Positions 1-64,000 of a stretch of DNA of 64,000 nucleotides are shown here, piece by piece. This DNA comes from an uncultured Acidobacteriota bacterium. Its GTDB lineage: Bacteria > Acidobacteriota > UBA6911. Below the pieces are notes generated by a model that saw only the letters and a list, made by a program, of their open reading frames with translations, was not told where the DNA came from and made no database searches. The position numbers and the translations under genes were made by a program. The stretch is taken from contig CAWJKZ010000024.1 in the NCBI GenBank assembly GCA_963843575.1, positions 181,313 through 245,312 on the forward strand. The letters run 5' to 3'. How positions within the stretch are numbered: the first letter of the stretch is position 1; every line of letters begins with the position of its first letter.

Positions 1-126
1 TCGTCTACAACTCCGGGGAGATGTCGCCCGTCGAGCCCGACGCGACGCGAGGTCGCCAAGGTCGGCCGCAACGATCCCTGCCCGTGCGGGAGCGGCAAGA
101 AATTCAAAAAGTGCCACGGTAAATAG
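1..126 (+). CDS. secA: Preprotein translocase SecA, C-terminal zinc-binding tail (partial, runs off the window start)
   Basis: Frame 1 translates to ...[25 protein letters not shown] followed by a stop at 124-126. This is the characteristic SecA C-terminal CxCxSGKK(Y/F)KxCHG zinc motif. Upstream residues look frame-disturbed. Confidence 0.6.
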
Positions 127-205
127 GTGCCTGCGTCGGGTTTCCGCCGATCCCGCCCGGACAGGCTTCGAGGCCCGAACTTCATTCCGATCGACAGAAA
201 AAGCC

Positions 206-2423
<2,218 letters not shown>

Positions 2424-2445
2424 ACCTGAGTCCAGGAGCTGGTTT

Positions 2446-3003
2446 ATGAGATGCGAGGACGTCAAGGAACGATTTGTCGAGCTGTTGTACGACGAGCCGG
2501 GTACCCCCCCGGCCAGTCCGGAACTGCGGGGCCACCTCGCTTCCTGCCCGGCCTGCCGGCGGGAGCTCGCGGAGCTCCAGGAAACCAGGTCGGCCCTGGC
2601 CGCCTGGACGGACGAGGCACCCCTGCGCCCGATCCTGCTGCCGCGCGCGGACCGCGCGTCGACCCCTCGCCGGCCGATGTTTTTCCGGTACCTGGGCTAC
2701 GCCGCGGCCGCCGCCGCCGTCGCGCTGGCCTTCCTCGCGCTCGCCAACGCCGAGATAACGTGGAACCGCGACGGCCTGGCGTTTCGCACGCACCTGTTTT
2801 CCAGCCCCGGCGTGCCGCGGGAAACCTACACCAAGGCCGAGGTCCGCTCCCTCCTCAAAGCCGTGGTCGACGACACCGAGAGCCGCGTTATGGAGACGAA
2901 TTACCTGATGATGCAGCGCATGATGGACACCATCGAGGAGGACCGCCGGCTGGACTGGCGCCTGGTGCGCACGGAAACTGCCCGGAATCACAACAAGAAC
3001 TGA
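2446..3003 (+). CDS. Putative zinc-finger anti-sigma factor (cognate of the upstream ECF sigma)
   Basis: Lies 23 bp downstream of the sigma gene. N-terminal HLASCPACRRELAEL zinc-finger motif and one predicted TM helix (YLGYAAAAAAVALAFLALA). Confidence 0.65.
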   Translation: MRCEDVKERFVELLYDEPGTPPASPELRGHLASCPACRRELAELQETRSALAAWTDEAPLRPILLPRADRASTPRRPMFFRYLGYAAAAAAVALAFLALANAEITWNRDGLAFRTHLFSSPGVPRETYTKAEVRSLLKAVVDDTESRVMETNYLMMQRMMDTIEEDRRLDWRLVRTETARNHNKN

Positions 3004-3046
3004 AGATCCCGGCCTCAACGACCCCCGGGGCTCATGGAGACGAATA

Positions 3047-3634
3047 ATGAACGCGGAATTGAAGCGAGGGCTCTTTTCCAGTATTTTGTTGGTTGGGTTT
3101 TTGAGCGCGCCCCTGGCAGGCCAGGCCGGGCGGGGAGCACAGGACGGCGAGAAAGTAGACTTCTCCTCCGCCCGCCAGGAAATTCAGGGCTTTGAGTCCA
3201 CCATCAACAACGTCATAAATGCTGCGTTCACGAGCCCGTTCGCTCTGAATCAGAAGGCAAAGGGCGTCTACCTGCCGGGGTATGGTTTTAGTTTCAACTT
3301 CCTGGTCAACATTCACCGGGCCCTGATCAACACGCCGTTCGGCGAACTCAGGAGCGGGGCGCAGATCACGCCGGAGCAGAAGAAGCGGCGCATCGAGGAT
3401 CTGAAGAAGAAGCTCATCCGGACCCTGTTCGACGGCGGCGACGGCCTGCGACAACTGCCACGGGGCGAGGCGGTCACCATCGTGGCGTTTTTCGAGGACC
3501 GGAATTTCCCCGATGAGCCGAGTGAGAACAAGACCATCGTCCTGACCGTCCTCAAGAAGGACCTGGACGAACTTGGGCACAAGGAAGACACGCTCAAGGA
3601 ATTCGAGCAGAGGGTTAAGATCGTTGAGTATTAA
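3047..3634 (+). CDS. Hypothetical secreted protein (signal peptide)
   Basis: Intact 195-aa ORF with N-terminal signal-like segment LFSSILLVGFLSAPLAGQA. No recognisable domain. Confidence 0.45.
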   Translation: MNAELKRGLFSSILLVGFLSAPLAGQAGRGAQDGEKVDFSSARQEIQGFESTINNVINAAFTSPFALNQKAKGVYLPGYGFSFNFLVNIHRALINTPFGELRSGAQITPEQKKRRIEDLKKKLIRTLFDGGDGLRQLPRGEAVTIVAFFEDRNFPDEPSENKTIVLTVLKKDLDELGHKEDTLKEFEQRVKIVEY

Positions 3635-5354
3635 AGTCGAGGCGCTGAAGGCGAGGAAGCCGCTCGGCCAGGTCTTTCTGGAACGCGGCCTGGTGGATGA
3701 GGAGGAGTTGCGGACCGCGCTCAACCTGCAGGTCGAGTCGCGCGAAAAGATCGGCAAGCTCCTCGTCGACCTCGGGTACATCTCCGAAAAAGACTGCCTG
3801 GCAATCGTGTCCGAACACCTCGGGATTCCGTCGGTCACCGGGGCGGATTACCCGTCGGTGCCAGTGCTCGAGAACGTCCTGACTTACCGGTTCATGAAAC
3901 AGTGCAAGTTCGTCCCCATGGCACTGGAAGACGACCTGCTGACACTGGCGATGACCGACCCGCTCGATTACGCCACGGTCGACTCCGTGCGGCAGGCGAC
4001 CGGCTACCGCATCCGCGCGGTTGCTCGGGTGCCGAGAGCGAGATCATGGACGTCCTCGAGAAACTCTACGGCTCGGCCGCGAGCTCGTTCGGGCGCATCA
4101 TCGAGGGCATCGACGACGGCAACATCGAGAGCCTCTCCGACGAGATCGAGGACATCGAACAGCTGAAGGATCTCGCCTCGGAGGCTCCCGTCATCCGCCT
4201 GGTGAACCTGATCATCTCCAAGGCGATCGAGGCCAGGGCGAGCGACATTCACATCGAGCCGTTCGAAAAGGACCTGAAGGTGCGCTACCGGATCGACGGC
4301 ATCCTGCACGACGTCGAGTCCCCTCCGAAGAAGCTGAAGGCCGCCGTGATCAGCCGCGTCAAGATCATGGCCAAGATCAACATCGCCGAGCGGCGACTGC
4401 CCCAGGACGGCCGCATCAAGCTGAAGGTGCTCGGCCGCGACATCGACCTGCGCGTCTCCACCCTGCCCACGCTCTACGGCGAGAGCGTGGTCATGCGTAT
4501 CCTCGACAAGAGCAACACCAGCCTGTACGACATCCGCCGGCTGGGATTCCCCGAGGATGCGCTGCGCGATTTCGAAGGCGCTGATCCGGCGCCCGCACGG
4601 CATCATGCTCGTCACGGGGCCGACCGGCAGCGGGAAGACCACCACCCTGTACAGCGCGCTGGACACCATCAACCTCCCCGACAAGAAGATCATCACGATC
4701 GAGGACCCGATCGAGTACCAGATGGACGGCATCAACCAGATCCAGGTCCAGGCCCAGATCGGGCTGACGTTCGCGGCCGGGCTGCGGCACATCGTGCGGC
4801 AGGACCCGGACGTGATCATGGTCGGCGAGATCCGCGACCTGGAGACGGCCGAAATCGCCATCCGCGCGGCGTTGACCGGACACCTCGTCTTCTCCACGCT
4901 GCACACCAACGACGCCCCCAGCGCCATCACGCGCCTGGTCGACATGGGCGCCGAGGATTATCTCATCGCTTCCTCGCTCCTGGGCGTGCTGGCGCAGCGC
5001 CTCGTGCGCGTCATCTGCCCGCACTGCAAGGAGGAGGTTTTTCCCGTGCCGGAAATGCTGGACGAGATCGGGTTCCGGCGCGGGAACGGCTATCGCGGCC
5101 CGAACCGCTTTTTTGAAGGCAAGGGTTGCGAGCGCTGCAGCAACACCGGGTTCATCGGCCGCATCGGCATCTACGAGCTGATGATCATGAACGACGAACT
5201 GCGCAAGCTCACCATCGGCAAGGCCGACTCCAACCAGATCCGCAAGAAAGCGGTCGAGTTCGGGATGCGCAAGTTGCGCGACGACGGCTGGCTCAAGGTC
5301 CGCGAGGGCACCACCAGCATCTCGGAGGTCCTGCGCGTAACGCAGGACGCCTGA
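3624..5354 (+). CDS. gspE: Type II secretion ATPase GspE (two frameshifts)
   Basis: Three frame pieces. An N-terminal GspE_N-like domain ([44 protein letters not shown]). The N2 domain and start of the ATPase core ([25 protein letters not shown]...[12 protein letters not shown]). Walker [14 protein letters not shown], and a CPHC tetracysteine motif. Probable TTG start at 3624 overlapping the upstream stop. Confidence 0.85.
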
Positions 5355-5366
5355 GCCTGAGGTAGC

Positions 5367-6593
5367 ATGGCGGCATATATATACAAGGCATCGACGATCG
5401 ACGGGAAGATCGTGGAAGGGACGATGGAGGCGGCCGACAACGGCGCGGCGTCCCTGAAGCTCCACGACATGGGCCTGCTGCCGATCCGGGTCGGCCCGGC
5501 CGGCGGCCGGAGCGCCCTCAATCGAGAGATCGAGTGGCCCTGGAAGCGCAAGCGCCGGGTGAGGCGCAAGGACCTGCTGGTGTTCACCCAGGAACTTCAC
5601 ACCCTGGTCGCGGCCGGATTTCCCCTGGACCGCACCCTCAGCGTCCTCGGTCAGCTTGCCGAGAGCCCCGCCCTCTCCGAGGTGATCCAGGGGGTGCTCA
5701 AAGAGGTCAAAGGGGGCAAGTCCTTCTCCGAAGGGCTGGGCAAATACCCCGAGGTCTTCCCCAAGGTCTACGCCAACATGGTCAAGGCCGGCGAGGTCGG
5801 CGGCGCGCTGCAGGAAGTGCTCGGCCGGCTGGCGCAGTTCCTCGAGACCAGCGAGAACCTGCGCTCCTACATCGTCGGCGCCCTCATCTACCCGGCGCTG
5901 CTGTCGGTGGTCGGCATCGCGAGCGTCACCATCCTCACCCTGTTCGTCGTCCCCAGGTTCGCTTCCATCTTCCAGGACATGGGGCTGCCGCTCCCGCTGC
6001 CGATGGCCATACTGAAGGGACTGAGCGACTTTCTCATGCAGCTACTGGTGGCTGGTGATCATCGCGGCGGGGCTGGTGATCTATTACCTGAAGCGCTTCC
6101 GTTCCAGCCCCGAAGGCCGCCTGAAGATGGGACCGCTGGCTGCTGCGCACTCCCCTGCTGGGGAAAGTGCTGCGCAAGGTCGAGGTGGCGCGCTTCTCCA
6201 GGACGCTCGGAACGCTCCTGCACGGCGGCGTCCCGCTGTTGCAGGGAATGACGCATCGTGCGCGATGTCGTCGGCAACCAGGGCATCGCGACCATGATCG
6301 ACCCGATCCGCAACGGAATCAAGAAAGGGGAGGGGATCGCCCAGCCCATGAAGCAGAGCGGAGTGTTCCCGCCCCTGGCCATGCACCTGATCGAGGTGGG
6401 CGAGGAGTCGGGGAAGCTGGACGCGATGCTGCTCCAGGTCGCCGACGTCTACGACAACGAGGTGCGCGACGGCGTCAAGAACCTGATCGCGTTTTTCGAA
6501 CCGGCGCTGATCCTGGTCATGGGCATCATCATCGGCACCATCGTCGTGTCGATGCTGCTGGCCATCTTCAGCATCAACGACATTCCCCTCTAG
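5367..6593 (+). CDS. gspF: Type II secretion inner-membrane platform protein GspF (frameshifted near 6050-6260)
   Basis: GspF/PilC-family repeats (QLAESPALSEVIQGVLKEVKGGKSFSEGL, FPPLAMHLIEVGEESGKLDAMLLQVAD) and TM segments. Three frame fragments. Confidence 0.85.
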
Positions 6594-6746
6594 CGGGCCC
6601 CTGGCGCCCGCCCGGGGGGAGGCGGTCCCTTGCCCGGACGCATTCGTCCGGATGGTATCATTACCGGGATAATCCCGAGCCCGAACGGGGAGTTCGTTCC
6701 GACATTCTCCGCCGCCTCAAGTGCACTGCGGAAAAGGGAGGCATTT

Positions 6747-7172
6747 ATGTCCGTCGATTCGAGGGATCGCAGGTCCGAGAAGGGCTTCTCTCTCATAGAG
6801 TTGATCGTGGTGCTCGTCATCCTGGGCCTGCTCGCGGCCGTGGTGGGCCCGCGCGTTTACGACAAGCTGGCAAAGGGCAAGGAGCAGATCGCGAAAATCC
6901 AGATCAAGGAGCTCGAGGGGGCCCTGCAGCTCTTTTCCTTCGACGTCGGCCGATATCCGACCACGAGCGAGGGGCTCGAAGCGCTGATCCACAATCCCGG
7001 CAGCATGGATTCCTGGAAGAGCCCCTACCTGAACAAGGCGGAGTTGCCCAAGGACCCGTGGGGCAAGCCGTACCTCTATCGTTCGCCGGGCCAGCACGGC
7101 GACTTCGACCTGCTGTCCTACGGACCCGACGGCGTCGAGGGTGGCGAAGACGACGTCGTCAGCTGGAAGTGA
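6747..7172 (+). CDS. gspG: Major pseudopilin GspG
   Basis: RBS AAAAGGGAGG is followed by an ATG. The prepilin N-terminus KGFSLIELIVVLVILGLLAAVVGP and the GspG core (PTTSEGLEALIHNP...DPWGKPYLYRSPGQHGDFDLLSYGPDG) are present. Confidence 0.9.
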   Translation: MSVDSRDRRSEKGFSLIELIVVLVILGLLAAVVGPRVYDKLAKGKEQIAKIQIKELEGALQLFSFDVGRYPTTSEGLEALIHNPGSMDSWKSPYLNKAELPKDPWGKPYLYRSPGQHGDFDLLSYGPDGVEGGEDDVVSWK

Positions 7173-7178
7173 CCTGAT

Positions 7179-7661
7179 ATGAGGAGCGCAGGGCGGCAAT
7201 CGGGGTTTTCACTCCTCGAGTTGATCATGGTCGTGGTGGTGATCTCCCTTGTCCTGGCGGTCACCTACCCCTCGCTGTCGCGCGGCAACGCCACCCTGCA
7301 CCTGCGCACCTCGGCCAGGGACGTGCTTAACGTCATGCGCTACGCGCGGGAGAAGGCCATCACGGAGCAGACGGAGATGAGGGTCGTGGCGCAGCGCGAA
7401 AGCGGGACGATCACGATGACCGATGGCTACGGGGACGGAGGCCGCCCGTATGTGCTCCCAACCGGGATCCATCTGGCCGGCCTGGCCCTGGGGGGCCAGG
7501 AGATCCTCGACGGACCGCTCGTCATCCGTTTTCTGCCCAACGGGAGCTCCGTGACGGCGGAGCTCGTGCTGGCTTCGGACAAGGGCGGAGCGCTGCGCAT
7601 CGTGACCGACCCGGTGACCGGGGGCGCCCGCGTCGCGCGCCGCGAGGAGGGGATGCCGTGA
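7179..7661 (+). CDS. gspH: Minor pseudopilin GspH
   Basis: N-terminus is prepilin type (GFSLLELIMVVVVISLVLAV). Size about 160 aa and position after gspG support the call. Confidence 0.7.
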   Translation: MRSAGRQSGFSLLELIMVVVVISLVLAVTYPSLSRGNATLHLRTSARDVLNVMRYAREKAITEQTEMRVVAQRESGTITMTDGYGDGGRPYVLPTGIHLAGLALGGQEILDGPLVIRFLPNGSSVTAELVLASDKGGALRIVTDPVTGGARVARREEGMP

Positions 7662-8125
7662 CACTGCGCAAGACCGCGGACCCCGGCGGTTTCACGCTGC
7701 TCGAGGTGCTCGTCACGCTCGCGATCCTGTCGGTCGGGACCGCCCTGGCGCTGTCGCTCATCTCGGGCGCCCTGGGCAACATCCGCAAGGTGCAGCTCAG
7801 GACACGGACTATTCAGCACGCGGAGACGGTCATGGAGATGAGCCTGCTGGACGATTCGATCGTGCGGCCGACAACCCTCACGGGTGATTTCGAAGACGGC
7901 ACCCGTTGGGCCCTGAGGGTGGAAGAGGTGCTGACCCCGCCACCCGCGAACCAGACGACGCTGCAGACCCAGCAGTTCGAGATGCCCGTGAAGATGTTCA
8001 GCTACGCGGTCGAAGTCTCTGCCCCCGAGTCGAACACCGCGGACTTTCGCCTGCAGACGCTCAAGCTCGTCAACGTGCGACAGCAGGAGCAGCAACAACA
8101 ACCACCACTCGGGTTGCCAAGATGA
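7658..8125 (+). CDS. gspI: Minor pseudopilin GspI
   Basis: GTG start overlapping the gspH stop. Prepilin N-terminus GFTLLEVLVTLAILSVG. Size about 155 aa. Confidence 0.7.
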   Translation: MTLRKTADPGGFTLLEVLVTLAILSVGTALALSLISGALGNIRKVQLRTRTIQHAETVMEMSLLDDSIVRPTTLTGDFEDGTRWALRVEEVLTPPPANQTTLQTQQFEMPVKMFSYAVEVSAPESNTADFRLQTLKLVNVRQQEQQQQPPLGLPR

Positions 8126-8930
8126 TATTCGGGACGCGCAGGCGGGATTCCAGATTCGCGGGCGGCGCCGCGGGGGCCGTTGCGCCGCCCCGCGTGCCTG
8201 CGGCCGCCCGTCGCCCGGGACCGAGGCCTGGCGGGATCGCGACCAGGCTCAGCCGGGATCGAGCCGCCGCACCGAGCAGGGGTTCACCCTGCTCGAGATG
8301 CTCGTCGCCGTCACTCTGGTCGCGGTCATGGCGGTCGCCCTGTGGGCCGTCTTTCGGATCAGCATCAATTCGTGGATCCGCGGCACGGAGTTTATCGACA
8401 CCAACCAGCGCAACCGGAGCATCCTGGACCTGGTGAAGAAACAGATGGCCTCGATCTACGCGGTCAACGCCCCGGCCGACCTGCAGAGCCGGCGGGGCGG
8501 TCTACCCGATCTTTTTCGGGACCGACAGCGAGCGTGCAGTTCGTCAGCCTGAACTCGCTTCGCTTCCAGGACAACCCCGGGCCTGACGATGGTCTCGTAC
8601 GACGTCGTCGGCGACCGCCGCGGGCGGGTATTCGGTGGTCGAGCGGGAGAAGCAGTATCTGGGACTCGATCCGGGACGCGAGAGCATTTTCGACGAACGC
8701 AACGAGCCGGTGACCGTCATATACGACAACCTGATGTCGTTCATGTTCGAGTATTTCGACGCCGGGTCGCCCACGCAGCCGCCCCGCTGGGTGAAGGAGT
8801 GGAATCCCCGCGAGACCCGGGAGATGCCCACGGCAATATCGATGACGATGATCTCCCGCGACGGCAAGGGGGGACTTCTGAACAGGCACATGGTCGTGCC
8901 GATCCTGGCGAAGGCCTACGACGCGCGCCT
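8122..8930 (+). CDS. gspJ: Minor pseudopilin GspJ (multiple frameshifts; boundaries approximate)
   Basis: Prepilin motif QGFTLLEMLVAVTLVAVMAVALWA is followed by a GspJ-like body spread over three frames. The position between gspI and gspK supports the call. Confidence 0.55.
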
Positions 8931-8976
8931 GAGTTCGTCAACCCCTTCGACTCGCGCCCAAGGAGGTACCGCGACG

Positions 8977-9979
8977 ATGACCCGCGTGCGACGCGATGAG
9001 CGCGGCGTGATTCTGATCGCGCTCCTCTGGATCCTGACGGCGATCGCCGTCATAGCGCTGAGCTTTTCCCGGGAGAGCTTCGTCGAGGTGGCCGCGGCCC
9101 GCAACGCCCGCGACCTGGCCGACAGCTACTTCATCGCCCGGGCCGGGATCTCGGCGACCGTCTACAAGCTGATCGAGAGACGGTACGTCCCGCGCGTGCG
9201 CCAGCTGCAGCTCGACACGGCCGCCCGAGCCGATCGATCTCGGGAGAATTTCCGAGCCGTTCGGCGACGGCGTGTACGATGTGGATATCCAGGACGAATC
9301 GGGTAAGCTGAACCTGAATCTACGCGGACGAGGAACAACTCCGGCTGCTGATGGCTGCGGCGGGCATCGACAAACGGGACGGCGACGATCATCGTCGATT
9401 CCATCCTCGACTGGCGCGACGCGGACAACCTGCACCGCGTCAACGGCGCGGAAGACGATTACTACCAGTCGCTACCCGACCCCGTACAAGACCAGGAACG
9501 GCCGATCGAAACGGTGGAGGAGTTGCTGCTGATACGCGGGGTGACCCGGGACTATTTTTACGGTCACCCCGAGAAGGCGCCCGGACGGGACGCCGGTGTA
9601 CCGATACGGGCTCTGGCGGTTTTTCACCGTCTACGGGCCGCCGGGGCAGCGGGTGAACGTCAACTTCGCGCCCGTTCGAGGTGCTGATGTCGATTCCCGG
9701 CATGCCGCCGCAGGCCGCACAGGCCATCATCGAACGCCGCAAGGTGAAGCCCTTCGCGACCGTCGAGGAGGTGACCAAGGAAGTGCCGGTGACGCTCCCG
9801 CCCGTCGGTCTGGCGCTACTCTGGACGGAGCAGACCGGCATCTACACGCTGACGGCGTCGGCTCATCGCGAGAGACTCCAAGGTGCGCCGCGTCATCCGG
9901 ACCGTGCTCACCCTCGACCCCCGGGAGTCGAAGGGATACAAGGTTCTTTTACTGGAACGAGAATGTGCCTGTCCTGTGA
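8977..9979 (+). CDS. gspK: Minor pseudopilin GspK (frameshifted)
   Basis: RBS AGGAGG precedes the ATG. N-terminus MTRVRRDERGVILIALLWILTAIAVIALSF is classic GspK. The conserved DESGKLNLN motif is present. The C-terminal fragment ends YKVLYWNENVPVL. Confidence 0.75.
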
Positions 9980-10003
9980 GGCACGGTTAAGGCCATAGAA
10001 ACG

Positions 10004-11401
10004 ATGATTTACCTCAAGACAAGCGTCGGGATGGAAATCAGGGACGACGACCTGCTGGTGTCGTCCCTGCAGAGCAACTTCGCCGCGGGAGTGTTCACGC
10101 ATTTCGCGCGGATCCGCAATTTCCGCACCCGCGACCGGGCGGAGGTACGCCGCGAGCTGGACGCCTTTTTCAAGTCGAACCGGCTGACGCGCGACAACGT
10201 CGTGCTCGGGATCCCCCGCCGCGACATCGTGATCCGCCACCTCGACCTCCCGGTCGAAGTGGCGGACAACCTGAAGCAGGTGGTCGAGTACCAGGTCCAG
10301 TCGTTCGAGCCCACCGAGGAGGAGCGGTTCAGCTACGATTTCGCCCCTCTTCGCTCGGCAAAAAACGCCAAGCGCCTCTCCGTCCTGCTGGTGATGGTCA
10401 AGAAGTCGCTGCTCGACGCGCAGCTCGACCTGCTGCGCGAGCTTGGGGTGCGTCCCGTGGCGGTCACGGGCGGCTCTCTCGGGCTGATCAACCTGTTTCT
10501 GCACAACAGGAAGGATCTCGAGGGCAAGACCTTTTTCGTCGCCGACCTGACACCGACGGGCCTCGAACTGGCCGCCGTCCGCAACGGGTCGCTCGCCTAC
10601 AGCCGCCACGCCGCGAAGCCCGAGGCCGCACCCTGGAAGGATGTCCTGCTCGCGGAAGTGGACCTCGCGGCCGGCAAGGTCGGGCTGGGGCCGCAGGACT
10701 CGATCGAGCAGGTCATGCTCGCCGGCGAGGCGGCGGAGGCCGCGCGCCAGGAGATCGGCGAGGACCTCCAGGACTGCAGCCTCATCGGCCAGATGGTCCG
10801 CTACGAGATGCCGCCGGACTTGCGCCGGCAACTGCAGGTCGCCGCCCCTTCGCTCGGGCTGGCGTTGACCGGGCTGACCCGCCGCCCCGAAATCAGGGTG
10901 AACCTCCTGCCGGCGGCGCTGCGCATCACGCAGACACGCTGGGCGTACGTACCCTCCGTGGTGCTCGGCCTGGCGGTGCTGGCCCTGGCCGTGGCCCTCG
11001 GCTTCCGTCAAAACGTCCAGGAGCAGATGCTGACCCGCAAGCTGGACCGGGAGATCGAGTCGCTCAAGCCGCGGGTGGAGCAGGTGCAGGCGGTGCGTAC
11101 GCAGGCCGAAGCCCTCGAGAAGAGGACCGCGACGGTGGAAGACCTGCTGCGCCGGCGTGACTTGAATCTCGAGTTGCTCCAGGAACTCACCACCCTGCTG
11201 CCGGCCGACACCTATCTGACCTTGTTTCAAAACAGGGACGGCACGATCCAGCTCTCGGGGTTGAGCACTTCGGCCCCGGACCTGATCCCGAAGCTCGAGA
11301 ACTCCGCATTGTTGAAAGACGTCGTGCAGCGCGGCACGGTGTTCCGGGATCCCCAAAGCGGCAAGGACCGATTCAATTTCGAGGCGAAGCTCCAGAGGTA
11401 A
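10004..11401 (+). CDS. gspL: GspL-like assembly protein built as a PilM-like (actin-fold) cytoplasmic domain fused to a TM helix and a PilN-like periplasmic coiled-coil domain
   Basis: Intact 465-aa ORF. The N-terminal ~300 aa have the PilM/GspL-cyto character. A TM helix (VVLGLAVLALAVALGF) is followed by a coiled coil and a PilN-like C-terminus. It sits between gspK and gspM. Confidence 0.6.
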   Translation: MIYLKTSVGMEIRDDDLLVSSLQSNFAAGVFTHFARIRNFRTRDRAEVRRELDAFFKSNRLTRDNVVLGIPRRDIVIRHLDLPVEVADNLKQVVEYQVQSFEPTEEERFSYDFAPLRSAKNAKRLSVLLVMVKKSLLDAQLDLLRELGVRPVAVTGGSLGLINLFLHNRKDLEGKTFFVADLTPTGLELAAVRNGSLAYSRHAAKPEAAPWKDVLLAEVDLAAGKVGLGPQDSIEQVMLAGEAAEAARQEIGEDLQDCSLIGQMVRYEMPPDLRRQLQVAAPSLGLALTGLTRRPEIRVNLLPAALRITQTRWAYVPSVVLGLAVLALAVALGFRQNVQEQMLTRKLDREIESLKPRVEQVQAVRTQAEALEKRTATVEDLLRRRDLNLELLQELTTLLPADTYLTLFQNRDGTIQLSGLSTSAPDLIPKLENSALLKDVVQRGTVFRDPQSGKDRFNFEAKLQR

Positions 11402-11404
11402 GAC

Positions 11405-11989
11405 ATGAAGATCACTGCGCGCGAGAAGAAATTTCTGGTTGTCGGCGGGGGTAGCGTCGCGATGGCCGCCCTGATCTACGTCGCGCTCGTGCTCATCCCG
11501 GCGGGGTCCGGCGCGACCGGCAGCGTCGAGCTCAAGAAGCGGATGCTGCTCAAGCAGAAGGAGACGCTGTTGCGCGAGCAGGAGTACAAGACGCGGGTGG
11601 AGCAGTATCGGCAGCGCCTGACGAAGGATCTGACCCGCGTCCTGCCGTTCGACAACCCGACTATCGCGGCCGCCGACCTGCAGAGAGTCCTCAAAGAGAT
11701 CGCCGACCGTAACGGGGTGGAGATCATCCGCAAGGACATCCAGCAGGAGAAGAAAGTCCAGGAGAACCTGGTCAAGGTCTCGGTAAAGATCGAGACCAAC
11801 TGCGTGCCGGACCAACTCGTCCAGTTTCTGGCGGCGATCGAGAACTACGACAAGTCCCTGACGGTCGACGAGCTGGTCATCAACAGCTTCCGCATCCAGA
11901 AAAAATACGAGATCCGGCCCATCGTGACCGTTTCGGGATACATCGTGGCCCCCCCGGCACCGCCTGCGGCGAAGCAGGTCGGGGTTTAG
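11405..11989 (+). CDS. gspM: GspM/PilO-like T2SS inner-membrane protein
   Basis: Intact 194-aa ORF with an N-terminal TM segment (FLVVGGGSVAMAALIYVALVLIP) then a coiled-coil periplasmic domain. Position is after gspL. Confidence 0.55.
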   Translation: MKITAREKKFLVVGGGSVAMAALIYVALVLIPAGSGATGSVELKKRMLLKQKETLLREQEYKTRVEQYRQRLTKDLTRVLPFDNPTIAAADLQRVLKEIADRNGVEIIRKDIQQEKKVQENLVKVSVKIETNCVPDQLVQFLAAIENYDKSLTVDELVINSFRIQKKYEIRPIVTVSGYIVAPPAPPAAKQVGV

Positions 11990-12013
11990 AGGCGCCGGAG
12001 AAGGCAAGGCCGT

Positions 12014-12902
12014 ATGAGCAAGAACCTGATTGCCGCAAACGTGCTGCTCCTCGTCGTGGCCGGCCTGCTGGGCTGGCGGCTGCACGGGTCGATCAAGCGG
12101 TTCGACGTGGAGAACGACATTTCGAAGATCCAGCCCGTCCGGGACGTCAAGAGCATGACGGTCGAGCAGGGGCTGGCTCCGGTCAAGCCGCCGCGCCAGT
12201 ACAACGCCGGCGAGTTCGACGTCATCGCCGCGCAGAATCTGTTCTCGGAAACACGCGCGCGCGAGGAGAAGGTGGACCCGGCGGCGGCGGTGGCCCCCGA
12301 AACCCCTCCACTGGACGTAAAGCCCGTGCTGGTCGGAATCACCATCGCCGGTTCGCAGCGCAACGCACTCATCATTGATCCCTCGAGCGCCGCCGCCGGC
12401 CGGAAAACGCAGCGGCGCAAGCTGGGGGACAGCTATCGTGGCTACACGATCACCGACATCGGCGACAACAAGATGATCTTGCAGAACGGCAACCGCAGAG
12501 AGGTCATCCCGCTGTTTGACGGTTCCAAGCACCCGACCGGCGGCGGTAAGACGGCGATCCTGGCGACCCGCGTCGTCTCCTTCGGAGCGGGCGGCAGCAG
12601 CGGCGGCGGAGTCGGCGTCGTGGCGGCGGGCACGCCTCCCGGCCAGGCGGCGAGCGCGCGTCGCAGTGCCCGGGCAGGCCCAGTCCGGCGTCACCACTGT
12701 GGTGGGGCCGTCGCAAGCCGCCACGCAGCAGGGCGGACAGAGCAGCGTAACCCGCGGATCGCAACAGCAGACAACCCGGCAGGCTCCAGGTGCTTCCGGT
12801 ACTTCTCCCGCGTGGAACGAACGGACAGACGATCAGGGGCGGCGCGTGATTCGGACCCCCTTCGGAGACATCGTCCGCCCGGAGAAGGCCAACAACCCCT
12901 AA
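12014..12902 (+). CDS. GspC-like (or PilP/GspN-like) secretin-associated membrane protein (frameshifted near 12650)
   Basis: N-terminal TM helix LIAANVLLLVVAGLLGW, a Pro/Gly/Ser-rich linker, and a C-terminal domain. It lies immediately upstream of the secretin gene. Confidence 0.4.
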
Positions 12903-12920
12903 CAAACTAAGGAAGATCAC

Positions 12921-15574
12921 GTGTCCACCCAAAGATCTTGGATCCCCGGCCTCATTCTCCTGCTGTCGCTGACGGCAAGCGGTCGACCTGCGCCGCCCCA
13001 GGAGCCCCCAAGCCAGAATCGGCCCACCATGAACGAGCAGGAACGCCGCAAGGTGATGGAGCGCCTGCTGGAACAGATGAAGCGCCCCGGAGCCGATGCC
13101 CAGCAGGGCATCCGCCCCGCGCCCGAGCAGCCGCCGCAGGGATCCGCGCCGGTGCCGACCGTCGTCCAGCGGGCGCCCATCGGCAGCGACCAGGTGCAGC
13201 TCACCTACGACAACGCCGACCTCTACGAGTTCGTGAACCAGATTGCCGACACCCTGGGGATCACCCCCATCGTGATCGATCCCGAGGTCAAGGGGACCGT
13301 CACGATTCACAGCTCCGCGCCGATGTCCAAGGAAGACATCTTCCCGCTCTTCAACCTCATCCTCAAAAACAACAACGCCGCGCTCGTCAAACAGGGTAAC
13401 ATCTACCAGATCGTCCCGACGTCGGCCGCCCTCAAACGGGGGCTCGAGATCATCGACCACCTGCCGCCCGTGGCTCCCCCGCGCACCTCCCAAGGAGCAG
13501 CACGAACTGCCGAAGGGGAACGGGACGTCGGCCGCCGACCACGGCGCCCGCGCAACAGCCGCCGGCCGGCACTGCCCCCAAGACTCCACCGCAGCCCAGG
13601 CCGTCCACAGTCCCGCAGGCCGTGCCCGTGACGCCCCAGGCCCCGTCCGAGCCGCGCCCGCGGCGGCCCCGGGGCAGGCCGCAGCCGCCCCCGCCGTGCC
13701 CCGGCTGGCCACGCACGTCCTTCGAGTGGAGTTTGTCCCGGTCCGCGACCTCATCGAGCCGCTGAAGCTGTTCATGACCGACGGGGGCGTGATCATGCCC
13801 TACGACCGGCTGAACATGCTGATCGTGACCGACTACAGCGACAGCGTCGCCAAGGTCATGGAGATCATTCGCCTCCTCGACGACAATTATCTCAACGCGG
13901 ACCTTATCGAACTCATCAAAATCAGATACAACGCCTCGCGCCGACGTCGTCGAGGACCTGAAGAAGATATTCGGTGCCGGCACGAAAGAGTCGACGACCG
14001 GCATTTATTTCGTTTCGCTCGACCGCGTGAACTCCATCCTCGTCATGGCCAATTCCAAACGCGCCCTCGAAGAGGTGAAGCGCTGGATCAAGGAACTGGA
14101 TGCGACCACCGGTCGAAGCGTGCAGACGTTCGTCTACACCGTCGAGAACTCCACCGCCTCCAATATCGCCATGATCCTGTTCGGCCCTGTACGGCGGTGA
14201 AGGCGGGAGCTCGGGCGTCCGGCGGCTCGGAACGGGGCAGCTCCGGCCCGTACGGCGTCGGCAGGCTCGGGACCGGCACTCAGGGCGGCTGGTCGGGGGA
14301 ACCACGGCCACGCCGTTCGGCAACACGAACGATCGGCGGCTTCGGGTCGACGGGGTACCGGCAGCACGTACGGCGGCGGCAGCTTCGCTCCGGGGCTTTC
14401 GGCCAGGGCTCGAGCATGTACGGCGGCGGCATGTACGGCGGCGGCGGCTTCGGGGGAGGCGGCTTTCGGCGGCGGGTGGCTTCGGCGGCGGCGGATTCTA
14501 CGGCGGCGGCCAGCAGCTGGGCCCGCGCCTGAATCAGAGCTCCGGCGTCTCGTCGCAGATCCTGCGCGGGGGAGCATTCTCCGGCCTGCAGGACACCGTG
14601 CGCATCGTCACCGACGACATGAACAACTCGCTGATCGTGCAGGCCAGCGCTGCCGACTACGCCTATATCGCGGAGATCATCCGAAACTGGACGTGCTTCC
14701 GCGCCAGGCGATCATCGACGCGCGCATCTTCGAGGTGGACCTGACCGACGCGCTTCAGCTTCGGCGTCGCCGCCACCCTGCAGGCGAAAAGCGGCGAGCA
14801 CCTGACGACCGCCGCGAAGTCGGCCACCACCGGGGCCCTGAGCACCAGCACGTTCGCATTCATCGGCAATGCCAGGGAGATCCTGCTGAACATCGACGCC
14901 CTGCGTCAGAAAACGAAGGTCAGGATACTGGAGGCCCCTTCAGTGCTGGCGCTCGACGGGACGATGGCCCGGATCACCGTCGGCGGCGAGGTCCCATACC
15001 CCGGTGGAAGCTACATCGGCGCCGCCGGCGGGACGGCGACGAGCGTCCAGTACCGCGACACTGGCATCTCGCTCATCGTCATGCCGCGGATTTCGGCGTC
15101 GGGCACCGTGACCCTCGATGTCGCCCAGGAAATCAGCAGCGCGGGCGCGCCGACGAACGACGGGCCCAACGTTCAACAAGACGAGCGTCGCGACTACGCT
15201 GGCGGTGCGCGACGGGGAGACGGTGGCCATCGCCGGCCTTATCCGCGACTCCAACAATATAGCGCGCAGCGGTGTGCCGTTTTTCTCCGAGATCCCGCTG
15301 CTCGGAAGCCTCTTCGGCCGTACCAACCGGAGCGCCAACCGGAGCAGAACTGCTGATCCTCATCACCCCGCACGTCATCCGTAATCCTGAACGTTTCCAG
15401 GAGATGACCCAGGAGCTCAAGGACTCGCTCCGCAATGTCCGCAAGCTGGTCGATCAAAAGAAGGAAGAGCACGTCGAGGACGTCGAGGATGCCCGCAAGG
15501 ACCGCGTCCGCGAACGCGAGAAGCAGCAGAAGAGCCAGGAGCCCCAGCCCGCGGAGAAGCCGCCGCAGCCGTAG
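12921..15574 (+). CDS. gspD: Type II secretion outer-membrane secretin GspD (about 6 frameshifts)
   Basis: Signal peptide, then an N0 domain (VQLTYDNADLYEFVNQIADTLGITPIVIDPEVKGTVTI), N1-N3 repeats, and a Gly-rich linker (GGGMYGGGGFGGGGF). The secretin core is present (VLALDGTMARITVGGEVPY, TSVATTLAVRDGETVAIAGLIRD, SGVPFFSEIPLLGSLFG, ELLILITPHVI). Stop TAG at 15572-15574. Confidence 0.85.
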
Positions 15575-15576
15575 CA

Positions 15577-15653
15577 TGGAGTGCGGCGGCTCGACGCCGA
15601 CGCGGATCTCGGTCTCGAAATGCGGCGTCGAGCCGTCGAGCCGCCGCACTCCA
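15577..15653. repeat. REP-like palindromic element immediately 3' of gspD
   Basis: TGGAGTGCGGCGGCTCGACGCCG ... CGGCGTCGAGCCGTCGAGCCGCCGCACTCCA: inverted arms of about 20 bp with a ~25-nt loop. Starts 3 nt after the gspD stop. Confidence 0.7.
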
Positions 15654-15715
15654 CATTCTGCGCTGCAAAAAACCGCTCTCCGTGTTTGGATCTTCGTATT
15701 ACACTCGCGGGCATC

Positions 15716-16903
15716 ATGGCACATCTGGTCCGGCTCGAGGTGAATGCGGGGCGCAGCGACGCGGTCGAGTTCCGAGTGCGGAACTGCGCGGTCGACCGGC
15801 TGCAGGGCGTCACCCTCGCGCTGGAGGGCCAATCGGTCGAACTGGGCGAGATCGCAGCCGGGGAATCCCGGCTGCCGGTGGTCGCCGCCGCGGCCGGCTC
15901 CTCGGTCGAGCTGGTCGTGGACAACCACGTGTACCGCGGGCGGATCGATCTCGAGCTGAACATCCACCGCCTCGAAAGCTACGCCGGCAACGACCTCGCC
16001 GGCATGCTGAGGAGCGCGGGCGACGAGCGCGAGCTCAACGAGGACCGGGTGCGGGAACGGATCGCCCGGGGCGAGCCGTGGTGGGTCGATGTCGGGCTGG
16101 AGCTCGACGAGGCGGAGACCTCGCGCCGGTCGACCGAGTCGCGAAGTTTCTTCTGCGTCCCTGATGCGCCCTGCCCTGCTCGCGCATCCAAGGCGCTGCT
16201 GGAGAGCGCGGACCCGGCGGAGCCGCGGCGCATCTTCCTCTACTCGTCGCCCGAGGTCCGCTTCGGGCGCAACACGCAGAAGAACGACGCCGTGCTGCGC
16301 TTCCTCCCGGATTTCTTCGGCGACGAGCGCAGCAAGACCATCAGCAGCGAGCAGTTCGTCGCCCGCTCGGCCGGCGAGGGCTGCACCCTCACGCTGTCGC
16401 CGCAGGGGCGCGCCCCCCTGACCTGCAACGGGAAGGTGGTCGAGCAGGGCAAGCAGTTGCCGCTCGCGACCGGGGACGAGATCAGGATCGGGGCGCACGA
16501 ATTCACACTCAGGGTTTATTGCGAGCCGCGCACGAACGACCACGGCTGGCTGCGCACCCGTGAACTGGCCTTGCGGCTGGATCCGGGCGACGATCATTTC
16601 GCCGCCTGCCCCTGGGATTTCGTGAGTTTCTCGCGCACCGCGAACGGCCCCGAGGAGGAGTACTGCTGGCTCTTCCGGAAAGCGGACATCGGCTGGGCAC
16701 CCGGCGCAGGCCTCCGGCTCGGGCAGCCGGGGGCGCGCCTGTCATTCTGGAACGGGCGCTACTATGTCGAGGCCACCGATCCCGCCAGGGAGGTGAAAGT
16801 GGGCGGCCGCCGGCTGCTCCCGCGCGAAGCGGCGTGCCTCGGGACCGAGACGGAAATCGCGCTCGGCACGCGGACGTTTCGCTGGACCCTGGTGCAGGCA
16901 TGA
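15716..16903 (+). CDS. FHA-domain protein
   Basis: Intact ORF (ATG at 15716 within the 15581 ORF). FHA signature VRFGRNTQKNDAVLRF...TLTLSPQGRAPLTCNGKVVEQGKQLPLATGDEIRIGAHEFTL, plus a second weaker FHA-like segment near the C-terminus. Confidence 0.65.
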   Translation: MAHLVRLEVNAGRSDAVEFRVRNCAVDRLQGVTLALEGQSVELGEIAAGESRLPVVAAAAGSSVELVVDNHVYRGRIDLELNIHRLESYAGNDLAGMLRSAGDERELNEDRVRERIARGEPWWVDVGLELDEAETSRRSTESRSFFCVPDAPCPARASKALLESADPAEPRRIFLYSSPEVRFGRNTQKNDAVLRFLPDFFGDERSKTISSEQFVARSAGEGCTLTLSPQGRAPLTCNGKVVEQGKQLPLATGDEIRIGAHEFTLRVYCEPRTNDHGWLRTRELALRLDPGDDHFAACPWDFVSFSRTANGPEEEYCWLFRKADIGWAPGAGLRLGQPGARLSFWNGRYYVEATDPAREVKVGGRRLLPREAACLGTETEIALGTRTFRWTLVQA

Positions 16904-17605
16904 GAGACCACTTGCCCCGGATCGCCGGCGCGGTCCTGTTCGTGGCCGGGTTCATCCTGCTGGTGACATCCCCTCCCCGGGAGCAATTCAACGCGCTGCG
17001 GCTGTATTTCTCGCTGGGCTGCTTCGTGGCCGGATACCTGCTGGTGCTCGGGCTGATCGGGACGGACCCCGTCGCCGCGCGCGTGCGGCGCGAGCCGCCT
17101 GCCGCCGCCCGCGCCGGACCGTCTGTGTCCCGTCGAGGAACAGATCTTTCCCTACACCGCGACACCCGGGCGCCGGGCGCTGGCGGTCGGGTCCGGGATC
17201 GCGCTCGCGCTGCCGCTCTTGTTTGGCGCGGGCTGGGTTTTCCGCGCGATCCCCGGCAGCCCCCTCGACCGCGCGACGGCGGCGTTCCCGCTCTTCCTCG
17301 GTGCGGCGGTCTGCGGCTGGTGCCCGGTGCGCTGGTCCGGGATGTACGTGAAGGCCGATCGGCAAGGTCTGACCGCGCGGCTGTACTTTCGCACCGTCTC
17401 GCTACGCTGGGAGGACGTGGAGGTCCTGGTCGCGCGCGAGCGCCGGACCCCGACGCTTGTTCTATCCGTCCCGCTGCTCGTGCCGCTCGAGACCGTTTAT
17501 ACGGTGTACTCCAGGGATTCGATGCTCTACTTCACCGCCCGTCTCCCCGGAAAGGACCGGCTGGCCGCCCTCATCGCCGAGGCGACGGGCCTCCGCTGGC
17601 AGTAG
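16900..17605 (+). CDS. Membrane protein with a C-terminal bacterial PH-like domain (one frameshift), translationally coupled to the FHA gene
   Basis: ATGA start/stop overlap with the FHA gene. Two N-terminal TM helices. C-terminal part YVKADRQGLTARLYFRTVSLRWEDVEVLVARE...LYFTARLPGKDRLAALIAEATGLRW resembles bPH/YdbS-type domains. Confidence 0.45.
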
Positions 17606-17611
17606 CCGCCG

Positions 17612-20600
17612 CTATTTCAGCACGAAGCTGACGGTGACCTTCCACGAGCCGTCCCCGGAAAAGACGTGTTCGCCGCTTCCGCGCGCCTCGTCCGAGGTGT
17701 AGGTCCCGGTGACCTTGAATTCCCCGAGCTGAGGTTCTTCGGGCTGCAGCCGCCAGAAATAGAACGTGAAATTCCCCTTTCCGTCGTGGGTGCCGGTCAA
17801 GTCAACGAGCTCGGTCACTTTGACCTCGCAGGTGAGCCACGCGGGGGGTGGGATGCAGTTCGCCTGCGGCATCGGCAGGAGCGGCGACGACGTCCGTGCG
17901 GTCACGGTGCCGTTGTCGTGCAGCGTCAGGGTGATGGGCAAGACTCCCGCTGCATGACCCTGTCGGGGTACACCCGTAGCTCGACGCGCGACGTGTACGT
18001 CCGATCCACCTGCATGTTCCCCGAGAACTCGAGCTCGCCGGCCTTGACCAGGATCGTCGCGGTGGCCTGTGCCGTCACCGAGTTGGCCGAGGCGGTGAAC
18101 CGGATCGTCTTGAGCCCGGACTGCGGGGGCGTGACTTCGGTGCCGAAGGTGTATGCGCCCTCTTGGGCGTTGCCGTACAACTCGAGCGCCGCCGGGCCCC
18201 CGATCGCGCTCAGATCGGCGACCACGGAAGTGGCCCCGAGAGAGTTGCACGAGATCCGCACGCTATTTCGCCTGTTGATGTACAGATCGCCGGCCGCGGC
18301 GGCATCGGTGATCACCAGGTTCACCCGCACGGTGGCGTAAGCCGTGACCGAGTCGCCGGTGCTGCTCGACCCGTAGAATTTCACCTGCCTGTCCCCCGGG
18401 GTCGCCGGCCGGACGCTGATCGCCGAAGCGGGCGCCCAGATGTCGTCCTGTGTCGCGGGGTCCTTTCCCGTGCGGACGAACTCTATGACGGCAGGCCCGC
18501 CGATGGACGTCGCGTCGGCGCGGACGATGTTGATGCCGCGGGTCGTGCACCGGAGCGTGACCTGCCCGTTCCTGCCGGTTTCGAGCGCCGCCGCGGGCGT
18601 GGCGCTGGCGCCGGTGATGGCGAGCGTCGCGGTTCCCACCTGCACCGATTCGTAGTGCGAATACGACAGCACCGAATGGAAGGTCGTGAACATCGCGTCC
18701 TCGATGATCCAATTCAGCCCCGTGAGGATGTCGAGGGCCGTGTTGACGGCTTCCCCCGTTCCGGCGGTGCCGGCCGCTGCCGCGCACCCCACGATACTGT
18801 GGATGGTGCTCTTGAGCGCCGCGTCGTACAGCTGGTCTGCCGCTCCCTGGTCCCCGGTGAGCCACTCCACGTACTTGTGCCTGCAGGAACCGCGGCAATC
18901 CCGGACTGGACGGCGATGTCCGCACATTCGGTGAGCGATCCCAATCCCGCGATGGCTCGTACGCCTTCCATCGTGAAGTAGAAGAAATCCAGGACCGTCA
19001 CGGTCGCCAGGACCTGCGCGTCCGCGAGGCTGACCCCGCGCAGCTCGGCCGGCAGTCCCCGGCTCTTGTAGAAGGGTATCGCGCGTGAAAACGAGCCGTA
19101 GGTCTTCACGACACCGGACGGATTGGCCCGCACCACCGCGCCGGTCTCGTTGCCGTAAAGCTTGGTGGCCCCCCCTCCCATGTATTCCAGGAACTTGTCG
19201 AGAAAATCGAACAGCTCGGTGGGAATCGTGCTGGCCCGCAACGGGAGGTAGCGGGCGACTTCGCCTGTGAAGTCTCCCTTGGCCGCAGCCCATCGCCGGG
19301 TGGTATTCACGCCGTCGGATCAGCAGGGCGGTTTCCTGTCCTTCGTAGGTCAGGTCGACTCCTGTTTTCATGGAGATCCTGTCGGCTCCGCCGGGGAACA
19401 CTCCTTCCCGGAGAATTTCTCCTGCGGCACTGGGGGCGGAGGCACCGCCGCTCAGCCCCGTCAGGAAATAGCCGACCGCCCTCCGTGAGTTCTGATCCGA
19501 AAGCGCCGCGTTCCCCAGCGCGGGGTGATACAGGTAGGCCTTGCCGTTCTTGATGATCGCGACGAGGGATTCAGGCGCCAGGGCGGCGGTGTTTTGATAG
19601 GACTGTCCCTGGGAGATGATCGTGGCCCCGGGGGCGATCACGACGCCGTTGGAGTACCCGGCGCTGCCGTCGGGGACGTCGACGCCTCGAGCCCGGATGC
19701 CCGCGGCGAAAGCGTCCAGGGTCGTGAGATCGGCGGCGAGGTTGAGCTGGAAAGCCACGATGGGCTGGTCGGAGGAATAGTGCACGCTGGTGTACTCGGG
19801 CGTCTCGGGAGGGAAAAACTCAAAGGTGAATCCCAGCTGCTTCGCAAAAGGTGCTACCTGCGTCGTCCGTGAAATGACGGTTCTACCCTGGTCGTCGAAT
19901 GCGGTCAGGGTCACGTTCGCCTTCGTGCCGGAAACGTTCACGAAGGCGATGCCGGTGTAGGAGAACTTCTCCACGCTGGGGAAAATCCCTTCCTTGGAGC
20001 TGATGTTCACCCCGGTGTAGCCTGCCATCATGTCGCCGTTCTGAGCGGCGAACAGCTCGAAGCCGGTGACCGGCACGCTCCCTTCGACCTCGAGCCAGGC
20101 GGCTTCCTGGGGCAGGCCCAGGGTGCTGAGCAGCCCGATATAGCGTTGGCGCGGCTTCAGCGTCCGGGTCACTTCCGGGCAGGGAGGTCCCGTCGTAGCG
20201 GTGCGGTGTGATGCGCAGCCGGCAATCGACCGCGGCGGGATTGAAGACCACGATGCCGGTCCACCAGAAGTCGTCCTGCGCAAGGTGTGGGAAGAAGAGG
20301 CGGTTCGCGGTTTCGTCTTCCAGCAGCAGCCCGTCGAGAAGGGCGGGGCCGGTCTGGTTCGTGCTGCCAAACAGTTCGGTGCCGACGATCCCGGCGCCGT
20401 TCTTCACGATGGCCGACTCGAGAGCCGGCTGGGGTTGACCCCCGAACCACTCCTGCACCTGCGCGTAGAATCGCCCGTGCGCGGGCAGGTCCACCGATTT
20501 CGTCGCCCCGTTGTTGAATTCGATCGTCAGCTGCTTGGGATAGGGCGTTGTGTTGACGAGGCTGATGCCCGTCCACCAGTCGGCGAGCGAGGCGATGTGG

Positions 20601-21008
20601 GTGATGTAGAAGTCGCCCGTGTTGGGTTTGGCGGCTGCGGCGATCGAGGCCAGTGCGCGGCCCGGGGTCCCCACGCGCGCGAAGCCGCTCACGGTCAGCG
20701 ACGGCGATTCAAAAACGACATAGCCGATGTTCGCGATGCCCGGGAAGATCTCTTCCAGCCCGCGCTTGACGCGCGCATTCGGTGCGAGCGTCACCGGCGC
20801 CGATTCCGCCAGCATCAACCCGGCGTCGGAGAAGGCCCTGAACGTCCCCCTGACCGGATCGGCGGCGCTCGTGTTTGCGACGCAGATCTCGGTGCTCCAC
20901 CCGGTGCGGGATGACGGCGTGAGGATAGTGCAGCGCCGCGCCCGCGTCACGGGCCGAGGCCAGAGTCAAGAGCACGAACGAGACAATGACGGTAAAGCAT
21001 CGCAGCAT
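17612..21008 (-). CDS. Large secreted multidomain protein of about 1130 aa (signal peptide, internally repeated roughly 180-aa domain; several frameshifts)
   Basis: N-terminus MLRCFTVIVSFVLLTLASARDAGA at 21008. Two related domains recur (FPGIANIGYVVFESPSLTVSGFARVG... and FPSVEKFSYTGIAFVNVSGTKANVTLTAFD...). Ig/Big-like segments and a C-terminal ~100-aa domain end at the stop at 17612. Pieces map to ORFs 20709-21008, 19883-20950, 17926-20370, 18714-19310 and 17612-18250. Confidence 0.55.
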
Positions 21009-21081
21009 GGCTTGCTCCGCTCCACATCTCTGGGTTCAATGCCCTCCAACCATCCGTGCAATCCGCGCAAATCCGCGTCCT

Positions 21082-22236
21082 CTAGCGGCCGGCGACCTTG
21101 AGGCCGGCAAGCAACCACTTCGGCAGATCGGAGACACTCTTCCCGTGCGATTTCAGGAAGCGCGCCATGCGCTCGGGGTACTGGCGTTTCGGGAAGAGGA
21201 AGTCGAGCGAGTTTTCCAGGCCGATCCGGGCCATCCGCTCCTCCCCGAGCTGCAGGAACGGCTTGACGTAATCGGTTTCGCGCCAGGTGTGGCGCGTCAT
21301 GGACCAGTCAGTCCCGAAGATGATGCGCTTGCCCGCGAGGTGGTCCTTGTCGAGCAGGTTTTTCAGAACTTCGAAGTACGGCCCGCTCGTCGATCGCTCA
21401 AGCGCCTGGCGGTTGTAGGCGAGGTCCGCGTAGACGTTGGGGTACTTCCAGATCAGGTCGCGGATCTGGCAGGACCACGAGCCAGGATCCTTGATCTGGG
21501 CGAGGTCCCCGCCGAAGTGCGCCAGGTTGAGGTAGAGGTCGGGATACTTCTTCAGGACGCCGGCCCAGACGGCGGGTCGCGTGAACTCGCTGCGCACTTC
21601 CTTCACCTTGAGGACGTCGTTGCTGTAAGCGCCGCCCGGGGAGCAGTGCGTTGTGATCGGGATTTGGTTCCTGGCGCAGTAGTCGTAGATCTTGTTCAGA
21701 TCGTCGTTGGTCTGCGGATCGTTGTAGACCGAGTCCGGGTCGGGGTGATAGCCGAGCGCCGGGTACATTTTGATCCCGAGAAAGCCGAGCTCCTCGAGGC
21801 AGCGCCGGGTGAGGTCCGCGGCGCGGGTGCGGCGCGGATCCACCATAGCGAAGGGCATCAGGGCACCGAAGTGCTCGATCGATATGTCCGAGATCAGCTT
21901 CAGCTGGTAGTTGTAGGGGATCTGCGGGTTGTCGGTGAAGGTGGCGCGCCCCATGTCGACGATGAGCGGGACCGCGAGCTGGATGCCGGCGGCTTCCATC
22001 TCCTGCCGCAGCCGGAGCGCGACCTCGTGTATGTCCATCTTCATGAGGTCGTACACCTCGTGCAGGCGGCGCAGCTTCCTGCGCGGCATGGACCCGGCGA
22101 TCACGCGGACCAGCGGGCGGGTGCTGCCGTGGCGGAGCATCCACTCGAGCGCGGCCGACCGGCTCTTGAAGCACGCCGGCGAGATGAACTGGTAGTTGAG
22201 CAGGTGACAGTGGGCGTTGATGAGTTTGGCGGGCAT
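21082..22236 (-). CDS. Amidohydrolase-2 family (TIM-barrel metal-dependent hydrolase)
   Basis: Intact 384-aa ORF. Metal-ligand motifs NAHCH (N-terminus), HFGG and GTDW. Confidence 0.65.
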   Translation of the reverse strand: MPAKLINAHCHLLNYQFISPACFKSRSAALEWMLRHGSTRPLVRVIAGSMPRRKLRRLHEVYDLMKMDIHEVALRLRQEMEAAGIQLAVPLIVDMGRATFTDNPQIPYNYQLKLISDISIEHFGALMPFAMVDPRRTRAADLTRRCLEELGFLGIKMYPALGYHPDPDSVYNDPQTNDDLNKIYDYCARNQIPITTHCSPGGAYSNDVLKVKEVRSEFTRPAVWAGVLKKYPDLYLNLAHFGGDLAQIKDPGSWSCQIRDLIWKYPNVYADLAYNRQALERSTSGPYFEVLKNLLDKDHLAGKRIIFGTDWSMTRHTWRETDYVKPFLQLGEERMARIGLENSLDFLFPKRQYPERMARFLKSHGKSVSDLPKWLLAGLKVAGR

Positions 22237-22320
22237 GATTGGCTATCATAAAACAAAAAGCGTACGGCGGAGGATGCGGAAATCTCCGGCCGTTTTCCCT
22301 GACACGTTTTCCCGTTCAAT

Positions 22321-22331
22321 TGTGCTATAAG
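22321..22331 (+). promoter_or_regulatory. Candidate extended -10 promoter (TGcTATAAG) for the + strand operon starting at 22378
   Basis: TGTGCTATAAG sits about 45 nt upstream of the 22378 start, in a 140-bp divergent intergenic region. No good -35 hexamer. Confidence 0.3.
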
Positions 22332-22377
22332 GGGGCGTTCGCAAAACAAGTCAGCTCGAAGGGTTACCGCAATCGCC

Positions 22378-23241
22378 ATGCACCGGTTGACGGATCCATT
22401 CTGGGCATTCTGGGGCAGGATCCTGCTCAAGCCCGTGGCGTTGGTCGTGCTGAGCGCCTCGATGCTTTTCGAGGGCTATCACCTCCTCGCCCCGTCCGGG
22501 GACAGCCTCGGCGGCATCCGCCGCGATCTCGCCGAACAGGTCTGCGGCAAGGCCGTCGACGAGCTGCCGAAGATGAACGGCGTCCCGTCCCTCGCGGTTC
22601 TCAACCTCGCCGGCGACGACCAGGGGCTCGTCACCGAAATCCTGCGCGCGCGGCTCGAAGCTTCCGGCGAGTTCCGCCTGATGGAGCCCGGCTTTTTCAG
22701 GAAGCTCCTGCGCGAATTCGGCAAGGAGGAAGCGCCCGTCTCGCGTCTCGCCGACGCGGTCGACATGGCCCGCAAGCTCGGGGTCGACCTGGTCCTCTTC
22801 GGCGAACTCCCGGAATTCAAGGCCTCGGCCGACCGTGCCGCGATCCGGCTCGAGCTGCGGATGGCCGAGCGCGCGACAGGCCAGGCTTTGTTCGCGCGCA
22901 GCTACTCGGAGAGCGTGGGCAGCGGCCCGGGTCGTTTCAGCTGGCGCGCGCGCATGGCGGGGAGCGCCAAGGGGCGCAGGATATTCATCTGGGTCGCGTT
23001 CACCCTGCTGCTCCCACTCCTGACCGTCCCCTTGATCCGCCGCATCATCTCGGTCGAATCGAATCTCGTCAACCTCGTCCTGCTCGTGGCCTACACGGCC
23101 GTCGACCTGGCGCTCGCGTTCTTCCTGACGGGCTTCTGGATTCCCGGGATCTGGACCGCGGTCGTGCTGCTGCTCGCGCTCGCGGCGAGCGCTCTCTACA
23201 ACTACGTGATTGCTTCGTTTATCGAAGAGATGAGTCACTGA
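22378..23241 (+). CDS. Hypothetical membrane protein, first gene of the ESCRT-like cluster
   Basis: Intact 287-aa ORF. N-terminal TM segment and a soluble middle region. The C-terminal third is strongly hydrophobic (IFIWVAFTLLLPLLTVPLI...IPGIWTAVVLLLALAASALY). Confidence 0.5.
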   Translation: MHRLTDPFWAFWGRILLKPVALVVLSASMLFEGYHLLAPSGDSLGGIRRDLAEQVCGKAVDELPKMNGVPSLAVLNLAGDDQGLVTEILRARLEASGEFRLMEPGFFRKLLREFGKEEAPVSRLADAVDMARKLGVDLVLFGELPEFKASADRAAIRLELRMAERATGQALFARSYSESVGSGPGRFSWRARMAGSAKGRRIFIWVAFTLLLPLLTVPLIRRIISVESNLVNLVLLVAYTAVDLALAFFLTGFWIPGIWTAVVLLLALAASALYNYVIASFIEEMSH

Positions 23242-23251
23242 GGTAACCGAT

Positions 23252-23848
23252 ATGGCTCTGTTCAAATCCAAAGAAGAGCGGCGCATCGAAAGGAACATCC
23301 AGATCCGCAAGGCCGTGACCCAGATCCGCCGCCAGATCGCCTCCAACGGCAAACACGAGAGCGATTACATCGCCAAGGCGAAGAGAGCCCGGAAAATGGG
23401 CTGGGACAACCAGTACGAGTTCCTCAAGAAGGCGATCAAGAAGACCGCCACGATCAAGGTCCGGCTCGAGCGGCAGCTGCTGGCGCTGGAATCCGCCGTG
23501 CAGATCAAGGAGCAGGCCGAAGGGCACCACGAGTTCGCGAGCGCGATGAACGCGCTGTCGAAGTCGATCGCCGAGGTGTTCGGCGCCACCGACATGGCCA
23601 AGACCCAGGTCAATTTCGAGAAGGCGATGTCGCAGGCCGAGAGCCTGGAAGAGCGGATGGACACGTTCCTCGAGATGACGTCCGAGTCGATGTTCGACTA
23701 CGAGGGGAGTTCCGAGCGCGAGCTCGTCAGCGACGGCGACATCGACAAGATGCTCGAGGAGGAAGTGCAGCACGAGGAACGCGAAGGGATAGACGAAGAA
23801 ATCGACAAGGACATTTCGGCCATCCAGAAGGAAATCGAGAAAAAATAA
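23252..23848 (+). CDS. ESCRT-III (Snf7/CHMP)-like protein 1
   Basis: Intact 198 aa and all alpha-helical. Basic N-terminal helices (KAKRARKMGWDNQYEFLKKAIKKTATIKVRLERQLLALESAVQ) are followed by an acidic C-terminal tail ending DEEIDKDISAIQKEIEKK, which is MIM1-like. Length and charge polarity match Snf7-family proteins. Followed by MIT-AAA gene. Confidence 0.65.
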   Translation: MALFKSKEERRIERNIQIRKAVTQIRRQIASNGKHESDYIAKAKRARKMGWDNQYEFLKKAIKKTATIKVRLERQLLALESAVQIKEQAEGHHEFASAMNALSKSIAEVFGATDMAKTQVNFEKAMSQAESLEERMDTFLEMTSESMFDYEGSSERELVSDGDIDKMLEEEVQHEEREGIDEEIDKDISAIQKEIEKK

Positions 23849-23850
23849 TG

Positions 23851-23887
23851 TGGAGTGCGCGCCTCGGCGCCTCGACGCCGCACTCCA
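23851..23887. repeat. Short REP-like hairpin (TGGAGTGCGCGCC...GACGCCGCACTCCA) between ESCRT-III-1 and Vps4-like-1
   Basis: Shares the arm motif GGAGTGCG / CGCACTCC with the other copies and sits in the 43-nt intergenic gap. Confidence 0.6.
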
Positions 23888-23891
23888 GAAG

Positions 23892-24998
23892 ATGAATACG
23901 ATGCAGTTCTTCCTTGATCAGTACGAGAAGAACAAGGACCAGGGGCTCGACTATCTCAAGGTCGGGGACTACGAGCAGGCAGGTTACCACCTGCTCCTCG
24001 CGGCGAAGTACCTGCTGACCGCGGCGCAGCGGTCGGAGCCGGGGCTCAAGAAAGTGAGACACGCGAAGGCGTTGAAGCTGCGCGAGCTCGCGCTCTCGGC
24101 GAAGGGTCGGACTCCCCCCAGGAAGGCTGCGGGGGCCAGGGACCAGGACGGCGATCTGACGCCCGAGAGCAAGTGGATTGTCTCCGAGAAGCCGAACGTC
24201 CGGTTCGACCAGGTCGCCGGCCTCGCGGACGTCAAGGAAGCGATCAACCTGCGCGTCATCCTGCCGTTTCGCAATCCCGACGCCGCGAAGCGCTTCAGGA
24301 AGAAGGCGGGGGGCGGCATCCTCCTGTACGGACCGCCGGGCACCGGCAAGACGATGATCGGCAAAGCGGTCGCGACCGAGCTCGACGCGCAGTTCCTCAA
24401 CGTCAAGAGCTCGAACATCATGTCGCCGTGGGTCGGGGTGGCCGAGCAGAACCTCGCGCGGCTGTTCGAGGTGGCGCGCCGGTATCCCATCTCGGTGATT
24501 TTCCTGGATGAGACCGAGGCCCTGGTCGGGAAGCGCGGCAGCCAGTCGACCGTGATGAACCGCGTAGTCCCGGAGTTCCTCTCGCAGGTCGACGGACTCG
24601 ACCCGAAGGTGAACTGCATCCTGCTGATGGGGGCCACGAACCGGCCGTGGGACATGGACGAGGCGGCCCTGCGCACCGGGCGCTTCGGCGAGATGATCTA
24701 CGTGGGTCTCCCCGATGCCGCGGCCCGCGAACAGATACTCCATTTCCACCTGGACGGCATCCCGATGGCGTCCGACATCGACCTCCCTGCCCTGGCGGCG
24801 AGGCTGGACGGCTTCAGCGGAGCGGACATCGCGGGTGTCTGCATCAAAGCGACCGATTTCCCCTTTCAGCGGCAGATCCGCTCGGGGGCCGACACGATTC
24901 TGACCAAGGAGGACCTGGACCGGGCCGCTGCGGAAGTCGTCCCGTCGGTGACCCAGGCCATGCTGGAGCGCTATCGCAAGTTCGCGGAGGCGAGGTAA
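23892..24998 (+). CDS. Vps4-like AAA+ ATPase 1: N-terminal MIT domain plus a meiotic-clade AAA domain plus a Vps4_C-like helix
   Basis: Intact. MIT-like three-helix N-terminus (MQFFLDQYEKNKDQGLDYLKVGDYEQAGYHLLLAAKYLLTAAQ...KVRHAKALKLRELA). SEKPNVRFDQVAGLADVKEAINLRVILPF...GGGILLYGPPGTGKTMIGKAVATE closely parallels eukaryotic Vps4 (PNVKWSDVAGL...ILP...[22 protein letters not shown]). Pore loop SPWVGVAEQ, Walker B VIFLDE, and C-terminal SVTQAMLERYRKFAE. Confidence 0.8.
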   Translation: MNTMQFFLDQYEKNKDQGLDYLKVGDYEQAGYHLLLAAKYLLTAAQRSEPGLKKVRHAKALKLRELALSAKGRTPPRKAAGARDQDGDLTPESKWIVSEKPNVRFDQVAGLADVKEAINLRVILPFRNPDAAKRFRKKAGGGILLYGPPGTGKTMIGKAVATELDAQFLNVKSSNIMSPWVGVAEQNLARLFEVARRYPISVIFLDETEALVGKRGSQSTVMNRVVPEFLSQVDGLDPKVNCILLMGATNRPWDMDEAALRTGRFGEMIYVGLPDAAAREQILHFHLDGIPMASDIDLPALAARLDGFSGADIAGVCIKATDFPFQRQIRSGADTILTKEDLDRAAAEVVPSVTQAMLERYRKFAEAR

Positions 24999-25022
24999 CG
25001 CCGCCCGCTTTGGAGTCGACCG

Positions 25023-25718
25023 ATGAGTGACCCCGTAAGCCACAGCCTCCCTGCCGCGCCGCGCTGGGGCGAACTCTTCCTCGAGCGGTTCGACCTGAAC
25101 GTGCGCGCCTGCGGCGCCGTCGTGCACCCGGCCGACGGGACCGTGCTCAAGGTCAATCCGAAGATGCTGGGGCAAACTTTCCGCCGGGACTTCGGCGAAG
25201 TGGTGCTCTTCTCGCTCTCCGCCGGCCTCATCGCCAGATCCCGCCTGCACCTGGCCGCCATCCGGCTGAACGACGGCGTCCCCGAGCCGGAACTCCTGCG
25301 CCGCGTGGGCGGTCCCGACGGACTCGATTTCGTGGGCGATCATTTTTACTCCGTCGGGTTGTTCGCGCCCGGCGGCTGGCCCGAAGAGTGGAAGGCACAG
25401 GCGGCGCTGCGCGGCAACGCGCTGTTCTACCTGGTCGAGAAGGGGGACGGAACCGGCTGGGGCGTGTTCGGCCCGGAAAACCCTCTCCTGCGGCTGTTCG
25501 ACCCCGAGACGACCATCGAGAAGGCGGCCCGGGCGGCGCAGGCCCTCGCGGGGCACCCACGGCTCGTGATGCCGGGGGACCAGGTCGAAGCCGGCGCGTT
25601 CGCCGCGGAACTGCGCCTGGACGCGGAGGCCCTGGAGAAAGCGCTGGCAGCTTCGCAGGGGCGCTTCCACAAGATGGAGTACAAGGGCAAGACCTACATA
25701 CAGCGGTCAATCCGGTAG
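25023..25718 (+). CDS. Hypothetical protein (231 aa) embedded in the ESCRT-like cluster
   Basis: Intact ORF with an RBS-like sequence upstream. No recognisable domain. Confidence 0.4.
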   Translation: MSDPVSHSLPAAPRWGELFLERFDLNVRACGAVVHPADGTVLKVNPKMLGQTFRRDFGEVVLFSLSAGLIARSRLHLAAIRLNDGVPEPELLRRVGGPDGLDFVGDHFYSVGLFAPGGWPEEWKAQAALRGNALFYLVEKGDGTGWGVFGPENPLLRLFDPETTIEKAARAAQALAGHPRLVMPGDQVEAGAFAAELRLDAEALEKALAASQGRFHKMEYKGKTYIQRSIR

Positions 25719-25726
25719 GAGGAATC

Positions 25727-26338
25727 ATGTCCGTGATGGAGAAACTCAGAGCGCTGTTCCAGAGCGAGAGTCTGCCGGACGAGACGCGCCAGCTTTACAG
25801 CAGGGCGTCCACGCCGCACGAACTCATCAAGGAGCTGGAGGGGTTGCGGGGCCGCAACGAGGTCGACCTGCGCGAGAACGAGCAGGAGCTGATCGGGCTC
25901 GAGAAGGCGGTCCTGCTGGAGGAGGACGCCGTGCGCCGGGGAGGGATGACCCCGACCGAAGAGACGATCGTGCTGCGCCGGATCGAACGGCTGCAAAAGC
26001 AGCGGGAGAACCTCGACCGGCAGGTCTCGATCTACAACGAAAACGTCAACCTGCACCTCAACCTCATCGCCAGAATCCAGGAGATGGAGGCGATGCGCTC
26101 CCGCGGGGTCGCCGAGGACCAGATCGACCGGCTCGTCGAGGATGTCGAGGGGCACGTCGAAGAGTACAAACGGGTGAGCATTGCGGCCGAAGGGGGCTCG
26201 ACCATGGGTTCGGCCATCGACCACTCGGCCGAGCGCCGCCGCCTGGACGAGATCAAGAACCGCATCCTGGCCAGGGACAGGGAACGTCCACGCGCCGCGG
26301 ACGAGGAACCCGTCGAACCCCCCAAAGACCTGGAGTGA
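25727..26338 (+). CDS. ESCRT-III (Snf7/CHMP)-like protein 2
   Basis: RBS TAGGAGG precedes the ATG at 25727. 203 aa, helical. Core ENEQELIGLEKAVLLEEDAVRRGGMTPTEETIVLRRIERLQKQRENLDRQVSIYNENVNLHLNLIARIQEME. The C-terminal RLDEIKNRILARD resembles the Vps2-type MIM1 (D/E-L-x-x-R-L-x-x-L-R-R-D). Confidence 0.65.
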   Translation: MSVMEKLRALFQSESLPDETRQLYSRASTPHELIKELEGLRGRNEVDLRENEQELIGLEKAVLLEEDAVRRGGMTPTEETIVLRRIERLQKQRENLDRQVSIYNENVNLHLNLIARIQEMEAMRSRGVAEDQIDRLVEDVEGHVEEYKRVSIAAEGGSTMGSAIDHSAERRRLDEIKNRILARDRERPRAADEEPVEPPKDLE

Positions 26339-26374
26339 TCCCAGCTATCACGATTCATCAAAGGAGATCGAATC

Positions 26375-26995
26375 ATGAACCTGATCGAAAAGCTGTTCAG
26401 CAAATCGCCCACCGCGGCGGACCTCCGGGTCCAGCTCAAGGAGATCGAAAGGGACCAGAAGAAGAAGCGGCGCGACCTCGACATCGTCGAGCGCAACAAG
26501 CAGCAGAAGGTCAAGGAAGCCGTCGCCGCAAAGAAGAATGGCAAACAGGAGGTGCTCCGGGACATCTTCCGGGAGATGCGGCAGATGGAGATCGAGAACG
26601 GCTATGCAAACGCCGACCTGCGCCGCCTGTCGCTGGCCAAGACCGCGCTGACGTCCTTCCTGCGCAAGATGGAGATGCTCGAGCGGAAGAAGGACCGGAA
26701 GAGCCTGCAGAACCTGATCGTGCGGTTCAAAGACAGCTCGATCCAGAAGGCGATCGACACGGCGGAAGTCGACGACGACACCTTCAACGACATGCTGGAA
26801 GAGATCCTCGGCGAAGAGGAGTTGTCGGTCACGCAGGGGAGGGTGAAAGAAGATACCGGGTTTGCCGACTTCGACCGGGCGATCGGCGAGATGGCGAAGG
26901 CCGAGGAGGCCGGTTCGGACGAAGAGGATCTCAACAAGTTCCAGGAAGAGATCGACAAGGCCGTCCGGGCGGAAAAAGTGCGGGACGAGGCGTAG
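26375..26995 (+). CDS. ESCRT-III (Snf7/CHMP2-like) protein 3
   Basis: 206 aa. N-terminal half LRVQLKEIERDQKKKRRDLDIVERNKQQKVKEAVAAKKNGKQEVLRDIFREMRQME parallels the CHMP2 helix-1/2 pattern (...AAKKGQKD...). Acidic C-terminus DDDTFNDMLEEILGEEEL...EEDLNKFQEEIDKAVRAEK. Confidence 0.7.
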   Translation: MNLIEKLFSKSPTAADLRVQLKEIERDQKKKRRDLDIVERNKQQKVKEAVAAKKNGKQEVLRDIFREMRQMEIENGYANADLRRLSLAKTALTSFLRKMEMLERKKDRKSLQNLIVRFKDSSIQKAIDTAEVDDDTFNDMLEEILGEEELSVTQGRVKEDTGFADFDRAIGEMAKAEEAGSDEEDLNKFQEEIDKAVRAEKVRDEA

Positions 26996-27019
26996 CAGGG
27001 GTTCTGGAGGCCTGATCAC

Positions 27020-28240
27020 ATGGACGTCGACCTGAGCGGGCCGCTGAAAGTGTCGCTGGACAAGACACTGGCCGAGGCGCGGGAGCTCGAAGGGCAGAAC
27101 AAGGGCCAGGAGGCGGCCGTCGCCTACCTGAAGGCGTCGAAGCTGATGAAGAGCTACGCCGACTACGCGCTCACCCGCGACGACCAGGTGCGGAGGCGCC
27201 AGAAGGCGCGGCAGTACCTGGAGTGGGCCGAGGCGCTCAAGGCCGGCAAGCGGCGGGTGGCCGCAGCCGCCGCGCCCGTGCGGGCTGCACCGGTTGCCGG
27301 CGGCGTCAAGGAGGCCGCCGCCGGGGACGAGGAACAGTACTCGCGCGACATCGCGTCGCTGATCCACCGCAGCAAGGTGACGTGGGACAAGATCGGCGGG
27401 CTCGAGGAGACCAAGCGTGAGATCAAGTTCACGTACGGGCTCGCGCTGGCCCGGAAACCGGAAGGGATGAAGCTCGCGGGGTGGCGCCGCATGCTCTTCT
27501 ACGGGCCGCCCGGGACCGGCAAGACGTTGCTGGCGGCGGCTACCAGCAACGGGCTGGGCGCGACCTTCTTCAACGTCAAGGCGAGCAACCTCCTGTCGAA
27601 GTACTTCGGCGAGTCCTCGAAGCTGATCACGGAGCTGTTCGACGCCGCCCGGAGCGAGGCCGACGAAGGCTTCGCCGTCATTTTCATCGACGAGGTCGAG
27701 TCGCTCTGCCTGCCGCGCGGCGACGGCTCGGAGAGCGGCGCCGAGAGGCGCGTCCTGTCGACGATCCTGTCGGAGCTCGACGGGCTGGCGGACAAGGGTG
27801 AGGACCGGTTCGTCCTGACCATCGCGGCGACCAACGCGCCGTGGGACCTCGACGACGCGGTGCTCAGCCGCTTTCAGAAGAGAATTTACATCCCGCTGCC
27901 CGACGCCGAAGCGCGCAAGTCGATACTCGAGATCCTGCTGCTCAAGGCGGGCCACACGCTGGACTACCCGCTCGGGGAGGTCATCGAGCACTCGGAGTGG
28001 TTCAGCGGGCGCGACCTGGAACGGCTGGCGAACCAGGCGGTCAACGTCATGGTCGAGGAACTCAACAGCCAGATTCCGCGCTGCGTCGACGCCGGGCGGG
28101 AGTCGATCGAGGGCTACCAGCTCAAGGTGCGCCCGCTCGGCAAGAGCGATTTCGACGAGGCGTTCCGGCGCATACGGGTGGACGTGGACCGGCTGAAAAA
28201 GCTGGAGACGCGCTTTCGCGAGTTCGCAGAGAGCAATTGA
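27020..28240 (+). CDS. Vps4-like AAA+ ATPase 2 (MIT-like N-terminus plus meiotic-clade AAA)
   Basis: Intact 406 aa. MIT-like helices (AVAYLKASKLMKSYADYALTRDDQVRRRQKARQYLEWAEALK). Walker A FYGPPGTGKTLLAAA, pore loop LSKYFGESSKL, Walker B VIFIDEVESL, and a C-terminal helix LKKLETRFREFAE of Vps4_C type. Confidence 0.75.
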   Translation: MDVDLSGPLKVSLDKTLAEARELEGQNKGQEAAVAYLKASKLMKSYADYALTRDDQVRRRQKARQYLEWAEALKAGKRRVAAAAAPVRAAPVAGGVKEAAAGDEEQYSRDIASLIHRSKVTWDKIGGLEETKREIKFTYGLALARKPEGMKLAGWRRMLFYGPPGTGKTLLAAATSNGLGATFFNVKASNLLSKYFGESSKLITELFDAARSEADEGFAVIFIDEVESLCLPRGDGSESGAERRVLSTILSELDGLADKGEDRFVLTIAATNAPWDLDDAVLSRFQKRIYIPLPDAEARKSILEILLLKAGHTLDYPLGEVIEHSEWFSGRDLERLANQAVNVMVEELNSQIPRCVDAGRESIEGYQLKVRPLGKSDFDEAFRRIRVDVDRLKKLETRFREFAESN

Positions 28241-28258
28241 GGACTTCCGGGGAATCCG

Positions 28259-29230
28259 ATGGCGGTTTGCGGTCAGTGTAAACAGGACGGCGGGGAAAAG
28301 AAGTTCTGCACCAACTGCGGCGCGCCCATGGTTGAGCCGGCCGCGCCCGCTCAGAAAGCGCAGGCGTCCGGGGTGCGGCTTGGGGACATCGGGTTCGTGA
28401 AGGGGAACATCACCGACTCGAGCACGGTCACGACGACCACCACCAACGTCGGGCAGATCAACATCGGGATGCCTGCCGGCACGTCCCCCGCGGCCCCGTG
28501 TTGCCCCATCTGCGGCGAGTACCCGGAGCTGCGCGAGAGCTTCCGCTGCATGGCGTGCGGGCGCGACTACATCTGCAAGAGGCACCGCCACCCCGAGCAA
28601 AGGATCTGCACCGCGTGCGTCCGCCGGCGCGAGATGGTGTGGGTGCCGCCGGGCGGATCGTTCGACGGGTTCTGGATGGACCGTGCGAAGGTGACCTGCG
28701 AGGCCTACCGGCGATTCCTGGTGGCCAATCCCGGCTGGCAGAAAGGGAGCGTCGATGGGAAGCGCCACGACGGCTACTATCTCAGGGATTGGAACGGGAA
28801 CGACTACCCGGCCGGGAAGGGCGGCCAGCCGGTGGTCTACGTCAGCTGGTACGCGGCCCGCGCCTGCGCGGAGTGGTCCGGGAAGCGGCTCCCGACCGAG
28901 GCCGAGTGGGAGTACGGCTGCCGCGCGGGAACGAACACGGCCTACTGGTGGGGGGACGAGTTCGCCCTGGGGCGGGCCGCCGAAGCCAACCCTTGGGGAC
29001 TGCGCGGCATGTCGGGGTGCCTGTGGGAGTGGACGTCATCGCCCTTCAGCGACGACCCCGCGGATGCGGGGCCGCGCAGCTGCCGCGGCGGCTCGAAATG
29101 GGGGGATGCGGCCGAAGCCCGCTCCTCCGCGCGCAGCGGCCGCGCCCCGAGAGGCTGCAGCGTGATGGTCGGTTTCCGGTGCGTCGAGAGCGGAGACTGT
29201 CCAACGACGAAGCCACTCGACCAGATGTGA
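28259..29230 (+). CDS. Zinc-ribbon protein with a C-terminal FGE-sulfatase (SUMF1/EgtB/PvdO-type) domain
   Basis: N-terminal CGQC...CTNCGAP ribbon plus a second Cys cluster. The C-terminus carries FGE-sulfatase hallmarks (VYVSWYAARACAEWSGKRLPTEAEWEYGCRAG...RGGSKW). Confidence 0.65.
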   Translation: MAVCGQCKQDGGEKKFCTNCGAPMVEPAAPAQKAQASGVRLGDIGFVKGNITDSSTVTTTTTNVGQINIGMPAGTSPAAPCCPICGEYPELRESFRCMACGRDYICKRHRHPEQRICTACVRRREMVWVPPGGSFDGFWMDRAKVTCEAYRRFLVANPGWQKGSVDGKRHDGYYLRDWNGNDYPAGKGGQPVVYVSWYAARACAEWSGKRLPTEAEWEYGCRAGTNTAYWWGDEFALGRAAEANPWGLRGMSGCLWEWTSSPFSDDPADAGPRSCRGGSKWGDAAEARSSARSGRAPRGCSVMVGFRCVESGDCPTTKPLDQM

Positions 29231-29233
29231 TTC

Positions 29234-29327
29234 AAGTGGGTCTGGGCTTCAGCCCGGACGTCTTTTGATCTGAGCTATACAGCTAAGCATGCGCTGTATA
29301 GCGACCGACGAACCAGCGTCCCACTTG
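29234..29327. mobile_element. MITE-like element copy: 27-bp arm AAGTGGGTCTGGGCTTCAGCCCGGACG, an internal palindrome GCTATACAGC...GCTGTATAGC, and a degenerate right arm
   Basis: Same arm as the copies at 46132, 53298, 55168 and 58699. Starts 3 nt after the stop of the FGE-domain gene. Confidence 0.65.
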
Positions 29328-29360
29328 AGGACTTTCGCTTGAGGCACTGAGGTTTGCTAG

Positions 29361-30869
29361 ATGATGATGGATGCCGCGGACCAATTGAAGGAGCTGCTTC
29401 TCAAACTCAAGCAGAACCTCCCGCTCACGATCGCGACCACGATCGTAATGAGCATCCTCGTCATATCATGGAAAAAACTCCTTCATTTTGCGAAACGCAG
29501 ACTCGGTTTCGAAGAGCCTCCCAAGGAAGTCCTGAAACCCTCGCTCCCTGAAGGCGATTTTGCCCGTCTGTCGACGCTCGACAAGTTCCGTTCCGGCTTC
29601 TCGGTGCCCTTCGGCTGGCGCGGCGCCGTCGTCGACGCCGGCGTGGTTCAGCGTGAGCTCGGCCCCGGCCGCTACCGCCGGCGCGCCGTCGCGAAGATAA
29701 TCGCCTCCCTGCGGCTCGGCGAAAACGCGCACGTCGTCTTCTGGCGGGACCAGGAGTTCCCCGTAGTGCTCTATCTCCGTGATCTCTTCGCCTCCGACCA
29801 CCAGCCCATGCAGCTCGAGATCCGGAGCACGGCCCGGGTGCGGCCCGATCGTCTGACGCACTCCTCCCCGGAGGAGATCAACCGCGACCCGGCCTGCTGG
29901 GCGGAGGATCTCTCGGCCGGCATCGCGGTTGCCGCCCGCCAGTGGGTGGCCGGTATGGCGGCAGAGGCGCCGTATCACAACGCGGCCAAGCTCTCCGAGT
30001 GGTGCGACGTGGCTGCCGGCTGGATCCGGTCCGCCCTCGAGCGCTCGACTTTCGAACTGGTGCGAGTTACCGGGTTCCGGTTGTTCAGCCCGGTGCTCGA
30101 CAAGGTCTTCGCCGAATACGGCGAGGCGGCGCTGGAGCACGAGGCCGCGCGCCGCGAGGTGGAGCGCAACAAGGTGCGCGGGGCGCTGCGCCAGGCCGTG
30201 CTCGCCGGCCAACTGGAGGAGGTCCGGGACCAGAGCGAGCACGAACAGGCGGTGCGCGCCATCGAGCAGGAAAAAGAGCTCCGCGAGAAAGCCCTGCGGC
30301 AGGAACTGGCGCAGGCCGAACTCACGGAACTGGAAGACAAACTGAGACTCTGGAAGAAGAAGCAGGACCTGTTGCTCCAGACGCTCGACCTGTCGGGGCA
30401 GGACTCCGCCCGGCAGTTTGATGCCCCCGACTCGCCGTTCTCCGCCCACGAGCGCGAACAGATCCGGGCAGTGCTGCAGAGTCAAAGGGCGATGTCGACG
30501 CAACCCGAGGAAGTGCTCCCGCTGCTCGCCCGCAGCACAGAGATCCAGTGGGCCGCGTTCGACCCGCTTGCCCGGATCCGCGGCCCGCACACGCTGCGCG
30601 TCGGCGAGGGGTGGCGGTTCTTCGACGGGGTGAGCCTGTGGAGAATCGTGCTGACCCGCATCGACACGCGTCGTAACGGGTTCTTGTGGCAGCGGGAGAC
30701 GCCGTCGCGCGCGTATTTCGAAGTGCGCGGCACGCCCGACGGCCGGCGCTACGAGCAGGTTGTCGAACTGAACAAACACTTCCGGCTGAGCGCCGGCCCC
30801 CACGAGATGAGTGTCGACTTCATCGGCGGCAGCGCGAGCCGGATTTCACTCCAGGTAGGCCAGGCCTGA
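29361..30869 (+). CDS. Membrane-anchored SPFH/band-7-like protein with a long coiled coil
   Basis: Intact 502 aa. TM helix LPLTIATTIVMSILVIS is followed by an SPFH-like segment (AVVDAGVVQRELGPGRYRR...HVVFWRDQEFPVVLYLRDLFASDHQPMQLEIRSTARV) and a coiled coil of about 120 aa. Confidence 0.45.
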   Translation: MMMDAADQLKELLLKLKQNLPLTIATTIVMSILVISWKKLLHFAKRRLGFEEPPKEVLKPSLPEGDFARLSTLDKFRSGFSVPFGWRGAVVDAGVVQRELGPGRYRRRAVAKIIASLRLGENAHVVFWRDQEFPVVLYLRDLFASDHQPMQLEIRSTARVRPDRLTHSSPEEINRDPACWAEDLSAGIAVAARQWVAGMAAEAPYHNAAKLSEWCDVAAGWIRSALERSTFELVRVTGFRLFSPVLDKVFAEYGEAALEHEAARREVERNKVRGALRQAVLAGQLEEVRDQSEHEQAVRAIEQEKELREKALRQELAQAELTELEDKLRLWKKKQDLLLQTLDLSGQDSARQFDAPDSPFSAHEREQIRAVLQSQRAMSTQPEEVLPLLARSTEIQWAAFDPLARIRGPHTLRVGEGWRFFDGVSLWRIVLTRIDTRRNGFLWQRETPSRAYFEVRGTPDGRRYEQVVELNKHFRLSAGPHEMSVDFIGGSASRISLQVGQA

Positions 30870-30970
30870 CGGATTTTTGAAAATTCGAGATTCTTCGAGT
30901 CTTGGAGCCTTCGAGGTGGGATTGGAATCCCCCTCGACGACCATTTCACCAGACGCATCGGAGGCACGCC

Positions 30971-33031
30971 ATGTTCCAGGTCGAATGCCCTAAATGTCAG
31001 GAGAAAAGCAAGTCCGGTTCGCGTTATTGCGGCAACTGCGGCGAACGCCTGCCGGGGTCGGAGATCAAGTGCGGCAACTGCGGTGCCGTCGTCGCGGGCG
31101 ACAGGAAGTTCTGCGGGAACTGCGGCAAGCCCCTGGCCGAGAGCGAATCCCCGCTGCTGACCGGCAACCGCTGGGCGCGGCGCACCGACGATTTCGCGAC
31201 CAAGGTCGAGATCGACGACGTCGAAGGCTTCTTCAAGAAAGGGTTGATCGTCGAGGCGGGCACCAGGGCCATCTTCTTCGTCAACGGCGCGTACTCCGGC
31301 ATCCTCGATCCCGGCAAATACGACATGGGCGGACTGCTTCAGCGCATCAAGAACGTCTTCAGCTCGAAGACGACCACCGCGGTCCTCGTCGATGCGGGAG
31401 ACGCCGAACTCCAGTTCTCGCTCACCGACCTTCCGACGAAAGATCCTATCCGCCTTGCCGCCGAGTGCAGGATCGTCGTCCAGATGGACAACCCCACCCA
31501 GTTTTTCGAAAACATGATGAAGGGCCGGCAGAACTATCCGCTCTCGCAGCTGAAGGGCTTCCTCGAGGAGGAACTGCGCAACTGCCTGCTCGAGTTCGTC
31601 GGCGCCAGGTCCGTCCAGGAACTGTCGACCAACCTCGCATTCAAGCAGCAGATGGAGCAGGGGATCGCGCAGCACCTCGCCAGGACGTTCGACCGGAAGG
31701 GGCTGTCGTTCATCCAGGCGCGCGTCTTCAACTTCCGGCACCCGCGCATGAACGCGCTGACCAGCAAGATGGAGGAGTACTGGTTGAACGCCGAGGATCT
31801 CAAGGCCCGGCTGGCCGGACAGGACTCCACGGTGGGGCTGGAGCGGCGTCTGCTCGACCAGGAGACCGCCAAGGCGATCATGCAGCTCGAAGTCTACGAA
31901 GACCGGGCGCGGGTGCGCGACCGGATGCGCAAGGCGGTCGCGAGCGATCAGATGAACGAGATCACCAGCGCGGCCGAGATGGAGAAATTCCTCCAGGGGA
32001 TGGACAAGGAAAAGCTCCTGCGCGCCGACGAGATGCGTGACCTCGCCCAGACCTTCGCCGAGAAGGGCGAAGATCACGACGTCGCCCGCCGTCACGTGAT
32101 CCAACGGCTGAGGGTCGAGCAGGAGATGGACCTCGCCCGGGCGGCGCTCGTGGGCAAGATCGGACTGCAGCGCACGGCCACCGATTCCATCAGGGCCGAG
32201 GAGATGGCCCAGCTCGAGCACGAGCTCGTGGCGCAGCGCAAGGAAGTCGAACAGCGGCAGGCGCAGGAATGGGCGCTCGTCAAACAGCAGGTGGAGGCGC
32301 GGCGCCTGCAGACCGAGATGGACCTCGACCTGGACAGGCAGAGGAAGCTCTCCGATATCGAACTCGAGGAGAAAGGGGACCAGGCGGACGTGCGCAGCGC
32401 CCTGGATGCCTTGAGAATCGTCAAAGAGCAGAAGGCCATGCGGAAGGAAGAAGCCGACGCCGACCTGGAGCGCCGGTTGAAAGAGGAGGCGGTGCGGCAC
32501 CAGCAGGAGCTCGAGAGGGTCGACAAGCTCTCGACGCTTTCCACCGAGGCGCTGATCGCGCTCGGGCCCGCGGACCGGGCGCCTATTCTCGCAGAACTGC
32601 AGCGGTCGGAAAAGCTGAAGGGTTATTCGGCGGACCAGATCCTGGCGATGGCGGCCGAGAAAAACCCGGAGGTGGCGAAGGCATTCCAGGAGAAGTACCG
32701 GAACGCTTCGGCCGCAGACGTCGAGAAGGCCTACGAGCGGATGCTGGGGATGAAGGAGAGGAGCGAAACCGACTTCCACGCGTTCGCGGACAAGGCCATG
32801 CAGAGGATGCAGGAGATGTACAACCGCGGCATGGACACGCAGCGCGACACGAGCATGGCGGCGGCCCGGTCGGGCCAGCCCGAGACGACCGTGATCACGC
32901 CCGGCTCCGGAGTCCTCCAGAGCAGCGGCGGGCAGCCCGTCCGCGAGGTGCGGGTGATGGTCTGCCCCGAGTGTCACCAGAAGGTCGCCGAAGGGAACAA
33001 GTTCTGCGACAACTGCGGTCACAAGTTCTGA
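30971..33031 (+). CDS. Zinc-ribbon protein with a flotillin-like SPFH domain, an extended coiled coil, and a C-terminal zinc ribbon
   Basis: N-terminal CPKC...CGNCG, CGNCG and CGNCGKP ribbons. SPFH-like core (GTRAIFFVNGAYSGILDPGKYDMGG...LAAECRIVVQMDNPTQFFENMM). A coiled coil of about 330 aa rich in E/R/K/Q follows, then a C-terminal CPECHQK...CDNCGHKF ribbon. Intact. Confidence 0.6.
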   Translation: MFQVECPKCQEKSKSGSRYCGNCGERLPGSEIKCGNCGAVVAGDRKFCGNCGKPLAESESPLLTGNRWARRTDDFATKVEIDDVEGFFKKGLIVEAGTRAIFFVNGAYSGILDPGKYDMGGLLQRIKNVFSSKTTTAVLVDAGDAELQFSLTDLPTKDPIRLAAECRIVVQMDNPTQFFENMMKGRQNYPLSQLKGFLEEELRNCLLEFVGARSVQELSTNLAFKQQMEQGIAQHLARTFDRKGLSFIQARVFNFRHPRMNALTSKMEEYWLNAEDLKARLAGQDSTVGLERRLLDQETAKAIMQLEVYEDRARVRDRMRKAVASDQMNEITSAAEMEKFLQGMDKEKLLRADEMRDLAQTFAEKGEDHDVARRHVIQRLRVEQEMDLARAALVGKIGLQRTATDSIRAEEMAQLEHELVAQRKEVEQRQAQEWALVKQQVEARRLQTEMDLDLDRQRKLSDIELEEKGDQADVRSALDALRIVKEQKAMRKEEADADLERRLKEEAVRHQQELERVDKLSTLSTEALIALGPADRAPILAELQRSEKLKGYSADQILAMAAEKNPEVAKAFQEKYRNASAADVEKAYERMLGMKERSETDFHAFADKAMQRMQEMYNRGMDTQRDTSMAAARSGQPETTVITPGSGVLQSSGGQPVREVRVMVCPECHQKVAEGNKFCDNCGHKF

Positions 33032-33038
33032 GCGGAAA

Positions 33039-33063
33039 GCGGCGCCGAGGCGCCGCACTCCAT
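33039..33063. repeat. Half-copy of the REP-like element (GCGGCGCCGAGGCGCCGCACTCCA) 3' of the flotillin-like gene
   Basis: Carries the CGCCGCACTCC arm preceded by the GGCGCC-GA-GGCGCC palindrome. Confidence 0.5.
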
Positions 33064-33074
33064 AGGGGGCAGCC

Positions 33075-34439
33075 ATGGCTAGTTGGGTGTGTGGGAAGTG
33101 CAATACCGAGAATCGGGCCGAGGGGAACTTCTGCACGTCGTGCGGCGCGTCGCGTCGCGCTCAGGCGCCCCCCGCCCCGGCCGGCGCAGCGGACCAGGCG
33201 TCGAGCATCCTGGACAAGATCCGCGAGTCGCGGGCAAGCTCGTTCAAACACAGCCGGGCCTCGCTCGACCGTTTCTCGTCGGAGGTGGGGAAGCTCCCGG
33301 AGCTGGAGCTGGGGTTGCCCGACATCGGGCAGCTGCTCAAAACCGGGACGCCCGGCGCGGCGGGTGCTTCGGCAGGTGCGTCGCGCGCTCCTGCGATCGC
33401 CCGGGTCACGACCCGCGACCTGCAGGTGAAACACAATGCCCACCCGCGCCTGAACTACGCGATGGCGCACTGCGGGCTGCCGCTGATCCCGACGCTGGAG
33501 ATCCGCAACAACGCGCGCGAGCCGGCGCAGGACGTATTGGTCAAGGCGTGGGTCGCGACCGACTACGGCGAACCGTGGCAGAAGACCATCCCATCGATTG
33601 CGCCTGGGGAGGCGTACGTCGAGAAGGACATCTTCGTGCCGCTGCAGAAATCCCGGCTGCAGCAGGTCCGGGAGGCGGAACGGGCCAACCTCAGGATCGA
33701 CGTTTTCACCGAGGGCGAGGTGCAGGTGTCGGAGACCTTCCCGCTCGATGTGCTCGCGTACAACGAGTGGTACTACAGCGCGTACTTCCCTCAGACGGTC
33801 GCGAGCTTCATTCAGCCCAATTCGCCGGCCATCGAAAGGATCGTCTCGCTGGTGCGCGACCGCCTGAAGCGCGAGTACCGCGACACCGCGCTGGACGGCT
33901 ATCAGTCCGACGACCCGAAAAAGATCCTGGAACGCCTCGAGGCGTTCTTCCTCGTCCTGCAGAAGGACCTGCAGATCACCTACATCAACCCGCCGCCCAG
34001 CTTCGAAGGGGCCGAAACCCTCCCCGACGGCACCATGACGGTGTCGCAGAAGGTTTTTTTCCCCGAGCAGATCCTGGAGCACCGCCGCGGCACGTGCCTC
34101 GACCTGGCCCTCATGTGCGCCGCGTGCGTCGAACGTATGGGGCTGCACCCATTGTGGTTCATGATCCGCGGGCACGCGTTCTTCGGGACGTGGCTGTACC
34201 AGAAGGCGCTCAAAGAGCCGGTCGTCACCGAACACGCGTTCGTGCAGAAACTGCTGACCGAGGGACTGTGGCTGCCGCTGAACTCGACGACCTTCGCGCT
34301 CTCCCGCCCGATGCAATTCACGGACTGCGTCGCGGAGGCAACTTACTGTCTCAAGGATCCGGCACCGTTCATCTGCGCCGTCGACGTGCAGTCGGCACGG
34401 ATGGGCGGCATCAAACCTATCCCCCCGGTGGTGGGATAG
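33075..34439 (+). CDS. Zinc-ribbon protein with a C-terminal transglutaminase-like cysteine protease domain
   Basis: N-terminal CGKC...CTSCG ribbon. C-terminal transglutaminase-like core segment HRRGTCLDLALMCAACVERMGLHPLWFMIRGHAFFGTW, whose Cys/His are the putative catalytic residues. Intact. Confidence 0.55.
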   Translation: MASWVCGKCNTENRAEGNFCTSCGASRRAQAPPAPAGAADQASSILDKIRESRASSFKHSRASLDRFSSEVGKLPELELGLPDIGQLLKTGTPGAAGASAGASRAPAIARVTTRDLQVKHNAHPRLNYAMAHCGLPLIPTLEIRNNAREPAQDVLVKAWVATDYGEPWQKTIPSIAPGEAYVEKDIFVPLQKSRLQQVREAERANLRIDVFTEGEVQVSETFPLDVLAYNEWYYSAYFPQTVASFIQPNSPAIERIVSLVRDRLKREYRDTALDGYQSDDPKKILERLEAFFLVLQKDLQITYINPPPSFEGAETLPDGTMTVSQKVFFPEQILEHRRGTCLDLALMCAACVERMGLHPLWFMIRGHAFFGTWLYQKALKEPVVTEHAFVQKLLTEGLWLPLNSTTFALSRPMQFTDCVAEATYCLKDPAPFICAVDVQSARMGGIKPIPPVVG

Positions 34440-34476
34440 GCAAGTACCGCAGGCTTTTCGATTGAGGTGAGCTGTC

Positions 34477-36132
34477 ATGACCGAGACGACTCGCTATTGC
34501 CCGAATTGCGGAGAACCGTGCGGCTCCGAAGACCGCTTCTGCATGACCTGCAGGACAGAGTTGCGCGCCACAACAAATCCCCGTCCGGTGACCGTTTCCG
34601 GCACCGGGACTCCCTCCGGCACGGGCCATGCGGCCCGGTCGCCGATGGCCGACCCGCTCGGCGCGGCCCAGACCGAACTGGGGCTGCCGCTGAACACGGT
34701 CCTGCTCAACCGTTACCGCATCTCCAAGATGCTGGGCGCCGGCGGCATGGGTTGCGTCTACATGGCCGAGGATGAAAAACTCGGGATCCCCGTCGCCATC
34801 AAGGTTCTGCGCGACGTGCTCAGGCAGGATCCCGGGTCGGTGAGGCGACTGATCACCGAGGCGAAGGCCTCCATCCTGCTGTCGCACCCGAACATCGTCC
34901 GGCTGCACAATTTCGAGGACGCCGAGACGACGAAGTTCCTCGTCATGGAATTCGTCCAGGGCGAGACGCTGGCCGACAAGATCGCCCGGGAGGGAAAACT
35001 CGCGGAGGACGTCGTCAGGCGCATCGCCGTCGAGGTCTGCAAAGGGCTGGAGCACGCTCATTCCAAGAGGGTGATTCACCGCGACATGAAACCCGGGAAC
35101 ATCCTCCTCGGCAAGGACGGCTCGGTGAAGGTCGCAGATTTCGGCATTGCGCGGCTGTGCCGCGACTCGGTGTCGCGCCTGACGTCGCAGCACGACTCGG
35201 GGACGCTGATCTACATGTCCCCGGAGCAGCTCGACGGCGACAGCGGGGAATCGACCGACCTGTACTCGCTCGGGGCGGTGCTCTACGAGATGTTGTCCGG
35301 GGACCCGCCATTCGTTACGGGGGAAATCACGGCCCAGATCCGTCACAAGGTGCCGAAGGAGATACCCGGGGTCTCGGCGGAGATGAATCGGATCGTCCTG
35401 AAGTGCCTGGAGAAGAAGCCGGAGAACCGGTTCGCCGGGTTGGCCCGGTTGCGCGAGACGTTGGAGGGCAAGGCCACGCAGACCGTCGGGACGCAGCCGG
35501 TCGGGCCGCCACCAGCGCAGCCGCCGGTCACGCCAACGGTGCGGCCCACCGAGCCGGTGGTTGCCCCACCTCCTCCGCCGCAACCACAGCTACCCCGGCC
35601 GAAGAAGTCGCGGTTGACGTTGTCCGTGGTATTGGGGGGCGCCGCGCTCCTCCTGGCCCTGATGGTGTACCTGTCGATCTTCGGAGCGTATCACGGCTCG
35701 GAAATCGGCGGAGGGGGAGGAGGAGGGAGCGGCGACGACGGCGGCTCCGTGCCACCCCCGCCCCGCATCGACATCTCGGGAGACTGGGGTTACACGGTCA
35801 CGTCACCCGACGGCAGGTCTGTCCGCGGCCAGCTGCAGATCGCCGACAAGGGAGGCGAGGTGCGGCTCTATGCCGAGGCCGCGTACTCGATGATGTGGAC
35901 CGACGGGCGCTTCCACCAGTTCATCGAGCGCAGCAACTGGGCCGGCCAGCTTGTCGACCGCAACCTGCAGGCGCAGACCGTTCAGGGGACCGTGCTGATG
36001 GACGGGGTGCCGGTCCCCCCGATCGGGTTGCCCTGGAGTTTGAACCTCTCGGTCTCCCCCGGCGAACGCTACATGCAGGGGACCGTAGGGAACGCGATCG
36101 GCGGGGTCGCCAGCCTGTCCGCGCAGCGGTGA
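34477..36132 (+). CDS. Hanks-type Ser/Thr protein kinase with an N-terminal zinc ribbon, a TM helix and an extracytoplasmic C-terminal domain
   Basis: CPNCGEP...CMTCRTEL ribbon. Kinase subdomains GAGGMGCVY, AIKVL, HRDMKPGNILL, DFGIA and SPEQ. TM helix LTLSVVLGGAALLLALMVYLSIF, then a C-terminal domain of about 140 aa. Intact. Confidence 0.85.
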   Translation: MTETTRYCPNCGEPCGSEDRFCMTCRTELRATTNPRPVTVSGTGTPSGTGHAARSPMADPLGAAQTELGLPLNTVLLNRYRISKMLGAGGMGCVYMAEDEKLGIPVAIKVLRDVLRQDPGSVRRLITEAKASILLSHPNIVRLHNFEDAETTKFLVMEFVQGETLADKIAREGKLAEDVVRRIAVEVCKGLEHAHSKRVIHRDMKPGNILLGKDGSVKVADFGIARLCRDSVSRLTSQHDSGTLIYMSPEQLDGDSGESTDLYSLGAVLYEMLSGDPPFVTGEITAQIRHKVPKEIPGVSAEMNRIVLKCLEKKPENRFAGLARLRETLEGKATQTVGTQPVGPPPAQPPVTPTVRPTEPVVAPPPPPQPQLPRPKKSRLTLSVVLGGAALLLALMVYLSIFGAYHGSEIGGGGGGGSGDDGGSVPPPPRIDISGDWGYTVTSPDGRSVRGQLQIADKGGEVRLYAEAAYSMMWTDGRFHQFIERSNWAGQLVDRNLQAQTVQGTVLMDGVPVPPIGLPWSLNLSVSPGERYMQGTVGNAIGGVASLSAQR

Positions 36133-36135
36133 TGT

Positions 36136-36194
36136 GGAGTGCGGCGCCTCGTCGCCGGCCGTATGGAGTGCGGCGCCTGGGCGCCGACGCCTCT
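36136..36194. repeat. Two tandem REP-like arms (TGGAGTGCGGCGCC... twice) 3' of the kinase gene
   Basis: TGGAGTGCGGCGCCTCGTCGCCGGCCG followed by TATGGAGTGCGGCGCCTGGGCGCCGACGCC, 4 nt after the kinase stop. Confidence 0.6.
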
Positions 36195-36377
36195 GGCTAG
36201 GTTCGGCACAGGAAGGCAGGCGGCGCCGAGGCGCCGCCGGGGAAAGTGGCGCCGGCCGTGGCCGCGGCCGGCGCCCGAAGCGAGCGGAGGAGAGCGGCGG
36301 CATGTTCGGCAGGGACTGACGCCCGCCAAATCCCTTGCCGGCCGCGCGCCGACGCTCCACTCACCCCATCCCAAAAT

Positions 36378-39300
36378 CTAACGATCGAATATCTCCTGGA
36401 GCTCCTTTACCTCGTGGTTGTTCTGCTTCTTCAGCTCGAAATGCCATTTCCAGACCTCGTAGATCGCCGGATAGACCAGCAGCTCGAGCAGGAAGGAGGT
36501 GAAGACGCCGCCGATGAGGGGAGCGCCGATGCGCTTCATCACATCCGAGCCCGTGCCTGTGGCCCACAGGATCGGCACCAGGCCGATGAAGTCGGTGGCC
36601 ACGGTCATGAACTTCGGGCGGATGCGCTTGACGGCGCCGTGCACGATGGCCTCGCGCAAGCCCGGCCAGCGTTCCCAGGCGGCCCTCCTTCTTCGCCTGT
36701 TCGTAGGCGAGGTCGAGGTACAGCAGCATGAAGACGCCGGTCTCGGCGTCCACGCCCAGCAGCGCGATCAGCCCGACCCACACCCCGATGCTCATGTTGT
36801 AGCCGAGCAGGTACAGGAACCAGATCGCGCCGATGGCCGAAAACGGCACCGCCAGCACCACGATCAGGGTCTTGACGACGGAGCGGGTGTTGAGATAGAG
36901 CAGCAGCAGGATGAGGAAGGCCGGTGACGGGCAGCACCAGCCAGCAGGCGGTTGTTGACGCGTTCCATGGCCTCGTACTGGCCGCTCCAGGTGATGGCGA
37001 AGCCGGGAGGCAGGCTCACCTTGCCGCGGACAACTTCCTGGGCCTCGCGCACGTAGCTGCCGGGATCGCGGCCGGCCAGGTCCACGTAGACGTAGCCGGT
37101 GAGCAGCCCGTCCTCGTCGCGGATCATGCCGGGCCCCGACGCGGGCTTGATCTCGGCCAGTTCCGAGAGCGGGATCTGCGGCTTTCGCCGGCCGGGACGA
37201 GCACGCGCCCGAGGCGATTCCAGATCGGAGCGGAAATCGCGCATGTAGCGGACGTTGACCGGGTAGCGCGCGCGTCCCTCGACGGTGGTGGTGATGTTCT
37301 CGCCGCCGATGGCGTTCTGCACCGCCGCCTGCGCCTCTTCGATGGTCAGCCCGTAGCGCGCCAGGGCGTCGCGGTTCCATTCGAAATCGAGGAAATAGCC
37401 TTCGGCGGTCCGCTCGGAGAAGACGCTGCGGGTTCCCCGTACCGAGGGCAGCACCGCCTCGACCTGCGCGCCGATTTCCTGGATGGTCTCCAGGTCGTCG
37501 CCGTGGATCTTCAGGCCGACCGGGGTGCGCATGCCGGTGCTCAGCATGTCGATGCGGGCCTTGATGGGCATGGTCCAGGCGTTGGAGACTCCGGGGAGCT
37601 TCACGGCGGCGTTCAGCTGATCGACGAGCTGCTCGGGCGACATGGTGTCGGGCGTGAAGTGCCGGAAGAGCGGCTTGAGCCACTCCGGCGACCACGAGGA
37701 ATACCAGGTCGGCACCTTGCGCCACTCGGAGCGCGGCTTGAGGGTGATGACCGTCTCGAGCATCGACAGCGGCGCCGGATCGGTGGAGGTTTCGGCGCGG
37801 CCGGCCTTGCCCAGCACGCGGTCCACTTCCGGGAAGGTCTTGATGAGCCGGTCGGTGACCTGGAGGACGCGCTGGGCCTCGCCGATGGAGATGCCCGGCA
37901 TGGTCGAGGGCATGTAGAACAGCGCCTCTTCGTACAGCGGCGGCATGAACTCGGAGCCGAGCGAGAAGAACACCGGGATGGTGACCGCGAACAGGACGAC
38001 CGGCGCCGCGATCACGGCCCACTTGTGGCGCAGGGACCAGCGGCAGGCCGGCTCGTAGAGCCGGATGAGGACCCGGCTGACGGGGTGGTGGTCCTCGGAG
38101 TGGATGCGCCCGACGAACACGGCGTTGGCCGCCCTGGCCAGCCAGCGCGGCCGGAAGCTGAAGTTGCGCAGGTGAGTGAAGGTGAGCCGCAGCGCCGGGT
38201 CGAGCGTGATGGCCAGCACGGCGGCCACGATCATCCCGAGGGTCTTGGTGTAGGCCAGCGGCTTGAACAGCCGCCCTTCCTGCGCTTCCAGGGCGAACAC
38301 GGGGATGAAGGAGACGGCGATCACCAGCAGGGCGAAGAAGCTCGTGCCGCCGACCTCCTTGACCGCCGCGATCACGACTTCCTTGTAGTCGCCGCGGCGC
38401 CCGGAGGCCTCCCAGGCCTCCAGCTTCTTGTGCGCCTGCTCCACCACCACGATGGAGGCGTCCACCATGGCGCCGATGGCGATGGCGATGCCGCCGAGCG
38501 ACATGATGTTGGCGGTGATGCCCATGGCGCGGAACGGGATGAAGGCGATCAGCACCGCGATCGGGATGGTGATCATCGGGATGAGCGCGCTGGGGATGTG
38601 CCACAGGAACAGCAGCACGATCAGCGACACGGTGATGATCACCTCGATGACGGTGGACTTCAGGGTGTCGATGGAGTGGTGGATCAGCTGCGGAGCGGTC
38701 GTAGATGGGGACGATCTTGACGCCGGCGGGAAGGCCGGGCTCGATCTGGCGGATCTTCTCCTTGACCCGGTCGATGACGTCGAGCGCGTTCTCGCCCTGG
38801 CGCATGACGATGATGCCGGAGACGGCTTCGCCGGTGCCGTCGAGGTCGGAGACGCCGCGCCGCATGTCGGGCCCGAGGGTCACCTGCCCGATGTCTTTCA
38901 CGCGGATCGGGGTGCCGTTTTCGCTGGCGGAGACGACGACGCTCTCGATGTCGGCGACGGACCGGGCGTAGCCGCGGCCGCGGACCATGTACTCGGCGCC
39001 GCCCAGCTCGATCATGCGGCCGCCGGTTTCGCTGTTGCTGCCGCGGATGGCGTCGACGACCTTGTTGATGGGGATGTTGTAGGCCTGGAGCCGGTTCGGG
39101 TCGACGTTGACCTGGTACTGCTTGCCGAAGCCGCCGATGGGCGCGACTTCGGCGACGCCGGGGACGGACTTGAGGTGGTAGCGCAGGTACCAGTCCTGGA
39201 GCGAGCGCAGGTCGGCCAGGCTGTGCTTGCCCGACTTGTCCTCGAGCACGTACTGGTAGATCCAGCCGAGGCCGGTGGCGTCGGGGCCGAGTTCGGTCTT

Positions 39301-39672
39301 GGACCCTGCCGGCAGGGACTGCAGGACGCCGGAGAGGTACTCGAGCGTGCGGGTGCGCGCCCAGTAGATGTCGGTGCCGTCTTCGAAGATGACGTAGACG
39401 AAGGAGTAGCCGAAGTCGGAGAAGCCGCGGACGGCCTTGACCTTGGGCGCGCCGAGCATGGCGGTGACGATCGGGTAGGTGACCTGGTCCTCGACGATGT
39501 CGGGGCTGCGGTCCCAGCGGGAGTAGACGATGACCTGGGTGTCGCTGAGGTCGGGGATGGCGTCGAGCGCGACGTTGTTCATCGACCACCAGCCGTAGAT
39601 GGCGGCTACGGCTACGAGGGTGAGGACGATGAGCCGGTTGCGCGCGGAGAAATCGATGATGCGCGAAATCAT
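36378..39672 (-). CDS. cusA: Heavy-metal efflux RND pump CusA/CzcA family (several frameshifts)
   Basis: The N-terminal 330 aa (MISRIIDFSARNRLIVLTLVAVAA...DRSPDIVEDQVTYPIVTAMLGAPKVKAVRGFSDFGYSFVYVIFEDGTDIYWAR) are continuous. The middle 592-aa fragment (36864-38642) and the C-terminal fragment (36378-36659, ...GAPLIGGVFTSFLLELLVYPAIY) are both HME-RND like. Confidence 0.85.
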
Positions 39673-41150
39673 TCAGACGTGTGCGCCATCCCGTTCATGT
39701 CCGGAGCCGCCATCTTCTTCTGGACATATTTCCCGGGATTCGCTTCAAAGCTCTTCTTGCACAGCTCGGAGCAGAAGTAGTAGGTCTCGCCTTCGTACTG
39801 GGTCTTGAAGACGTCCGGCGACTTCGGATCGACATCCATGCCGCAGACGAGGTCCTTTACGGTCTTCGGCTTCTCGCGTCGTCGCAGCAGCCGATGTCGC
39901 TCGGCGAGCTTCATGCGGCTTTCGGAATCGATCAGGAAGTTGCCGGAGACGACGATGCGCTCGCCCGGCTCGAGGCCGCTGCGTGATCTGGACGCGATCG
40001 CCGAGCCGCCACCCGGTTTCGACCAGCCGGGGTTCGAAGACCCCGTTCCCGCGTTCGACGTAGACGGTCTTCCTGCGGCCCGAGTCGATCACGGCCTCGG
40101 CCGGCACCGTGATGGCCGCCGGCGTGTCCACCTGAGCTCGACATCCACGAACATGTCGGGCAACAGAACATTACCGGGATTGTCGAGTTCGAAGCGGGTT
40201 TTCAGGGTGCGCGTCTGCGGATCCAGCTGCGGCAGTGCGTCGCTCAGGCGCGCCTGAAATTCGCGGCCCTGGTACCGGACCGTGGCCATGGCGCCCGGCT
40301 TCACGAACTCGCGGTCTTTCTCGAAGATGTCCGTCATCACCCAGACGTGGCCGATGTCGGCGATGCGATAGAACTCCGTGCCCTTGTCGAACCGCTGGGT
40401 CGGCGAGATGTTCCGCGTCAGCACGAAACCGGAGACCGGCGAGTAGATGTTGATCTGGGGCGAGGCCACGCGCGTCCGGTGGATTTCCTCGATCTGCAGG
40501 TCGCTCATGCCCAGGCCGCGCAGCGAGTCGATCGGGAACATCGGGTTCGCGCTCCCGGACGTCCTTATGGACGCCTGGGTGAAATCAGTCGTCTGCTTCG
40601 GCAGCGGGTCCTTCGAGGGGATGCTCAGCAGGAACAGCCGCTCTGTATACAGGAGGTCCTTCTGGTAGTAGGACGCGAGGAACTGGTTCTTCTTGACGAA
40701 GCGGCCGACGGTGTTCTGGCCGAGATCGACGATCCAGCCATCCGCCGCCGCAACGATGCGGTAAAGCCGCTGGTCGTCCACGGCTATGCGGCCCGGCACT
40801 CGCAGCATGTTGGAGGACGAATCGAGACGGACCTCGTCCGTGCGGACGCCGATCAGCTGTTGCCTTGCGGCGCCGATCTGAACCATCCCCGGAGTGTCGG
40901 GACTGTCCGGATTGGGCTTGTGGTCCGGTTTCGCCGGCATCCGCCGGTTCCAGGCGCATGCCGCAGATGGGGCAGTCCCCGGCGTCGGTCGGATCTGTAT
41001 TGGGGATGCATGGGGCAGGTGTAAGCGACAGCCTGCTCACGCGAAGCTGAAGACAGTGGCGGGATCTTCTTGCCGGTTGGCCAAATATCCGGCAAAAAAG
41101 ATGCCGATCGCCACGAAGAGAGCGGTCATAAATCTTGCGGGCGTCGTCAT
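39669..41150 (-). CDS. cusB: RND membrane-fusion (periplasmic adaptor) protein CusB/CzcB family, with an N-terminal CPMHP metal site and a C-terminal YHS/TRASH-like domain (frameshifted)
   Basis: RBS GGAGA precedes the ATG at 41150. N-terminal TM segment, then YTCPMHPQ. An MFP barrel/lipoyl body lies in 40089-40940. C-terminal CGMDVDPKSPDVFKTQYEGETYYFCSELCKKSFEANP. Overlaps the cusA start by 4 nt. Confidence 0.75.
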
Positions 41151-41230
41151 ATCTCCTCTCGGTAGAAGAAGTCAATTTAAGGAGGGGGGAGGGATTGCTC
41201 CCTCCCCTCGGACACTATCGAACACACCGG

Positions 41231-44200
41231 TTACGGCGTGCGAATCGGGAACGGCAGCGCGTTCGTCCAGGCGGACGAGCCGCCGAGGTTGTTGTTCGCC
41301 CGGATCCGGTAGTAGTAGACCGTGTTGCGATTCACGGTCTGAATTAGGCTTCTGGCGGAGCCTGTAGGCGTGAAGGTCGCCAGGCCCGTCGTGAAGCCGA
41401 GGTTGGTGGCACGCTGGATCGTGAAGTTGGTCGGATTGGCAGCGGCCGCCCAGATGAGCGTCGCCGTGTCCTTGTTGCCGTTAGCCCGGGCAACCGCGAC
41501 TGTGAAGCTGGTCGGCGCTGCCGGAATCGTCGGGATTGCCACCGGGGATGCCAGCGTCGCGTACGCCGAAGGTCCCGCTGCGTTGACCGCCTTCACCCGG
41601 TAGAGGTAGCTGTTACCGGCCGCGACGTGGTATCGACGTAGGTCACGTCACCGGTGCTGTTCCTCGGCCCCGGTGCGGCGATCTGCGCGAAGTTGGTGCA
41701 AGTCGTCGCCGGCGCTACGAACGAGCAGCGCTCAACCACGAAGCCGGTTTCGTTGGTCGCGTTGTCCCTCCACGTCAGGCTCACCTGCGGCCCGCTCTGC
41801 ACCGTCGCCCGTCGGGTTCGTCGGAGCCGCGGGCCCCGTCGCCGCGGTACCGACAAGAACAGTAAGCACGCCGGACACGGAGTCGGCAGCCATCGTCGGG
41901 AAGCCTGCGATGCTGGTGTCGCCGACGGTCTGGCCAATCGCCCGCACGCGGTAGAAGTAAGTCACGTTGTTGACGTTCCCGATCCTGTCACCATACGCCC
42001 TGATGTTCGCTGCGACATTGACAGTCCTCAGGCCCGTGTTGAAGTTGGCATCCGAGGCCCTTTCGATGGCGAACTGGGCGACAGTCAGTGAGGGGCTGGT
42101 CCAGCTCAGGTTGACCGTCTTGTTACCACCGTTGCCGGTGATGGTGAACGCGGTGCTTAGCGTAGGCGCCGTCGGCGGAACCGCAAACACCAGTGAGTGC
42201 ATGAAGTCCATCTCTTCGTGGGACAGGATGTGGCAGTGCCACACGTACTCCCAGCCGAAGTTGACGGTGTGGTTCAGGATCTCCGGGATGGGGATTGCCG
42301 TTCGGGTCGAACCATCCGGCCGGCCCCGGCGGTGGAAGCGTGGCTCCGGGGGGCAGCGTCGGATCGATCAACCGCACGCTGTTGGGGAGCTCGAACGGAA
42401 TCTCAGTCGGAGTCGGAACGGTCGGCCTCAGCGCAAGGAAGGTGATCTCCAGCGGGTTGATAAAGACGGTGTCCTTCCAACCCACGTTCTGGGCGTCAAC
42501 AGCCCGCCCGGCTGGGAACGCTCCCGGCGCGACCTGCCCGTCCTGCCCGACGCGGCTGATGACCTGGGCAGTAAACAGGTGCGTGTGGATGGGATGAGTG
42601 TCCACGCCGTTGTGGAAGATTCTCCAGATCTGCGTGCCGTCGGCCAGCTGCCCGATCTTCGTGGTTTCGAGCGAGCCCTTGACGACGTCGGTCGGCGGGG
42701 ACGAGAACGGGAACGGGAGGATGAATCCCAGAGCCGAATTCGGGTTCGTCATCCCGAGCATGCCGCTCATCCGGCCGAACTGCGTGTCGTACACGCCGCC
42801 CATCTCGTCGTGCATCGCCTTCATCTCGAAGGGGATGGTGACGGCGGGCTGGAGGTTCCAGGCGTTGGTCACGCTGTCGTAGCCGAGCGGCTGGAAGTTC
42901 TTCTGCGTGTCCCCGATGTTGAGGACGTACTGGGACGCACCCGTCGGGAACGGCAGGTTGTCGTAGGCGGAGTTGTAGGCCGCCTGCGGGATGATGGATG
43001 GGATCCTGGCTGACCTCGAAGACGCCGCGCTTTGTTGCTGTCTTGGCAAACACGGCCTGGAGGTTGGCTAGCGTGACGTCCGGGGTCGGCGTCGTCACCG
43101 TCGTTCCCACCTGGATCTGCATGATCGTCCGGGTGTTGGGCCCGTAGCCCGGCAGCGTGTTGGGCGCGCCGCCGCTGTCCATCAGGTTCCCGTCTCCGGT
43201 GTAGTTGTCGTACGGCGCGGCGCCGGCCGGGACAGGCGCCGGGGAGTCGTTGTAGAGGATCAGCGTCTTGCCTGCGTAGGCGCTGAAGTCAACGATGACA
43301 TCCGAGCGCTCCGCTGCCATGAGGAACAGCGAGTGCTGGTTGACGATGCCGAAATTGAAGTAGGCCGGGTCAAGGTTGTACCCGATCGGCTGCTGCGGGA
43401 TCACGACCGGCGCCGGCGTGAAACCGCCCTCGGTGCCGATCTGGATCCACGAGCGGTCCTGCCGTTGTCGGATCGGGAACGCCGCTCGGCGTGTCGGCGT
43501 ACTGGTTAGCGGCGGTGCCAAGGGCAAGACTGACCGGGACCATCCGGACCTCGGTGCAGTCCCCCACTGGGACGGCGCCGGTGCAGAGAGGTGCTGGCGC
43601 CGCCGCGGTCGCCGTGGTGTCCGCCTTCTTGTCCGCAGCGACGTAGAGCTGCAGGTTCTGGGCCCGGTCGTTGGATGCGTTCAGGATGCGGAACCGATAG
43701 GCCTTTGGTTCCACCGTCAGGGATGGGTAAGCGGTTCCGTTCACGATGGGCGTGTCCAGAAAGCTCTCGCCCGGGATGGAGGGATTCGGCACGCCGGGAT
43801 TAAACGGCGGTTCCCACGGCGCGGTGCACTGGGCCGGGGGGGTTGGGATCGGGATGCAATCCAGCTGCCCTGGACCGCCGCATGGTGCCGGTGTCCAGCA
43901 GTCCTGGTCGAAGTACGGGTTCGGCACGGGGCCGACATCAATGCATCCCACCGGGCCGCCGTTGACGCACGTCGGGGTGGGGGGGTTGAACCACGGCCCG
44001 TAGAACCAGCGGCCGAAGGGGTTCGTTCCGGTCGGATCCCACGGATTCGTGACCGTCATGTAGACGTGTGGGTACCAGAAATCGCCCGTGACGGCTGTCC
44101 CCGGCGCCGCCCCTGATCCCCAAGCCCACGTCGGGTCCTGGGCGTAAACCGTTTCGGCGTCCACGAACGTCTTGTCCTGGATGACCAGCGGGATGCCGAT

Positions 44201-45736
44201 GTCAGGGAGAACCTTGAGCCCGTTGGGGTTCACGCCCGAAACGTTGCTGCCGGAGATCATGTCGGTCTCGACGGCATCCGTGATCACGTATCCCGCCGCC
44301 TCGCCGGCATACACGTTGAGGCGCGTGATGCCGTGGGCGTGATCGTGGTAGAACTGCAGGCGGGCGCTCTGGGCGTTGGTGTAGAAGAACGTCATGCACC
44401 CGCTGCTCTTCTTGGCAGCACTGTCGCCGGGAAGCCCCGGGGCCAGAGGATTGGCGTCGCAACCTGTGCCCATGTCCGGCACGTTGCGCGCGCTGACGCC
44501 CGCCGGGTACGGTGTGACTTCACTCGCCGGCGTGATCCACTGGTGGGTGTTGCCGTCGCTGATCCACACGGTGTTGTTGCCGTGGAGGTGGATGGTCGCC
44601 CGGTTCTGCGTGTACTTGTCGTTTGCCACGCCCGGCAGCGCGGGTCCGATCCCGGAACCCGGAACCGTCTCGTCCACCGGCAGCAGGAGGTTTCCGCCGC
44701 TGGCACTGTTAGGAAGCAGGTTGTAGAACGTGATGCGAACCGGCTTCGCGGCACCCGCCGCGCCTAACCCAGCTACCTTGCCCAGGGCCACTATGGTCGG
44801 CCCAAGGTAATGGGGATTATCGATGGCAAACTTCCCACTGCCGACGTCAATGTGCTTGCTGACAAGGGGCGGATTCATGGCCGCCATTGCAGCCAGTAAC
44901 CCAGGTGTCTCCAGTTGTACGTAACCGCGGAGCTTCGTCGCCGGCAGGTCCGAGTGCATCTTTTCCTCATACAGGACCAGGCCGATCGAGTAACAGTCCG
45001 CCTGCTGAGTGCTATATGTGCACGGCTCGTTAACCCCAACCGGGATGTACTGGCCCTGTATCCCAGGCTTGACCGGATCCTGGTCGATGTTGTTGGCCCC
45101 GGCAGGTCCAAGCCCAGGAAGAGTGTCAACGAACTTGCGAATCCCGCCACCGGTAGGCGTGCCGATGATCGCGTCGCCGACGAAACCGGTGCCGTCTAGG
45201 TCAGTGATGTTAACGACTGGAGCCATGTACCCGGCGCCGAAACCGTTAATCGTGAAACCGGTAATGACCCCGCCCGTTACCTGGGCCGACACGTCTGCCG
45301 CGGTGTAGCACGCCGGGGCAGCGGTGGGGCACTGCGGTAGATAAGCATCGTCGACAGTGACGGTAGGCGCGGTGTACCCCGTGCCTCCGTCCACGACCGT
45401 GATGGTCCCGACGGGACCCTTCGGGAGCGGACTGAACGCCCAGTTGCCGTAGGGTCCGAAATAATGCGGCACCCCGCCTGGAGCGGGGACCTGCGCCGCC
45501 ATCGGGTTTATGGCTGTCAGGGCGGCGATCCCAGGCTTCAGACCGCGCTTGGCGGCGTCCTTTGCCGCCTTCTTCTGCACGGACGGCGGGATTCTCTTGA
45601 ATTTCTCCTTGTAGACTTGGTCACGTGTGACCTTGTCCTTCTTGGGCTTTTGTGCGTAGTTGACGCCGGTCGCCAGCGAAACGGCAACCGCCATCATTAT
45701 CAGCCGCACAAAAATCATGTATCTGCGACTAGTCAT
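41231..45736 (-). CDS. Giant secreted multicopper oxidase of about 1500 aa with C-terminal fibronectin-III-like domains (frameshifted)
   Basis: RBS and ATG at 45736 with signal peptide MTSRRYMIFVRLIMMAVAVSLATG. Copper-site motifs HLHG (ATIHLHGNN), HDHAHG, HTHLFTAQV and HCHILSHEEMDFM. Terminal FN3-like segments (SLTWRDNATNETGFVVERC; TNFTIQRATNLGFTTGLATF...YYYRIRANN). Confidence 0.8.
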
Positions 45737-45781
45737 ACAGTGTCTCCTCAATTTGTCAACCTCGATGCAACTTCCACATTC

Positions 45782-45793
45782 ACGCATATGCAG
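45782..45793. promoter_or_regulatory. Perfect 12-bp palindrome ATGCAGCTGCAT about 45 bp upstream of the MCO start (candidate operator)
   Basis: The sequence is identical to its own reverse complement and sits in the MCO-cusBA leader. Confidence 0.25.
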
Positions 45794-46131
45794 CTGCATG
45801 CTTTATTCCCTTGTCCCAAAATCGCTTCCGGGAATCTGCACCCTGGAGGGGGCCAGGTAATCGTCTGGGCCGGAATGACCGGCGGCAAGCTTTGAACTCG
45901 CCCTAGGGGAGCCTGGAGGGGCTTTCATCACCATGCGATTCTCCATGAGTGGGTGTTTTATTACGGAGAGGTCAAGACAAACAATTCGTGGAGTTACCCA
46001 TTCTTGAATGGGTATAACTACTCAGTGGGCCTTGAGTGGGGATCTTTGAGATTCTTAGGGTCCTTTGAGACTTTGAGGTAAAGCTAAAATTCGCCTCGAA
46101 GACTCTAACTAACGGCCCGTCCCTCGCGCTC

Positions 46132-46299
46132 AAGTGGGTCCGGGCTTCAGCCCGGACGCAGTTTGCGGTCGCTATGCAGGGCAGGTGGAGCTGTATGGAA
46201 CGGATTTAAAGACGTCCGGGCTGAAGCCCGGACCCACTTGGTTTACGGGCAGGGCGGACGGTTAACCGTTGGACGGCCTCTGAAGCCCGGACCCACTTG
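46132..46299. mobile_element. MITE-like element, full copy: arm, about 55-bp spacer, inverted arm, about 40 bp, and a third partial arm
   Basis: AAGTGGGTCCGGGCTTCAGCCCGGACG at 46132-46158. Its reverse complement is at 46213-46239. Partial CTGAAGCCCGGACCCACTTGG at 46279-46299. Architecture matches the 55168 copy, including the shared GGTT.AACCG.TGGACG.CCTCTGAAGCCCGGACCCAC segment. Confidence 0.75.
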
Positions 46300-46321
46300 G
46301 TTTTTCTAATGCGGGATTTTG

Positions 46322-47899
46322 TCAGTGGCGGGGGGTGGCGATGCCGACCGTCAGGCTGCCGTCCGCGTCGACGTCGCCGACCACGAGGTACACGTTCGCG
46401 CCGGGCGCGATCGTGACGGTGTTGGTCAGGGTCCCCATGGCGTTGTCGAGGTTGAGCGCCAGGCTCGAGTTCAGCACGACCGCGTTGACGCGCGCGGACC
46501 GTCCCTTGGCCGTGGCGACCTCGGATTCGAGCGACGGGGCGAATTCGAACGGGGTGCCGGCCAGGCTGCCGTCGCCAAAGCCTTTCAGGACGACGCCCCG
46601 GTTGGTGAAGTCCATGCCCAGAAGCTGCAGCCTCCCGGTCCCGGTCGGGTCGGCGGCCAGCACGTAGTCGCGGTAAACGTCGAGCCAGCCCGTTTGGTAC
46701 CTGAACTGGTTGCCCGACTTTCCGTACAGGAGGGTCAACACTCCGGTCCCGACGCCCGACACCGCGACGTCCATGAAACCGTCGCCGTTGAAATCGGCGG
46801 CGGCAATTGAGCGGACGCCCTTGCCGGTTTCGACCTGAAACTGCTCTTCGTAGTTCCCGTCGGCGCCGGCCATGAAGAAGCGCAGCAACCCCTGGAACGG
46901 GACCTGCACGGCGGCGTCGGGGAGCCCGTCGTTGTTGAAATCCGCGACGGCAATCGATACCGAGAACTCGGTCGGGATCGCTGAAGGGGAGCACGTCGAA
47001 ATCGCGCAAGCCCAGCTCGGCCGATTCGAACACACCGTCGCGGGGGTGGCTGACCCGCACCGATTCCAGCGTGCCTCCCTCCCCGACCCGCAGCATGTAG
47101 CTCGGCCGGACCGTCACGGTCCCACCCGGCCCCGTGGCTGCGACCTGGGGAGTGGCCGTTTCCGTGGTGGCAGTCTCCTTTGCGGCGGTTTCGGTCGCCT
47201 CGGTCGTCTTGGTCTCGGTGGTCTTGGTTTCCGTCGTGGTCTCGGTCGCAGGGCGAAGCGTCGCCCAGCGACTCGCGCGCGCGCCGGAACGGGTTTTCGT
47301 CCTGCTCTTCGGCCGGTTCCGAAATCCCCGTCGATTCCACCCGGCCTTTCGCCGAACATGTGCGAGAAGAAGTTCCCGAACGAACCCCCGATGCCGGACT
47401 GCATCATCCGCAGGATTTCCTTGTCGGAGTAGCCCGACGTGCGCAGGGACGGGGCAGGGGGGCCGAATACGGGGATGTTTCCGTTCATGCGCCTGATCGA
47501 GAGCTCGCCCTCGGCGTTACCCAAGGCCATGGCGTAGAGGAAGGGGTCTCCCTGCGCCGTCAGCATCGCTCGGCTGACCGCGGCCTCGAAGGGATCCTCG
47601 ACCGGGGATTCGGCGACCTCGCCGAAACGCGGATTGCGGACGGGTTTGAGCGCGTCGTAAATCCCGGGCTGCTGGTCGGGCAGGGCCGCCCGGGGCGCGA
47701 GCGCCAAGTCCTCCGCGCCGGCCTGAAGCGGTTGTGGCTCGACCGGGGATACCGTCAAGTGGTAGCAGAAGATGGCGAGTGCCGGGGCCAGAACGAATGC
47801 AGCCAGGATGAGGGCGGAGGGACGCAGACGTGTATTGAGAAACCGAGGAGCAGACGCCAGCTTCGGTCGGAAGCGTGCCGAATTCAAAACGAACTCCAA
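46322..47899 (-). CDS. Secreted FG-GAP/VCBS-repeat protein with a Thr/Glu-rich linker (frameshifted; N-terminal boundary uncertain)
   Basis: Repeated DFNNDGLPD, DFNGDGFMD and GDVDADG motifs in 46322-47035. The upstream fragment has a hydrophobic N-terminus and a TTETKTTE low-complexity linker. Confidence 0.6.
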
Positions 47900-48024
47900 T
47901 ACTTCCCTGACTTGTGCGCCGCCAACGTTCTACGATGATGCAAAAGGCCTAAACCCGATGGCCTAGTTTATATGACTAATCGAGAGCCCGTGTAAAGCAA
48001 TTTTTCCAACAATTTACCAACATC

Positions 48025-48507
48025 CTACCGGTTGCGGCTCCCCTCGAGTTCGAGGGCCCGGCGCCAGCTCTCGATGGCGCGGTCGCTGTCGCCGGCGAGA
48101 CGGTAGAGCCGCGCCTTGGTGGCCAGGATCTTGGCCCGGTTGGCGTTGAGCTCCGTGTTTTTGAGGGCCTCGTCCAGGAGTGTCTGGCCGAGGTCGAACC
48201 GGCGGATTTCCGCGAACTTGTCGGTGATGATGCTCAGGCTCTGCGCGACAAGGCTCTCGTACTCGGGTGGGAAGCGGAGCTGGATGATCTGGCGGGCCTC
48301 CGCCATCGCCTTGTCCAGGTCGCCCTTCTTTATGTAGAGCTCGGCCAGGTCGTGGTGGGCCTCGGCGAGGTCGAATTTCTGAGCCAGTTCCGGGCTGCGT
48401 GTCTGCGGCTGCGCCTGGCCGGAACCCACGACAGGGGCGCAGGCGAGCAGCAGGGCGAGAAGCGGGAGCTTCAGCGCCCTTGGGCCCAATGCGAGGTCAA
48501 GAATCAT
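48025..48507 (-). CDS. TPR-repeat lipoprotein
   Basis: Signal/lipobox-like N-terminus LPLLALLLACAPV and TPR helices (AEAHHDLAELYIKKGDLDKAMAEARQII; RAKILATKARLYRLAGDSDRAIESWRRALEL). Confidence 0.6.
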   Translation of the reverse strand: MILDLALGPRALKLPLLALLLACAPVVGSGQAQPQTRSPELAQKFDLAEAHHDLAELYIKKGDLDKAMAEARQIIQLRFPPEYESLVAQSLSIITDKFAEIRRFDLGQTLLDEALKNTELNANRAKILATKARLYRLAGDSDRAIESWRRALELEGSRNR

Positions 48508-48540
48508 ACGGACTGCTCCCTGGCGGGGATGCGCTCCCCG

Positions 48541-49056
48541 CTACCGGTCGGCGAATGGATTTCCCTTGCCCTGAATCAGGGTAGATTGATATCTCGTAAA
48601 AGGATTGCTGTAATCCTGTCCCAGGCTGCGGAACGGGTTCCCCGCTTCCTTGAGGCGGGCCTGCTCGACCGCGCCGTACTGCGCGATGGCGGTCAGCTCA
48701 CTCTGCCGGGCCGCGTCCCTGTACTGGCGGACTCCCACGGTCAAGGCGAGGAGCATGAACAGCGACAGGCTGACGCCGACGGCGAACTGCCGCGGCCTGG
48801 ACAACACTCCGAACCAGCCGGGGGCCGGCCGCGGCTCCTCGAGCCTCGCCCGGATCCGGAACCACTGCGCGGCGGGCACGTCGATCTCGAGCCCCGTCGA
48901 GCGGAACAGGAGGTCGACCGACCGCCACCGGGCGAGTTCGTCCCGGCAGCCCGCGCACGTCTCCAGGTGCCCGCGGATCTCCTCGAAGCGCGCGTCGGCG
49001 CGGTCGCCGTCGAGGTAAGGGCCGAAATCTGCGGGATGGTCTGTTCTCGCGTTCAT
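48541..49056 (-). CDS. Zinc-finger anti-sigma factor
   Basis: HLETCAGCRDELARW motif, one TM helix (FAVGVSLSLFMLLALTV), and a 4-nt overlap with the upstream ECF sigma gene. Confidence 0.65.
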   Translation of the reverse strand: MNARTDHPADFGPYLDGDRADARFEEIRGHLETCAGCRDELARWRSVDLLFRSTGLEIDVPAAQWFRIRARLEEPRPAPGWFGVLSRPRQFAVGVSLSLFMLLALTVGVRQYRDAARQSELTAIAQYGAVEQARLKEAGNPFRSLGQDYSNPFTRYQSTLIQGKGNPFADR

Positions 49057-49742
49057 CTTCGGATTTCCAGGTATTGCCCCAGGGACTTGCGCGCGAAAGA
49101 ACGGGCACGGAATATGTCCGTCTTGACCGACAGGAGCGAACGTCCCACGATGTCGGAAATCTCGGCGTAACTCTTTTCGTGAATCACGGCCAGCACGAAT
49201 ACCTCGCGAAGCTTCGGCGGGAGCGAACCGAGCACCACCCTGATCCGCGCCCCCAGTTCCTCCTGAAGAACCACATCCTGCGGGGTCGGCCGGCCGTCGG
49301 CCGGTTCGAACTCCGCCTGCTCCCTGCCGTCGCCCCCCACCGCTGGCGGCTGCCGGGGAGGCTCGCTCCGCTTTTTGCGGAACGTCTGATAAACCTCGTT
49401 TCTGGCGATGCGGTAGAGCCAGGATTCGAACCGCCCGGGATCCTGCAGCCTCGGGAGTTCGTGAAAGGCCCTCAGGAAAACGTTCTGCGCCAGATCTTCC
49501 GCGTCTTCCCGGCTATCTACCATCCGGTAGATGAAATTCAATATGCGCCGGCCGTACTCCTGGTGGACCTGCCGGAAGGCTTCCACCTCGCCGGCCTTGG
49601 CTCTCTGGATGAGTTCAGCCTGTTCGCTCTTCAAAAATCGTATCTCGAGGGTGAAAGGCTTTCCGTCGCAGAGCCGACTGCCAAGATGATCCGAGACGGA
49701 AAAAGTTGCAAAAAAAAGCTTGACTCGCCGCGGATTATGCAA
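49053..49742 (-). CDS. ECF-type sigma-70 factor (true start probably downstream of 49742)
   Basis: Region 2 (DLAQNVFLRAFHELPRLQDPGRFESWLYRIARN) and region 4 (LPPKLREVFVLAVIHEKSYAEISDIVGRSLLSVKTDIFRAR). Confidence 0.8.
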   Translation of the reverse strand: MHNPRRVKLFFATFSVSDHLGSRLCDGKPFTLEIRFLKSEQAELIQRAKAGEVEAFRQVHQEYGRRILNFIYRMVDSREDAEDLAQNVFLRAFHELPRLQDPGRFESWLYRIARNEVYQTFRKKRSEPPRQPPAVGGDGREQAEFEPADGRPTPQDVVLQEELGARIRVVLGSLPPKLREVFVLAVIHEKSYAEISDIVGRSLLSVKTDIFRARSFARKSLGQYLEIRR

Positions 49743-49829
49743 CCTTGCGGCCCCGCATGCCGTCCTGTATAGTCACATGGCTGCAGACGCCGCCAGGGTC
49801 TTTCGCGCACCCTTCAAGGAGTCGTTTTC

Positions 49830-51036
49830 ATGTCTCTCCCCAACCAGGACCGCCGTTCCCGCACCGGGCGGGCAGTCTGCCTGCTGGTTCGCAACCTTAT
49901 AATGGCCACGTCTGTTTTCGTCCTCTGGGCCGCCCCCATTATCGGCATGGACCAGGACGCTGTCCAGAGCACGGCACAGCCGGCCGACCCGGAGGCGCAG
50001 GTGCGGGCACGGATCACGGCCTACTGGGAAGCCATGCAGCGGGAGGACTACCGGGCGGCCGCGCAGTTCGTCCACCCGGCCTCCCGCGACCTTTTCGAAC
50101 ACAGGGTCCCCAAGTCCCGGATCGACCGGTGGAGCATCCAGAAGCTCCAGTTCAACGACGAGCGCACCGTGTGCGACGCTACCATCCTCGTTTCGAAACC
50201 CGTAGCCATTTTCGAATCCAACGTCGTCGACTGGCCCTTGAAAAACCAGTGGGTGCTGTTCGAGGGGGACTGGTACTTCAAGATCCCCTGGGACAGCAAG
50301 ACGAACCCGGCGCTCGAGTTGTTCCGCGCCCAGCAGGACACGGCCGCGAAAACGACCGAGATCCGCGAAGCCAGGCCGAGCACCGCCGCGCCGTCGGCCG
50401 AAGCGATCGAGCGGCTCGCCGCCACCCGGTTTTTCACGCCCGGACCCGGCCAACCCCTCGGTCGTCCACAACGGGCAGAAAAGCGTGTTCCGCTATCACT
50501 ACACCAACGCCAAGGCCACGGCGACGCGCATCGTCTCGGTCCACTCCGACTGCCACTGCACCAGTGTCAAGCAGGAGTACCCGGAGATCGCTCCGGGCGC
50601 GGAGGGGACAGTGGAGGTGACGCTGGACACCTTCGGGCTGCCGCTGGGATCTGTCCAGAAGGAAGTGTATGTCACGTTCGCCGACCAGGCGGATCCCCAG
50701 GTGATCCGGATCTCGGTCAAGAACCAGCCCAATTTCGCCGTCAGCCCCGCCCGGGTCAACTTCGGGCTGGTGGCGCGCGGCAAACCAGCCGAGGCGTCGC
50801 TCCGGATCGTCAACCAGAGCGGCCAGCCCGTGAAGCTGCTGTCGCACCTCAAATCCGACCCGAAGCTCCAGGTCGTCGTGGACAAGCCCGCCCTCGAACC
50901 GGGCGAGACGGCGACCGTGACGCTCCGCTACGACGCCTCCTCCGCCGGCGAGTTCCTTGACAGCCTCATGCTTCAGACGGACCTCGCGGCGGAACCCCTG
51001 ATCACGGTGGCCGTCCGCGGCGAAGTCGCCCGCTGA
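49830..51036 (+). CDS. Secreted protein with an NTF2-like N-terminal domain and a C-terminal DUF1573 domain (single frameshift near 50440, or two adjacent genes)
   Basis: DUF1573 signature NGQKSVFRYHYTNAKATATRIVSVHSDCHCTSV. A repeated Ig-like fold continues to 51036. Confidence 0.5.
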
Positions 51037-51039
51037 GGC

Positions 51040-51488
51040 TCGGAGAGAAGAACGCGGATTTCAGGGATCTAACGGATTCACGCGGCCTGCCACCCATGCC
51101 TTTATCTTCGTTCCGCGTGGATCCGCGGCCATCCGCGTCCGCAAAAGCAGGTTCTTTTTTTAATCAAATAGCTTTTTCCCCGCAACTTTTTGCCGATTTG
51201 TGCATCTGTGACCGTGTTGTTTGAGGTTCCCGTACGTGGGGACCCCCAGGACGACGTCCCTGAAATCAGTTGACATTCCCCGCGCTGGCTGTTAGGGTTG
51301 CGCCGCCAGTATGGGTAAGTCGTACGTTGTAGCATGTCCCTTCGAGAAGGGGTGTGCCGGCTTGTTTGCCGTTCGCCCTACAACGCGCCTTAGCTCGAAA
51401 TTACTTGGACCTCTAGATGAACCTATCGGACGCACGAAAGTCTGGTAGTCGTTACCCAATGCTCACCATTTACTTACGGAGAAAGCGT
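51040..51488 (+). promoter_or_regulatory. Long (about 450 nt) lower-GC 5' leader or promoter region of the putative surface-protein gene
   Basis: Locally lower GC. TTGACA at about 51271 with TAGGGT 17 nt downstream. RBS GGAGAAAG precedes the ATG at 51489. Confidence 0.35.
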
Positions 51489-53204
51489 ATGACTTTGTTG
51501 AAAGCTAGCAGAATGCCCTTGCTGGCGGGATTGCTATGTCTCCTGCTGCTGGGCTTCGCTGGAGCTTCCTACGGCGCGGTTCGCTTCGACGTTGTATCGT
51601 CGCCGACTGAAGTGATCAATACCGGCCGCTCGGAAGTCACGGGTTCCGTGAACCTGATCGTTCGCGGGGCTGGCAACGTGACGGGCACCTCCCTGGGCGG
51701 CAACACCCAGATCGGGTTTATTTACACGAACCCGGCCATGCAGATCGACAACACGACGACGTCCGGGATCAAGCTGGTCTACAGCGCCGGATTTACGTCC
51801 GCCAGCCCGCACTTCGCGCCTGTCGCGGTTGAGAACTTCGACTTGAACGGCCGCTGCTCGGGCCGTATCACGATCGTTCTTGCCGCCGGTGCGCAGCCGG
51901 TCGAAGGCGACTTCATCCGTGTCGAGGGTGTGCGTGGCAGAATCGATGCCAGCCTTGCCGTGACCCCGGGGACCGACCTCTACGTTGACCTGCAGTCGAT
52001 CAACGACCCGACCTCGGCCAACTTCACCCCGGACCGCGTCCGCGTGGCGAAGTCCCTGGACGGCATGAACGTGGCGATCTCGCCCGATACCCTGTTGCTC
52101 TGCTTCCCGACCACCGGCAGACCGCCGTCAGGCACCGAGAAGCCCAGCTACTACATCAGGATCACCGAGGGCTTCGCCCGCGCGTTCGTGGATCAGGATG
52201 CCAACAACGACGGCTCCTTGGCCACCGACCGCGTCGACTCCGGCAACGGCCTGATCGGCGTTACCACCGCTCCGGGCGCCCTGGGTGCACCGAACAACTC
52301 GACCCAGTTCCTCGTCTGGTTGGAATCCATCCCGACCAGCGTGGACGACATCGAGTGGCAGGCTTCCGTAGGAACCGACTCCTCGACCGGCGCCAGCCTC
52401 GTTCTGGTTGAGGACAGCGCCACCTTCTCCTCGACTCTCGGTGTGGCCACCGCCCTCTATTCTTATGAGAGCGTCAACCAGACCGACGTCAGCGATATCG
52501 CGGTTGAGGTCTTTACGCTCATGCCGACGATCATCCTGAAGAGCACCACGGCGACCACGACCGGAACGATTATGGCCGGCGTGAGCCTGGCTCCTGCGGT
52601 CGATGCACTCTCCGGCTGCCCGGTCCCGACCGGTTCGTCCACGATCGGCCGTCCTCGCTTCCTGAGAATGTTCGAGTCCGACGCGGTTGCCACCAACAAC
52701 CCGCCGGATGACCCGCTGAAGCCCTATGCTCAGGTCATTCGCTGCAACTGCTACATGCTGTTCACCTATGTCACTGCGACCGCCGACTTCAACACCGGCA
52801 TCGCGGTGGCCAACACCACTGGTGACACGGCTCCGTTCGGCGTGAACGAGGCTCCGGATCAGCTTGGTAAGATCACCTTCTACTTCTACGATCGTACCGC
52901 CGGCTACGTGGGGACGACCGAGACCGCCGCTGATATTCAGACCGGCCGTAGCTATGTTGATCTGGTTTCCAACATCCTGCCGACTGGTGTGACCAGCTTC
53001 TCCGGTTACATCATCGCCAAGGCGGACTTCCAGTTCTGCCACGCCTTCGCCTTCATCGCGGACACCGGGTTCGCTTCGATCGCGCACGGCTACGTGGCGA
53101 ACATCATTCCTGACCCGGCGATCAAGAACATCAACGATCGCAGGGCTCCCGCCGCGGCTGCGGACGTGTTCAACATTCCTGCGGGTGAAAGCCTGAACAA
53201 CTAG
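51489..53204 (+). CDS. Putative abundant secreted/surface protein (S-layer-like candidate), 571 aa
   Basis: Intact. Signal peptide MTLLKASRMPLLAGLLCLLLLGFAGASYGA. Thr/Ser/Gly/Ala-rich with beta-rich composition and no enzyme motifs. Strong terminator immediately downstream. Confidence 0.45.
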   Translation: MTLLKASRMPLLAGLLCLLLLGFAGASYGAVRFDVVSSPTEVINTGRSEVTGSVNLIVRGAGNVTGTSLGGNTQIGFIYTNPAMQIDNTTTSGIKLVYSAGFTSASPHFAPVAVENFDLNGRCSGRITIVLAAGAQPVEGDFIRVEGVRGRIDASLAVTPGTDLYVDLQSINDPTSANFTPDRVRVAKSLDGMNVAISPDTLLLCFPTTGRPPSGTEKPSYYIRITEGFARAFVDQDANNDGSLATDRVDSGNGLIGVTTAPGALGAPNNSTQFLVWLESIPTSVDDIEWQASVGTDSSTGASLVLVEDSATFSSTLGVATALYSYESVNQTDVSDIAVEVFTLMPTIILKSTTATTTGTIMAGVSLAPAVDALSGCPVPTGSSTIGRPRFLRMFESDAVATNNPPDDPLKPYAQVIRCNCYMLFTYVTATADFNTGIAVANTTGDTAPFGVNEAPDQLGKITFYFYDRTAGYVGTTETAADIQTGRSYVDLVSNILPTGVTSFSGYIIAKADFQFCHAFAFIADTGFASIAHGYVANIIPDPAIKNINDRRAPAAAADVFNIPAGESLNN

Positions 53205-53221
53205 GCTTATCCCACACGGGA

Positions 53222-53268
53222 TCAATAAAGGGGGTAGCTCCCTCACCGGGGGCTACCCCCTTTTTGTG
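53222..53268 (+). terminator. Rho-independent terminator
   Basis: GGGGGTAGC-tccctcaccgg-GGGGCTACCCCC followed by TTTTTGT, 18 nt after the stop. Confidence 0.8.
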
Positions 53269-53297
53269 TGTCGCAATAAGCAGGCGCCAAATAAAGC

Positions 53298-53385
53298 AAG
53301 TGGGTCCGGGCTTCAGCCCGGACGCCTTTTGCACTTGTACATAGTGCAAGTCAAACTACGTCCGGGCTGAAGCCCGGACCCACTT
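53298..53385. mobile_element. MITE-like element, short copy (arm, about 34-bp palindromic spacer, inverted arm), followed by a REP-like half-arm at 53389-53407
   Basis: AAGTGGGTCCGGGCTTCAGCCCGGACG at 53298-53324. Its reverse complement is at 53359-53385. Spacer contains the palindrome TTGCACT-TGTACAT-AGTGCAA. Confidence 0.75.
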
Positions 53386-53428
53386 GGGAGGCGGCGCCGC
53401 ACTCCAATTTCTGCTATCATCCCCTGCC

Positions 53429-54154
53429 GTGTACAAGAGCCGCCCCATCACCGTCGTCATCCCGTGCCTGAACGAGGAGAAAGGCATCGTCGAGGTACTC
53501 TCCCGCATGCCCTCGTTCGTCGACGAGGTCATCGTCGTCGACAACAACTCGACCGACCGCACCCCCGAGCTCGCCCGCCGACACGGAGCGCGCGTGATCC
53601 ACGAGAAGGTCCGGGGATACGGCCGCGCTTACAAGACCGGCCTCCTCGAAGCTCAAGGGGACATCGTCGTCACGCTCGACGGCGATCACTCCTACCCGGT
53701 GGACGCTATTTCCTATCTCCTGGAAATCTTCCTCCGCTCCGAGGTCCGCTTCGTGTCGGCCTCGCGGTTCCCTCTGAAGAACCGGCGCGCGATGTCGGCG
53801 AAGCACTGGCTGGGCAACCGGCTCCTGAGCCTGGCGATGTCGGTCCTCTATTTCCGCTGGGTCCGCGACTCCCAGTCCGGCATGTGGGTGTTCGAGCGGG
53901 ACAGCCTCTCCCGGATGCACCTCGAGAGTGACGGCATGGCCTTCAGCGAGGAGATCAAGATCGAGGCCATCCGCAACCGGCACATCGGGTTCAAGGAGAT
54001 CTACATCGACTATTCCAACCGCATGGGCGAGATCAAGCTGCAGCCGTGGCGCGACGGCTGCCGCAACCTCGCGTTCCTGGTAAAGAAGCGGTTTGGGTGG
54101 CGGCGACGGCGCGACGCGGCGCCGCTCGTGCAGAAATCGGAGACCCCGCGGTGA
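53429..54154 (+). CDS. Glycosyltransferase family 2 (Dpm1/polyprenyl-phosphate sugar synthase-like)
   Basis: GTG start. Motifs ITVVIPCLNEEKGIVEV and DEVIVVDNNSTDRTPELA. DGD is the DxD motif. Confidence 0.8.
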   Translation: MYKSRPITVVIPCLNEEKGIVEVLSRMPSFVDEVIVVDNNSTDRTPELARRHGARVIHEKVRGYGRAYKTGLLEAQGDIVVTLDGDHSYPVDAISYLLEIFLRSEVRFVSASRFPLKNRRAMSAKHWLGNRLLSLAMSVLYFRWVRDSQSGMWVFERDSLSRMHLESDGMAFSEEIKIEAIRNRHIGFKEIYIDYSNRMGEIKLQPWRDGCRNLAFLVKKRFGWRRRRDAAPLVQKSETPR

Positions 54155-55200
54155 CGACCAGGGTGGACGGGACCGATCGACCCGGCGCCGCGGCTCCCTG
54201 TCCCGTTTGCCGGCGCGCCGACGCGCCGTTGTACGGCGTCGGACGCGACCGCCTCTTCGGCCTTGCGCCGGGTGAATACCGGCTGTACCGCTGCCGCGGC
54301 TGCCGCTGCATATTCCAGCACCCCCTCCCCCCGGAGCCGGCGCTGGCGGGCTTCTACCCCGAGGAATACTGGTGGGACGGCGCGGCTGGGAACCGCGGGG
54401 CCGCTTCCGGGATGCTCGCGCGGGCCGAGCTTCTCTATCGAGAAACCGTCGTGCGCGACCACGTGCGCTTCGTCGCGCGCTGTGCCGGAGCCGGGGGCTC
54501 CGGTCTCCGGCTCCTCGACATCGGCTGCGGGAGCGGCACTTTCCTGGCGATGGCGGGGCGGCGCGGCTTCCAACCCTGCGGCATGGATGTCTCCGAGCGC
54601 GCGGTCGCGGCCGCCCGGCGGCAGTACGGTCTCGACGTGCGCCACGGCGGGATCGGCAGCGCGCTCTGGGAGCCCGCGAGCTTCGACCTGGTGACGATGT
54701 TCCACGTCCTCGAGCACGTCCGCGACCCGCGCGGCGCGCTCGACTATGCCCGCGGCCTGCTCAAACCCTCGGGACGGCTCGTCGTGCAGGTCCCCAACGC
54801 GAGATCGCTCCAGGCCAGGGCGTTCGGGACGCGCTGGTACGGTCTGGACGTGCCCCGGCACCTCATCAACTTCAGCGCCGACGGCCTGGAGATCCTGCTG
54901 CGCGAGGCCGGACTGGAGATCCGCGCCGTCTCCCGTTTTTCGCTCCGCGACAACCCTGCGGCCCTCGCCTCGAGCGCGGCCCCGGCCCTGGACCCCATCG
55001 GCCGCAAGGGGCGGCGGCGCGACGCCGGCCGGCCGGCGGCCCGGGCCGCCCTCGAGCTCGCCTACTTCTCCCTGACCCTCCTGGCCCTGCCGCTCGCCCT
55101 CGCCGAGAGCGCCTTCGGGCTGGGCGCGACCCTCTGGGTCGCCGCAAGCCCGACCAACAGAAGAATAAGTGGGTCCGGGCTTCAGCCCGGACGCCTTTAG
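54151..55200 (+). CDS. Class I SAM-dependent methyltransferase. Its C-terminal tail runs into the MITE arm.
   Basis: GTG start overlapping the GT2 stop. Motif I LLDIGCGSGTF, plus DLVTMFHVLEHVRDP and KPSGRLVV. The last residues (...RISGSGLQPGRL) are translated from MITE sequence. Confidence 0.75.
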   Translation: MTTRVDGTDRPGAAAPCPVCRRADAPLYGVGRDRLFGLAPGEYRLYRCRGCRCIFQHPLPPEPALAGFYPEEYWWDGAAGNRGAASGMLARAELLYRETVVRDHVRFVARCAGAGGSGLRLLDIGCGSGTFLAMAGRRGFQPCGMDVSERAVAAARRQYGLDVRHGGIGSALWEPASFDLVTMFHVLEHVRDPRGALDYARGLLKPSGRLVVQVPNARSLQARAFGTRWYGLDVPRHLINFSADGLEILLREAGLEIRAVSRFSLRDNPAALASSAAPALDPIGRKGRRRDAGRPAARAALELAYFSLTLLALPLALAESAFGLGATLWVAASPTNRRISGSGLQPGRL

Positions 55201-55335
55201 ATCCGCCTCATCTAGAAACAGTTTCACGTCATAGTTTCAGCAAACTACGTCCGGGCTGAAGCCCGGACCCACTTGTTTTTCCGGCAGGCCGGGTGGTTCA
55301 ACCGCTGGACGACCTCTGAAGCCCGGACCCACCTG
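55168..55335. mobile_element. MITE-like element, full copy (arm, about 54-bp spacer, inverted arm, about 40 bp, partial third arm)
   Basis: Arms at 55168-55194 and 55249-55275. Partial arm at 55316-55335. Same layout as the 46132 copy. Confidence 0.75.
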
Positions 55336-55384
55336 AGTTTTCATTTGCGCGCTGCCGTGACCACGGATAGGATCTTTCCCCATC

Positions 55385-56383
55385 ATGGCAAATCTCCGGC
55401 TGACGAAAGTGAAAGTGCTGGTGACCGGCGGCGGCGGGTTTATCGGCAGCCACCTGTGCGAGCTCTGCGCCCGCGAGGGGGCGGAGGTGCGGGCGTTCGT
55501 CCATTACAACTCGCGCTCCGACTGGGGCATGCTCGAGCTCCTGGACCGGCGCGTGCTCAAGGGTATCGAAGTGCAGTCCGGGGACCTGCGCGACGCGGAA
55601 GCGGTACGCCGGGCGGTGCGCGGATGCAACTTCGTGTTCCACCTCGGGGCTTTGATCGGCATCCCCTATTCGTACGTGAACCCGCTCGATGTCGTGTCCA
55701 CGAACGTGCTGGGGACTGCGCACGTGCTGCAGGCAGGCCGCGAGTTTTCGATCGAACGCATCGTGCAGACTTCGACGAGCGAGGTGTATGGCACAGCGCA
55801 GTACGTGCCCATGGACGAGGCGCACCCGCTCGCGCCGCAGTCCCCTTACGCGGCGTCGAAGGTGGCGGCCGACAAGCTGGCTGAAAGCTACCACAGGGCT
55901 TACGGCCTCCCTGTCACCATCGTGCGGCCGTTCAACACCTACGGCCCGCGCCAGTCGCCCCGTGCCGTTATCCCGACGATCGTGCTGCAGGCCCTGCGGG
56001 GCAAACGGATTCGGTTGGGTAACACGGGCCCGAGCCGCGACCTGACCTTCGTCACCGACACGGCGCGCGGTTTCGTCGACGCCGCCTTGAGTCCGGCCGC
56101 GGAGGGGCAGACGGTGCAGCTGGGTTCGGGGACCGAGACCTCGGTGCGGGACTTGGTCGCCGCCGTCGCGGCGATTCTCGGCAAGGAACTTGTCGTCGTG
56201 CGCGAGCGCCGGCGTGAACGACCCCGGGGAAGCGAGGTGGAGCGCCTGTATGCGTCCAACCGGCGCGCCGCCGACCTGACAGGCTGGCGGCCGACGGTGC
56301 CGCTGGCGCGGGGTCTGCAAAAAACGATACACTGGTTCCGTGGCCGGACGGCCCTTTACAAAACGGATCTTTACCATGTCTAG
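55385..56383 (+). CDS. NAD-dependent epimerase/dehydratase (SDR family; UDP-sugar 4-epimerase or 4,6-dehydratase-like)
   Basis: Rossmann motif VLVTGGGGFIGSHL and catalytic YAASK. Intact 332 aa. Confidence 0.85.
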   Translation: MANLRLTKVKVLVTGGGGFIGSHLCELCAREGAEVRAFVHYNSRSDWGMLELLDRRVLKGIEVQSGDLRDAEAVRRAVRGCNFVFHLGALIGIPYSYVNPLDVVSTNVLGTAHVLQAGREFSIERIVQTSTSEVYGTAQYVPMDEAHPLAPQSPYAASKVAADKLAESYHRAYGLPVTIVRPFNTYGPRQSPRAVIPTIVLQALRGKRIRLGNTGPSRDLTFVTDTARGFVDAALSPAAEGQTVQLGSGTETSVRDLVAAVAAILGKELVVVRERRRERPRGSEVERLYASNRRAADLTGWRPTVPLARGLQKTIHWFRGRTALYKTDLYHV

Positions 56384-57170
56384 CCCCACAGAACCGCAAA
56401 TCGTCGTCGTGCTGCCGGCGTACAATGCGGCGAAGACCCTCGAGCAGACCTACGCCGATTTGCCCAAGGACAAGATCTCGAAGATCATCCTGGTGGACGA
56501 CGTCAGCCAGGACCAGACCGTGGAGGTCGCCAAGGCCCTCGGGCTTTCGGTCGTGATCCACGTGCAGAACCGGGGTTACGGCGGCAATCAGAAGACGTGC
56601 TACCTCGAGGCGCTCAAGCACGGCGCGGACGTCGTGGTGATGCTCCACCCCGATCACCAGTACGACTCGCGCCTCGTCCCCGAGCTCGTGCGCCCCATCC
56701 TGGAGGGGCGCGCCGACATGGTGATGGGCTCGCGGATCATGAACGGTCGCGCCCTCCAGGGGGGCATGCCGAAGTGGAAGTACCTGGCCAACCGGGCGCT
56801 CACCATCACCGAGAACTTTGTCTTCCGCACCCGGCTGACCGATTGCCACAGCGGATTTCGCGCCTACAGCCGCAAGCTGCTCTCCACCGTCCCGTTCCTG
56901 CTCAACTCCGACGATTTTGTCTTCGACTCCCAGATGATCGCCCAGGCGGTGCACCTGGGATTCACCATCACCGAGATCGCGGTCCAGGCTCGTTATTTCC
57001 CCGAAGCCTCCAGCGTGAACTTCAAGGTGAGCACCGTTTACGGCATCAAGACGCTGGGCGTGCTCGGGAGTTTCCTGCTGCAGCGGTCCGGCGCAGCCCA
57101 CTTCCGCATCTTCGAACGCACTCTGCCGGAGGTGATCAGCAAGTACTACCATGAGGGGATCTTCCGCTGA
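56376..57170 (+). CDS. Glycosyltransferase family 2
   Basis: Motifs IVVVLPAYNAAKTLEQTY and ILVDDVSQD. Confidence 0.8.
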   Translation: MSSPTEPQIVVVLPAYNAAKTLEQTYADLPKDKISKIILVDDVSQDQTVEVAKALGLSVVIHVQNRGYGGNQKTCYLEALKHGADVVVMLHPDHQYDSRLVPELVRPILEGRADMVMGSRIMNGRALQGGMPKWKYLANRALTITENFVFRTRLTDCHSGFRAYSRKLLSTVPFLLNSDDFVFDSQMIAQAVHLGFTITEIAVQARYFPEASSVNFKVSTVYGIKTLGVLGSFLLQRSGAAHFRIFERTLPEVISKYYHEGIFR

Positions 57171-57197
57171 GGCCCGGCCGTCCTGAAAGCCCGGCCC

Positions 57198-58292
57198 GTG
57201 CACCCGCGCCCGAAGGGTGGAGCAGAGCGATTGTATCTACAGTGCGAGCACAACTCGAAACAACCGGGACTCGTTCCCGGTCTGGTTTCGGTCGTGGTGG
57301 TGAACTGGAACGGGATGGGGTACCTGCCCGAGTGCCTCGAGTCCGTCCGAATGCAGTCGTACGACCGGAAGGAGATCGTGGTCGTCGACAACGGCTCGAC
57401 CGATGGCTCGCGCGAATGGCTGCGCGCCCACCCGCCCGAGTGCGGCCGCCTGGTCCAGCTCGACTCGAACCGCGGCTTCGCCGGCGGCGTGAACGCGGGC
57501 ATCCGCGTGTCGTCCGGTGAATACGTCGCGCTGCTGAACAACGACGCGGTCGCCGAGCGCGACTGGCTGACGCACCTGGTGGCCTCCGCGGCCGATCCCG
57601 CCGTCGGTATGGTCGCCTCGAAAATCCTGTTCTACGACCGGCGCGGCGTGATCGACAAGACGGGCCACCTGCTTTACCCCGACGGTCTGAACCGCGGCCG
57701 CGGGGCGGGCGAGACCGACAGCGGGCAGTACGACCGGGACCTGGAGATCCTGTTCCCGGACGGGTGCGCGGCCCTCTACCGCCACCGGATGCTCCACGAG
57801 ATCGGGCTGTTCGACGAAGAGTTCTTCGCCTACGGCGACGACGCGGACCTCGGGCTGCGGGCCTGCTGGCAGGGCTGGAAGTGCGCCTACGCGCCCGGGG
57901 CCCGGGTCTACCACCGCCACTCCAGCAGCCTGGGGAAATACTCGCCCGAAAAGGCGTTCCTGGTGGAGCGCAATCGGTTCTGGGTCGCGGTGAAGCTCCT
58001 GCCCTGGCACCGCCTCGCCCTTTCGCCGTTCTTTACAATGTGGCGCTTTTGCTGGCACATTAGCAGTGTTTTCGCAGACAGGGGGCTGGCGGGGGGCGTC
58101 GCCCGGGACCACAACGCAGGCAGGCTGGCGTGGGCCTTGGTGCGCGCTTACGTCTCCGGCATATCCGGCCTGATCAACATCCTGCGCAAGCGCAGGGACG
58201 TGTTCCAGACGAGGCGCATCCGTTCGGCCGAATTCTGCCGGCTGATCCGCAAGTACCGGATTTCGGCCCGGGAACTCGCGCTGCGCGACTGA
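57198..58292 (+). CDS. Glycosyltransferase family 2 (rhamnosyl/GalNAc-transferase-like; start uncertain)
   Basis: Motifs VSVVVVNWNGMGYLPECLESV, IVVVDNGSTDGS and a DxD-like DDADL. Confidence 0.75.
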   Translation: MHPRPKGGAERLYLQCEHNSKQPGLVPGLVSVVVVNWNGMGYLPECLESVRMQSYDRKEIVVVDNGSTDGSREWLRAHPPECGRLVQLDSNRGFAGGVNAGIRVSSGEYVALLNNDAVAERDWLTHLVASAADPAVGMVASKILFYDRRGVIDKTGHLLYPDGLNRGRGAGETDSGQYDRDLEILFPDGCAALYRHRMLHEIGLFDEEFFAYGDDADLGLRACWQGWKCAYAPGARVYHRHSSSLGKYSPEKAFLVERNRFWVAVKLLPWHRLALSPFFTMWRFCWHISSVFADRGLAGGVARDHNAGRLAWALVRAYVSGISGLINILRKRRDVFQTRRIRSAEFCRLIRKYRISARELALRD

Positions 58293-58297
58293 TCACT

Positions 58298-59350
58298 ATG
58301 GCCACGACGGTCTTTCTCACCGGGGGTACGGGCTACCTCGGCGGCACGCTCCTGCGTCAGCTCCTGGACGCGGGCTACGCCGTGCGCGCGCTGGTCCGGC
58401 GCGCGCCGGCCCCCCTCCCCGCGGGCGAGGTGGAGCCGGTTGTGGGCGACCTTTCGGATCCGGACCGCCTGGCCGGGCCCATGAGGGGGTGCGCCGCCGT
58501 GTTTCACAGCGCGGCCCTGGTCTCGTGCTGGGCCCGCGACCGCCAGGACTTTTACCAGACCAACGTCGACGGTTTGCGCAACGTGTTGCGCGCCGCGGCG
58601 GCTGCGGGGACGGGAACAGTAGTCTACACGTCGTCGTTCTTCGCGCTCGGCCCGGCGGAACTGCCGGGGGCGCGCGAGGACTCCGGGGCCGAGCCCACAA
58701 GTGGGTACGGGCTTCAGCCCGGACGTAGTTTGCGTTGGCTTGGCGGCGTGTGCGGAACGCCCCCCTATCTTCACAGCAAGTTTCTGGCGCGCGCAGAGGC
58801 CCGGCAGGCGAAGGCGTCGGGATTCCCGATCGTGATCCTGTATCCCGGGGTGATCTACGGCCCGGGGCGCCGCACCGCCGGGAACCTCGTCGGCCGCCTC
58901 GTTGCGGACTTCGTGTCGGGGCGCATGTCCGCGCTGCTTGGCAACGGCCGCCAGATCTGGTCCTTCGCTTTTATCGAGGATGTCGCCCGCGGCCACCTGC
59001 GGGCCATGGAGCGGGCCGCCGGCGGGGGCGAGTTCGTCCTCGGCGGCGACAACGTGTCGCTGCGCGGGTTTTACGAGATCCTGGCGCGGCTTTCAGGCCG
59101 GCCCGCGCCGCGGCTGCGCCTCCCCGCGGTGCTCGGCGCCCTGGCCGGCGCGCTCGAGTTCGCGCGCGCGCGGGCCCTCGGCTCGATCCCCGCCGCCACC
59201 CCGGCCACCGTGCTGGCGATGTACAAGAGCTGGGCTTGCGATTCGGGCAGGGCGCAGGCGGAACTGGGGTACGACTGCACGCCCCTGGAACAGGGGCTGC
59301 GCCTCACGCTGGACGCGATGGACGTGCCCACCGGCGAGGGGCGCCAATGA
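58298..59350 (+). CDS. NAD-dependent epimerase/dehydratase (SDR) carrying an in-frame solo MITE-arm insertion
   Basis: Rossmann motif VFLTGGTGYLGGTLLRQL and catalytic YLHSK. The 27-bp MITE arm at 58699-58725 encodes an SGYGLQPGRS-type insertion just upstream of the catalytic Tyr, without breaking the frame. Confidence 0.75.
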   Translation: MATTVFLTGGTGYLGGTLLRQLLDAGYAVRALVRRAPAPLPAGEVEPVVGDLSDPDRLAGPMRGCAAVFHSAALVSCWARDRQDFYQTNVDGLRNVLRAAAAAGTGTVVYTSSFFALGPAELPGAREDSGAEPTSGYGLQPGRSLRWLGGVCGTPPYLHSKFLARAEARQAKASGFPIVILYPGVIYGPGRRTAGNLVGRLVADFVSGRMSALLGNGRQIWSFAFIEDVARGHLRAMERAAGGGEFVLGGDNVSLRGFYEILARLSGRPAPRLRLPAVLGALAGALEFARARALGSIPAATPATVLAMYKSWACDSGRAQAELGYDCTPLEQGLRLTLDAMDVPTGEGRQ

Positions 59351-59393
59351 TCCTGCGTTCGTGGAACGCCGCCGGAGCGGATCGGAGTTGCGC

Positions 59394-60113
59394 GTGCTGA
59401 ATTCACGGGTGAAAAGCCTGGCCCGGCGCATCCTGCCGGACGTCGTCGCCGGATGGCTCGACCCGGTCGAGCGCACCATCGACTCCGAGGTGCGCCGTGC
59501 CGCCGCGCTGGTGGGCGACGGCCAGGTCGTGCTCGACGCCGGCGCCGGGGAAGCGCGGCACCGCGGCTTTTTCCAGCGCGGGCGCTATGTCGCCCTGGAT
59601 GCCGGGTCCGGCGACCCGGCCTGGGATTACTCGGGGCTCGACGTCCGCGGGGACCTGGGGTGCCTCCCGCTGCGCGCCCGCAGCGTGGACGGGGTGCTCT
59701 GCATGGTGGTCCTCGAGCACACGCGCGACCCGCGCCGCACCCTGGCGGAGTTCGGGCGGGTTCTCAAACCCGGCGGTTTCCTGGTCATGGTCGTGCCTTT
59801 CCTCTGGGAGGAACACCAGGCGCCCCACGACTACTTCCGGTTCACCCGCCACGGCGTGCGGCTCCTCTTCGAGGGCCTCCCGTTCAGGATCGACCTGCTG
59901 TCCCCGCTCGGCGGCTTTTTCCGCGTTTGCGCGCGCCGCTGTGTGAACCTGCTCGGCTTCTTCCAGCAGGGGTGGCGCTGGCCGCTCTTCGTGCTGCTCG
60001 CGCCGTTTTTCGGGCTGCTCTTCCCGGTGCTCCTCCATTTTCTCGACGGGCTGGACCGTTCCAGGGAATTTTCCCTGGGTTTCCAGATCCGGGCGACCAG
60101 GGACCAGGACTGA
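59394..60113 (+). CDS. Class I SAM-dependent methyltransferase (Methyltransf_11-like)
   Basis: Motif I VVLDAGAGEARH, plus VDGVLCMVVLEHTRDP and KPGGFLVMVVP. The C-terminus is hydrophobic. Confidence 0.65.
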   Translation: MLNSRVKSLARRILPDVVAGWLDPVERTIDSEVRRAAALVGDGQVVLDAGAGEARHRGFFQRGRYVALDAGSGDPAWDYSGLDVRGDLGCLPLRARSVDGVLCMVVLEHTRDPRRTLAEFGRVLKPGGFLVMVVPFLWEEHQAPHDYFRFTRHGVRLLFEGLPFRIDLLSPLGGFFRVCARRCVNLLGFFQQGWRWPLFVLLAPFFGLLFPVLLHFLDGLDRSREFSLGFQIRATRDQD

Positions 60114-61705
60114 TGCCGGAGACAAAGACCAGCCCGGTCCTCGACCACGGCCTCGTCCTGCTGCTCTGTGCCGCGACGTGGGGCATCAACGCCGCGTGGC
60201 TCAGGATGGACACCCGCCCCCCGGTCTGGGACATGGCCATGCACCAGGCGTACGCCCTAAACTACCTGCCGGATGGACAGCCGCCGGGGTTTGCCCACGA
60301 GCGCTCGGGCACCTATCCGCCGTTCGTCCACCTCGTCATCGCGGCGTTCTACGCAGCCCTGCACCCGGGGCGCAACGTCGCGGCCCTGGCGAACCTCCCG
60401 GCCACGCTGTTGCTGCTGTGGGCGATCTATCTCCTTGCCCGGGACCTGTCCGGGGCATCCGCGGCACGCTGGGCGTGTTTCTTCACGGCGGCGACGCCCT
60501 TCCTGCTCTGGATGTCCAGGGAGACGGTCCTCGACTACTGGCTTTCCGCGTGGTTCGCGGTGGCGCTCCTCCTGCTGCACCGTTGTGGTTCGTTCGAATC
60601 AAGGCCCGCCGCCCTCTTGCTCGGCCTCGTCATCGGTCTCGGGATGCTGACGAAGTGGTTTTTTGCCGGGCTCCTGGTCTTTCCCCTGGGCTTCGTGCTG
60701 GTGCGGCAAAGGATTTGGCGCGACTCTGAACGCATGGTCCGGCTGTTCGACGCGCTTCTGGTGGCGGGGTTCGCGGCGGGCGTGTGGTATCTGCCGAACA
60801 TCCCCCGGCTGATGGCCTACTTTGGCGCGAACATGTCGATCGGGGCGCGCGAGGGGGAACCGCCGGTGCTGTCGTGGCAGTCCGCCATCTACTACCTGCG
60901 GCTGCTCGAGGGCTACCAGTTGTTCGCGCTGCTGTTTGTCGTCGCCGCGGCCGGGACGGCGGTGGCGCTGAGGAGACGGCTGCTGTCCGACCCGGCCTTC
61001 TGGGCCGTGTCGGTCGCAGGCGGGTGGCTCGTCTTCACGCTGCTCAGGACCAAGGACCCCCGTTTCACCATGCCGCTGCTCGGGCCGCTGATGATCGCCT
61101 CCGGAGCGTGGCTGTCCTCCTGGCGCCACGATTTCACGCGCGGCGCGGCCAAGGTGGCGGTCGTCGCACTTCTGTGCGTCCAGGCCTACGCCGTCAATTT
61201 CGGCATCCCGTGGCTCCCGCGCGCCGTGGTGCTGGCCCGGGGATATCAGGGCTCGCTGCGCTGGGACTGGAACCTCTACCTGCAGGACTATTTCGGCATT
61301 CTCGGGCCGCCGCGGCGCGAAGACTGGCGCCAGCACGAGATCCTGGGCCGGATCGCGCGGCATGCGGCTGAAAACCGCGAGCGCCCGTCCCTTGCCGTGG
61401 TCCCGGACCTGCCGCATTTCAGCGCCGCGAATTTCCTGCTTCAGTCCCGGCTGGACGGTTCGCCCATGAGGGTCGACCACCCGCAGTCCGCGGCCGCTGG
61501 AGTCAGGGCCTTCGACGGTTTCAGCTATGTGCTGATGACCGAAGGGGACCAGGGGATGTCGTGGACGACCGGCGCCGCTCGCGCCCTGAACCAGATTATC
61601 GTGGACGAGCACGACGTTTTCCGGATACTGGAGCTCTACCCGCTGCCAAACGGGGATTACGTCCGGCTCTATCACATCGACCGGGAGGGAAGAACCGGTG
61701 GGTGA
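60113..61705 (+). CDS. GT39/GT83-family (PMT/ArnT-like) integral-membrane glycosyltransferase
   Basis: Intact 530 aa. About 11 TM helices in the N-terminal 320 aa, then a soluble C-terminal domain. TGATG overlap with the upstream gene. Confidence 0.6.
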   Translation: MPETKTSPVLDHGLVLLLCAATWGINAAWLRMDTRPPVWDMAMHQAYALNYLPDGQPPGFAHERSGTYPPFVHLVIAAFYAALHPGRNVAALANLPATLLLLWAIYLLARDLSGASAARWACFFTAATPFLLWMSRETVLDYWLSAWFAVALLLLHRCGSFESRPAALLLGLVIGLGMLTKWFFAGLLVFPLGFVLVRQRIWRDSERMVRLFDALLVAGFAAGVWYLPNIPRLMAYFGANMSIGAREGEPPVLSWQSAIYYLRLLEGYQLFALLFVVAAAGTAVALRRRLLSDPAFWAVSVAGGWLVFTLLRTKDPRFTMPLLGPLMIASGAWLSSWRHDFTRGAAKVAVVALLCVQAYAVNFGIPWLPRAVVLARGYQGSLRWDWNLYLQDYFGILGPPRREDWRQHEILGRIARHAAENRERPSLAVVPDLPHFSAANFLLQSRLDGSPMRVDHPQSAAAGVRAFDGFSYVLMTEGDQGMSWTTGAARALNQIIVDEHDVFRILELYPLPNGDYVRLYHIDREGRTGG

Positions 61706-63839
61706 TTCTGCCATGCGGCCCTTTGTCTGCGATCCCCGCCTCTCGGCCTTTCGCGTCCAGCGCGACCTGGCGCTGCTCGTGCTCGTGGTCGCGGCTTTCT
61801 CGTTGCCGTTCCTGGGGCAGCCGTTCCACATGGACGACAACTTCTACCTGGACATGGCGCGCAACGCCCTCGACAAACCGCTGTTCCCCAACGACACCCC
61901 CTACGTGTTCGAGGGCCGTCTCCTCCCCGACATGGGCTCGCACTCACACCCGCCGCTGCACACGTACTTCCTGGCGCTGGTGCTCCGGTTGACGGGCGGC
62001 GGGGCGGGGACCGAATGGGTGTTTCACGTCTGCGCCCTGATATATCCGCTGATGGCGGTGGTCGGTTTTTACTTCATTTCGATGCGGTTCCTGGAAACGC
62101 CGGTCTGGCCCGCCCTGATGCTGGCGTGCACGCCGCTCTTCATGGTGATGCAGCACACCCTGATGACGGACGTCCCGACCCTCGCCTGGTGGCTCGTCGC
62201 GATCGCCCTGTTCCTGCGCGGCACCGACCGGGGCAGCCGGCGCCTGCTCGCCGCCAGCTCGGCCTTCCAGTTCGCGGCGATGTTCACGAGTTACCAGTCG
62301 GTGGCGCTTACGCCCCTGCTCGCGTACTACCACGCGCGCAAGGGCGGCCGGCGCGCGGGCTGGTTCGCGCTGGCGGCCCCGCCGCTTCTGCTGGCCGCGT
62401 GGTTCGGGATGAACTACGCGCACTACGGCCGCTTCCTCCTGGCCGACACCGCCGGGTACATCGCCTCGCGCGACCCTCGTTCCGCCGCCGCGCTCTGGAC
62501 GAAGCTTCTCGCCCTCCTCCAGTACCAGGGCTGGCTGGCGGTGTTCCCCGTTTTCCTGCTGTACGTCTTCGCCCGGGGCCTGCGCGGGCGCGTGCCGGCG
62601 GCGGCGGTACTGGCGGTGATCTGCGTGACGCAGGCGGCCGTCCCGCAGTATCGCATCCCGGACAAGGCCATTTTCGCGGTCGGCCTGCTGGCCGGGGCGG
62701 CGGTTCTCGTGCACCTGGCCCGTTTCTGCGCTATGGCGTTCAGAAGGCCGGCGGAGTCCGGTTTCGGGCCGGTCGAGGGGCAGTTCATCGCGCTCTGGTA
62801 TTTCGGGGCGGCCACCTTCTGCCTGCTGATCTTCACCGAGGGCTCCGCGCGCTACATCCTCCCGCTCGTGCCGCCGCTGCTGATCTATTTCTTCCGCCGG
62901 CTCGAGATCGCGGAGGCCTCGGAGTACCGCAGCGTACCCCGGCCGCTGCTCGGCGCCGCCATGGTCGCCAGCGGCAGCGTCGTGATGTCTCTCGGCTGGG
63001 GGCTGCTTCTCTCGCACGCCGACCAGGAGTTCGCGCGCGTGTATCCTCGGGCCGCCGGCGAATTCGCCCGCATCACCGGCGGGATGGACTCCTATTACGC
63101 GGGCGAATGGGGTTTTCGCTATTATTTCGGCCGCGAGGGTGCGAGGCAGCTCCCCGTCGACGAATCGGCGGCCCGCGGCGGCAGCTGGCTGGCCCGCCCC
63201 AGGCTCGCGCTCCCCTACGACGTCCCCGCCGCGCTCTGGACGATGGCCATGCCCGTTCAGGCGCTCTCCTACGACGTAGGCACCCCCATCCGGCTGCTCG
63301 ACTCGCAGGCGCCGGCGGGTTTCTACTCGACCTCGTGGGGGCTGGTCCCCTTCTCGCTCTCCCGCGCCAGCCTTGACATCATCGACGTGCGGCAGGTCAA
63401 CTATCTTGTCGAGCGGCTCCCGTGGGCCCGGATCGATGCTCCTCCCGGAGACGCTCCCTGGCCGGGATTCGCCGAGATCCAGGGCTCCGCGCCACTCGCC
63501 CTCCTGGTGAAGCCGGGCACCCGGGTGCGCTACCCGTGGGAAGGCACCCGCGCGATGGAGTTGCACCTGAAGCTCGGCATCCCCGCCGACTCCTGGGCGG
63601 AAGGCGAAGGGAGGCCCCTGGACGTCCGGATTGTCCAGCGCGACTCGTCGGGCGATACCCTGGCCCGCTTCGAGAAGACCCTCAACCCGGGCATCCGCAA
63701 GGAAGACAGGGGCTGGGTTCCGGTCAGCCTCGGACTCGCGGGAGGCTCGGGTCCGGACGGTGTGCTGGAATTCGAAGTGCGCGGCGCTGCCGGAGGAAGG
63801 GCCGCATTCGCGCAGGCTCTGCTGAGGGCGGCCCAATGA
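61698..63839 (+). CDS. GT39/GT83-family (PMT/ArnT-like) integral-membrane glycosyltransferase, second paralog (713 aa)
   Basis: HMDDNFYLDMARN motif in the first periplasmic loop, multiple TM helices, and a large C-terminal soluble domain. Intact. Confidence 0.6.
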   Translation: MGDSAMRPFVCDPRLSAFRVQRDLALLVLVVAAFSLPFLGQPFHMDDNFYLDMARNALDKPLFPNDTPYVFEGRLLPDMGSHSHPPLHTYFLALVLRLTGGGAGTEWVFHVCALIYPLMAVVGFYFISMRFLETPVWPALMLACTPLFMVMQHTLMTDVPTLAWWLVAIALFLRGTDRGSRRLLAASSAFQFAAMFTSYQSVALTPLLAYYHARKGGRRAGWFALAAPPLLLAAWFGMNYAHYGRFLLADTAGYIASRDPRSAAALWTKLLALLQYQGWLAVFPVFLLYVFARGLRGRVPAAAVLAVICVTQAAVPQYRIPDKAIFAVGLLAGAAVLVHLARFCAMAFRRPAESGFGPVEGQFIALWYFGAATFCLLIFTEGSARYILPLVPPLLIYFFRRLEIAEASEYRSVPRPLLGAAMVASGSVVMSLGWGLLLSHADQEFARVYPRAAGEFARITGGMDSYYAGEWGFRYYFGREGARQLPVDESAARGGSWLARPRLALPYDVPAALWTMAMPVQALSYDVGTPIRLLDSQAPAGFYSTSWGLVPFSLSRASLDIIDVRQVNYLVERLPWARIDAPPGDAPWPGFAEIQGSAPLALLVKPGTRVRYPWEGTRAMELHLKLGIPADSWAEGEGRPLDVRIVQRDSSGDTLARFEKTLNPGIRKEDRGWVPVSLGLAGGSGPDGVLEFEVRGAAGGRAAFAQALLRAAQ

Positions 63840-64000
63840 ACGCCGCGATCACGAAGGTGGCCGTGCTGGTGACGACCGCGGCCCTCGCCGCCTGCGGCTC
63901 CCGCCCCGAGGCCGCGCCCGGCAAGCCACCGGACCTCGATCTGCTGCCGCGGCTGGCTCTCGCGCTCGAACAGGCGGGCAGGCAGTCGGGCCGGCCCGGC
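63836..64000 (+). CDS. Lipoprotein, N-terminal fragment (continues beyond the window)
   Basis: ATGA overlap with the upstream gene. Lipobox-like AALAACGS. Confidence 0.4.
   Translation, partial: MNAAITKVAVLVTTAALAACGSRPEAAPGKPPDLDLLPRLALALEQAGRQSGRPG

What the first reader, a model, noticed from the sequence alone, without database searches (positions are those of the whole stretch)
23700..26995. C-terminal tails of the three Snf7-like proteins carry MIM-like amphipathic motifs
Protein 1 ends ...DEEIDKDISAIQKEIEKK, with hydrophobics at i, i+3 and i+7 followed by KK. Protein 2 ends with RLDEIKNRILARDRE, which is very close to the Vps2 MIM1 sequence DLEERLKNLRRD. Protein 3 has DDDTFNDMLEEILGEEEL and EEDLNKFQEEIDKAVRAEK. 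In eukaryotes such MIM1/MIM2 motifs are the handles by which Vps4 MIT domains grab ESCRT-III polymers. Finding them on the same proteins that sit next to MIT-AAA genes supports a real functional coupling rather than chance coiled-coil similarity.
Basis: partly seen in the sequence, partly recalled or inferred. Interest (0 to 1): 0.6.

Follow-up and report, generated by a model that had tools for sequence, protein, structure and literature searches.

The report
Bacterial ESCRT-III tails facing Vps4-like ATPases

Summary
The quoted peptides are all in the sequence, but protein 2 does not end with its motif: 17 more residues follow.

- **Motif match:** None of the three proteins, and none of 80 P1 orthologues, matches the canonical MIM1 consensus. 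The loose hydrophobic pattern occurs 6-8 times per protein, so single-sequence resemblance is near chance.
- **What the proteins are:** P1 belongs to the Snf7 family at the family level. P2 and P3 are ESCRT-III-like only by predicted architecture and weak profile links.
- **The ATPases:** Both have a MIT-like three-helix N-terminal domain. CdvC is their best or near-best NCBIfam model.
- **Conservation:** The six-gene core recurs in Acidobacteriota and Planctomycetota. The P1 terminal helix and the P2 helix are conserved across phyla.
- **Charge pairing:** Tail charge and MIT helix charge invert together in two different protein pairs at two different clade boundaries. This favours direct contact but amounts to only two contrasts.
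- **Untested:** No docking could be run.

**Verdict:** a real bacterial ESCRT-III/Vps4-like module with non-canonical, probably MIT-binding tails. The eukaryotic MIM1/MIM2 label is not earned.

The parts
23252..23848 (+). P1: Snf7-family (ESCRT-III) protein, 198 aa. N-terminus MALFKSKEERRIER resembles the ESCRT-III MGLFGK-type start.
   Evidence: The family profile hits Snf7 5fd9 at E 7e-4, CHMP3 at 0.035 and CHMP2A at 0.11, with no PspA or Vipp1 hit. 11 of 22 family members hit Pfam Snf7 PF03357, best 1.8e-8; the window copy itself is below detection. 197 homologues were found, and relatives occur in at least 115 species genomes.
23792..23845 (+). P1 C-terminal amphipathic helix DEEIDKDISAIQKEIEKK. 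The conserved core ISAIQKEI (nt 23813-23836) has hydrophobic spacing 0,3,7. It is the best candidate for a MIT-binding handle.
   Evidence: Three columns are at least 90% hydrophobic in 80 orthologues, and the motif mostly ends 7-11 residues from the C-terminus. There is no canonical MIM1 match in 0/80 orthologues. Tail charge is opposite in sign to AAA1 MIT helices 2 and 3 in both major clades.
23901..24998 (+). AAA1: single-cassette AAA+ ATPase, 365 aa from the ATG at 23901. The mechanical ORF starts at a GTG at 23850. The MIT-like three-helix N-terminal domain is at nt 23901-24107.
   Evidence: Pfam AAA 3e-34, AAA_lid_3 1e-9, weak Vps4_C 0.011. NCBIfam CdvC 204 bits against CDC48 208 bits. 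Orthologue alignments start at M18. The N-terminal profile hits the chitin synthase 1 (2mpk) chain at E 0.012 over the whole domain. hhalign to the AAA2 N-terminal domain gives 93.5%, E 2e-7.
25023..25718 (+). unk231: 231-aa protein of unknown family, the most constant partner of the module. In 31-32 Phycisphaerae/Tepidisphaerales loci it is fused to a P2-like ESCRT-III-like domain.
   Evidence: hmmsearch finds it upstream of P1 in most of the 80 loci. The fusion is visible in alignment A9. The fused C-terminal part matches P2 by hhalign at 92%, E 6e-7. No Pfam, NCBIfam or PDB sequence match.
25727..26338 (+). P2: 203-aa ESCRT-III-like protein with a predicted helical hairpin architecture. N-terminus MSVMEKLRALF.
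26228..26284 (+). P2 helix AERRRLDEIKNRILARDRE (aa 168-186), hydrophobic spacing 0,3,7,8. It is either a MIT handle or an alpha5-like helix packing on the core.
   Evidence: Conserved as E-x3-L-x2-[IL]-x3-I-[LVT]-[GA] in Acidobacteriota and Planctomycetota. pLDDT is about 93 in the monomer model. Its charge is opposite in sign to the C-terminal half of AAA2 MIT helix 3 in both clades.
26285..26335 (+). P2 disordered Pro/Glu-rich end RPRAADEEPVEPPKDLE, with a recurring terminal hydrophobic-Leu-Glu. An alternative, MIM2-like candidate handle.
   Evidence: pLDDT is below 50. Orthologues end ...KDLE...TLEN...YVLE...IALE after a Pro-rich linker. The fused homologues also carry a long Pro-rich linker and a conserved terminal R-x-E-Φ-G.
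26375..26995 (+). P3: 206-aa ESCRT-III-like protein. N-terminus MNLIEKLF.
   Evidence: AF2 gives pLDDT 78, pTM 0.63, helices 3-7, 14-54, 58-104, 108-119, 123-129, 134-145, 162-178 and 183-198. About half of the top 50 Foldseek PDB hits are ESCRT-III superfamily (CHMP3 prob 0.85-0.97, CHMP1B, CdvB2, Vipp1, PspA, Snf7), but none has a significant E-value. hhalign to the P1 family gives 27%, E 6.5e-4 at the hairpin tip. The family has only 64 representatives among 1.8 billion proteins.
26771..26824 (+). P3 acidic helix DDDTFNDMLEEILGEEEL (aa 133-150). It lies at the position of ESCRT-III alpha5, not in the tail.
   Evidence: Helix 134-145 follows alpha4 directly in the model. It is conserved across the family.
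26849..26914 (+). P3 helix EDTGFADFDRAIGEMAKAEEAG (aa 159-180).
   Evidence: Consensus D-P-x-K-x2-F-L-x2-[IL]-D-x-I-x2-AE-x-G holds in Acidobacteriota and Planctomycetota. It carries the only loose 0-4-7 + K/R match in the P3 tail, with shuffle P 0.008.
26921..26977 (+). P3 last helix EEDLNKFQEEIDKAVRAEK (aa 183-201), at the alpha6 position.
   Evidence: Model helix 183-198 has pLDDT 63-66. It is weakly conserved in group-B Planctomycetota. By inspection, an E-x-K-x-V-R core recurs in Phycisphaerae P3-like proteins (...DEAEKRVRER...).
27020..28240 (+). AAA2: single-cassette AAA+ ATPase, 406 aa. The MIT-like N-terminal domain is at nt 27044-27250. Pore loop SKYFGES.
   Evidence: Pfam AAA 9e-36. 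CdvC is the best NCBIfam model at 179 bits. The N-terminal profile gives whole-domain hits to VPS4B/SKD1 MIT 1wr0 (E 0.0035), VPS4A 1yxr/2jq9 (0.008) and MITD1 4a5x (0.009). Helix 3 QYLEWAEALK aligns with VPS4B EYLDRAEKLK. Pfam MIT gives 0.082 for the window copy, and 6 of 16 orthologues hit it, best 0.005.

Best explanation
The region encodes a bacterial ESCRT-III/Vps4-like membrane-remodelling module. It has three filament-type paralogues: P1 of the Snf7 family, and P2 and P3, which are divergent. It also has an adaptor-like protein (unk231) and two CdvC/Vps4-like AAA+ ATPases that each carry an N-terminal MIT-like three-helix bundle.

Each paralogue ends in conserved short helices after a flexible linker.

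The most likely mechanism (inferred, not shown) is as follows.
- The proteins polymerise on the cytoplasmic membrane through an N-terminal M-x-L-F motif and a helical hairpin.
- Their exposed C-terminal helices are captured by the MIT domains: P1 by the adjacent AAA1, and P2 (perhaps also P3) by AAA2.
- The ATPase hexamer then extracts subunits.

The handles work like MIMs but are a lineage-specific type. They have hydrophobic spacing 0,3,7, variable charge matched to the cognate MIT, and no canonical MIM1 or MIM2 consensus.
For: Shown:
- The gene set and order are conserved in Acidobacteriota and Planctomycetota: P1-AAA1 in about 45 of 80 loci, and unk231-P2-P3-AAA2 in Acidobacteriota and several Planctomycetota.
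- The P1 family is Snf7.
- The AAA2 N-terminal domain matches the VPS4A, VPS4B and MITD1 MIT domains over all three helices, and the AAA1 N-terminal domain is homologous to it.
- CdvC is the best or near-best NCBIfam model.
- P2 and P3 are predicted as hairpin-plus-helices proteins, with ESCRT-III structures prominent among non-significant fold hits.
- Weak profile links run P1-P3 (E 6.5e-4), P3-fusion domain (E 5e-5) and fusion domain-P2 (E 6e-7).
- The tails are conserved.
- Charge is opposite between partners in both states of two pairs:
  - P1 tail against AAA1 MIT helices 2+3: acidic tail with MIT about +5.8, versus neutral LRAELAELK tail with MIT about -4.6.
  - P2 helix against the C-terminal half of AAA2 helix 3: +1 to +4 with -2 to 0, versus -2 to -5 with +2 to +4.

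Inferred: MIT-tail binding, the pairing of partners, polymerisation and ATP-driven disassembly.
Against: - No interface was modelled or measured.
- There is no canonical MIM1 match in any protein or orthologue.
- The loose pattern is common in these helical proteins.
- Each charge covariation is a single between-clade contrast with no within-clade signal. For P1, within-clade rho is -0.04 and -0.16. For P2, n = 9 and P = 0.10.
- The P2 helix has pLDDT about 93 in a monomer model, which fits a core-packing helix as well as a handle.
- P3's tail stays acidic whatever the charge of AAA2.
- P2 and P3 lack significant sequence or fold matches to ESCRT-III.
- MIT matches are below Pfam's curated threshold.
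- About 30 loci, mainly Tepidisphaerales, keep the P1 tail with no MIT-AAA gene within 10 kb.
Confidence: 0.55

Rival explanations
1. The conserved C-terminal helices are ordinary ESCRT-III alpha5/alpha6 elements. They fold back on the hairpin for autoinhibition or bridge neighbouring subunits in the polymer. They are conserved for assembly, not for ATPase recruitment. The ATPases would then recognise substrates in some other way, for example by threading a disordered end or through the extreme C-terminal motifs.
For: - The P2 helix 166-186 has pLDDT about 93 in a monomer model, separated from the core by a low-confidence linker.
- P3's DDDTFNDMLEEIL lies at the alpha5 position.
- The P1 'VSDxEIDRMI' helix and the terminal helix are both strongly conserved, as assembly elements would be.
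- P2 and its fused relatives carry a separate conserved terminal motif after a Pro-rich linker.
- Roughly 30 loci keep the P1 tail without a nearby MIT-AAA gene.
Against: - Intramolecular packing does not predict that tail charge should invert together with the charge of the MIT helices of the neighbouring ATPase, in two pairs.
- In eukaryotic ESCRT-III, by established knowledge, the same C-terminal helices serve both autoinhibition and MIT binding. The two roles are therefore not exclusive.
Confidence: 0.25
2. The resemblance to MIMs is chance heptad-like periodicity in acidic coiled-coil tails. P2 and P3 are generic coiled-coil proteins, not ESCRT-III. The N-terminal domains of the ATPases are TPR-like helical bundles with another role.
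For: - There is no canonical motif match, and the loose pattern occurs 6-8 times per protein.
- P2 and P3 have no significant sequence or fold hit to ESCRT-III.
- The N-terminal profiles also hit TPR proteins with similar E-values.
Against: - TPR hits cover one helix pair only, whereas MIT hits span the whole domain.
- The tail columns are conserved across phyla.
- The P1 family is Snf7.
- P2 and P3 always travel with P1 and the MIT-AAA genes, and the P2-like domain is fused to unk231.
- All three share the M-x-L-F N-terminus and a hairpin-tip [KR]-x-G motif.
Confidence: 0.1
3. The cluster is an anti-phage or conflict system. The AAA+ ATPases and helical proteins would act as sensor and effector parts that damage the membrane, not as housekeeping membrane remodelling. 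The tails would then be regulatory rather than Vps4-type handles.
For: - The neighbour p454 (33075-34439) matches the N-terminal 313 positions of NCBIfam 'anti-phage protein ProA' at E 1e-74.
- The AAA domains hit the IetA/IteA anti-phage ATPase models.
- Zinc-ribbon fusion proteins and a Ser/Thr kinase lie alongside.
Against: - The PADLOC hits are generic AAA matches only, and no other cluster protein matches a defence model.
- The core genes are conserved in order across two phyla, without the patchy, variable context typical of defence islands.
- CdvC outscores IteA by 75-95 bits.
Confidence: 0.1

Closest known systems
Archaeal Cdv system (CdvB ESCRT-III paralogues + CdvC/Vps4, with CdvA adaptor)
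   Same: - Several ESCRT-III-like paralogues lie next to a single-cassette MIT-AAA ATPase.
- CdvC is the best or near-best NCBIfam model for both ATPases.
- CdvB2 filaments are the top fold hits for P2.
- An adaptor-like partner, unk231, can be fused to an ESCRT-III domain. This recalls CdvB's fusion to a winged helix.
   Different: - The host is bacterial (Acidobacteriota, Planctomycetota).
- There are two ATPases.
- No CdvA or PRC-barrel protein was detected.
- CdvC scores are far below the equivalog cut-off (179-204 bits against 650).
- CdvB uses a Pro-rich MIM2 (PMC7240154), whereas the conserved elements here are helices.
Eukaryotic / Asgard ESCRT-III (Vps2/24/46 with MIM1; Vps20/32/60 with MIM2) and Vps4
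   Same: - The P1 family matches Snf7, CHMP3 and CHMP2A.
- There is a C-terminal amphipathic helix at the alpha6 position.
- The AAA2 MIT-like helix 3, QYLEWAEALK, resembles VPS4B EYLDRAEKLK. By inspection this stretch corresponds to the part of VPS4A helix 3 that holds Leu64, whose L64D mutation blocks MIM1 binding (PMC11218997).
- Phycisphaerae P1 tails (LRAELAELKG) come closest to L-x2-R-L-x2-L-K/R.
   Different: - There is no canonical MIM1 or MIM2.
- The hydrophobic register is 0,3,7 instead of 0,4,7.
- The Arg of MIM1 is replaced by acidic or small residues in the window lineage, with a basic MIT instead of an acidic one.
- No ESCRT-I, ESCRT-II or ubiquitin components were seen.
Bacterial PspA/Vipp1 (ESCRT-III superfamily) systems
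   Same: Bacterial membrane-associated helical-hairpin proteins. SPFH/Band-7 neighbours are known for PspA loci (PMC10936438), and an SPFH protein with zinc ribbons lies in this cluster.
   Different: - The P1 profile hits Snf7 and CHMP proteins, not PspA or Vipp1.
- There is no PspA_IM30 Pfam match.
- The partner is a MIT-AAA ATPase rather than PspF, PspBC or LiaI.
- A 2025 review states that a Vps4-like ATPase appears absent in bacteria (PMC7619361).
Bacterial Snf7/PspA + AAA+ neighbourhoods noted by comparative genomics (mSystems 2024, PMC11237479)
   Same: That paper reports transfers of Vps4-like ATPases to bacteria. It also reports associations of some bacterial Snf7-clade proteins with AAA+ ATPases and suggests ATP-dependent membrane remodelling.
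   Different: - The cases described there have Snf7 displaced by a TPR-6TM protein, or Snf7 with a TM segment in transporter operons.
- The three-paralogue / two-ATPase / unk231 cluster and its tail motifs are not described in any paper I could find.

Membership tests
ESCRT-III / Snf7 (Pfam PF03357) | Significant sequence match to the family profile: P1 | tested here: met
   The window copy alone gives no hit. However, 11 of 22 close-to-distant family members hit PF03357 (best 1.8e-8), and the family profile hits Snf7 5fd9 at E 7e-4, CHMP3 at 0.035 and CHMP2A at 0.11.
ESCRT-III / Snf7 (Pfam PF03357) | Significant sequence match to the family profile: P2 and P3 | tested here: not met
   There is no Pfam or NCBIfam hit and no ESCRT-III hit for the family profiles against PDB. 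Only 1 of 27 P3-family members hits Snf7, at E 0.02. hhalign to P1 gives 2% for P2 and 5-27% for P3.
ESCRT-III / Snf7 (Pfam PF03357) | Fold: long alpha1-alpha2/3 hairpin followed by alpha4, alpha5 and a C-terminal helix | tested here: inconclusive
ESCRT-III / Snf7 (Pfam PF03357) | Polymerisation on and remodelling of membranes | not testable with these tools
   This needs purified protein with liposomes and EM.
Vps4 / CdvC (MIT-AAA ATPase) | N-terminal MIT three-helix bundle | tested here: inconclusive
   The AAA2 N-terminal profile gives whole-domain hits to VPS4B, VPS4A and MITD1 MIT at E 0.0035-0.009. The AAA1 N-terminal domain is homologous to it (hhalign 93.5%). Pfam MIT stays below the curated cut-off: 13.4 bits against 30 for the window AAA2, with 6 of 16 AAA2 and 2 of 25 AAA1 orthologues matching at E up to 1. 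No structure model was made.
Vps4 / CdvC (MIT-AAA ATPase) | Single classic-clade AAA cassette with Walker A and an aromatic pore loop | tested here: met
   Pfam AAA gives 3e-34 and 9e-36. Both have GPPGTGKT, and the pore loops are SPWVG (AAA1) and SKYFGES (AAA2).
Vps4 / CdvC (MIT-AAA ATPase) | Equivalog-level match to CdvC (NCBIfam NF041006, cut-off 650 bits) | tested here: not met
   Scores are 204 bits (AAA1) and 179 bits (AAA2). CdvC is the best model for AAA2 and second to CDC48 (208 bits) for AAA1.
Vps4 / CdvC (MIT-AAA ATPase) | C-terminal Vps4_C helix | tested here: inconclusive
   AAA1 hits PF09336 at E 0.011 with 16 bits, below the cut-off of 21.3. AAA2 gives no hit, although both proteins end in a helix-like ...F-x-E segment (sequence).
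MIM1 (helical MIT-interacting motif, (D/E)xxLxxRLxxL(K/R)) | Match to the consensus | tested here: not met
   With I/V/M/F allowed for Leu, there are 0 matches in P1, P2 and P3 and 0 in the tails of 80 P1 orthologues. The consensus itself is taken from my own knowledge of the literature.
MIM1 (helical MIT-interacting motif, (D/E)xxLxxRLxxL(K/R)) | Conserved amphipathic helix at the extreme C-terminus of an ESCRT-III protein | tested here: met
   The P1 tail has three columns at least 90% hydrophobic, mostly 7-11 residues from the end, in 80 orthologues. The P2 and P3 helices are conserved.
MIM1 (helical MIT-interacting motif, (D/E)xxLxxRLxxL(K/R)) | Binding in the MIT helix 2 / helix 3 groove | not testable with these tools
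   Only indirect evidence exists: opposite charge of the tail and MIT helices 2/3 in both clade states, for two pairs. Structure-prediction jobs were exhausted, and the tool returns no contacts.
MIM2 (Pro-rich MIT-interacting motif) | Pro-rich extended motif near the C-terminus matching the phi-LP-VPS-xLP type consensus (PMC11218997) | tested here: inconclusive
   P2 ends in a disordered Pro/Glu-rich stretch, EEPVEPPKDLE. Orthologues have EEPLPRK/EEPLPKK, which resembles part of the consensus. This was judged by inspection only and the region is low-complexity. P1 and P3 have no Pro-rich end.

The most novel reading that the evidence does not exclude
Planctomycetota and Acidobacteriota possess a complete, bacterial ESCRT-like scission machine. 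It would consist of an adaptor (unk231, sometimes fused to an ESCRT-III domain), three ESCRT-III paralogues and Vps4-like ATPases. Its own class of MIT-interacting helices would co-evolve by charge with their MIT domains. MIT-MIM coupling would then be older or more widespread than the archaeal-eukaryotic lineage. In Planctomycetota lineages that lack FtsZ (per the literature, not checked for these genomes), the system could take part in cell division or internal membrane or vesicle formation.
Probability: 0.2. Interest if true: 0.85.

Novelty: new variant of a known kind. Interest (0 to 1): 0.6.

Why it matters
Recent reviews state that ESCRT components other than PspA/Vipp1, and a Vps4-like ATPase in particular, appear absent from bacteria (PMC10936438, PMC7619361).

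This is a conserved bacterial cluster with a Snf7-family protein, two further ESCRT-III-like paralogues and two MIT-AAA ATPases. Relatives of P1 are found in at least 115 species genomes. Such a cluster would make the origin of ESCRT-III/Vps4 coupling testable outside archaea and eukaryotes.

If the tails are MIT handles with a different register and a charge code, they add a new class of MIT-interacting motif. They would also be a natural example of handle and receptor co-evolving. Many of the host lineages are Planctomycetota, several of which are reported to lack FtsZ, so a role in division or membrane scission is worth testing.

Tried and rejected
**Searches that gave nothing**
- Single-sequence Pfam, NCBIfam and PDB searches of P1, P2 and P3 gave nothing useful.
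- hhalign of P1 against P2 and of P2 against P3 showed no significant similarity.
- A PDB profile search for unk231 gave only a weak ZAP N-terminal hit at E 0.02.

- The afdb50 fold library was unavailable.
- The look-up of encoding contigs had no record for the window's P1 or P2, so the exact source record was not identified.

**Docking test not attempted**
P3 and AAA2 are in the same frame, so I considered predicting a read-through P3-stop-AAA2 'fusion' as a docking test. I dropped this because the tool returns no contacts or PAE, so an interface could not be read.

**Tests that were not informative**
- Presence or absence of a nearby MIT-AAA gene as a test of tail function: tail-bearing P1 genes without an ATPase within 10 kb may have one elsewhere.
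- Within-clade charge correlation: none found.

**Defence-system reading**
Only generic AAA hits in PADLOC.

Full report
**1. What is in the sequence**

The window is about 65% G+C. Between 22.4 and 36 kb it carries a run of + strand genes:

| Gene | Coordinates | Length | Notes |
|---|---|---|---|
| membrane protein | 22378-23241 | 287 aa | |
| P1 | 23252-23848 | 198 aa | |
| AAA1 | 23901-24998 | 365 aa | mechanical ORF starts at a GTG at 23850; orthologues start at the ATG |
| unk231 | 25023-25718 | 231 aa | unassigned |
| P2 | 25727-26338 | 203 aa | identical public gene call |
| P3 | 26375-26995 | 206 aa | |
| AAA2 | 27020-28240 | 406 aa | |
| zinc-ribbon/FGE-sulfatase-domain protein | 28259-29230 | 323 aa | |
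| unassigned protein | 29361-30869 | 502 aa | |
| double-zinc-ribbon SPFH/Band-7 protein | 30902-33031 | 709 aa | |
| p454 | 33075-34439 | 454 aa | |
| Ser/Thr kinase | 34477-36132 | 551 aa | |

There is one error: P2 does not end with RLDEIKNRILARDRE. This motif is aa 172-186, and 17 further residues (RPRAADEEPVEPPKDLE) follow.

**2. Is the motif resemblance more than chance?**

At the level of the single sequences it is not.

- I tested the canonical MIM1 consensus (D/E)xxLxxRLxxL(K/R), which I take from my own knowledge of the 2007 structural papers. I allowed I/V/M/F in place of Leu. It matches none of the three proteins and none of 80 P1 orthologues.
- A loose Φ-x3-Φ-x2-Φ pattern occurs 6-8 times in each of these helical proteins.
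- In shuffles of the P1 tail the loose pattern arises in 11% of trials, or 3.6% when a following K/R is required.
- The 'very close' similarity of P2 to CHMP2A DLEERLKNLRRD rests on E-[IL]-K-N. It needs an indel within a helix. The P2 register is 0,3,7(8), whereas MIM1 is 0,4,7.

**3. What the proteins are**

*P1.* The window copy of P1 gives no Pfam hit, but its family does.

- There are 197 homologues.
- 11 of 22 sampled members hit Pfam Snf7, best 1.8e-8, and none hits PspA_IM30.
- The family profile hits yeast Snf7 (E 7e-4), CHMP3 and CHMP2A among solved structures, and not PspA or Vipp1.
- The nearly invariant N-terminus M-[GAS]-L-F-K-S-K-E-E-R looks like the MGLFGK-type start of ESCRT-III proteins. 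This comparison is from my own knowledge.

*P2 and P3.* These have no significant sequence link to ESCRT-III.

- AlphaFold2 models give the ESCRT-III order of helices. P3 has pLDDT 78 and P2 has pLDDT 82.5. Each has a short N-terminal helix, a hairpin with arms of about 40 and 47-50 residues, then shorter helices.
- Foldseek against the PDB returns no significant E-value. Even so, about half of the top 50 hits for P3 are ESCRT-III-superfamily structures: CHMP3 with probability 0.85-0.97, CHMP1B, CdvB2, Vipp1, PspA and Snf7.
- The top four hits for P2 are CdvB2 filaments.
- Weak profile links form a chain. P3 family to P1 family gives E 6.5e-4 at the hairpin tip, and the P3-family HMM weakly hits P1 orthologues. 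P3 family to the fusion domain described below gives 67%, E 5e-5. The fusion domain to P2 gives 92%, E 6e-7.

I therefore treat P2 and P3 as probable, not proven, ESCRT-III paralogues.

*The ATPases.*

- Both have one classic AAA cassette (Pfam AAA 3e-34 and 9e-36).
- CdvC is the best NCBIfam model for AAA2 (179 bits). It is within 4 bits of the best model for AAA1 (204 against 208 for CDC48). Both scores are far below the equivalog cut-off.
- A profile of the first 85 residues of AAA2 orthologues gives whole-domain matches to the MIT domains of VPS4B/SKD1 (E 0.0035), VPS4A (0.008) and MITD1 (0.009). TPR proteins match only one helix pair.
- The printed alignment spans all three helices. It puts AAA2 QYLEWAEALK on VPS4B EYLDRAEKLK.
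- The AAA1 N-terminal domain is homologous to that of AAA2 (hhalign 93.5%, E 2e-7). It hits the chitin synthase 1 chain 2mpk over the whole domain.
- Pfam MIT matches are frequent among orthologues but sub-threshold.

'MIT-like' is therefore justified. Curated membership is not reached.

**4. Conservation in other genomes**

A scan of one genome per species found relatives of P1 in at least 115 genomes, and 80 loci were fetched. These came from Acidobacteriota (including Vicinamibacterales), many Planctomycetota (Phycisphaerae, Tepidisphaerales, Kuenenia) and a Sumerlaeota MAG.

- P1 is followed by AAA1 in about 45 loci.
- The unk231-P2-P3-AAA2 block is present in the Acidobacteriota and in several Planctomycetota, there placed upstream of P1-AAA1.
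- A P3-family gene of about 200 aa is found in 54 of 80 loci.
- unk231 is the most constant neighbour. In 31-32 Phycisphaerae/Tepidisphaerales loci it is fused to a P2-like domain.

- **P1:** Three tail columns are at least 90% hydrophobic at spacing 0,3,7 (ISAIQKEI, LKDIQDEL, LSALRAEL). They mostly end 7-11 residues from the C-terminus.
- **P2:** The helix is conserved as E-x3-L-x2-[IL]-x3-I-[LVT]-[GA]. A Pro-rich linker and a terminal hydrophobic-Leu-Glu follow it.
- **P3:**
  - DDDTFNDMLEEIL sits at the alpha5 position.
  - The last helix is conserved in Acidobacteriota. By my inspection, an E-x-K-x-V-R core also recurs in Phycisphaerae. It is only weakly conserved in other Planctomycetota.

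**5. Is there evidence for coupling to the MIT-like domains?**

I could not model a complex. The indirect evidence is charge pairing.

*P1 and AAA1.*

| Clade | Loci | P1 tail | AAA1 MIT helix 2 | AAA1 MIT helix 3 |
|---|---|---|---|---|
| Acidobacteriota + one planctomycete group | 22 | acidic | +2.1 | +3.7 |
| Phycisphaerae | 23 | near neutral, carries Arg/Lys (LRAELAELKG) | -2.4 | -2.2 |

Across all 45 loci, Spearman rho is between -0.54 and -0.69. There is no correlation within either group. This therefore counts as one evolutionary contrast.

*P2 and AAA2.*

| Clade | P2 helix | C-terminal half of AAA2 helix 3 | Charge of that half |
|---|---|---|---|
| Acidobacteriota | +1 to +4 | QYLE.AEALK | -2 to 0 |
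| Planctomycetota | -2 to -5 | KYRE..KRLR | +2 to +4 |

This rests on 9 loci, with rho -0.59 and P 0.10. It is a second contrast, in a different pair and at a different clade boundary.

P3's tail is acidic throughout and shows no such pairing.

Two concordant inversions are what a helix-in-groove contact would predict. They remain weak statistics.

**6. Best explanation and rivals**

*Best explanation.* The cluster is most likely a bacterial ESCRT-III/Vps4-like membrane-remodelling module. Conserved C-terminal helices act as handles for the MIT-like domains: P1 for AAA1, and P2 (perhaps also P3) for AAA2. These handles are a lineage-specific type and are neither MIM1 nor MIM2. I put the handle function at about 0.55. 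I put the reading 'ESCRT-III/Vps4-like module' much higher.

*Main rival (0.25).* The helices may be alpha5/alpha6 elements conserved for autoinhibition or polymer contacts.

- The high confidence (pLDDT about 93) of the P2 helix in a monomer model fits this.
- P2 and its fused relatives also carry a separate conserved end motif after a Pro-rich linker. That motif could be the real handle, in a MIM2-like manner.
- In eukaryotes the same helices do both jobs, so the two readings overlap.

*Pure chance (about 0.1).* This is unlikely given the cross-phylum conservation.

*Defence role (about 0.1).* This is suggested only by a ProA-like domain in a neighbour and by generic AAA hits.

**7. Comparison with the literature**

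- Makarova et al. 2024 state that ESCRT homologues are identifiable in archaea 'but not in bacteria' (PMC10936438).
- A 2025 review says a Vps4-like ATPase 'appears absent in bacteria' (PMC7619361).
- A 2024 comparative-genomics paper does report transfers of Vps4-like ATPases to bacteria and some bacterial Snf7/PspA-AAA+ neighbourhoods. Those have different partners (PMC11237479).
- I found no paper describing this three-paralogue / two-ATPase / unk231 cluster or its tails.
- Asgard work shows that predicted MIM1-like helices can use Ile for Leu and still be read as MIMs (PMC7240154). Departure from the consensus does not exclude function.

I rate the finding a new variant of a known kind.

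**8. Limits**

- The source organism was not identified exactly.
- P1 and the MIT-like domains were not modelled.
- Fold matches for P2 and P3 are not significant.
- The alignments used for the structure models contained only sequences at least 44-59% identical to the query.
- The charge argument rests on two contrasts.

Noticed in passing
window 25023-25718; L036:8026-9315, L042:7808-9304, L062:7772-9247, L072:7221-8705, L031:7680-9161: The unassigned 231-aa protein is the most constant neighbour of the Snf7-like gene across 80 loci. In 31-32 Phycisphaerae/Tepidisphaerales loci it is fused to a P2-like ESCRT-III-like domain (hhalign 92% to P2). Its last 60 or so residues look like a winged helix, which recalls ESCRT-II or CdvB wH adaptors. 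No database match was found.
   Followed up: partly
window 33075-34439: This 454-aa zinc-ribbon protein matches the N-terminal 313 positions of NCBIfam NF058533 'anti-phage protein ProA' (E 1e-74, far below the full-length cut-off). It has no Pfam hit. It is conserved downstream of the cluster in the Acidobacteriota loci.
   Followed up: no
window 30902-33031: This 709-aa protein has double zinc ribbons at both ends, an SPFH/Band-7 domain and a long coiled coil. Makarova et al. [quoted passage not shown] The same association appears here in a bacterium.
   Followed up: no
window 28259-29230 and 29361-30869: A zinc-ribbon protein with an FGE-sulfatase (formylglycine-generating-enzyme-like) domain and a 502-aa protein with no family match lie between AAA2 and the SPFH gene. 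The 502-aa protein is conserved in the Acidobacteriota loci. The FGE gene is variably present.
   Followed up: no
window 34477-36132 and 15581-16903: A Ser/Thr protein kinase lies directly downstream of the cluster, and an FHA-domain protein lies upstream. Together they hint at phospho-regulation.
   Followed up: no
proteins P0307-P0318, P0330: Many P3-family representatives are 280-680 aa. The P3-like part is at the N-terminus and is followed by a long unexamined C-terminal extension.
   Followed up: no
L031:9267-9881, L062:9332-9937, L078:8838-9443 and about 40 further loci: Phycisphaerae carry a P3-family gene of about 200 aa between the unk231 fusion and P1. It has a strongly conserved tail ...ELLKIWNDMDAGLIKD...AFDEAEKRVRER. 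The basic end contrasts with the acidic MIT-like domain of their single ATPase.
   Followed up: partly
L027, L029, L031, L034-L036, L038, L039, L042, L043, L045, L046, L049, L057, L060, L065, L068: In Tepidisphaerales-type loci, no MIT-AAA gene was found within 10 kb of the unk231 fusion and P1 (where a P3-like gene was detected). P1 still keeps its terminal helix (LDELESEIAKELG). Either the ATPase is encoded elsewhere or the tail has another role.
   Followed up: partly
window 23850-23900: The longest ORF for AAA1 starts at a GTG two bases after the P1 stop. All orthologues align from the ATG at 23901 (or 23892). The 5' extension is probably not translated.
   Followed up: yes
window 17926-20370 (-) and 43370-45799 (-): Two large ORFs of 814 and 809 aa have no Pfam match. 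The first overlaps several long alternative-frame ORFs, which is typical of high-G+C DNA. They were not examined further.
   Followed up: no

What the first reader, a model, noticed from the sequence alone, without database searches (positions are those of the whole stretch)
36378..45793. Copper-resistance island lacking cusC/cusF and a regulator, with a giant multicopper oxidase carrying FN3 domains and a perfect palindrome operator candidate
The MCO, cusB and cusA are collinear on the minus strand. CusB carries both an N-terminal CPMHP site and a C-terminal YHS/TRASH-like Cys motif, so it has dual metal sensing. The MCO is about 1500 aa, roughly three times a typical CueO/laccase. It ends in at least two fibronectin-III-like domains, suggesting surface or matrix attachment. 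No outer-membrane factor, CusF or CusRS/CueR is encoded nearby. A perfect 12-bp palindrome ATGCAGCTGCAT lies about 45 bp upstream of the MCO start.
Basis: partly seen in the sequence, partly recalled or inferred. Interest (0 to 1): 0.5.

Follow-up and report, generated by a model that had tools for sequence, protein, structure and literature searches.

The report
Giant copper oxidase with CusBA pump
This is a real, conserved three-gene module in a soil Acidobacteriota genome (a 1500-residue secreted multicopper oxidase, a CusB-like adaptor and a CusA copper pump); its many frame breaks are sequencing errors and the flagged palindrome is a chance match, so the finding is mostly ordinary.

Summary
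The genes are there, on the minus strand: MCO (45736..41231), cusB (41150..39669) and cusA (39672..36378). All three are broken by 14-16 single-base frameshifts. The whole window has about 38 such breaks, including 5 in guaB, and 33 are +1 insertions, so they are assembly errors and not gene decay. After correction the proteins are 1500, 492 and 1096 aa with no internal stops.

- **MCO:** one gene. It has a CotA-type three-cupredoxin core with large insertions, an N-terminal beta domain and three FN3 domains. Its family has thousands of mostly unstudied members.
- **CusA:** keeps the E. coli Cu(I)/Ag(I) methionine triad.
- **CusB:** has an N-terminal HMBD and a C-terminal YHS domain.
- **Missing partners:** no cusC, cusF or copper regulator was found among the window ORFs scanned.
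- **Synteny:** MCO with cusBA recurs in about 20 of 28 related loci; the flanks do not.
- **Palindrome:** one of 26 perfect 12-mers in the window (26.7 expected) and absent upstream of orthologs. It is not a credible operator.
- **Conserved non-coding element:** a GGGGAGGGA-GCAA-TCCCTCCCC hairpin just after the MCO stop codon.

Most likely this is an envelope copper-detoxification module. An OmpB/MofA-like oxidase role remains open.

The parts
41231..45736 (-). Giant multicopper oxidase gene, 1500 aa after frame correction. It has an N-terminal signal peptide (MTSRRYMIFVRLIMMAVAVSLATGVNYA), an N-terminal beta domain, a CotA-type three-cupredoxin core (aa ~245-1185) with large insertions, and three FN3 modules. 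Assembly frameshifts: extra bases at 43453, 42996, 42290 and 41806; one missing base at ~41626/41627.
   Evidence: tblastn of intact orthologs changes frame at these points. The stitched protein has no internal stop. It aligns colinearly with CotA 24-506. The model of homolog P0036 matches CotA with target-normalised TM 0.78-0.81. Copper ligands are HLH383-385, HDH464-466, HPIHTH1047-1052 and HCH1166-1168/H1172, and they are invariant in a 70-sequence alignment.
41240..42175 (-). Three C-terminal FN3-like modules of the MCO: aa 1187-1289, 1301-1397 and 1404-1498.
   Evidence: An HMM built from the family FN3 region gives three hits (5.7e-27, 1.6e-17, 9e-20). Titin FN3 matches in PDB reach E 4e-8.
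45788..45799 (.). Perfect 12-bp palindrome ATGCAGCTGCAT. It overlaps an upstream in-frame ATG and lies 51 nt before the true start. Judged to be a chance occurrence.
   Evidence: The window holds 26 perfect 12-mers against 26.7 +/- 5.0 in shuffles. The palindrome is absent upstream of orthologs.
41186..41207 (-). Conserved hairpin GGGGAGGGA-GCAA-TCCCTCCCC. It lies 23 nt after the MCO stop and 35 nt before the cusB ATG. It has terminator-type architecture but no U-tract here.
   Evidence: It occurs once in the window, with 0 expected. The 9-bp stem with a GNRA loop is predicted in the window and in 5 orthologous spacers. GGGAGGG-N6-CCCTCCC occurs in 19 of 30 related loci, always just 3' of the MCO stop and on the MCO strand. 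In metagenomes, 62 of 124 instances follow an MCO/FN3 C-terminus.
39669..41150 (-). cusB-like periplasmic adaptor, 492 aa after correction. HMBD is at aa 43-69 (~40942-41023) and YHS at aa 430-477 (~39717-39860). Assembly frameshifts: extra bases at 41054, ~40983/40984, 40926 and 39978; one missing G at ~40131. Its stop overlaps the cusA start (ATGA).
   Evidence: Three-frame views are. Pfam gives HlyD_D23 1e-48, HMBD 1.9e-13 and YHS 2.4e-13. E. coli CusB (PDB) matches at E 5.5e-26 over aa 13-415.
36378..39672 (-). cusA, a heavy-metal RND pump, 1096 aa after correction. Assembly frameshifts: extra bases at 38691, 36941, 36922 and 36657. A probable compensated pair lies in the stretch translated as PRARARPGRRKP.
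   Evidence: NCBIfam TIGR00914 (CusA/CzcA) scores 1063 bits against a cutoff of 701. E. coli CusA (3K07/3T51) matches at E 1.4e-300 over the full length, with residues aligned to M573, M623 and M672 all Met. Junctions are and the ortholog alignment.
46131..46299 (.). Three copies of a REP-like hairpin repeat (core GTCCGGGCTTCAGCCCGGAC) in the 590-bp spacer upstream of the MCO. It is a genome-wide repeat, not specific to this cluster.
   Evidence: Inverted repeats of 28 nt at 100% identity. There are 8 sites in the window, at 29240, 46138, 46214, 53304, 53360, 55173, 55249 and 58705, with 0 expected by chance.

Best explanation
The region is an intact, co-oriented three-gene module for handling copper in the cell envelope, in an Acidobacteriota metagenome-assembled genome. 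The apparent breaks are single-base assembly errors.

**Shown**
- Gene 1 encodes a secreted CotA-type three-domain multicopper oxidase. It has all four copper-ligand motifs, large insertions, an extra N-terminal beta domain and three FN3 modules.
- Gene 2 encodes a CusB-type adaptor whose N-terminal Cu(I) site is an HMBD (Cys/His/Met). It also carries a C-terminal YHS domain.
- Gene 3 encodes a CusA ortholog with the Cu(I)/Ag(I) methionine triad. Its start overlaps the cusB stop (ATGA), which implies translational coupling.
- The MCO-cusBA linkage is conserved in many genomes.

**Inferred**
- CusBA removes Cu(I) from the periplasm or cytoplasm through a TolC-like outer-membrane factor encoded elsewhere.
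- The HMBD and YHS domains of CusB do the metallochaperone job that CusF does in E. coli.
- The oxidase, exported and possibly held at the envelope by its FN3 tail, oxidises Cu(I) to the less toxic Cu(II), or oxidises copper-reducing compounds.
- A conserved hairpin between the MCO and cusB sets the ratio of MCO to pump transcripts, acting as a partial terminator or as a 3'-end stabiliser.
- The palindrome has no role.
For: **Frame errors**
- There are 38 stop-less frame switches in the window. 33 are of the +1 type and 30 lie outside the cluster.
- Stitched guaB (5 breaks) matches Pfam IMPDH at 3.9e-123. T2SS E, F, K and D are broken in the same way.
- The corrected MCO, CusB and CusA have no internal stops. 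Each frame segment stays 85-93% identical to orthologs.
- Orthologs in other Nanopore-only MFD MAGs break at different positions. Other, non-MFD assemblies (e.g. L005, L010, L013, L027) are unbroken in cusA. The MFD method is Flye plus one Medaka round (PMC12313526).

**Identities**
- CusA. CusB. MCO.

**Linkage**
- cusBA lies within 10 kb of the MCO in about 19 of 27 genome loci, 12 of them as MCO>cusB>cusA. It does so in L028 as well.
- The flanking genes are not shared.

**Hairpin**
-.
Against: - No copper regulator and no outer-membrane factor is present to tie the module to copper stress. The two-component system next to the L028 ortholog is KdpDE-like, not CusRS.
- The MCO lacks the Met-rich region of the cuprous oxidases CueO and PcoA (1.7% Met). 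It scores far below the NCBIfam CueO cutoff (32.6 against 525).
- Its T1 axial position is Phe, not Met, which is typical of high-potential laccases.
- More distant family members sit next to an FKBP isomerase, a cytochrome c or a second MCO. This resembles the mofABC/ompB clusters described for metal oxidation and reduction (PMC5566968).
- No expression or activity data exist.
Confidence: 0.6

Rival explanations
1. The MCO is an OmpB/MofA-type extracellular oxidoreductase acting on Mn, Fe, humics or phenolics, and is not a copper-resistance enzyme. CusBA is co-encoded either to deliver Cu(I) to the periplasm for metallating this four-copper enzyme, or to buffer the copper that this enzyme's biogenesis requires.
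For: - The architecture (large, secreted, MCO plus FN3) matches the published description of Geobacter OmpB (PMC5566968).
- Relatives carry an FKBP isomerase (MofB-like) directly after the MCO in L006, L013, L024 and L152, and a cytochrome c (MofC-like) in L151.
- There is no Met-rich region.
- The T1 axial residue is Phe in the acidobacterial clade.
- The family is huge and occurs in many lineages, with or without cusBA.
- A complete T2SS cluster lies in the same window, and OmpB is reported to be T2SS-secreted (title of Mehta et al. 2006, listed in the references of PMC3495685).
Against: - Homology to GSU1394 or MofA beyond the general MCO fold could not be tested, because no sequences were available.
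- The OmpB ExxE motif is absent (0 ExxE).
- The window has no FKBP or cytochrome c gene next to the MCO.
- CusA-type pumps are known as exporters for detoxification, not as metallation suppliers (established knowledge).
Confidence: 0.25
2. The cluster is a decaying, non-functional remnant (pseudogenes) of a copper-resistance island.
For: As written, the sequence has 14-16 frameshifts in 9.4 kb. The public gene call is truncated at 788 aa (P0001). The flanking 6.8 kb (29.4-36.1 kb) has none.
Against: - The same kind of break hits the housekeeping gene guaB and the T2SS genes.
- 33 of 38 breaks are +1 insertions, opposite to the deletion bias of real bacterial pseudogenes (established knowledge).
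- The corrected frames have no nonsense codons and no large deletions.
- Each frame segment remains 85-93% identical to orthologs.
Confidence: 0.04
3. The palindrome ATGCAGCTGCAT is the operator of an unlinked copper-responsive repressor or activator that controls the MCO-cusBA operon.
For: It is a perfect dyad in the 5' region, 51 nt upstream of the start codon.
Against: - It is as frequent as chance allows.
- It is not conserved upstream of six orthologs, and no <=1-mismatch copy lies near any MCO start in 30 loci.
- Upstream DNA is not alignable between loci apart from the RBS and start.
- It does not resemble the CueR, CsoR, CopY or CusR boxes (from memory, not tested with tools).
Confidence: 0.03

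Closest known systems
E. coli CusCFBA Cu(I)/Ag(I) efflux system
   Same: - CusA is a full-length ortholog (E 1e-300) that conserves the M573/M623/M672 triad.
- CusB has the same adaptor fold, and its N-terminal metal site sits at the homologous position.
- The cusB-cusA order and their coupling are the same.
   Different: - There is no cusC, cusF or cusRS here.
- The CusB Met3 site is replaced by a Cys/His/Met HMBD, and a C-terminal YHS domain is added.
- An MCO gene is fused into the operon upstream.
Bacillus CotA / bilirubin oxidase-type three-domain multicopper oxidases
   Same: - The order of three cupredoxin domains is the same, as are all T1 and T2/T3 copper ligand motifs.
- The best sequence and fold matches are to CotA (target-normalised TM ~0.8).
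   Different: - The core is about 940 aa, against 513 in CotA, because of five large insertions.
- There is an N-terminal extension of about 240 aa, consisting of the signal peptide, a linker and a beta domain.
- There are three C-terminal FN3 modules.
- The T1 axial position is Phe instead of Met.
Geobacter OmpB/OmpC and Leptothrix MofA (large secreted multicopper proteins)
   Same: - It is a very large exported MCO with FN3 domain(s).
- Relatives sit next to an FKBP isomerase (like MofB) or a cytochrome c (like MofC).
   Different: - Direct sequence relatedness was not tested here.
- There is no ExxE motif.
- In this window and in most acidobacterial relatives the partner genes are cusBA, not mofBC.
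CueO / PcoA periplasmic cuprous oxidases
   Same: It is an exported MCO encoded alongside copper-efflux genes, so a role in Cu(I) oxidation is plausible.
   Different: - There is no Met-rich Cu(I)-binding insert.
- The NCBIfam CueO score is far below the cutoff.
- The protein is three times larger.
- The axial ligand is Phe.
Cupriavidus SilB-type adaptors with built-in metallochaperone domain
   Same: The adaptor carries an extra metal-binding domain, which can replace a separate CusF (concept). There is a PDB hit to SilB (5A4G, E 3.6e-14).
   Different: The extra domains here are HMBD and YHS, not a CusF-like OB fold.

Membership tests
CusA/CzcA heavy-metal RND pumps (TIGR00914) | Full-length profile match above the curated cutoff | tested here: met
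   1063 bits against a cutoff of 701, covering positions 1-1086 of the protein.
CusA/CzcA heavy-metal RND pumps (TIGR00914) | Cu(I)/Ag(I) three-methionine site (E. coli M573, M623, M672) | tested here: met
   All three aligned positions are Met in the phmmer alignment to 3T51/3K07.
E. coli-type CusCFBA system | Adjacent outer-membrane factor CusC, chaperone CusF and CusRS regulator | tested here: not met
   No OEP, CusF or heavy-metal two-component-system domains were found in the window ORFs scanned. Relatives such as L028 lack them too.
CusB-type membrane fusion protein | MFP barrel-sandwich/beta-barrel domains and similarity to CusB | tested here: met
   HlyD_D23 at 1e-48. E. coli CusB matches at E 5.5e-26 over aa 13-415.
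CusB-type membrane fusion protein | NCBIfam CusB (PRK09783) score above its cutoff, and the N-terminal Met3 Cu(I) site | tested here: not met
   112.9 bits against a cutoff of 390. The Met site region aligns with YTCPMHP...CPICGM (HMBD) instead of PMYP...FMDM.
Three-domain multicopper oxidase (CotA/bilirubin oxidase type) | Four His-rich copper motifs plus the T1 Cys | tested here: met
   HLH, HDH, HPIHTH and HCHILSH are present. They are invariant across 70 homologs.
Three-domain multicopper oxidase (CotA/bilirubin oxidase type) | Three cupredoxin domains in the CotA arrangement | tested here: met
   Tested on homolog P0036 (49% identical to the N-terminal 761 aa of the window MCO; pLDDT 77.7, pTM 0.84). 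Foldseek to CotA gives E 1e-32 and target-normalised TM 0.78-0.81. The window protein aligns colinearly with CotA.
Three-domain multicopper oxidase (CotA/bilirubin oxidase type) | Axial Met at the T1 copper | tested here: not met
   HEEMDFMH: Phe occupies the position of CotA M502. This is shared by the acidobacterial clade, while other clades have Met.
CueO/PcoA cuprous oxidases | Met-rich Cu(I)-binding region and a family profile match | tested here: not met
   Met is 1.7% of residues, and the best 40-aa window has 6 Met. NCBIfam CueO scores 32.6 against a cutoff of 525.
CueO/PcoA cuprous oxidases | Twin-arginine (Tat) signal peptide | tested here: inconclusive
   The N-terminus reads MTSRRYMIF..., with RR conserved in many orthologs but KR/RK in others. 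There is no Pfam TAT_signal hit.
OmpB/OmpC/MofA large secreted multicopper proteins | Large exported MCO with fibronectin type III domain(s) | tested here: met
   1500 aa, with a signal peptide and three FN3 modules. The family description comes from PMC5566968.
OmpB/OmpC/MofA large secreted multicopper proteins | Sequence homology to GSU1394, GSU2657 or MofA beyond the generic MCO motifs | not testable with these tools
   No reference sequences were available. Two homolog searches returned no Geobacter- or Leptothrix-named proteins among the best 120. The afdb50 fold library was unavailable.
OmpB/OmpC/MofA large secreted multicopper proteins | Neighbouring mofB-like FKBP isomerase or mofC-like cytochrome c, and the ExxE motif | tested here: not met
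   Absent in the window, with 0 ExxE. FKBP or cytochrome c are present next to relatives in L006, L013, L024, L152 and L151.
Regulator operator (palindrome at 45788-45799) | More frequent than chance and conserved upstream of orthologs | tested here: not met
   26 observed against 26.7 expected. It is absent from ortholog upstream regions.
Intrinsic (Rho-independent) terminator (hairpin at 41186-41207) | GC-rich stem-loop followed by a U-tract | tested here: inconclusive
   The 9-bp GC-rich stem with a GCAA loop is present. The tail in the window is CCUCCUUAAAUU, with no U-run. Many orthologs (L002, L005, L013, L014, L016, L018, L023, L024) have T7-9 after the same stem. The consensus terminator scan did not list it.

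The most novel reading that the evidence does not exclude
The acidobacterial MCO-hairpin-cusBA unit is a distinct and widespread extracellular oxidase system that has not been characterised. In this reading:
- A high-potential (Phe-axial) giant MCO is tethered by its FN3 modules.
- It depends on a dedicated CusBA pump for copper supply or copper buffering, rather than serving resistance.
- The sequence-invariant GGGGAGGGA-GNRA-TCCCTCCCC hairpin at its 3' end is a new cis-acting RNA element, for example a protein-recognised stabiliser or attenuator. It would be shared with genes for other secreted FN3 and cytochrome proteins.
Probability: 0.15. Interest if true: 0.6.

Novelty: new member of a known kind. 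Interest (0 to 1): 0.3.

Why it matters
- **For annotation.** The cluster shows how Nanopore-only MAGs truncate long genes. The public call for this MCO is 788 of 1500 aa. Such breaks can be mistaken for pseudogenes or for exotic architectures.
- **For biology.** The tight and recurrent linkage of a giant FN3-bearing multicopper oxidase with a CusBA pump in soil Acidobacteriota and Desulfobacterota suggests a common envelope copper or oxidase module in abundant, uncultured soil bacteria.
- **Testable handles for follow-up.** The clade-specific Phe at the T1 site, and the invariant 3' hairpin.

None of this overturns current understanding.

Tried and rejected
- **Palindrome as operator.** Rejected by the shuffle count and by lack of conservation.
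- **Sigma-54 promoter upstream of the MCO.** There is no -24/-12-like match in 45737-46322. The sigma-70 and terminator scan gave nothing above chance.
- **Island boundaries.** No tRNA and no bracketing direct repeats were found. GC content is not distinctive.
- **Flank synteny.** Neighbouring window genes are not found next to the module elsewhere.
- **A conserved regulator.** The L028 two-component system is not conserved across loci and has no hit in the window. It is KdpDE-like. The window's ECF sigma factor has an ordinary zf-HC2 anti-sigma partner and no CorE-like Cys-rich tail.
- **Source contig look-up for P0001.** Not on record.
- **Rfam.** It has no family for the hairpin or for the 5' region.
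- **afdb50 fold search** (to name OmpB-like matches). The library was unavailable.
- **Second homolog search seeded with a deltaproteobacterial member.** No Geobacter-named hit appeared.
- **ESCRT-III/Vps4 reading of the 23-28 kb AAA/coiled-coil cluster.** Pfam gave only AAA domains, so it was dropped.

Full report
**1. What is in the sequence**

Between 36378 and 45736, three genes lie head to tail on the minus strand. As written, none of them is an open reading frame. The longest ORFs are fragments: 809 aa for the MCO N-terminus, and 592 and 283 aa for pieces of cusA and cusB.

tblastn with intact orthologs shows each protein continuing in another frame at sharply defined points. Three-frame views of each junction show single-base events:
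- **MCO:** extra bases at 43453, 42996, 42290 and 41806, and one missing base at about 41626.
- **cusB:** extra bases at 41054, about 40983, 40926 and 39978, and one missing G at about 40131.
- **cusA:** extra bases at 38691, 36941, 36922 and 36657. A probably compensated pair lies in the stretch 'PRARARPGRRKP'.

Skipping these bases gives proteins of 1500, 492 and 1096 aa with no internal stop codon.

**2. The frameshifts are assembly errors, not gene decay**

- A codon-usage Viterbi path over the whole window finds 38 same-strand frame switches with no stop codon at the junction. 30 of them lie outside the cluster, and 33 are of the +1 (inserted base) type.
- The stitched 436-1679 product is IMP dehydrogenase, with 5 breaks (Pfam IMPDH 3.9e-123 across the junctions).
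- The T2SS genes E, F, K and D are broken in the same way.
- A housekeeping gene with five frameshifts, an insertion bias opposite to the deletion bias of real bacterial pseudogenes (established knowledge), and 85-93% identity to orthologs within every frame segment all point to consensus errors.
- The nearest relatives are Acidobacteriota MAGs of the Microflora Danica long-read set. Those MAGs were assembled from Nanopore reads only, with Flye and one Medaka round (PMC12313526). Their orthologs break at other positions, while other, non-MFD assemblies (e.g. L005, L010, L013, L027) are unbroken in cusA.
- The public gene call for this MCO (P0001, 788 aa, 100% identical) is the truncated fragment.
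- That the window itself comes from that dataset is an inference. The contig could not be looked up.
- The breaks are patchy. There are none in 20.8-36.1 kb or in 51-64 kb, and I cannot explain this.

**3. The oxidase**

The corrected 1500-aa protein starts at the ATG at 45736. This start has a GGAG ribosome-binding site that is conserved in orthologs, and the N-terminus is a signal peptide with an SRRY motif.

It matches CotA colinearly, from CotA residue 24 to 506, over its own residues ~245-1185. All copper ligand motifs are present and are invariant in 70 homologs.

An AlphaFold model of the 1198-aa homolog P0036 (pLDDT 77.7, pTM 0.84) superposes on CotA and bilirubin oxidases with target-normalised TM 0.78-0.81. 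The core is enlarged by five insertions, preceded by an extra beta domain and followed by FN3 modules. The window protein has three FN3 modules.

Single-ORF orthologs of about 1500 aa exist, so the protein does not split into two genes.

The family is very large. There are at least 2242 and at least 5973 hits in two capped searches. Lengths among the listed hits that carry the C-terminal copper site run from about 1120 to 2060 aa, and C-terminal adhesion-type modules vary. Members occur in Acidobacteriota, Desulfobacterota, Chloroflexota, Firmicutes and some archaea, and are usually annotated only as 'multicopper oxidase domain-containing protein'.

Two details argue against a CueO-like enzyme:
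- There is no Met-rich region.
- In the acidobacterial clade only, Phe occupies the T1 axial position (HEEMDFMH, against HEEMDMMH elsewhere).

**4. The pump**

CusA is a full-length ortholog of E. coli CusA (E 1.4e-300; TIGR00914 at 1063 bits). Met is present at the positions of M573, M623 and M672.

CusB aligns with E. coli CusB over aa 13-415. The region of the CusB Met3 Cu(I) site is replaced by an HMBD (YTCPMHP...CPICGM), which is also found at the N-terminus of the Legionella CopA ATPase. A YHS domain follows the adaptor core. The L028 ortholog has the same HMBD...YHS architecture, so this is a standard variant.

The cusB stop and the cusA start overlap (ATGA).

**5. Context**

No outer-membrane factor, CusF, MerR/CueR or CusRS-type gene was found in the window ORFs scanned.
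- Downstream lies a convergent Ser/Thr kinase gene.
- Upstream on the same strand lie an FG-GAP protein, a TPR protein and an ECF sigma/anti-sigma pair. None is shared with related loci.

The MCO-cusBA association, by contrast, is strong. cusBA lies within 10 kb in about 19 of 27 genome loci, 12 of them as MCO>cusB>cusA. It also does so in a JGI metagenome contig, where an integrase follows the module and a KdpDE-like two-component system precedes it.

More distant family members have other partners. An FKBP isomerase follows directly in L006, L013, L024 and L152. A cytochrome c follows in L151. A second MCO is present in L007 and L152. Paenibacillus has none of these. FKBP and cytochrome c neighbours are what the literature describes for Leptothrix mofABC and the Geobacter ompB cluster (PMC5566968).

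**6. The palindrome**

ATGCAGCTGCAT is real, but it is one of 26 perfect 12-mers in the window (26.7 +/- 5 expected). It overlaps a spurious upstream ATG. It is absent upstream of all six orthologs whose starts could be mapped. Upstream DNA does not align between loci except at the RBS and start. It is not a credible operator.

**7. The element that is conserved**

A hairpin, GGGGAGGGA-GCAA-TCCCTCCCC (41186-41207), lies 23 nt after the MCO stop.
- The pattern GGGAGGG-N6-CCCTCCC occurs in 19 of 30 related loci. It is always on the MCO strand, always just after the MCO stop, in one or two copies, and nowhere else in those loci of up to about 22 kb.
- This holds even where the next gene is not cusB. 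It also holds in loci from Myxococcota and Armatimonadota, whose MCOs are only 40-55% identical.
- The loop varies (GCAA, GCCA, GCGA, GAAA, UUCG) while the stem does not.
- Many copies are followed by a T-run, which is classic terminator architecture. The window copy is not.
Half of the instances follow an MCO/FN3 C-terminus. The rest follow other, mostly secreted-looking proteins, including FN3-ended proteins and c-type cytochromes.
- Distant family members use unrelated terminators.
- Rfam has no matching family.

I read it as a terminator or 3'-stabiliser hairpin that separates MCO from pump expression. Why its stem sequence is invariant is unexplained.

**8. Verdict**

The most likely function is envelope copper detoxification: a CusBA pump using an unlinked outer-membrane factor, plus an exported oxidase. 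Confidence is about 0.6.

The main rival (about 0.25) is an OmpB/MofA-like extracellular oxidase for which CusBA handles the copper supply. Pseudogene decay and a palindromic operator are each unlikely (<=0.05).

This is a new member of known kinds and is of modest interest.

Noticed in passing
window 41186-41207 (-); L001-L030 just 3' of each MCO stop; L031-L150: A sequence-invariant hairpin, GGGGAGGGA-GNRA-TCCCTCCCC, follows the MCO stop in 19 of 30 related loci across several phyla. It also follows other secreted-looking genes (FN3-ended proteins, c-type cytochromes) in metagenomes. The stem never varies while the loop does. There is no Rfam family for it.
   Followed up: partly
whole window; e.g. 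436-1679 (guaB), 3631-6588 (gspE/F), 8609-9855 (gspK), 13024-15566 (gspD), 17943-20813, 46323-47723: About 38 stop-less frame switches, 33 of them single-base insertions. They are patchy: none in 20.8-36.1 kb or in 51-64 kb. The cause is very likely consensus error in a Nanopore-only assembly. The patchiness is unexplained.
   Followed up: yes
window 29240, 46138, 46214, (46280), 53304, 53360, 55173, 55249, 58705: A REP-like intergenic repeat with the hairpin core GTCCGGGCTTCAGCCCGGAC, often in inverted pairs 56-76 bp apart. Three copies sit in the spacer upstream of the MCO. One pair gave a spurious sub-threshold Rfam mir-1422 match.
   Followed up: partly
MCO aa 1172-1178 (window ~42220-42200, -); L001-L030: The residue aligned with the T1 axial Met of CotA is Phe (HEEMDFMH) in the window and in all acidobacterial-clade orthologs. 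It is Met (HEEMDMMH) in deltaproteobacterial and other clades. This suggests a higher-potential T1 copper.
   Followed up: partly
L006 6985-7767, L013 10444-11199, L024 16628-17455, L152 12029-12721; L151 11879-12346; L007 19203-22004; L152 12975-16187: Relatives of the MCO are followed by an FKBP-type peptidyl-prolyl isomerase, a small cytochrome c or a second large MCO. This echoes the published mofABC/ompB gene clusters.
   Followed up: partly
window 3631-15566 (+): A complete type II secretion cluster (gspE, F, G, H, I/J, K, L, M, D). It is preceded by an ECF sigma/anti-sigma pair at 1861-2998. It could export the giant MCO, as reported for Geobacter OmpB, but T2SS clusters are common.
   Followed up: no
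window 23232-29144 (+): A cluster of two AAA+ ATPases (23845-24990 and 27012-28223) interleaved with three ~200-aa coiled-coil proteins. It is followed by a zinc-ribbon/FGE-sulfatase-domain protein. Pfam recognises only the AAA and FGE domains, and the function is unknown.
   Followed up: partly
window 39669-39672: The cusB stop and the cusA start overlap as ATGA, which implies translational coupling of adaptor and pump.
   Followed up: no
L028 18983-23876: In the closest intact relative, the MCO-cusBA module is followed by a phage-type integrase and a recA/imuB/dnaE2-like cassette. This hints that the module can sit on mobile DNA. Nothing comparable is in the window.
   Followed up: no

What the first reader, a model, noticed from the sequence alone, without database searches (positions are those of the whole stretch)
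46132..46299. Novel MITE-like repeat family with 27-bp terminal inverted arms AAGTGGGTCCGGGCTTCAGCCCGGACG
The same arm, containing the internal palindrome CCGGGC-TTCA-GCCCGG, occurs as inverted pairs at 29234-29327 (right arm degenerate), 46132-46239, 53298-53385 and 55168-55275. The 46132 and 55168 copies share an extended about 40-bp tail plus a third partial arm, giving elements of about 170 bp. Spacers are variable but themselves palindromic. There is no transposase, so these look like non-autonomous miniature elements. They sit at gene ends, for example 3 nt after the stop of the FGE-domain gene.
Basis: seen in the sequence. Interest (0 to 1): 0.7.

Follow-up and report, generated by a model that had tools for sequence, protein, structure and literature searches.

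The report
Acidobacterial REP-type palindromic repeat doublets
The repeats are real. They are a new family of a well-known class of short bacterial hairpin repeats (REP elements, here paired head-to-head into REPIN-like doublets) that is common in soil Acidobacteriota, and they are not a new kind of mobile element.

Summary
The 27-mer occurs 8 times in the window, against 0 expected by chance. That single arm lies in frame inside an epimerase gene.

Each arm is a REP-type module. It has an unpaired GTGG tag, then a perfect 8-bp GC stem with a 4-nt TTCA loop. Five of the eight stem pairs show compensatory changes across 60 arm variants. Across 7 loci from at least six species-level genomes and 120 metagenome loci, 227 arms form mainly head-to-head doublets (62, against 17 tail-to-tail and 8 tandem). 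The same arms flank several unrelated spacer families.

No copy has a target-site duplication. A syntenic relative (about 84% nucleotide identity) lacks all three copies in the shared 16 kb, including the clean 54-nt in-frame insertion.

I read these as non-autonomous REP/REPIN elements, most likely moved as single-stranded hairpins by a Y1 (HUH) transposase encoded elsewhere. That last step is inferred: no such gene flanked on both sides by these arms was found. The only links are arms lying beside two Y1 genes in metagenome contigs.

The family is a new member of a known kind and of moderate interest.

The parts
29234..29260 (+). Copy A, left arm (REP unit; C to T at stem position 4, which leaves a G-T pair)
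   Evidence: 1 mismatch
29261..29316 (+). Copy A spacer. It is homologous to the spacers of B (reverse complement) and D and contains a 10-bp internal palindrome, GCTATACAGC/GCTGTATAGC.
   Evidence: (I2)
29317..29327 (-). Copy A, remnant of the right arm (CGTCCCACTTG). The 16-nt hairpin core has been deleted.
   Evidence: read directly from the sequence
46132..46158 (+). Copy B, left arm (exact match)
46159..46212 (.). Copy B spacer (54 nt), inverted relative to the spacers of A and D
   Evidence: (I1, I2)
46213..46239 (-). Copy B, right arm (exact match)
46240..46299 (+). Copy B tail: a linker with the palindrome ACGGTTAACCGT, followed by a third, partial arm (CTGAAGCCCGGACCCACTT, 46280-46298)
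   Evidence: (D18)
53298..53324 (+). Copy C, left arm (exact match)
53325..53358 (+). Copy C spacer (34 nt) with an internal hairpin. Its ends, CCTTTTG and CAAACTA, match those of the copy D spacer.
53359..53385 (-). Copy C, right arm (exact match)
55167..55193 (+). Copy D, left arm (exact match). It overlaps the 3' end of the methyltransferase ORF, whose stop codon (55198-55200) lies in the spacer.
55194..55247 (+). Copy D spacer (54 nt)
55248..55274 (-). Copy D, right arm (exact match)
55275..55335 (+). Copy D tail with a third, partial arm (55316-55334), about 83% identical to the tail of copy B
   Evidence: (D18)
58697..58761 (+). Copy E: a single arm (58699-58725, 1 mismatch), the spacer start TAGTTTGC and about 30 further nt. 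It is a net 54-nt in-frame insertion (18 aa) in epimerase gene 58298-59350, directly before the catalytic YxxxK. The syntenic relative and 10 other homologues lack it.

Best explanation
These are REP-type elements (repetitive extragenic palindromes), mostly arranged as head-to-head doublets of the REPIN/BIME kind.

The functional unit is the arm. It has an unpaired 5' GTGG tetranucleotide directly followed by a perfect 8-bp GC stem with a TTCA loop (GTGG-GTCCGGGC-TTCA-GCCCGGAC). Two arms in inverted orientation, with GTGG on the outside, enclose a spacer that can be almost anything. As a result each DNA strand presents the same tag-plus-hairpin module at its 5' side.

The most likely mechanism runs as follows. 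When the DNA is single-stranded, for example on the lagging-strand template, the hairpin and tag are recognised by a Y1 (HUH) tyrosine transposase of the IS200/IS605-RAYT superfamily encoded elsewhere in the genome. That enzyme cuts and rejoins next to the module and so copies or moves the doublet without making a target-site duplication.

Only copies with intact arms stay mobile. This would explain why the arms are invariant while the spacers drift or are exchanged.

Once inserted at gene ends, the strong hairpins probably also affect the host transcript. In the window's spacer type the arm is followed by a short T run, so it resembles a weak terminator.

Shown here:
- the anatomy of the arm and doublet;
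- selection on the hairpin;
- the statistics of doublet arrangement;
- the absence of target-site duplications;
- gain or loss of copies between relatives;
- the wide distribution of the family.

Inferred:
- the identity of the enzyme;
- the single-stranded-DNA mechanism;
- any effect on transcripts.
For: Anatomy and selection on the arm:
- Outside the 22 bases used as the search pattern, the GT of GTGG is conserved in 90-91% of 162 arms, and a C three bases upstream in 72%. The base 3' of the stem is not conserved.
- Across 60 distinct arm variants, 5 of 8 stem pairs show changes on both sides (17 cells). None of 500 shuffles reached the observed covariation score.

Arrangement:
- 227 arms form 62 head-to-head, 17 tail-to-tail and only 8 tandem pairs, with spacers of 19-100 nt. 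This is the pattern reported for REP dimers (PMC3733652, read).
- The same arms enclose at least five unrelated spacer families, each recurring in both orientations and in different flanks.
- No direct repeats flank any window copy.

Gain or loss of copies:
- Relative L128 is collinear with window 48122-63990 at about 84% nucleotide identity and has no arm. The alignment breaks exactly at copies C and D, and copy E is a clean 54-nt in-frame insertion.
- All 11 other homologues of the epimerase lack that insertion.

Resemblance to known Y1-transposase substrates:
- REPs that flank genuine RAYT genes in fetched loci have the same build: GTAG directly followed by a perfect GC hairpin, and in L133 an 8-bp stem with a 4-nt loop.
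- Experiments in the literature show that RAYTs need this tetranucleotide and hairpin, and that a GTGG variant is still cleaved by one such enzyme, the Marinomonas REPtron Mb transposase (PMC8266576).

Links to Y1 genes:
- Arms lie within 100 nt of the only two Y1 genes in about 0.6 Mb of arm-containing loci.
- One is the intact IS200-family tnpA in L073. Its 75-nt inverted ends are themselves hairpins with AGTG(G/A) tags, and an arm doublet abuts its left end.
- The other is the RAYT fragment in L127.
Against: - No Y1 transposase gene flanked on both sides by this arm (a REPtron) was found. There is none in the 64-kb window, and the rest of the source genome could not be read.
- The RAYT family of L127 carries its own, different REP type (GTAGGGGC...GCCCCTAC) in L129, L131, L132 and L133. 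The arms in L127 are a recurrent tail-to-tail unit inserted next to that REP. That link may therefore be target preference and not a cognate relationship.
- Insertion sequences are known to target REPs (PMC12288879, abstract). The adjacency in L073 could have the same trivial cause.
- The canonical tag is GTAG, not GTGG.
- Exact conservation of a 22-26-mer across host contigs of 34-67% GC is unusual for REPs, which are often lineage-specific.
- Sites C and D are not clean empty sites, because the intergenic DNA has diverged. Loss in the relative cannot be excluded there.
Confidence: 0.6

Rival explanations
1. A classical MITE. It would be a deletion derivative of a DDE-transposase insertion sequence, with the 27-bp arms acting as terminal inverted repeats bound as double-stranded DNA by a transposase encoded elsewhere.
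For: - The elements are short and non-autonomous, have perfect inverted termini and are variably present between relatives.
- Genuine MITEs with target-site duplications do exist in these metagenomes, and some contain the doublets.
Against: - No target-site duplication flanks any of the five window copies.
- Arms occur as singlets, as tail-to-tail pairs and as trimers.
- Each arm is an internally paired hairpin with compensatory variation and an unpaired conserved tag. A double-stranded TIR does not need either feature.
- The spacers between identical arms are unrelated families.
Confidence: 0.07
2. Host-selected structural elements whose spread is secondary. The hairpins would be kept because they act as terminators, mRNA 3' stabilisers or protein-binding sites (as shown for E. 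coli REP/BIME), and copies would arise mainly by recombination or gene conversion, not by dedicated transposition.
For: - All four intergenic window copies lie downstream of a co-directional gene and share the same orientation relative to transcription. In that orientation the first arm is followed by YCTTT(T/A).
- Two arms meet the simple terminator criteria.
- Arm sequence is invariant while spacers drift.
- The stem covaries.
Against: - Copy C sits just downstream of a separate canonical terminator at 53227-53263, so it is not needed for termination there.
- No terminator-like site was scored at copy B.
- T runs are not a general feature of the family's flanks.
- One copy is inside a coding sequence.
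- Doublets are nested in other mobile repeats.
- The relative manages the same operon without any copy.
- This reading does not explain how a 54-nt piece entered an epimerase gene.
Confidence: 0.2
3. A family of small structured RNA genes or cis-regulatory RNA motifs.
For: - The fold is strong and significant.
- The stem shows compensatory changes.
Against: - No Rfam family matches at gathering score. Only generic hairpin matches fall below threshold.
- The element is symmetric, so both strands give the same module.
- Spacers are unrelated between sub-families.
- No promoter-like sites were found.
- One copy is translated as part of an enzyme.
Confidence: 0.03
4. DNA-uptake-signal-like or other protein-recognition words, conserved because a conserved host protein reads the sequence. 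Inverted pairs would arise as in Neisseria DUS terminators.
For: - A 22-26-nt word is exactly conserved across many species and across GC contents of 34-67%.
- It often occurs as inverted pairs at gene ends.
Against: - The stem varies by compensatory changes. This shows selection on pairing, not on the word itself.
- Known uptake sequences are 9-12 nt (own knowledge).
- Nothing here links these organisms to competence.
Confidence: 0.03

Closest known systems
GTAG-tagged REPs and their doublets (REPINs/BIMEs) with RAYT/TnpA-REP. Examples are the S. maltophilia group 3 REPs (a perfect 16-nt palindrome directly preceded by GTAG) and the Opitutus terrae GTAG-20 family, in which most units carry GTGG (PMC3733652, PMC8266576, PMC3116915).
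   Same: - An unpaired tetranucleotide sits directly 5' of a perfect GC-rich hairpin (8-bp stem, short loop).
- Head-to-head doublets predominate, spaced 20-100 bp apart, and tandem pairs are rare.
- Copies lie mainly between co-directional genes and downstream of coding regions.
- Occasional in-frame copies occur inside genes.
- There is no target-site duplication.
- Sub-families differ by complementary stem changes.
- Doublets are nested inside other palindromes.
   Different: - The tag is GTGG in 90% of units.
- No RAYT gene flanked by these units has been found yet.
- The host is Acidobacteriota, a phylum for which the 2013 survey listed only TIR-flanked Y1 genes.
- The same arm is exact in many species and flanks many unrelated spacer modules.
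CGTC-tagged REPs (families CGTC-1 to CGTC-4; PMC3733652)
   Same: - The stem is 8 bp and the loop 4 nt.
- A CCA follows the stem on the complementary strand.
- The window copies read CGTC-CGGGC-TGAA-GCCCG-GAC-CCA.
- Head-to-head dimers predominate.
- No associated transposase is known.
   Different: - The G that completes CGTC is present in only 28% of 162 arms, so CGTC is not the family's tag.
- GTC is paired in the stem instead of being unpaired.
- The A-T pairs typical of the CGTC stem base are absent.
TIR-flanked Y1 transposase genes ('TIRYT'/TIRtrons) of Acidobacteria, and IS200/IS605 elements with their palindrome-associated derivatives
   Same: - In L073 an intact IS200-family tnpA is bracketed by 75-nt inverted ends built of GC hairpins preceded by AGTG(G/A). 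An arm doublet lies directly at one end.
- These elements also use a hairpin with a 5' guide tetranucleotide and make no target-site duplication.
   Different: - The window's elements carry no gene.
- Their arms are not the L073 ends.
- The published TIR consensus GGGGWSAS is not present in the arm.
Bacterial MITEs derived from DDE insertion sequences
   Same: - They are about 90-170 bp long and non-coding.
- They have inverted termini, lie in intergenic DNA and are variably present between relatives.
   Different: - There are no target-site duplications.
- The termini are self-folding hairpins.
- Singlets and tail-to-tail arrangements occur.
- The internal sequences are unrelated between sub-families.

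Membership tests
REP (GTAG super-family) | Short (20-40 bp) palindromic unit that forms a stem-loop | tested here: met
   The unit has an 8-bp perfect stem and a 4-nt loop. 93% of cells are paired across 60 variants, and 5 of 8 pairs show compensatory changes.
REP (GTAG super-family) | Conserved unpaired GTAG (or close variant) tetranucleotide at one end of the hairpin | tested here: met
   GTGG lies directly 5' of the stem. Its G and T lie outside the search pattern and are conserved at 90% and 91%. Canonical GTAG is seen in only 1 of 60 variants. A GTGG variant is documented for O. terrae GTAG-20 (PMC3733652).
REP (GTAG super-family) | High copy number within a genome | tested here: inconclusive
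   The window has 8 arms at 5 loci in 64 kb, all within 29-59 kb. The rest of the source genome could not be fetched.
REP (GTAG super-family) | Mostly extragenic, lying downstream of genes and between co-directional or convergent genes | tested here: met
   4 of 5 window loci are intergenic and lie between co-directional genes. One is inside a gene and in frame.
REP (GTAG super-family) | Units pair as head-to-head or tail-to-tail dimers, with head-to-tail pairs rare | tested here: met
   There are 62 head-to-head, 17 tail-to-tail and 8 tandem pairs among 227 arms.
REP (GTAG super-family) | A RAYT/TnpA-REP gene flanked by the same REP (a REPtron) in the genome | tested here: inconclusive
   There is none in the window. 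Arms lie next to a RAYT fragment in L127 and to an IS200-family tnpA in L073, but they do not bracket either gene. The RAYT family of L127 carries a different REP type in L129, L131, L132 and L133.
REPIN | Two inverted REPs with a short spacer fold into one long hairpin | tested here: met
   Folding energies are -47.6 to -57.2 kcal/mol, with z-scores of -8 to -12.5.
REPIN | The doublet, including its spacer, is the unit that is copied | tested here: met
   The 19-, 60-, 93-, 95- and 100-nt spacer classes each recur in several loci, and some of those have different flanks. The window's A, B and D spacers are homologous at 62-71%. Caveat: some recurrences are the same locus sampled from different metagenomes.
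REPIN | Single-copy, vertically inherited group 2 or group 3 RAYT in the same genome | not testable with these tools
   The source contig (520 kb) and the rest of the MAG could not be read.
CGTC-tagged REP | Conserved unpaired CGTC at one end | tested here: not met
   The G that completes CGTC is present in 28% of 162 arms. GTC is part of the stem.
MITE (DDE type) | Terminal inverted repeats flanked by a target-site duplication | tested here: not met
   No direct repeat flanks copies A-E, whether the boundary is taken at the arms or after the tails.
MITE (DDE type) | A related full-length IS shares the same termini | not testable with these tools
   This needs the whole genome. No such IS is present in the window or in about 0.6 Mb of fetched loci. 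Only Y1 genes were searched for systematically.
Integron attC site | R''/R' core sites (RYYYAAC ... GTTRRRY) and arrays of co-oriented cassettes next to intI | tested here: not met
   The element ends read CAAGTGGG...CCCACTTG. Spacing between copies is 1.8-17 kb, among polysaccharide-synthesis genes.
Rfam RNA families | A match at gathering score | tested here: not met
   There were 0 matches in the window. Only generic hairpin hits below threshold were found.

The most novel reading that the evidence does not exclude
One invariant GTGG-hairpin module serves as the universal end for a whole toolkit of modular single-strand-mobilised elements across Acidobacteriota. The toolkit includes many spacer cargoes, tails, trimers and nesting in other MITEs, with at least one occurrence in a 34%-GC contig binned as Bacteroidota. 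In this reading the module is driven not by a classical RAYT but by a TIR-flanked IS200-like Y1 transposase of the L073 type. The module would then spread horizontally among soil bacteria and would also reshape proteins by in-frame insertion next to active sites.
Probability: 0.15. Interest if true: 0.6.

Novelty: new member of a known kind. Interest (0 to 1): 0.35.

Why it matters
REPs and REPINs have been studied almost entirely in Proteobacteria. This family extends the class to Acidobacteriota, an abundant but poorly cultured soil phylum.

The material is also unusually clean:
- the arm is invariant while the spacers are freely exchangeable;
- the stem shows clear compensatory variation;
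- copies are present or absent between two collinear genomes;
- one 18-residue in-frame insertion sits directly before a catalytic tyrosine.

If the partner enzyme were identified, the family would be a good system for asking how Y1 transposases choose substrates carrying a GTGG guide. It would also help to explain how such repeats persist.

For genome annotation the practical point is that these arms create spurious ORFs, alter gene ends (here the C-terminus of the methyltransferase) and break assemblies.

Tried and rejected
- **Rfam.** Scans at gathering and at E-value thresholds gave no family.
- **Plasmids, phages, viral contigs.** The element and the arm gave no match in any of these collections.
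- **RAYT in the window and loci.** I ran tblastn with an E. coli RAYT sequence written from memory, then with the L127 N-terminus, then an HMM built from 105 full-length hits. There was no hit in the window. Only L127 and L073 hit among the arm-containing loci.
- **RAYT ORFs that read through the arm.** I looked for arm-encoded peptides in 236 RAYT-family proteins and found none apart from L127 itself. The 'GLKPAPT' tails come from a different REP type, GTAGGGGCGGG..CCCGCCCCTAC.
- **RAYT genes on large ENA/NCBI contigs.** The two I fetched (L132, L133) carry GTAGGGGC-type REPs and no arm.
- **Relatives of the L073 tnpA in viral contigs.** None were found.
- **The source contig.** An exact protein look-up found only a record without DNA.
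- **CGTC-REP reading.** Rejected on the position statistics.
- **attC reading.** Rejected on the end sequences.
- **Clean empty sites for copies C and D.** The intergenic DNA of the relative is too diverged to give exact boundaries.
- **Literature.** No searchable paper contains the arm sequence or describes an acidobacterial REP family.

Full report
**Observation**

The 27-mer AAGTGGGTCCGGGCTTCAGCCCGGACG occurs eight times in the window with at most one mismatch. Dinucleotide-preserving shuffles give none.

- Three loci are intact inverted doublets: B (46132-46239), C (53298-53385) and D (55167-55274).
- Locus A (29234-29327) has a left arm with one mismatch. Its right arm is reduced to CGTCCCACTTG by loss of the 16-nt hairpin core.
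It is a single arm at 58699-58725.
- B and D are each followed by a roughly 60-nt tail that ends in a partial third arm. The two tails are about 83% identical. The same tail module follows a doublet of another spacer class in metagenome locus L115.
- The doublets fold into long hairpins far more stable than shuffled sequence, with z-scores of -8.2 to -12.5.

The window is about 65% GC. The nearest named homologues of one of its proteins come from Acidobacteriota.

**Gene context**

Copy A starts 3 nt after the stop codon of an FGE-sulfatase-domain ORF. Copy B lies downstream of an FG-GAP-repeat gene on the minus strand. Copies C, D and E lie in a polysaccharide-type cluster of family-2 glycosyltransferases, a methyltransferase and two NAD-dependent epimerases.

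Copy C sits just after a separate canonical terminator at 53227-53263. Copy D overlaps the 3' end of the methyltransferase ORF, whose stop codon now lies in the spacer.

The spacers of A, B (reverse complement) and D are homologous at 62-71% identity. C is a shorter version with the same ends. Relative to the direction of transcription, all four intergenic copies have the same orientation.

No direct repeats flank any copy.

**What the arm is**

One scan of species-representative genomes found the exact 26-mer in seven loci. Six MAGs labelled Acidobacteriota or Terriglobia account for most of them, and one is a 7-kb contig binned as Bacteroidota. Host contigs range from 34 to 67% GC.

Over 162 arms, the bases outside the search pattern show where conservation ends.
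- The G and T of GTGG are 90% and 91% conserved.
- A C three bases further upstream is 72% conserved.
- The base after the stem is not conserved; G appears there in only 28%.

The unit is therefore GTGG followed directly by GTCCGGGC-TTCA-GCCCGGAC.

Sixty distinct variants exist. Many are complementary double changes, for example GGGCGGGC/GCCCGCCC, GTCGGGGC/GCCCCGAC, GTGCGGGC/GCCCGCAC and GGCCGGGC/GCCCGGCC. In a formal count, 5 of 8 stem pairs carry changes on both sides in 17 cells, and no shuffle out of 500 reaches the observed covariation score. Pairing itself is therefore under selection.

**How the arms are arranged**

Among 227 arms there are 62 head-to-head pairs (GTGG outside), 17 tail-to-tail pairs and 8 tandem pairs. 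Head-to-head spacers cluster at 19, 30, 36, 56-60, 93-95 and 100 nt.

The same arms enclose several unrelated spacer families, each recurring in both orientations. In the 100-nt class the partner arm is a compensated variant.

Many doublets are nested in larger repeats. The 100-nt class sits inside a roughly 250-bp MITE that has its own inverted ends and a 9-bp duplication containing CTAG. Other classes sit inside the palindrome GTCTCAAAACT...GTTTTGAGAC.

This is the mosaic, modular behaviour described for REPs, BIMEs and REPINs. The survey by Di Nocera et al. reports the following (PMC3733652):
- a terminal unpaired GTAG, mutated to GTGG in most Opitutus terrae GTAG-20 units;
- stems of 6-13 bp;
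- head-to-head dimers predominating, 20-100 bp apart, with head-to-tail pairs rare;
- location downstream of genes;
- occasional copies inside genes;
- insertion of dimers into other palindromes.

That paper's alternative class, CGTC-tagged REPs, fits the window copies superficially but fails on the family statistics.

**Evidence that copies come and go**

The epimerase containing copy E is identical to a database protein from a 520-kb contig. Its closest relative (81% identity, 18 residues shorter) lies on a 1.6-Mb contig.

The 21-kb locus around that relative, L128, is collinear with window 48122-63990 at about 84% nucleotide identity. It contains no arm, even allowing six mismatches. The alignment breaks exactly at copies C and D.

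At copy E the comparison is clean. The window has a net 54-nt in-frame insertion that adds 18 residues directly before the invariant catalytic Tyr-x-x-x-Lys. All eleven other homologues aligned lack the insertion. The unoccupied site in the relative is itself a small GC palindrome, GCCCGCCGGGC.

At copy D the insertion replaced the last seven codons of the methyltransferase with fifteen new ones and a new stop codon.

Six arms are perfect while spacers differ by 30-40%. This fits a replicator in which only copies with intact arms can be copied. Recent insertions then always carry intact arms, whatever spacer lineage they derive from.

**The partner enzyme (the inferred step)**

No Y1 transposase gene was detected in the window. 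In about 0.6 Mb of arm-containing loci only two Y1 genes appear, and both lie next to arms.

- **L127.** This locus holds the N-terminal half of a RAYT (NCBIfam REP_Tyr_transpos, E = 2.8e-5; its homologues are full-length PF01797 proteins named REP-associated tyrosine transposase). The gene is interrupted after the HUH motif by a palindrome, GTAGGGGCACGTTGCAACGTGCCCCTAC, and by a tail-to-tail pair of arms. That arm pair is a recurrent unit also seen in L013, L075 and L124. Intact members of this RAYT family in L129, L131, L132 and L133 are decorated with GTAGGGGC...GCCCCTAC palindromes, variously upstream of the gene, inside its variable region, across or just after the stop codon, and none of these loci has an arm. 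Their cognate REP is therefore that type. L127 more likely shows an insertion next to a hairpin than a cognate pairing.
- **L073.** This locus holds an intact IS200/IS605-family tnpA (NF033573 84 bits; PF01797 106 bits). It is bracketed by 75-nt inverted ends made of GC hairpins preceded by AGTG(G/A). A head-to-head arm doublet abuts its left end directly. The terminal motif of those ends, AAATGTATAAACTCCAG followed by a variable GC hairpin, occurs in six loci, and in five of them it lies within about 50 nt of an arm. The motif is absent from the window.

These observations show a physical association between arms and Y1 elements. They also show that REPs flanking real RAYT genes have the same build as our arm: a tetranucleotide followed by a perfect GC hairpin, with an 8-bp stem and 4-nt loop in L133.

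Published biochemistry shows that RAYTs bind single-stranded REP hairpins and need the 5' tetranucleotide, which can act as a guide for choosing the cleavage site. A GTGG variant is still cleaved by the Marinomonas enzyme (PMC8266576).

The evidence does not yet include a REPtron for this arm. Insertion sequences that merely target REPs are also known (PMC12288879, abstract).

**Possible host effects**

In the window's spacer type the first arm met by RNA polymerase is followed by YCTTT(T/A). Two arms pass a simple terminator scan. There was no such call at copy B, and copy C follows an independent terminator. Any effect on termination or mRNA stability is therefore plausible for individual copies, but it is not shown and is not general.

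**Verdict**

The interpretation as a non-autonomous mobile repeat is broadly right, but the element belongs to the REP/REPIN class and is not a new MITE. Its termini are tag-plus-hairpin modules, not double-stranded transposase-binding repeats.

No paper in the searchable library contains the arm sequence or describes an acidobacterial REP family. I therefore rate it a new member of a known kind.

Confidence that it is a REP-type family is high, about 0.85. Confidence that a Y1 transposase moves it is moderate, about 0.55. For the combined statement I give 0.6.

Noticed in passing
window 1687-1700(+)/1775-1788(-), 15577(+)/15640(-), 36135(+), 36164(+), 23874(-), 33049(-), 53393(-), 31400(-): A second REP-like family is present: TGGAGTGCGGCG(N)C followed by a GC hairpin. 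It has 10 sites against 0.39 expected and includes two head-to-head doublets. The 53393 copy is conserved at the orthologous place in relative L128, and a variant occurs in L073:3-123. Like the main family, it has a GTG-containing tag 5' of a GC hairpin.
   Followed up: partly
L027, L028, L072, L084, L117 (around the 100-nt-spacer doublets): These doublets lie inside a roughly 250-bp MITE. It has inverted ends TTTCTGTCGCGAAACTC and a 9-bp target duplication containing CTAG, and it is inserted at different places. This is a genuine DDE-type MITE carrying a REP doublet as cargo.
   Followed up: partly
L073:332-1068: An intact IS200/IS605-family tnpA (493-951) has 75-nt inverted ends made of AGTG(G/A)-tagged GC hairpins. 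That is atypical for IS200/IS605 and resembles the 'TIRYT' arrangement described for Acidobacteria. An arm doublet abuts its left end.
   Followed up: partly
L030, L037, L073, L086, L101, L113: The 17-nt motif AAATGTATAAACTCCAG is always followed by a different GC hairpin. Five of its six occurrences lie within about 50 nt of an arm. It is absent from the window.
   Followed up: partly
L129:5250-5290 and 5510-5540; L131:66-95, 399-426, 657-686; L132; L133: RAYT genes of the MxYDPxKHHRRSIRL family carry GTAGGGGC...GCCCCTAC palindromes at some or all of three places: upstream of the gene, in frame inside it after the HUH motif, and across or just after the stop codon. Many database ORFs of this family are truncated in that variable region.
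   Followed up: partly
L005:2632-2657: One arm (1 mismatch) lies in a 7.4-kb, 34%-GC contig binned as Bacteroidota, embedded in a long AT-rich palindrome. This could reflect horizontal spread or a binning error.
   Followed up: no
window 46159-46212 versus 55194-55247: The spacer of copy B is inverted relative to that of copy D, yet the 60-nt tail lies on the same (right) side of both. This could reflect inversion between the perfect arms or independent assembly of the modules. It remains unexplained.
   Followed up: no
window 55167-55200 versus L128:6911-6945: Copy D supplies the last 11 codons and the stop codon of the methyltransferase, which now ends ...TNRRISGSGLQPGRL*. In the relative the protein ends ...LRVGGKP*.
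   Followed up: yes
window 53227-53263: A canonical intrinsic terminator (16-bp stem followed by a T run) lies after the 51417-53204 gene, immediately upstream of copy C. It is conserved in L128.
   Followed up: partly
window 51036-51172 versus L128:2918-2976: There is another break in the otherwise collinear alignment with the relative, in an intergenic region without arms. It was not examined.
   Followed up: no
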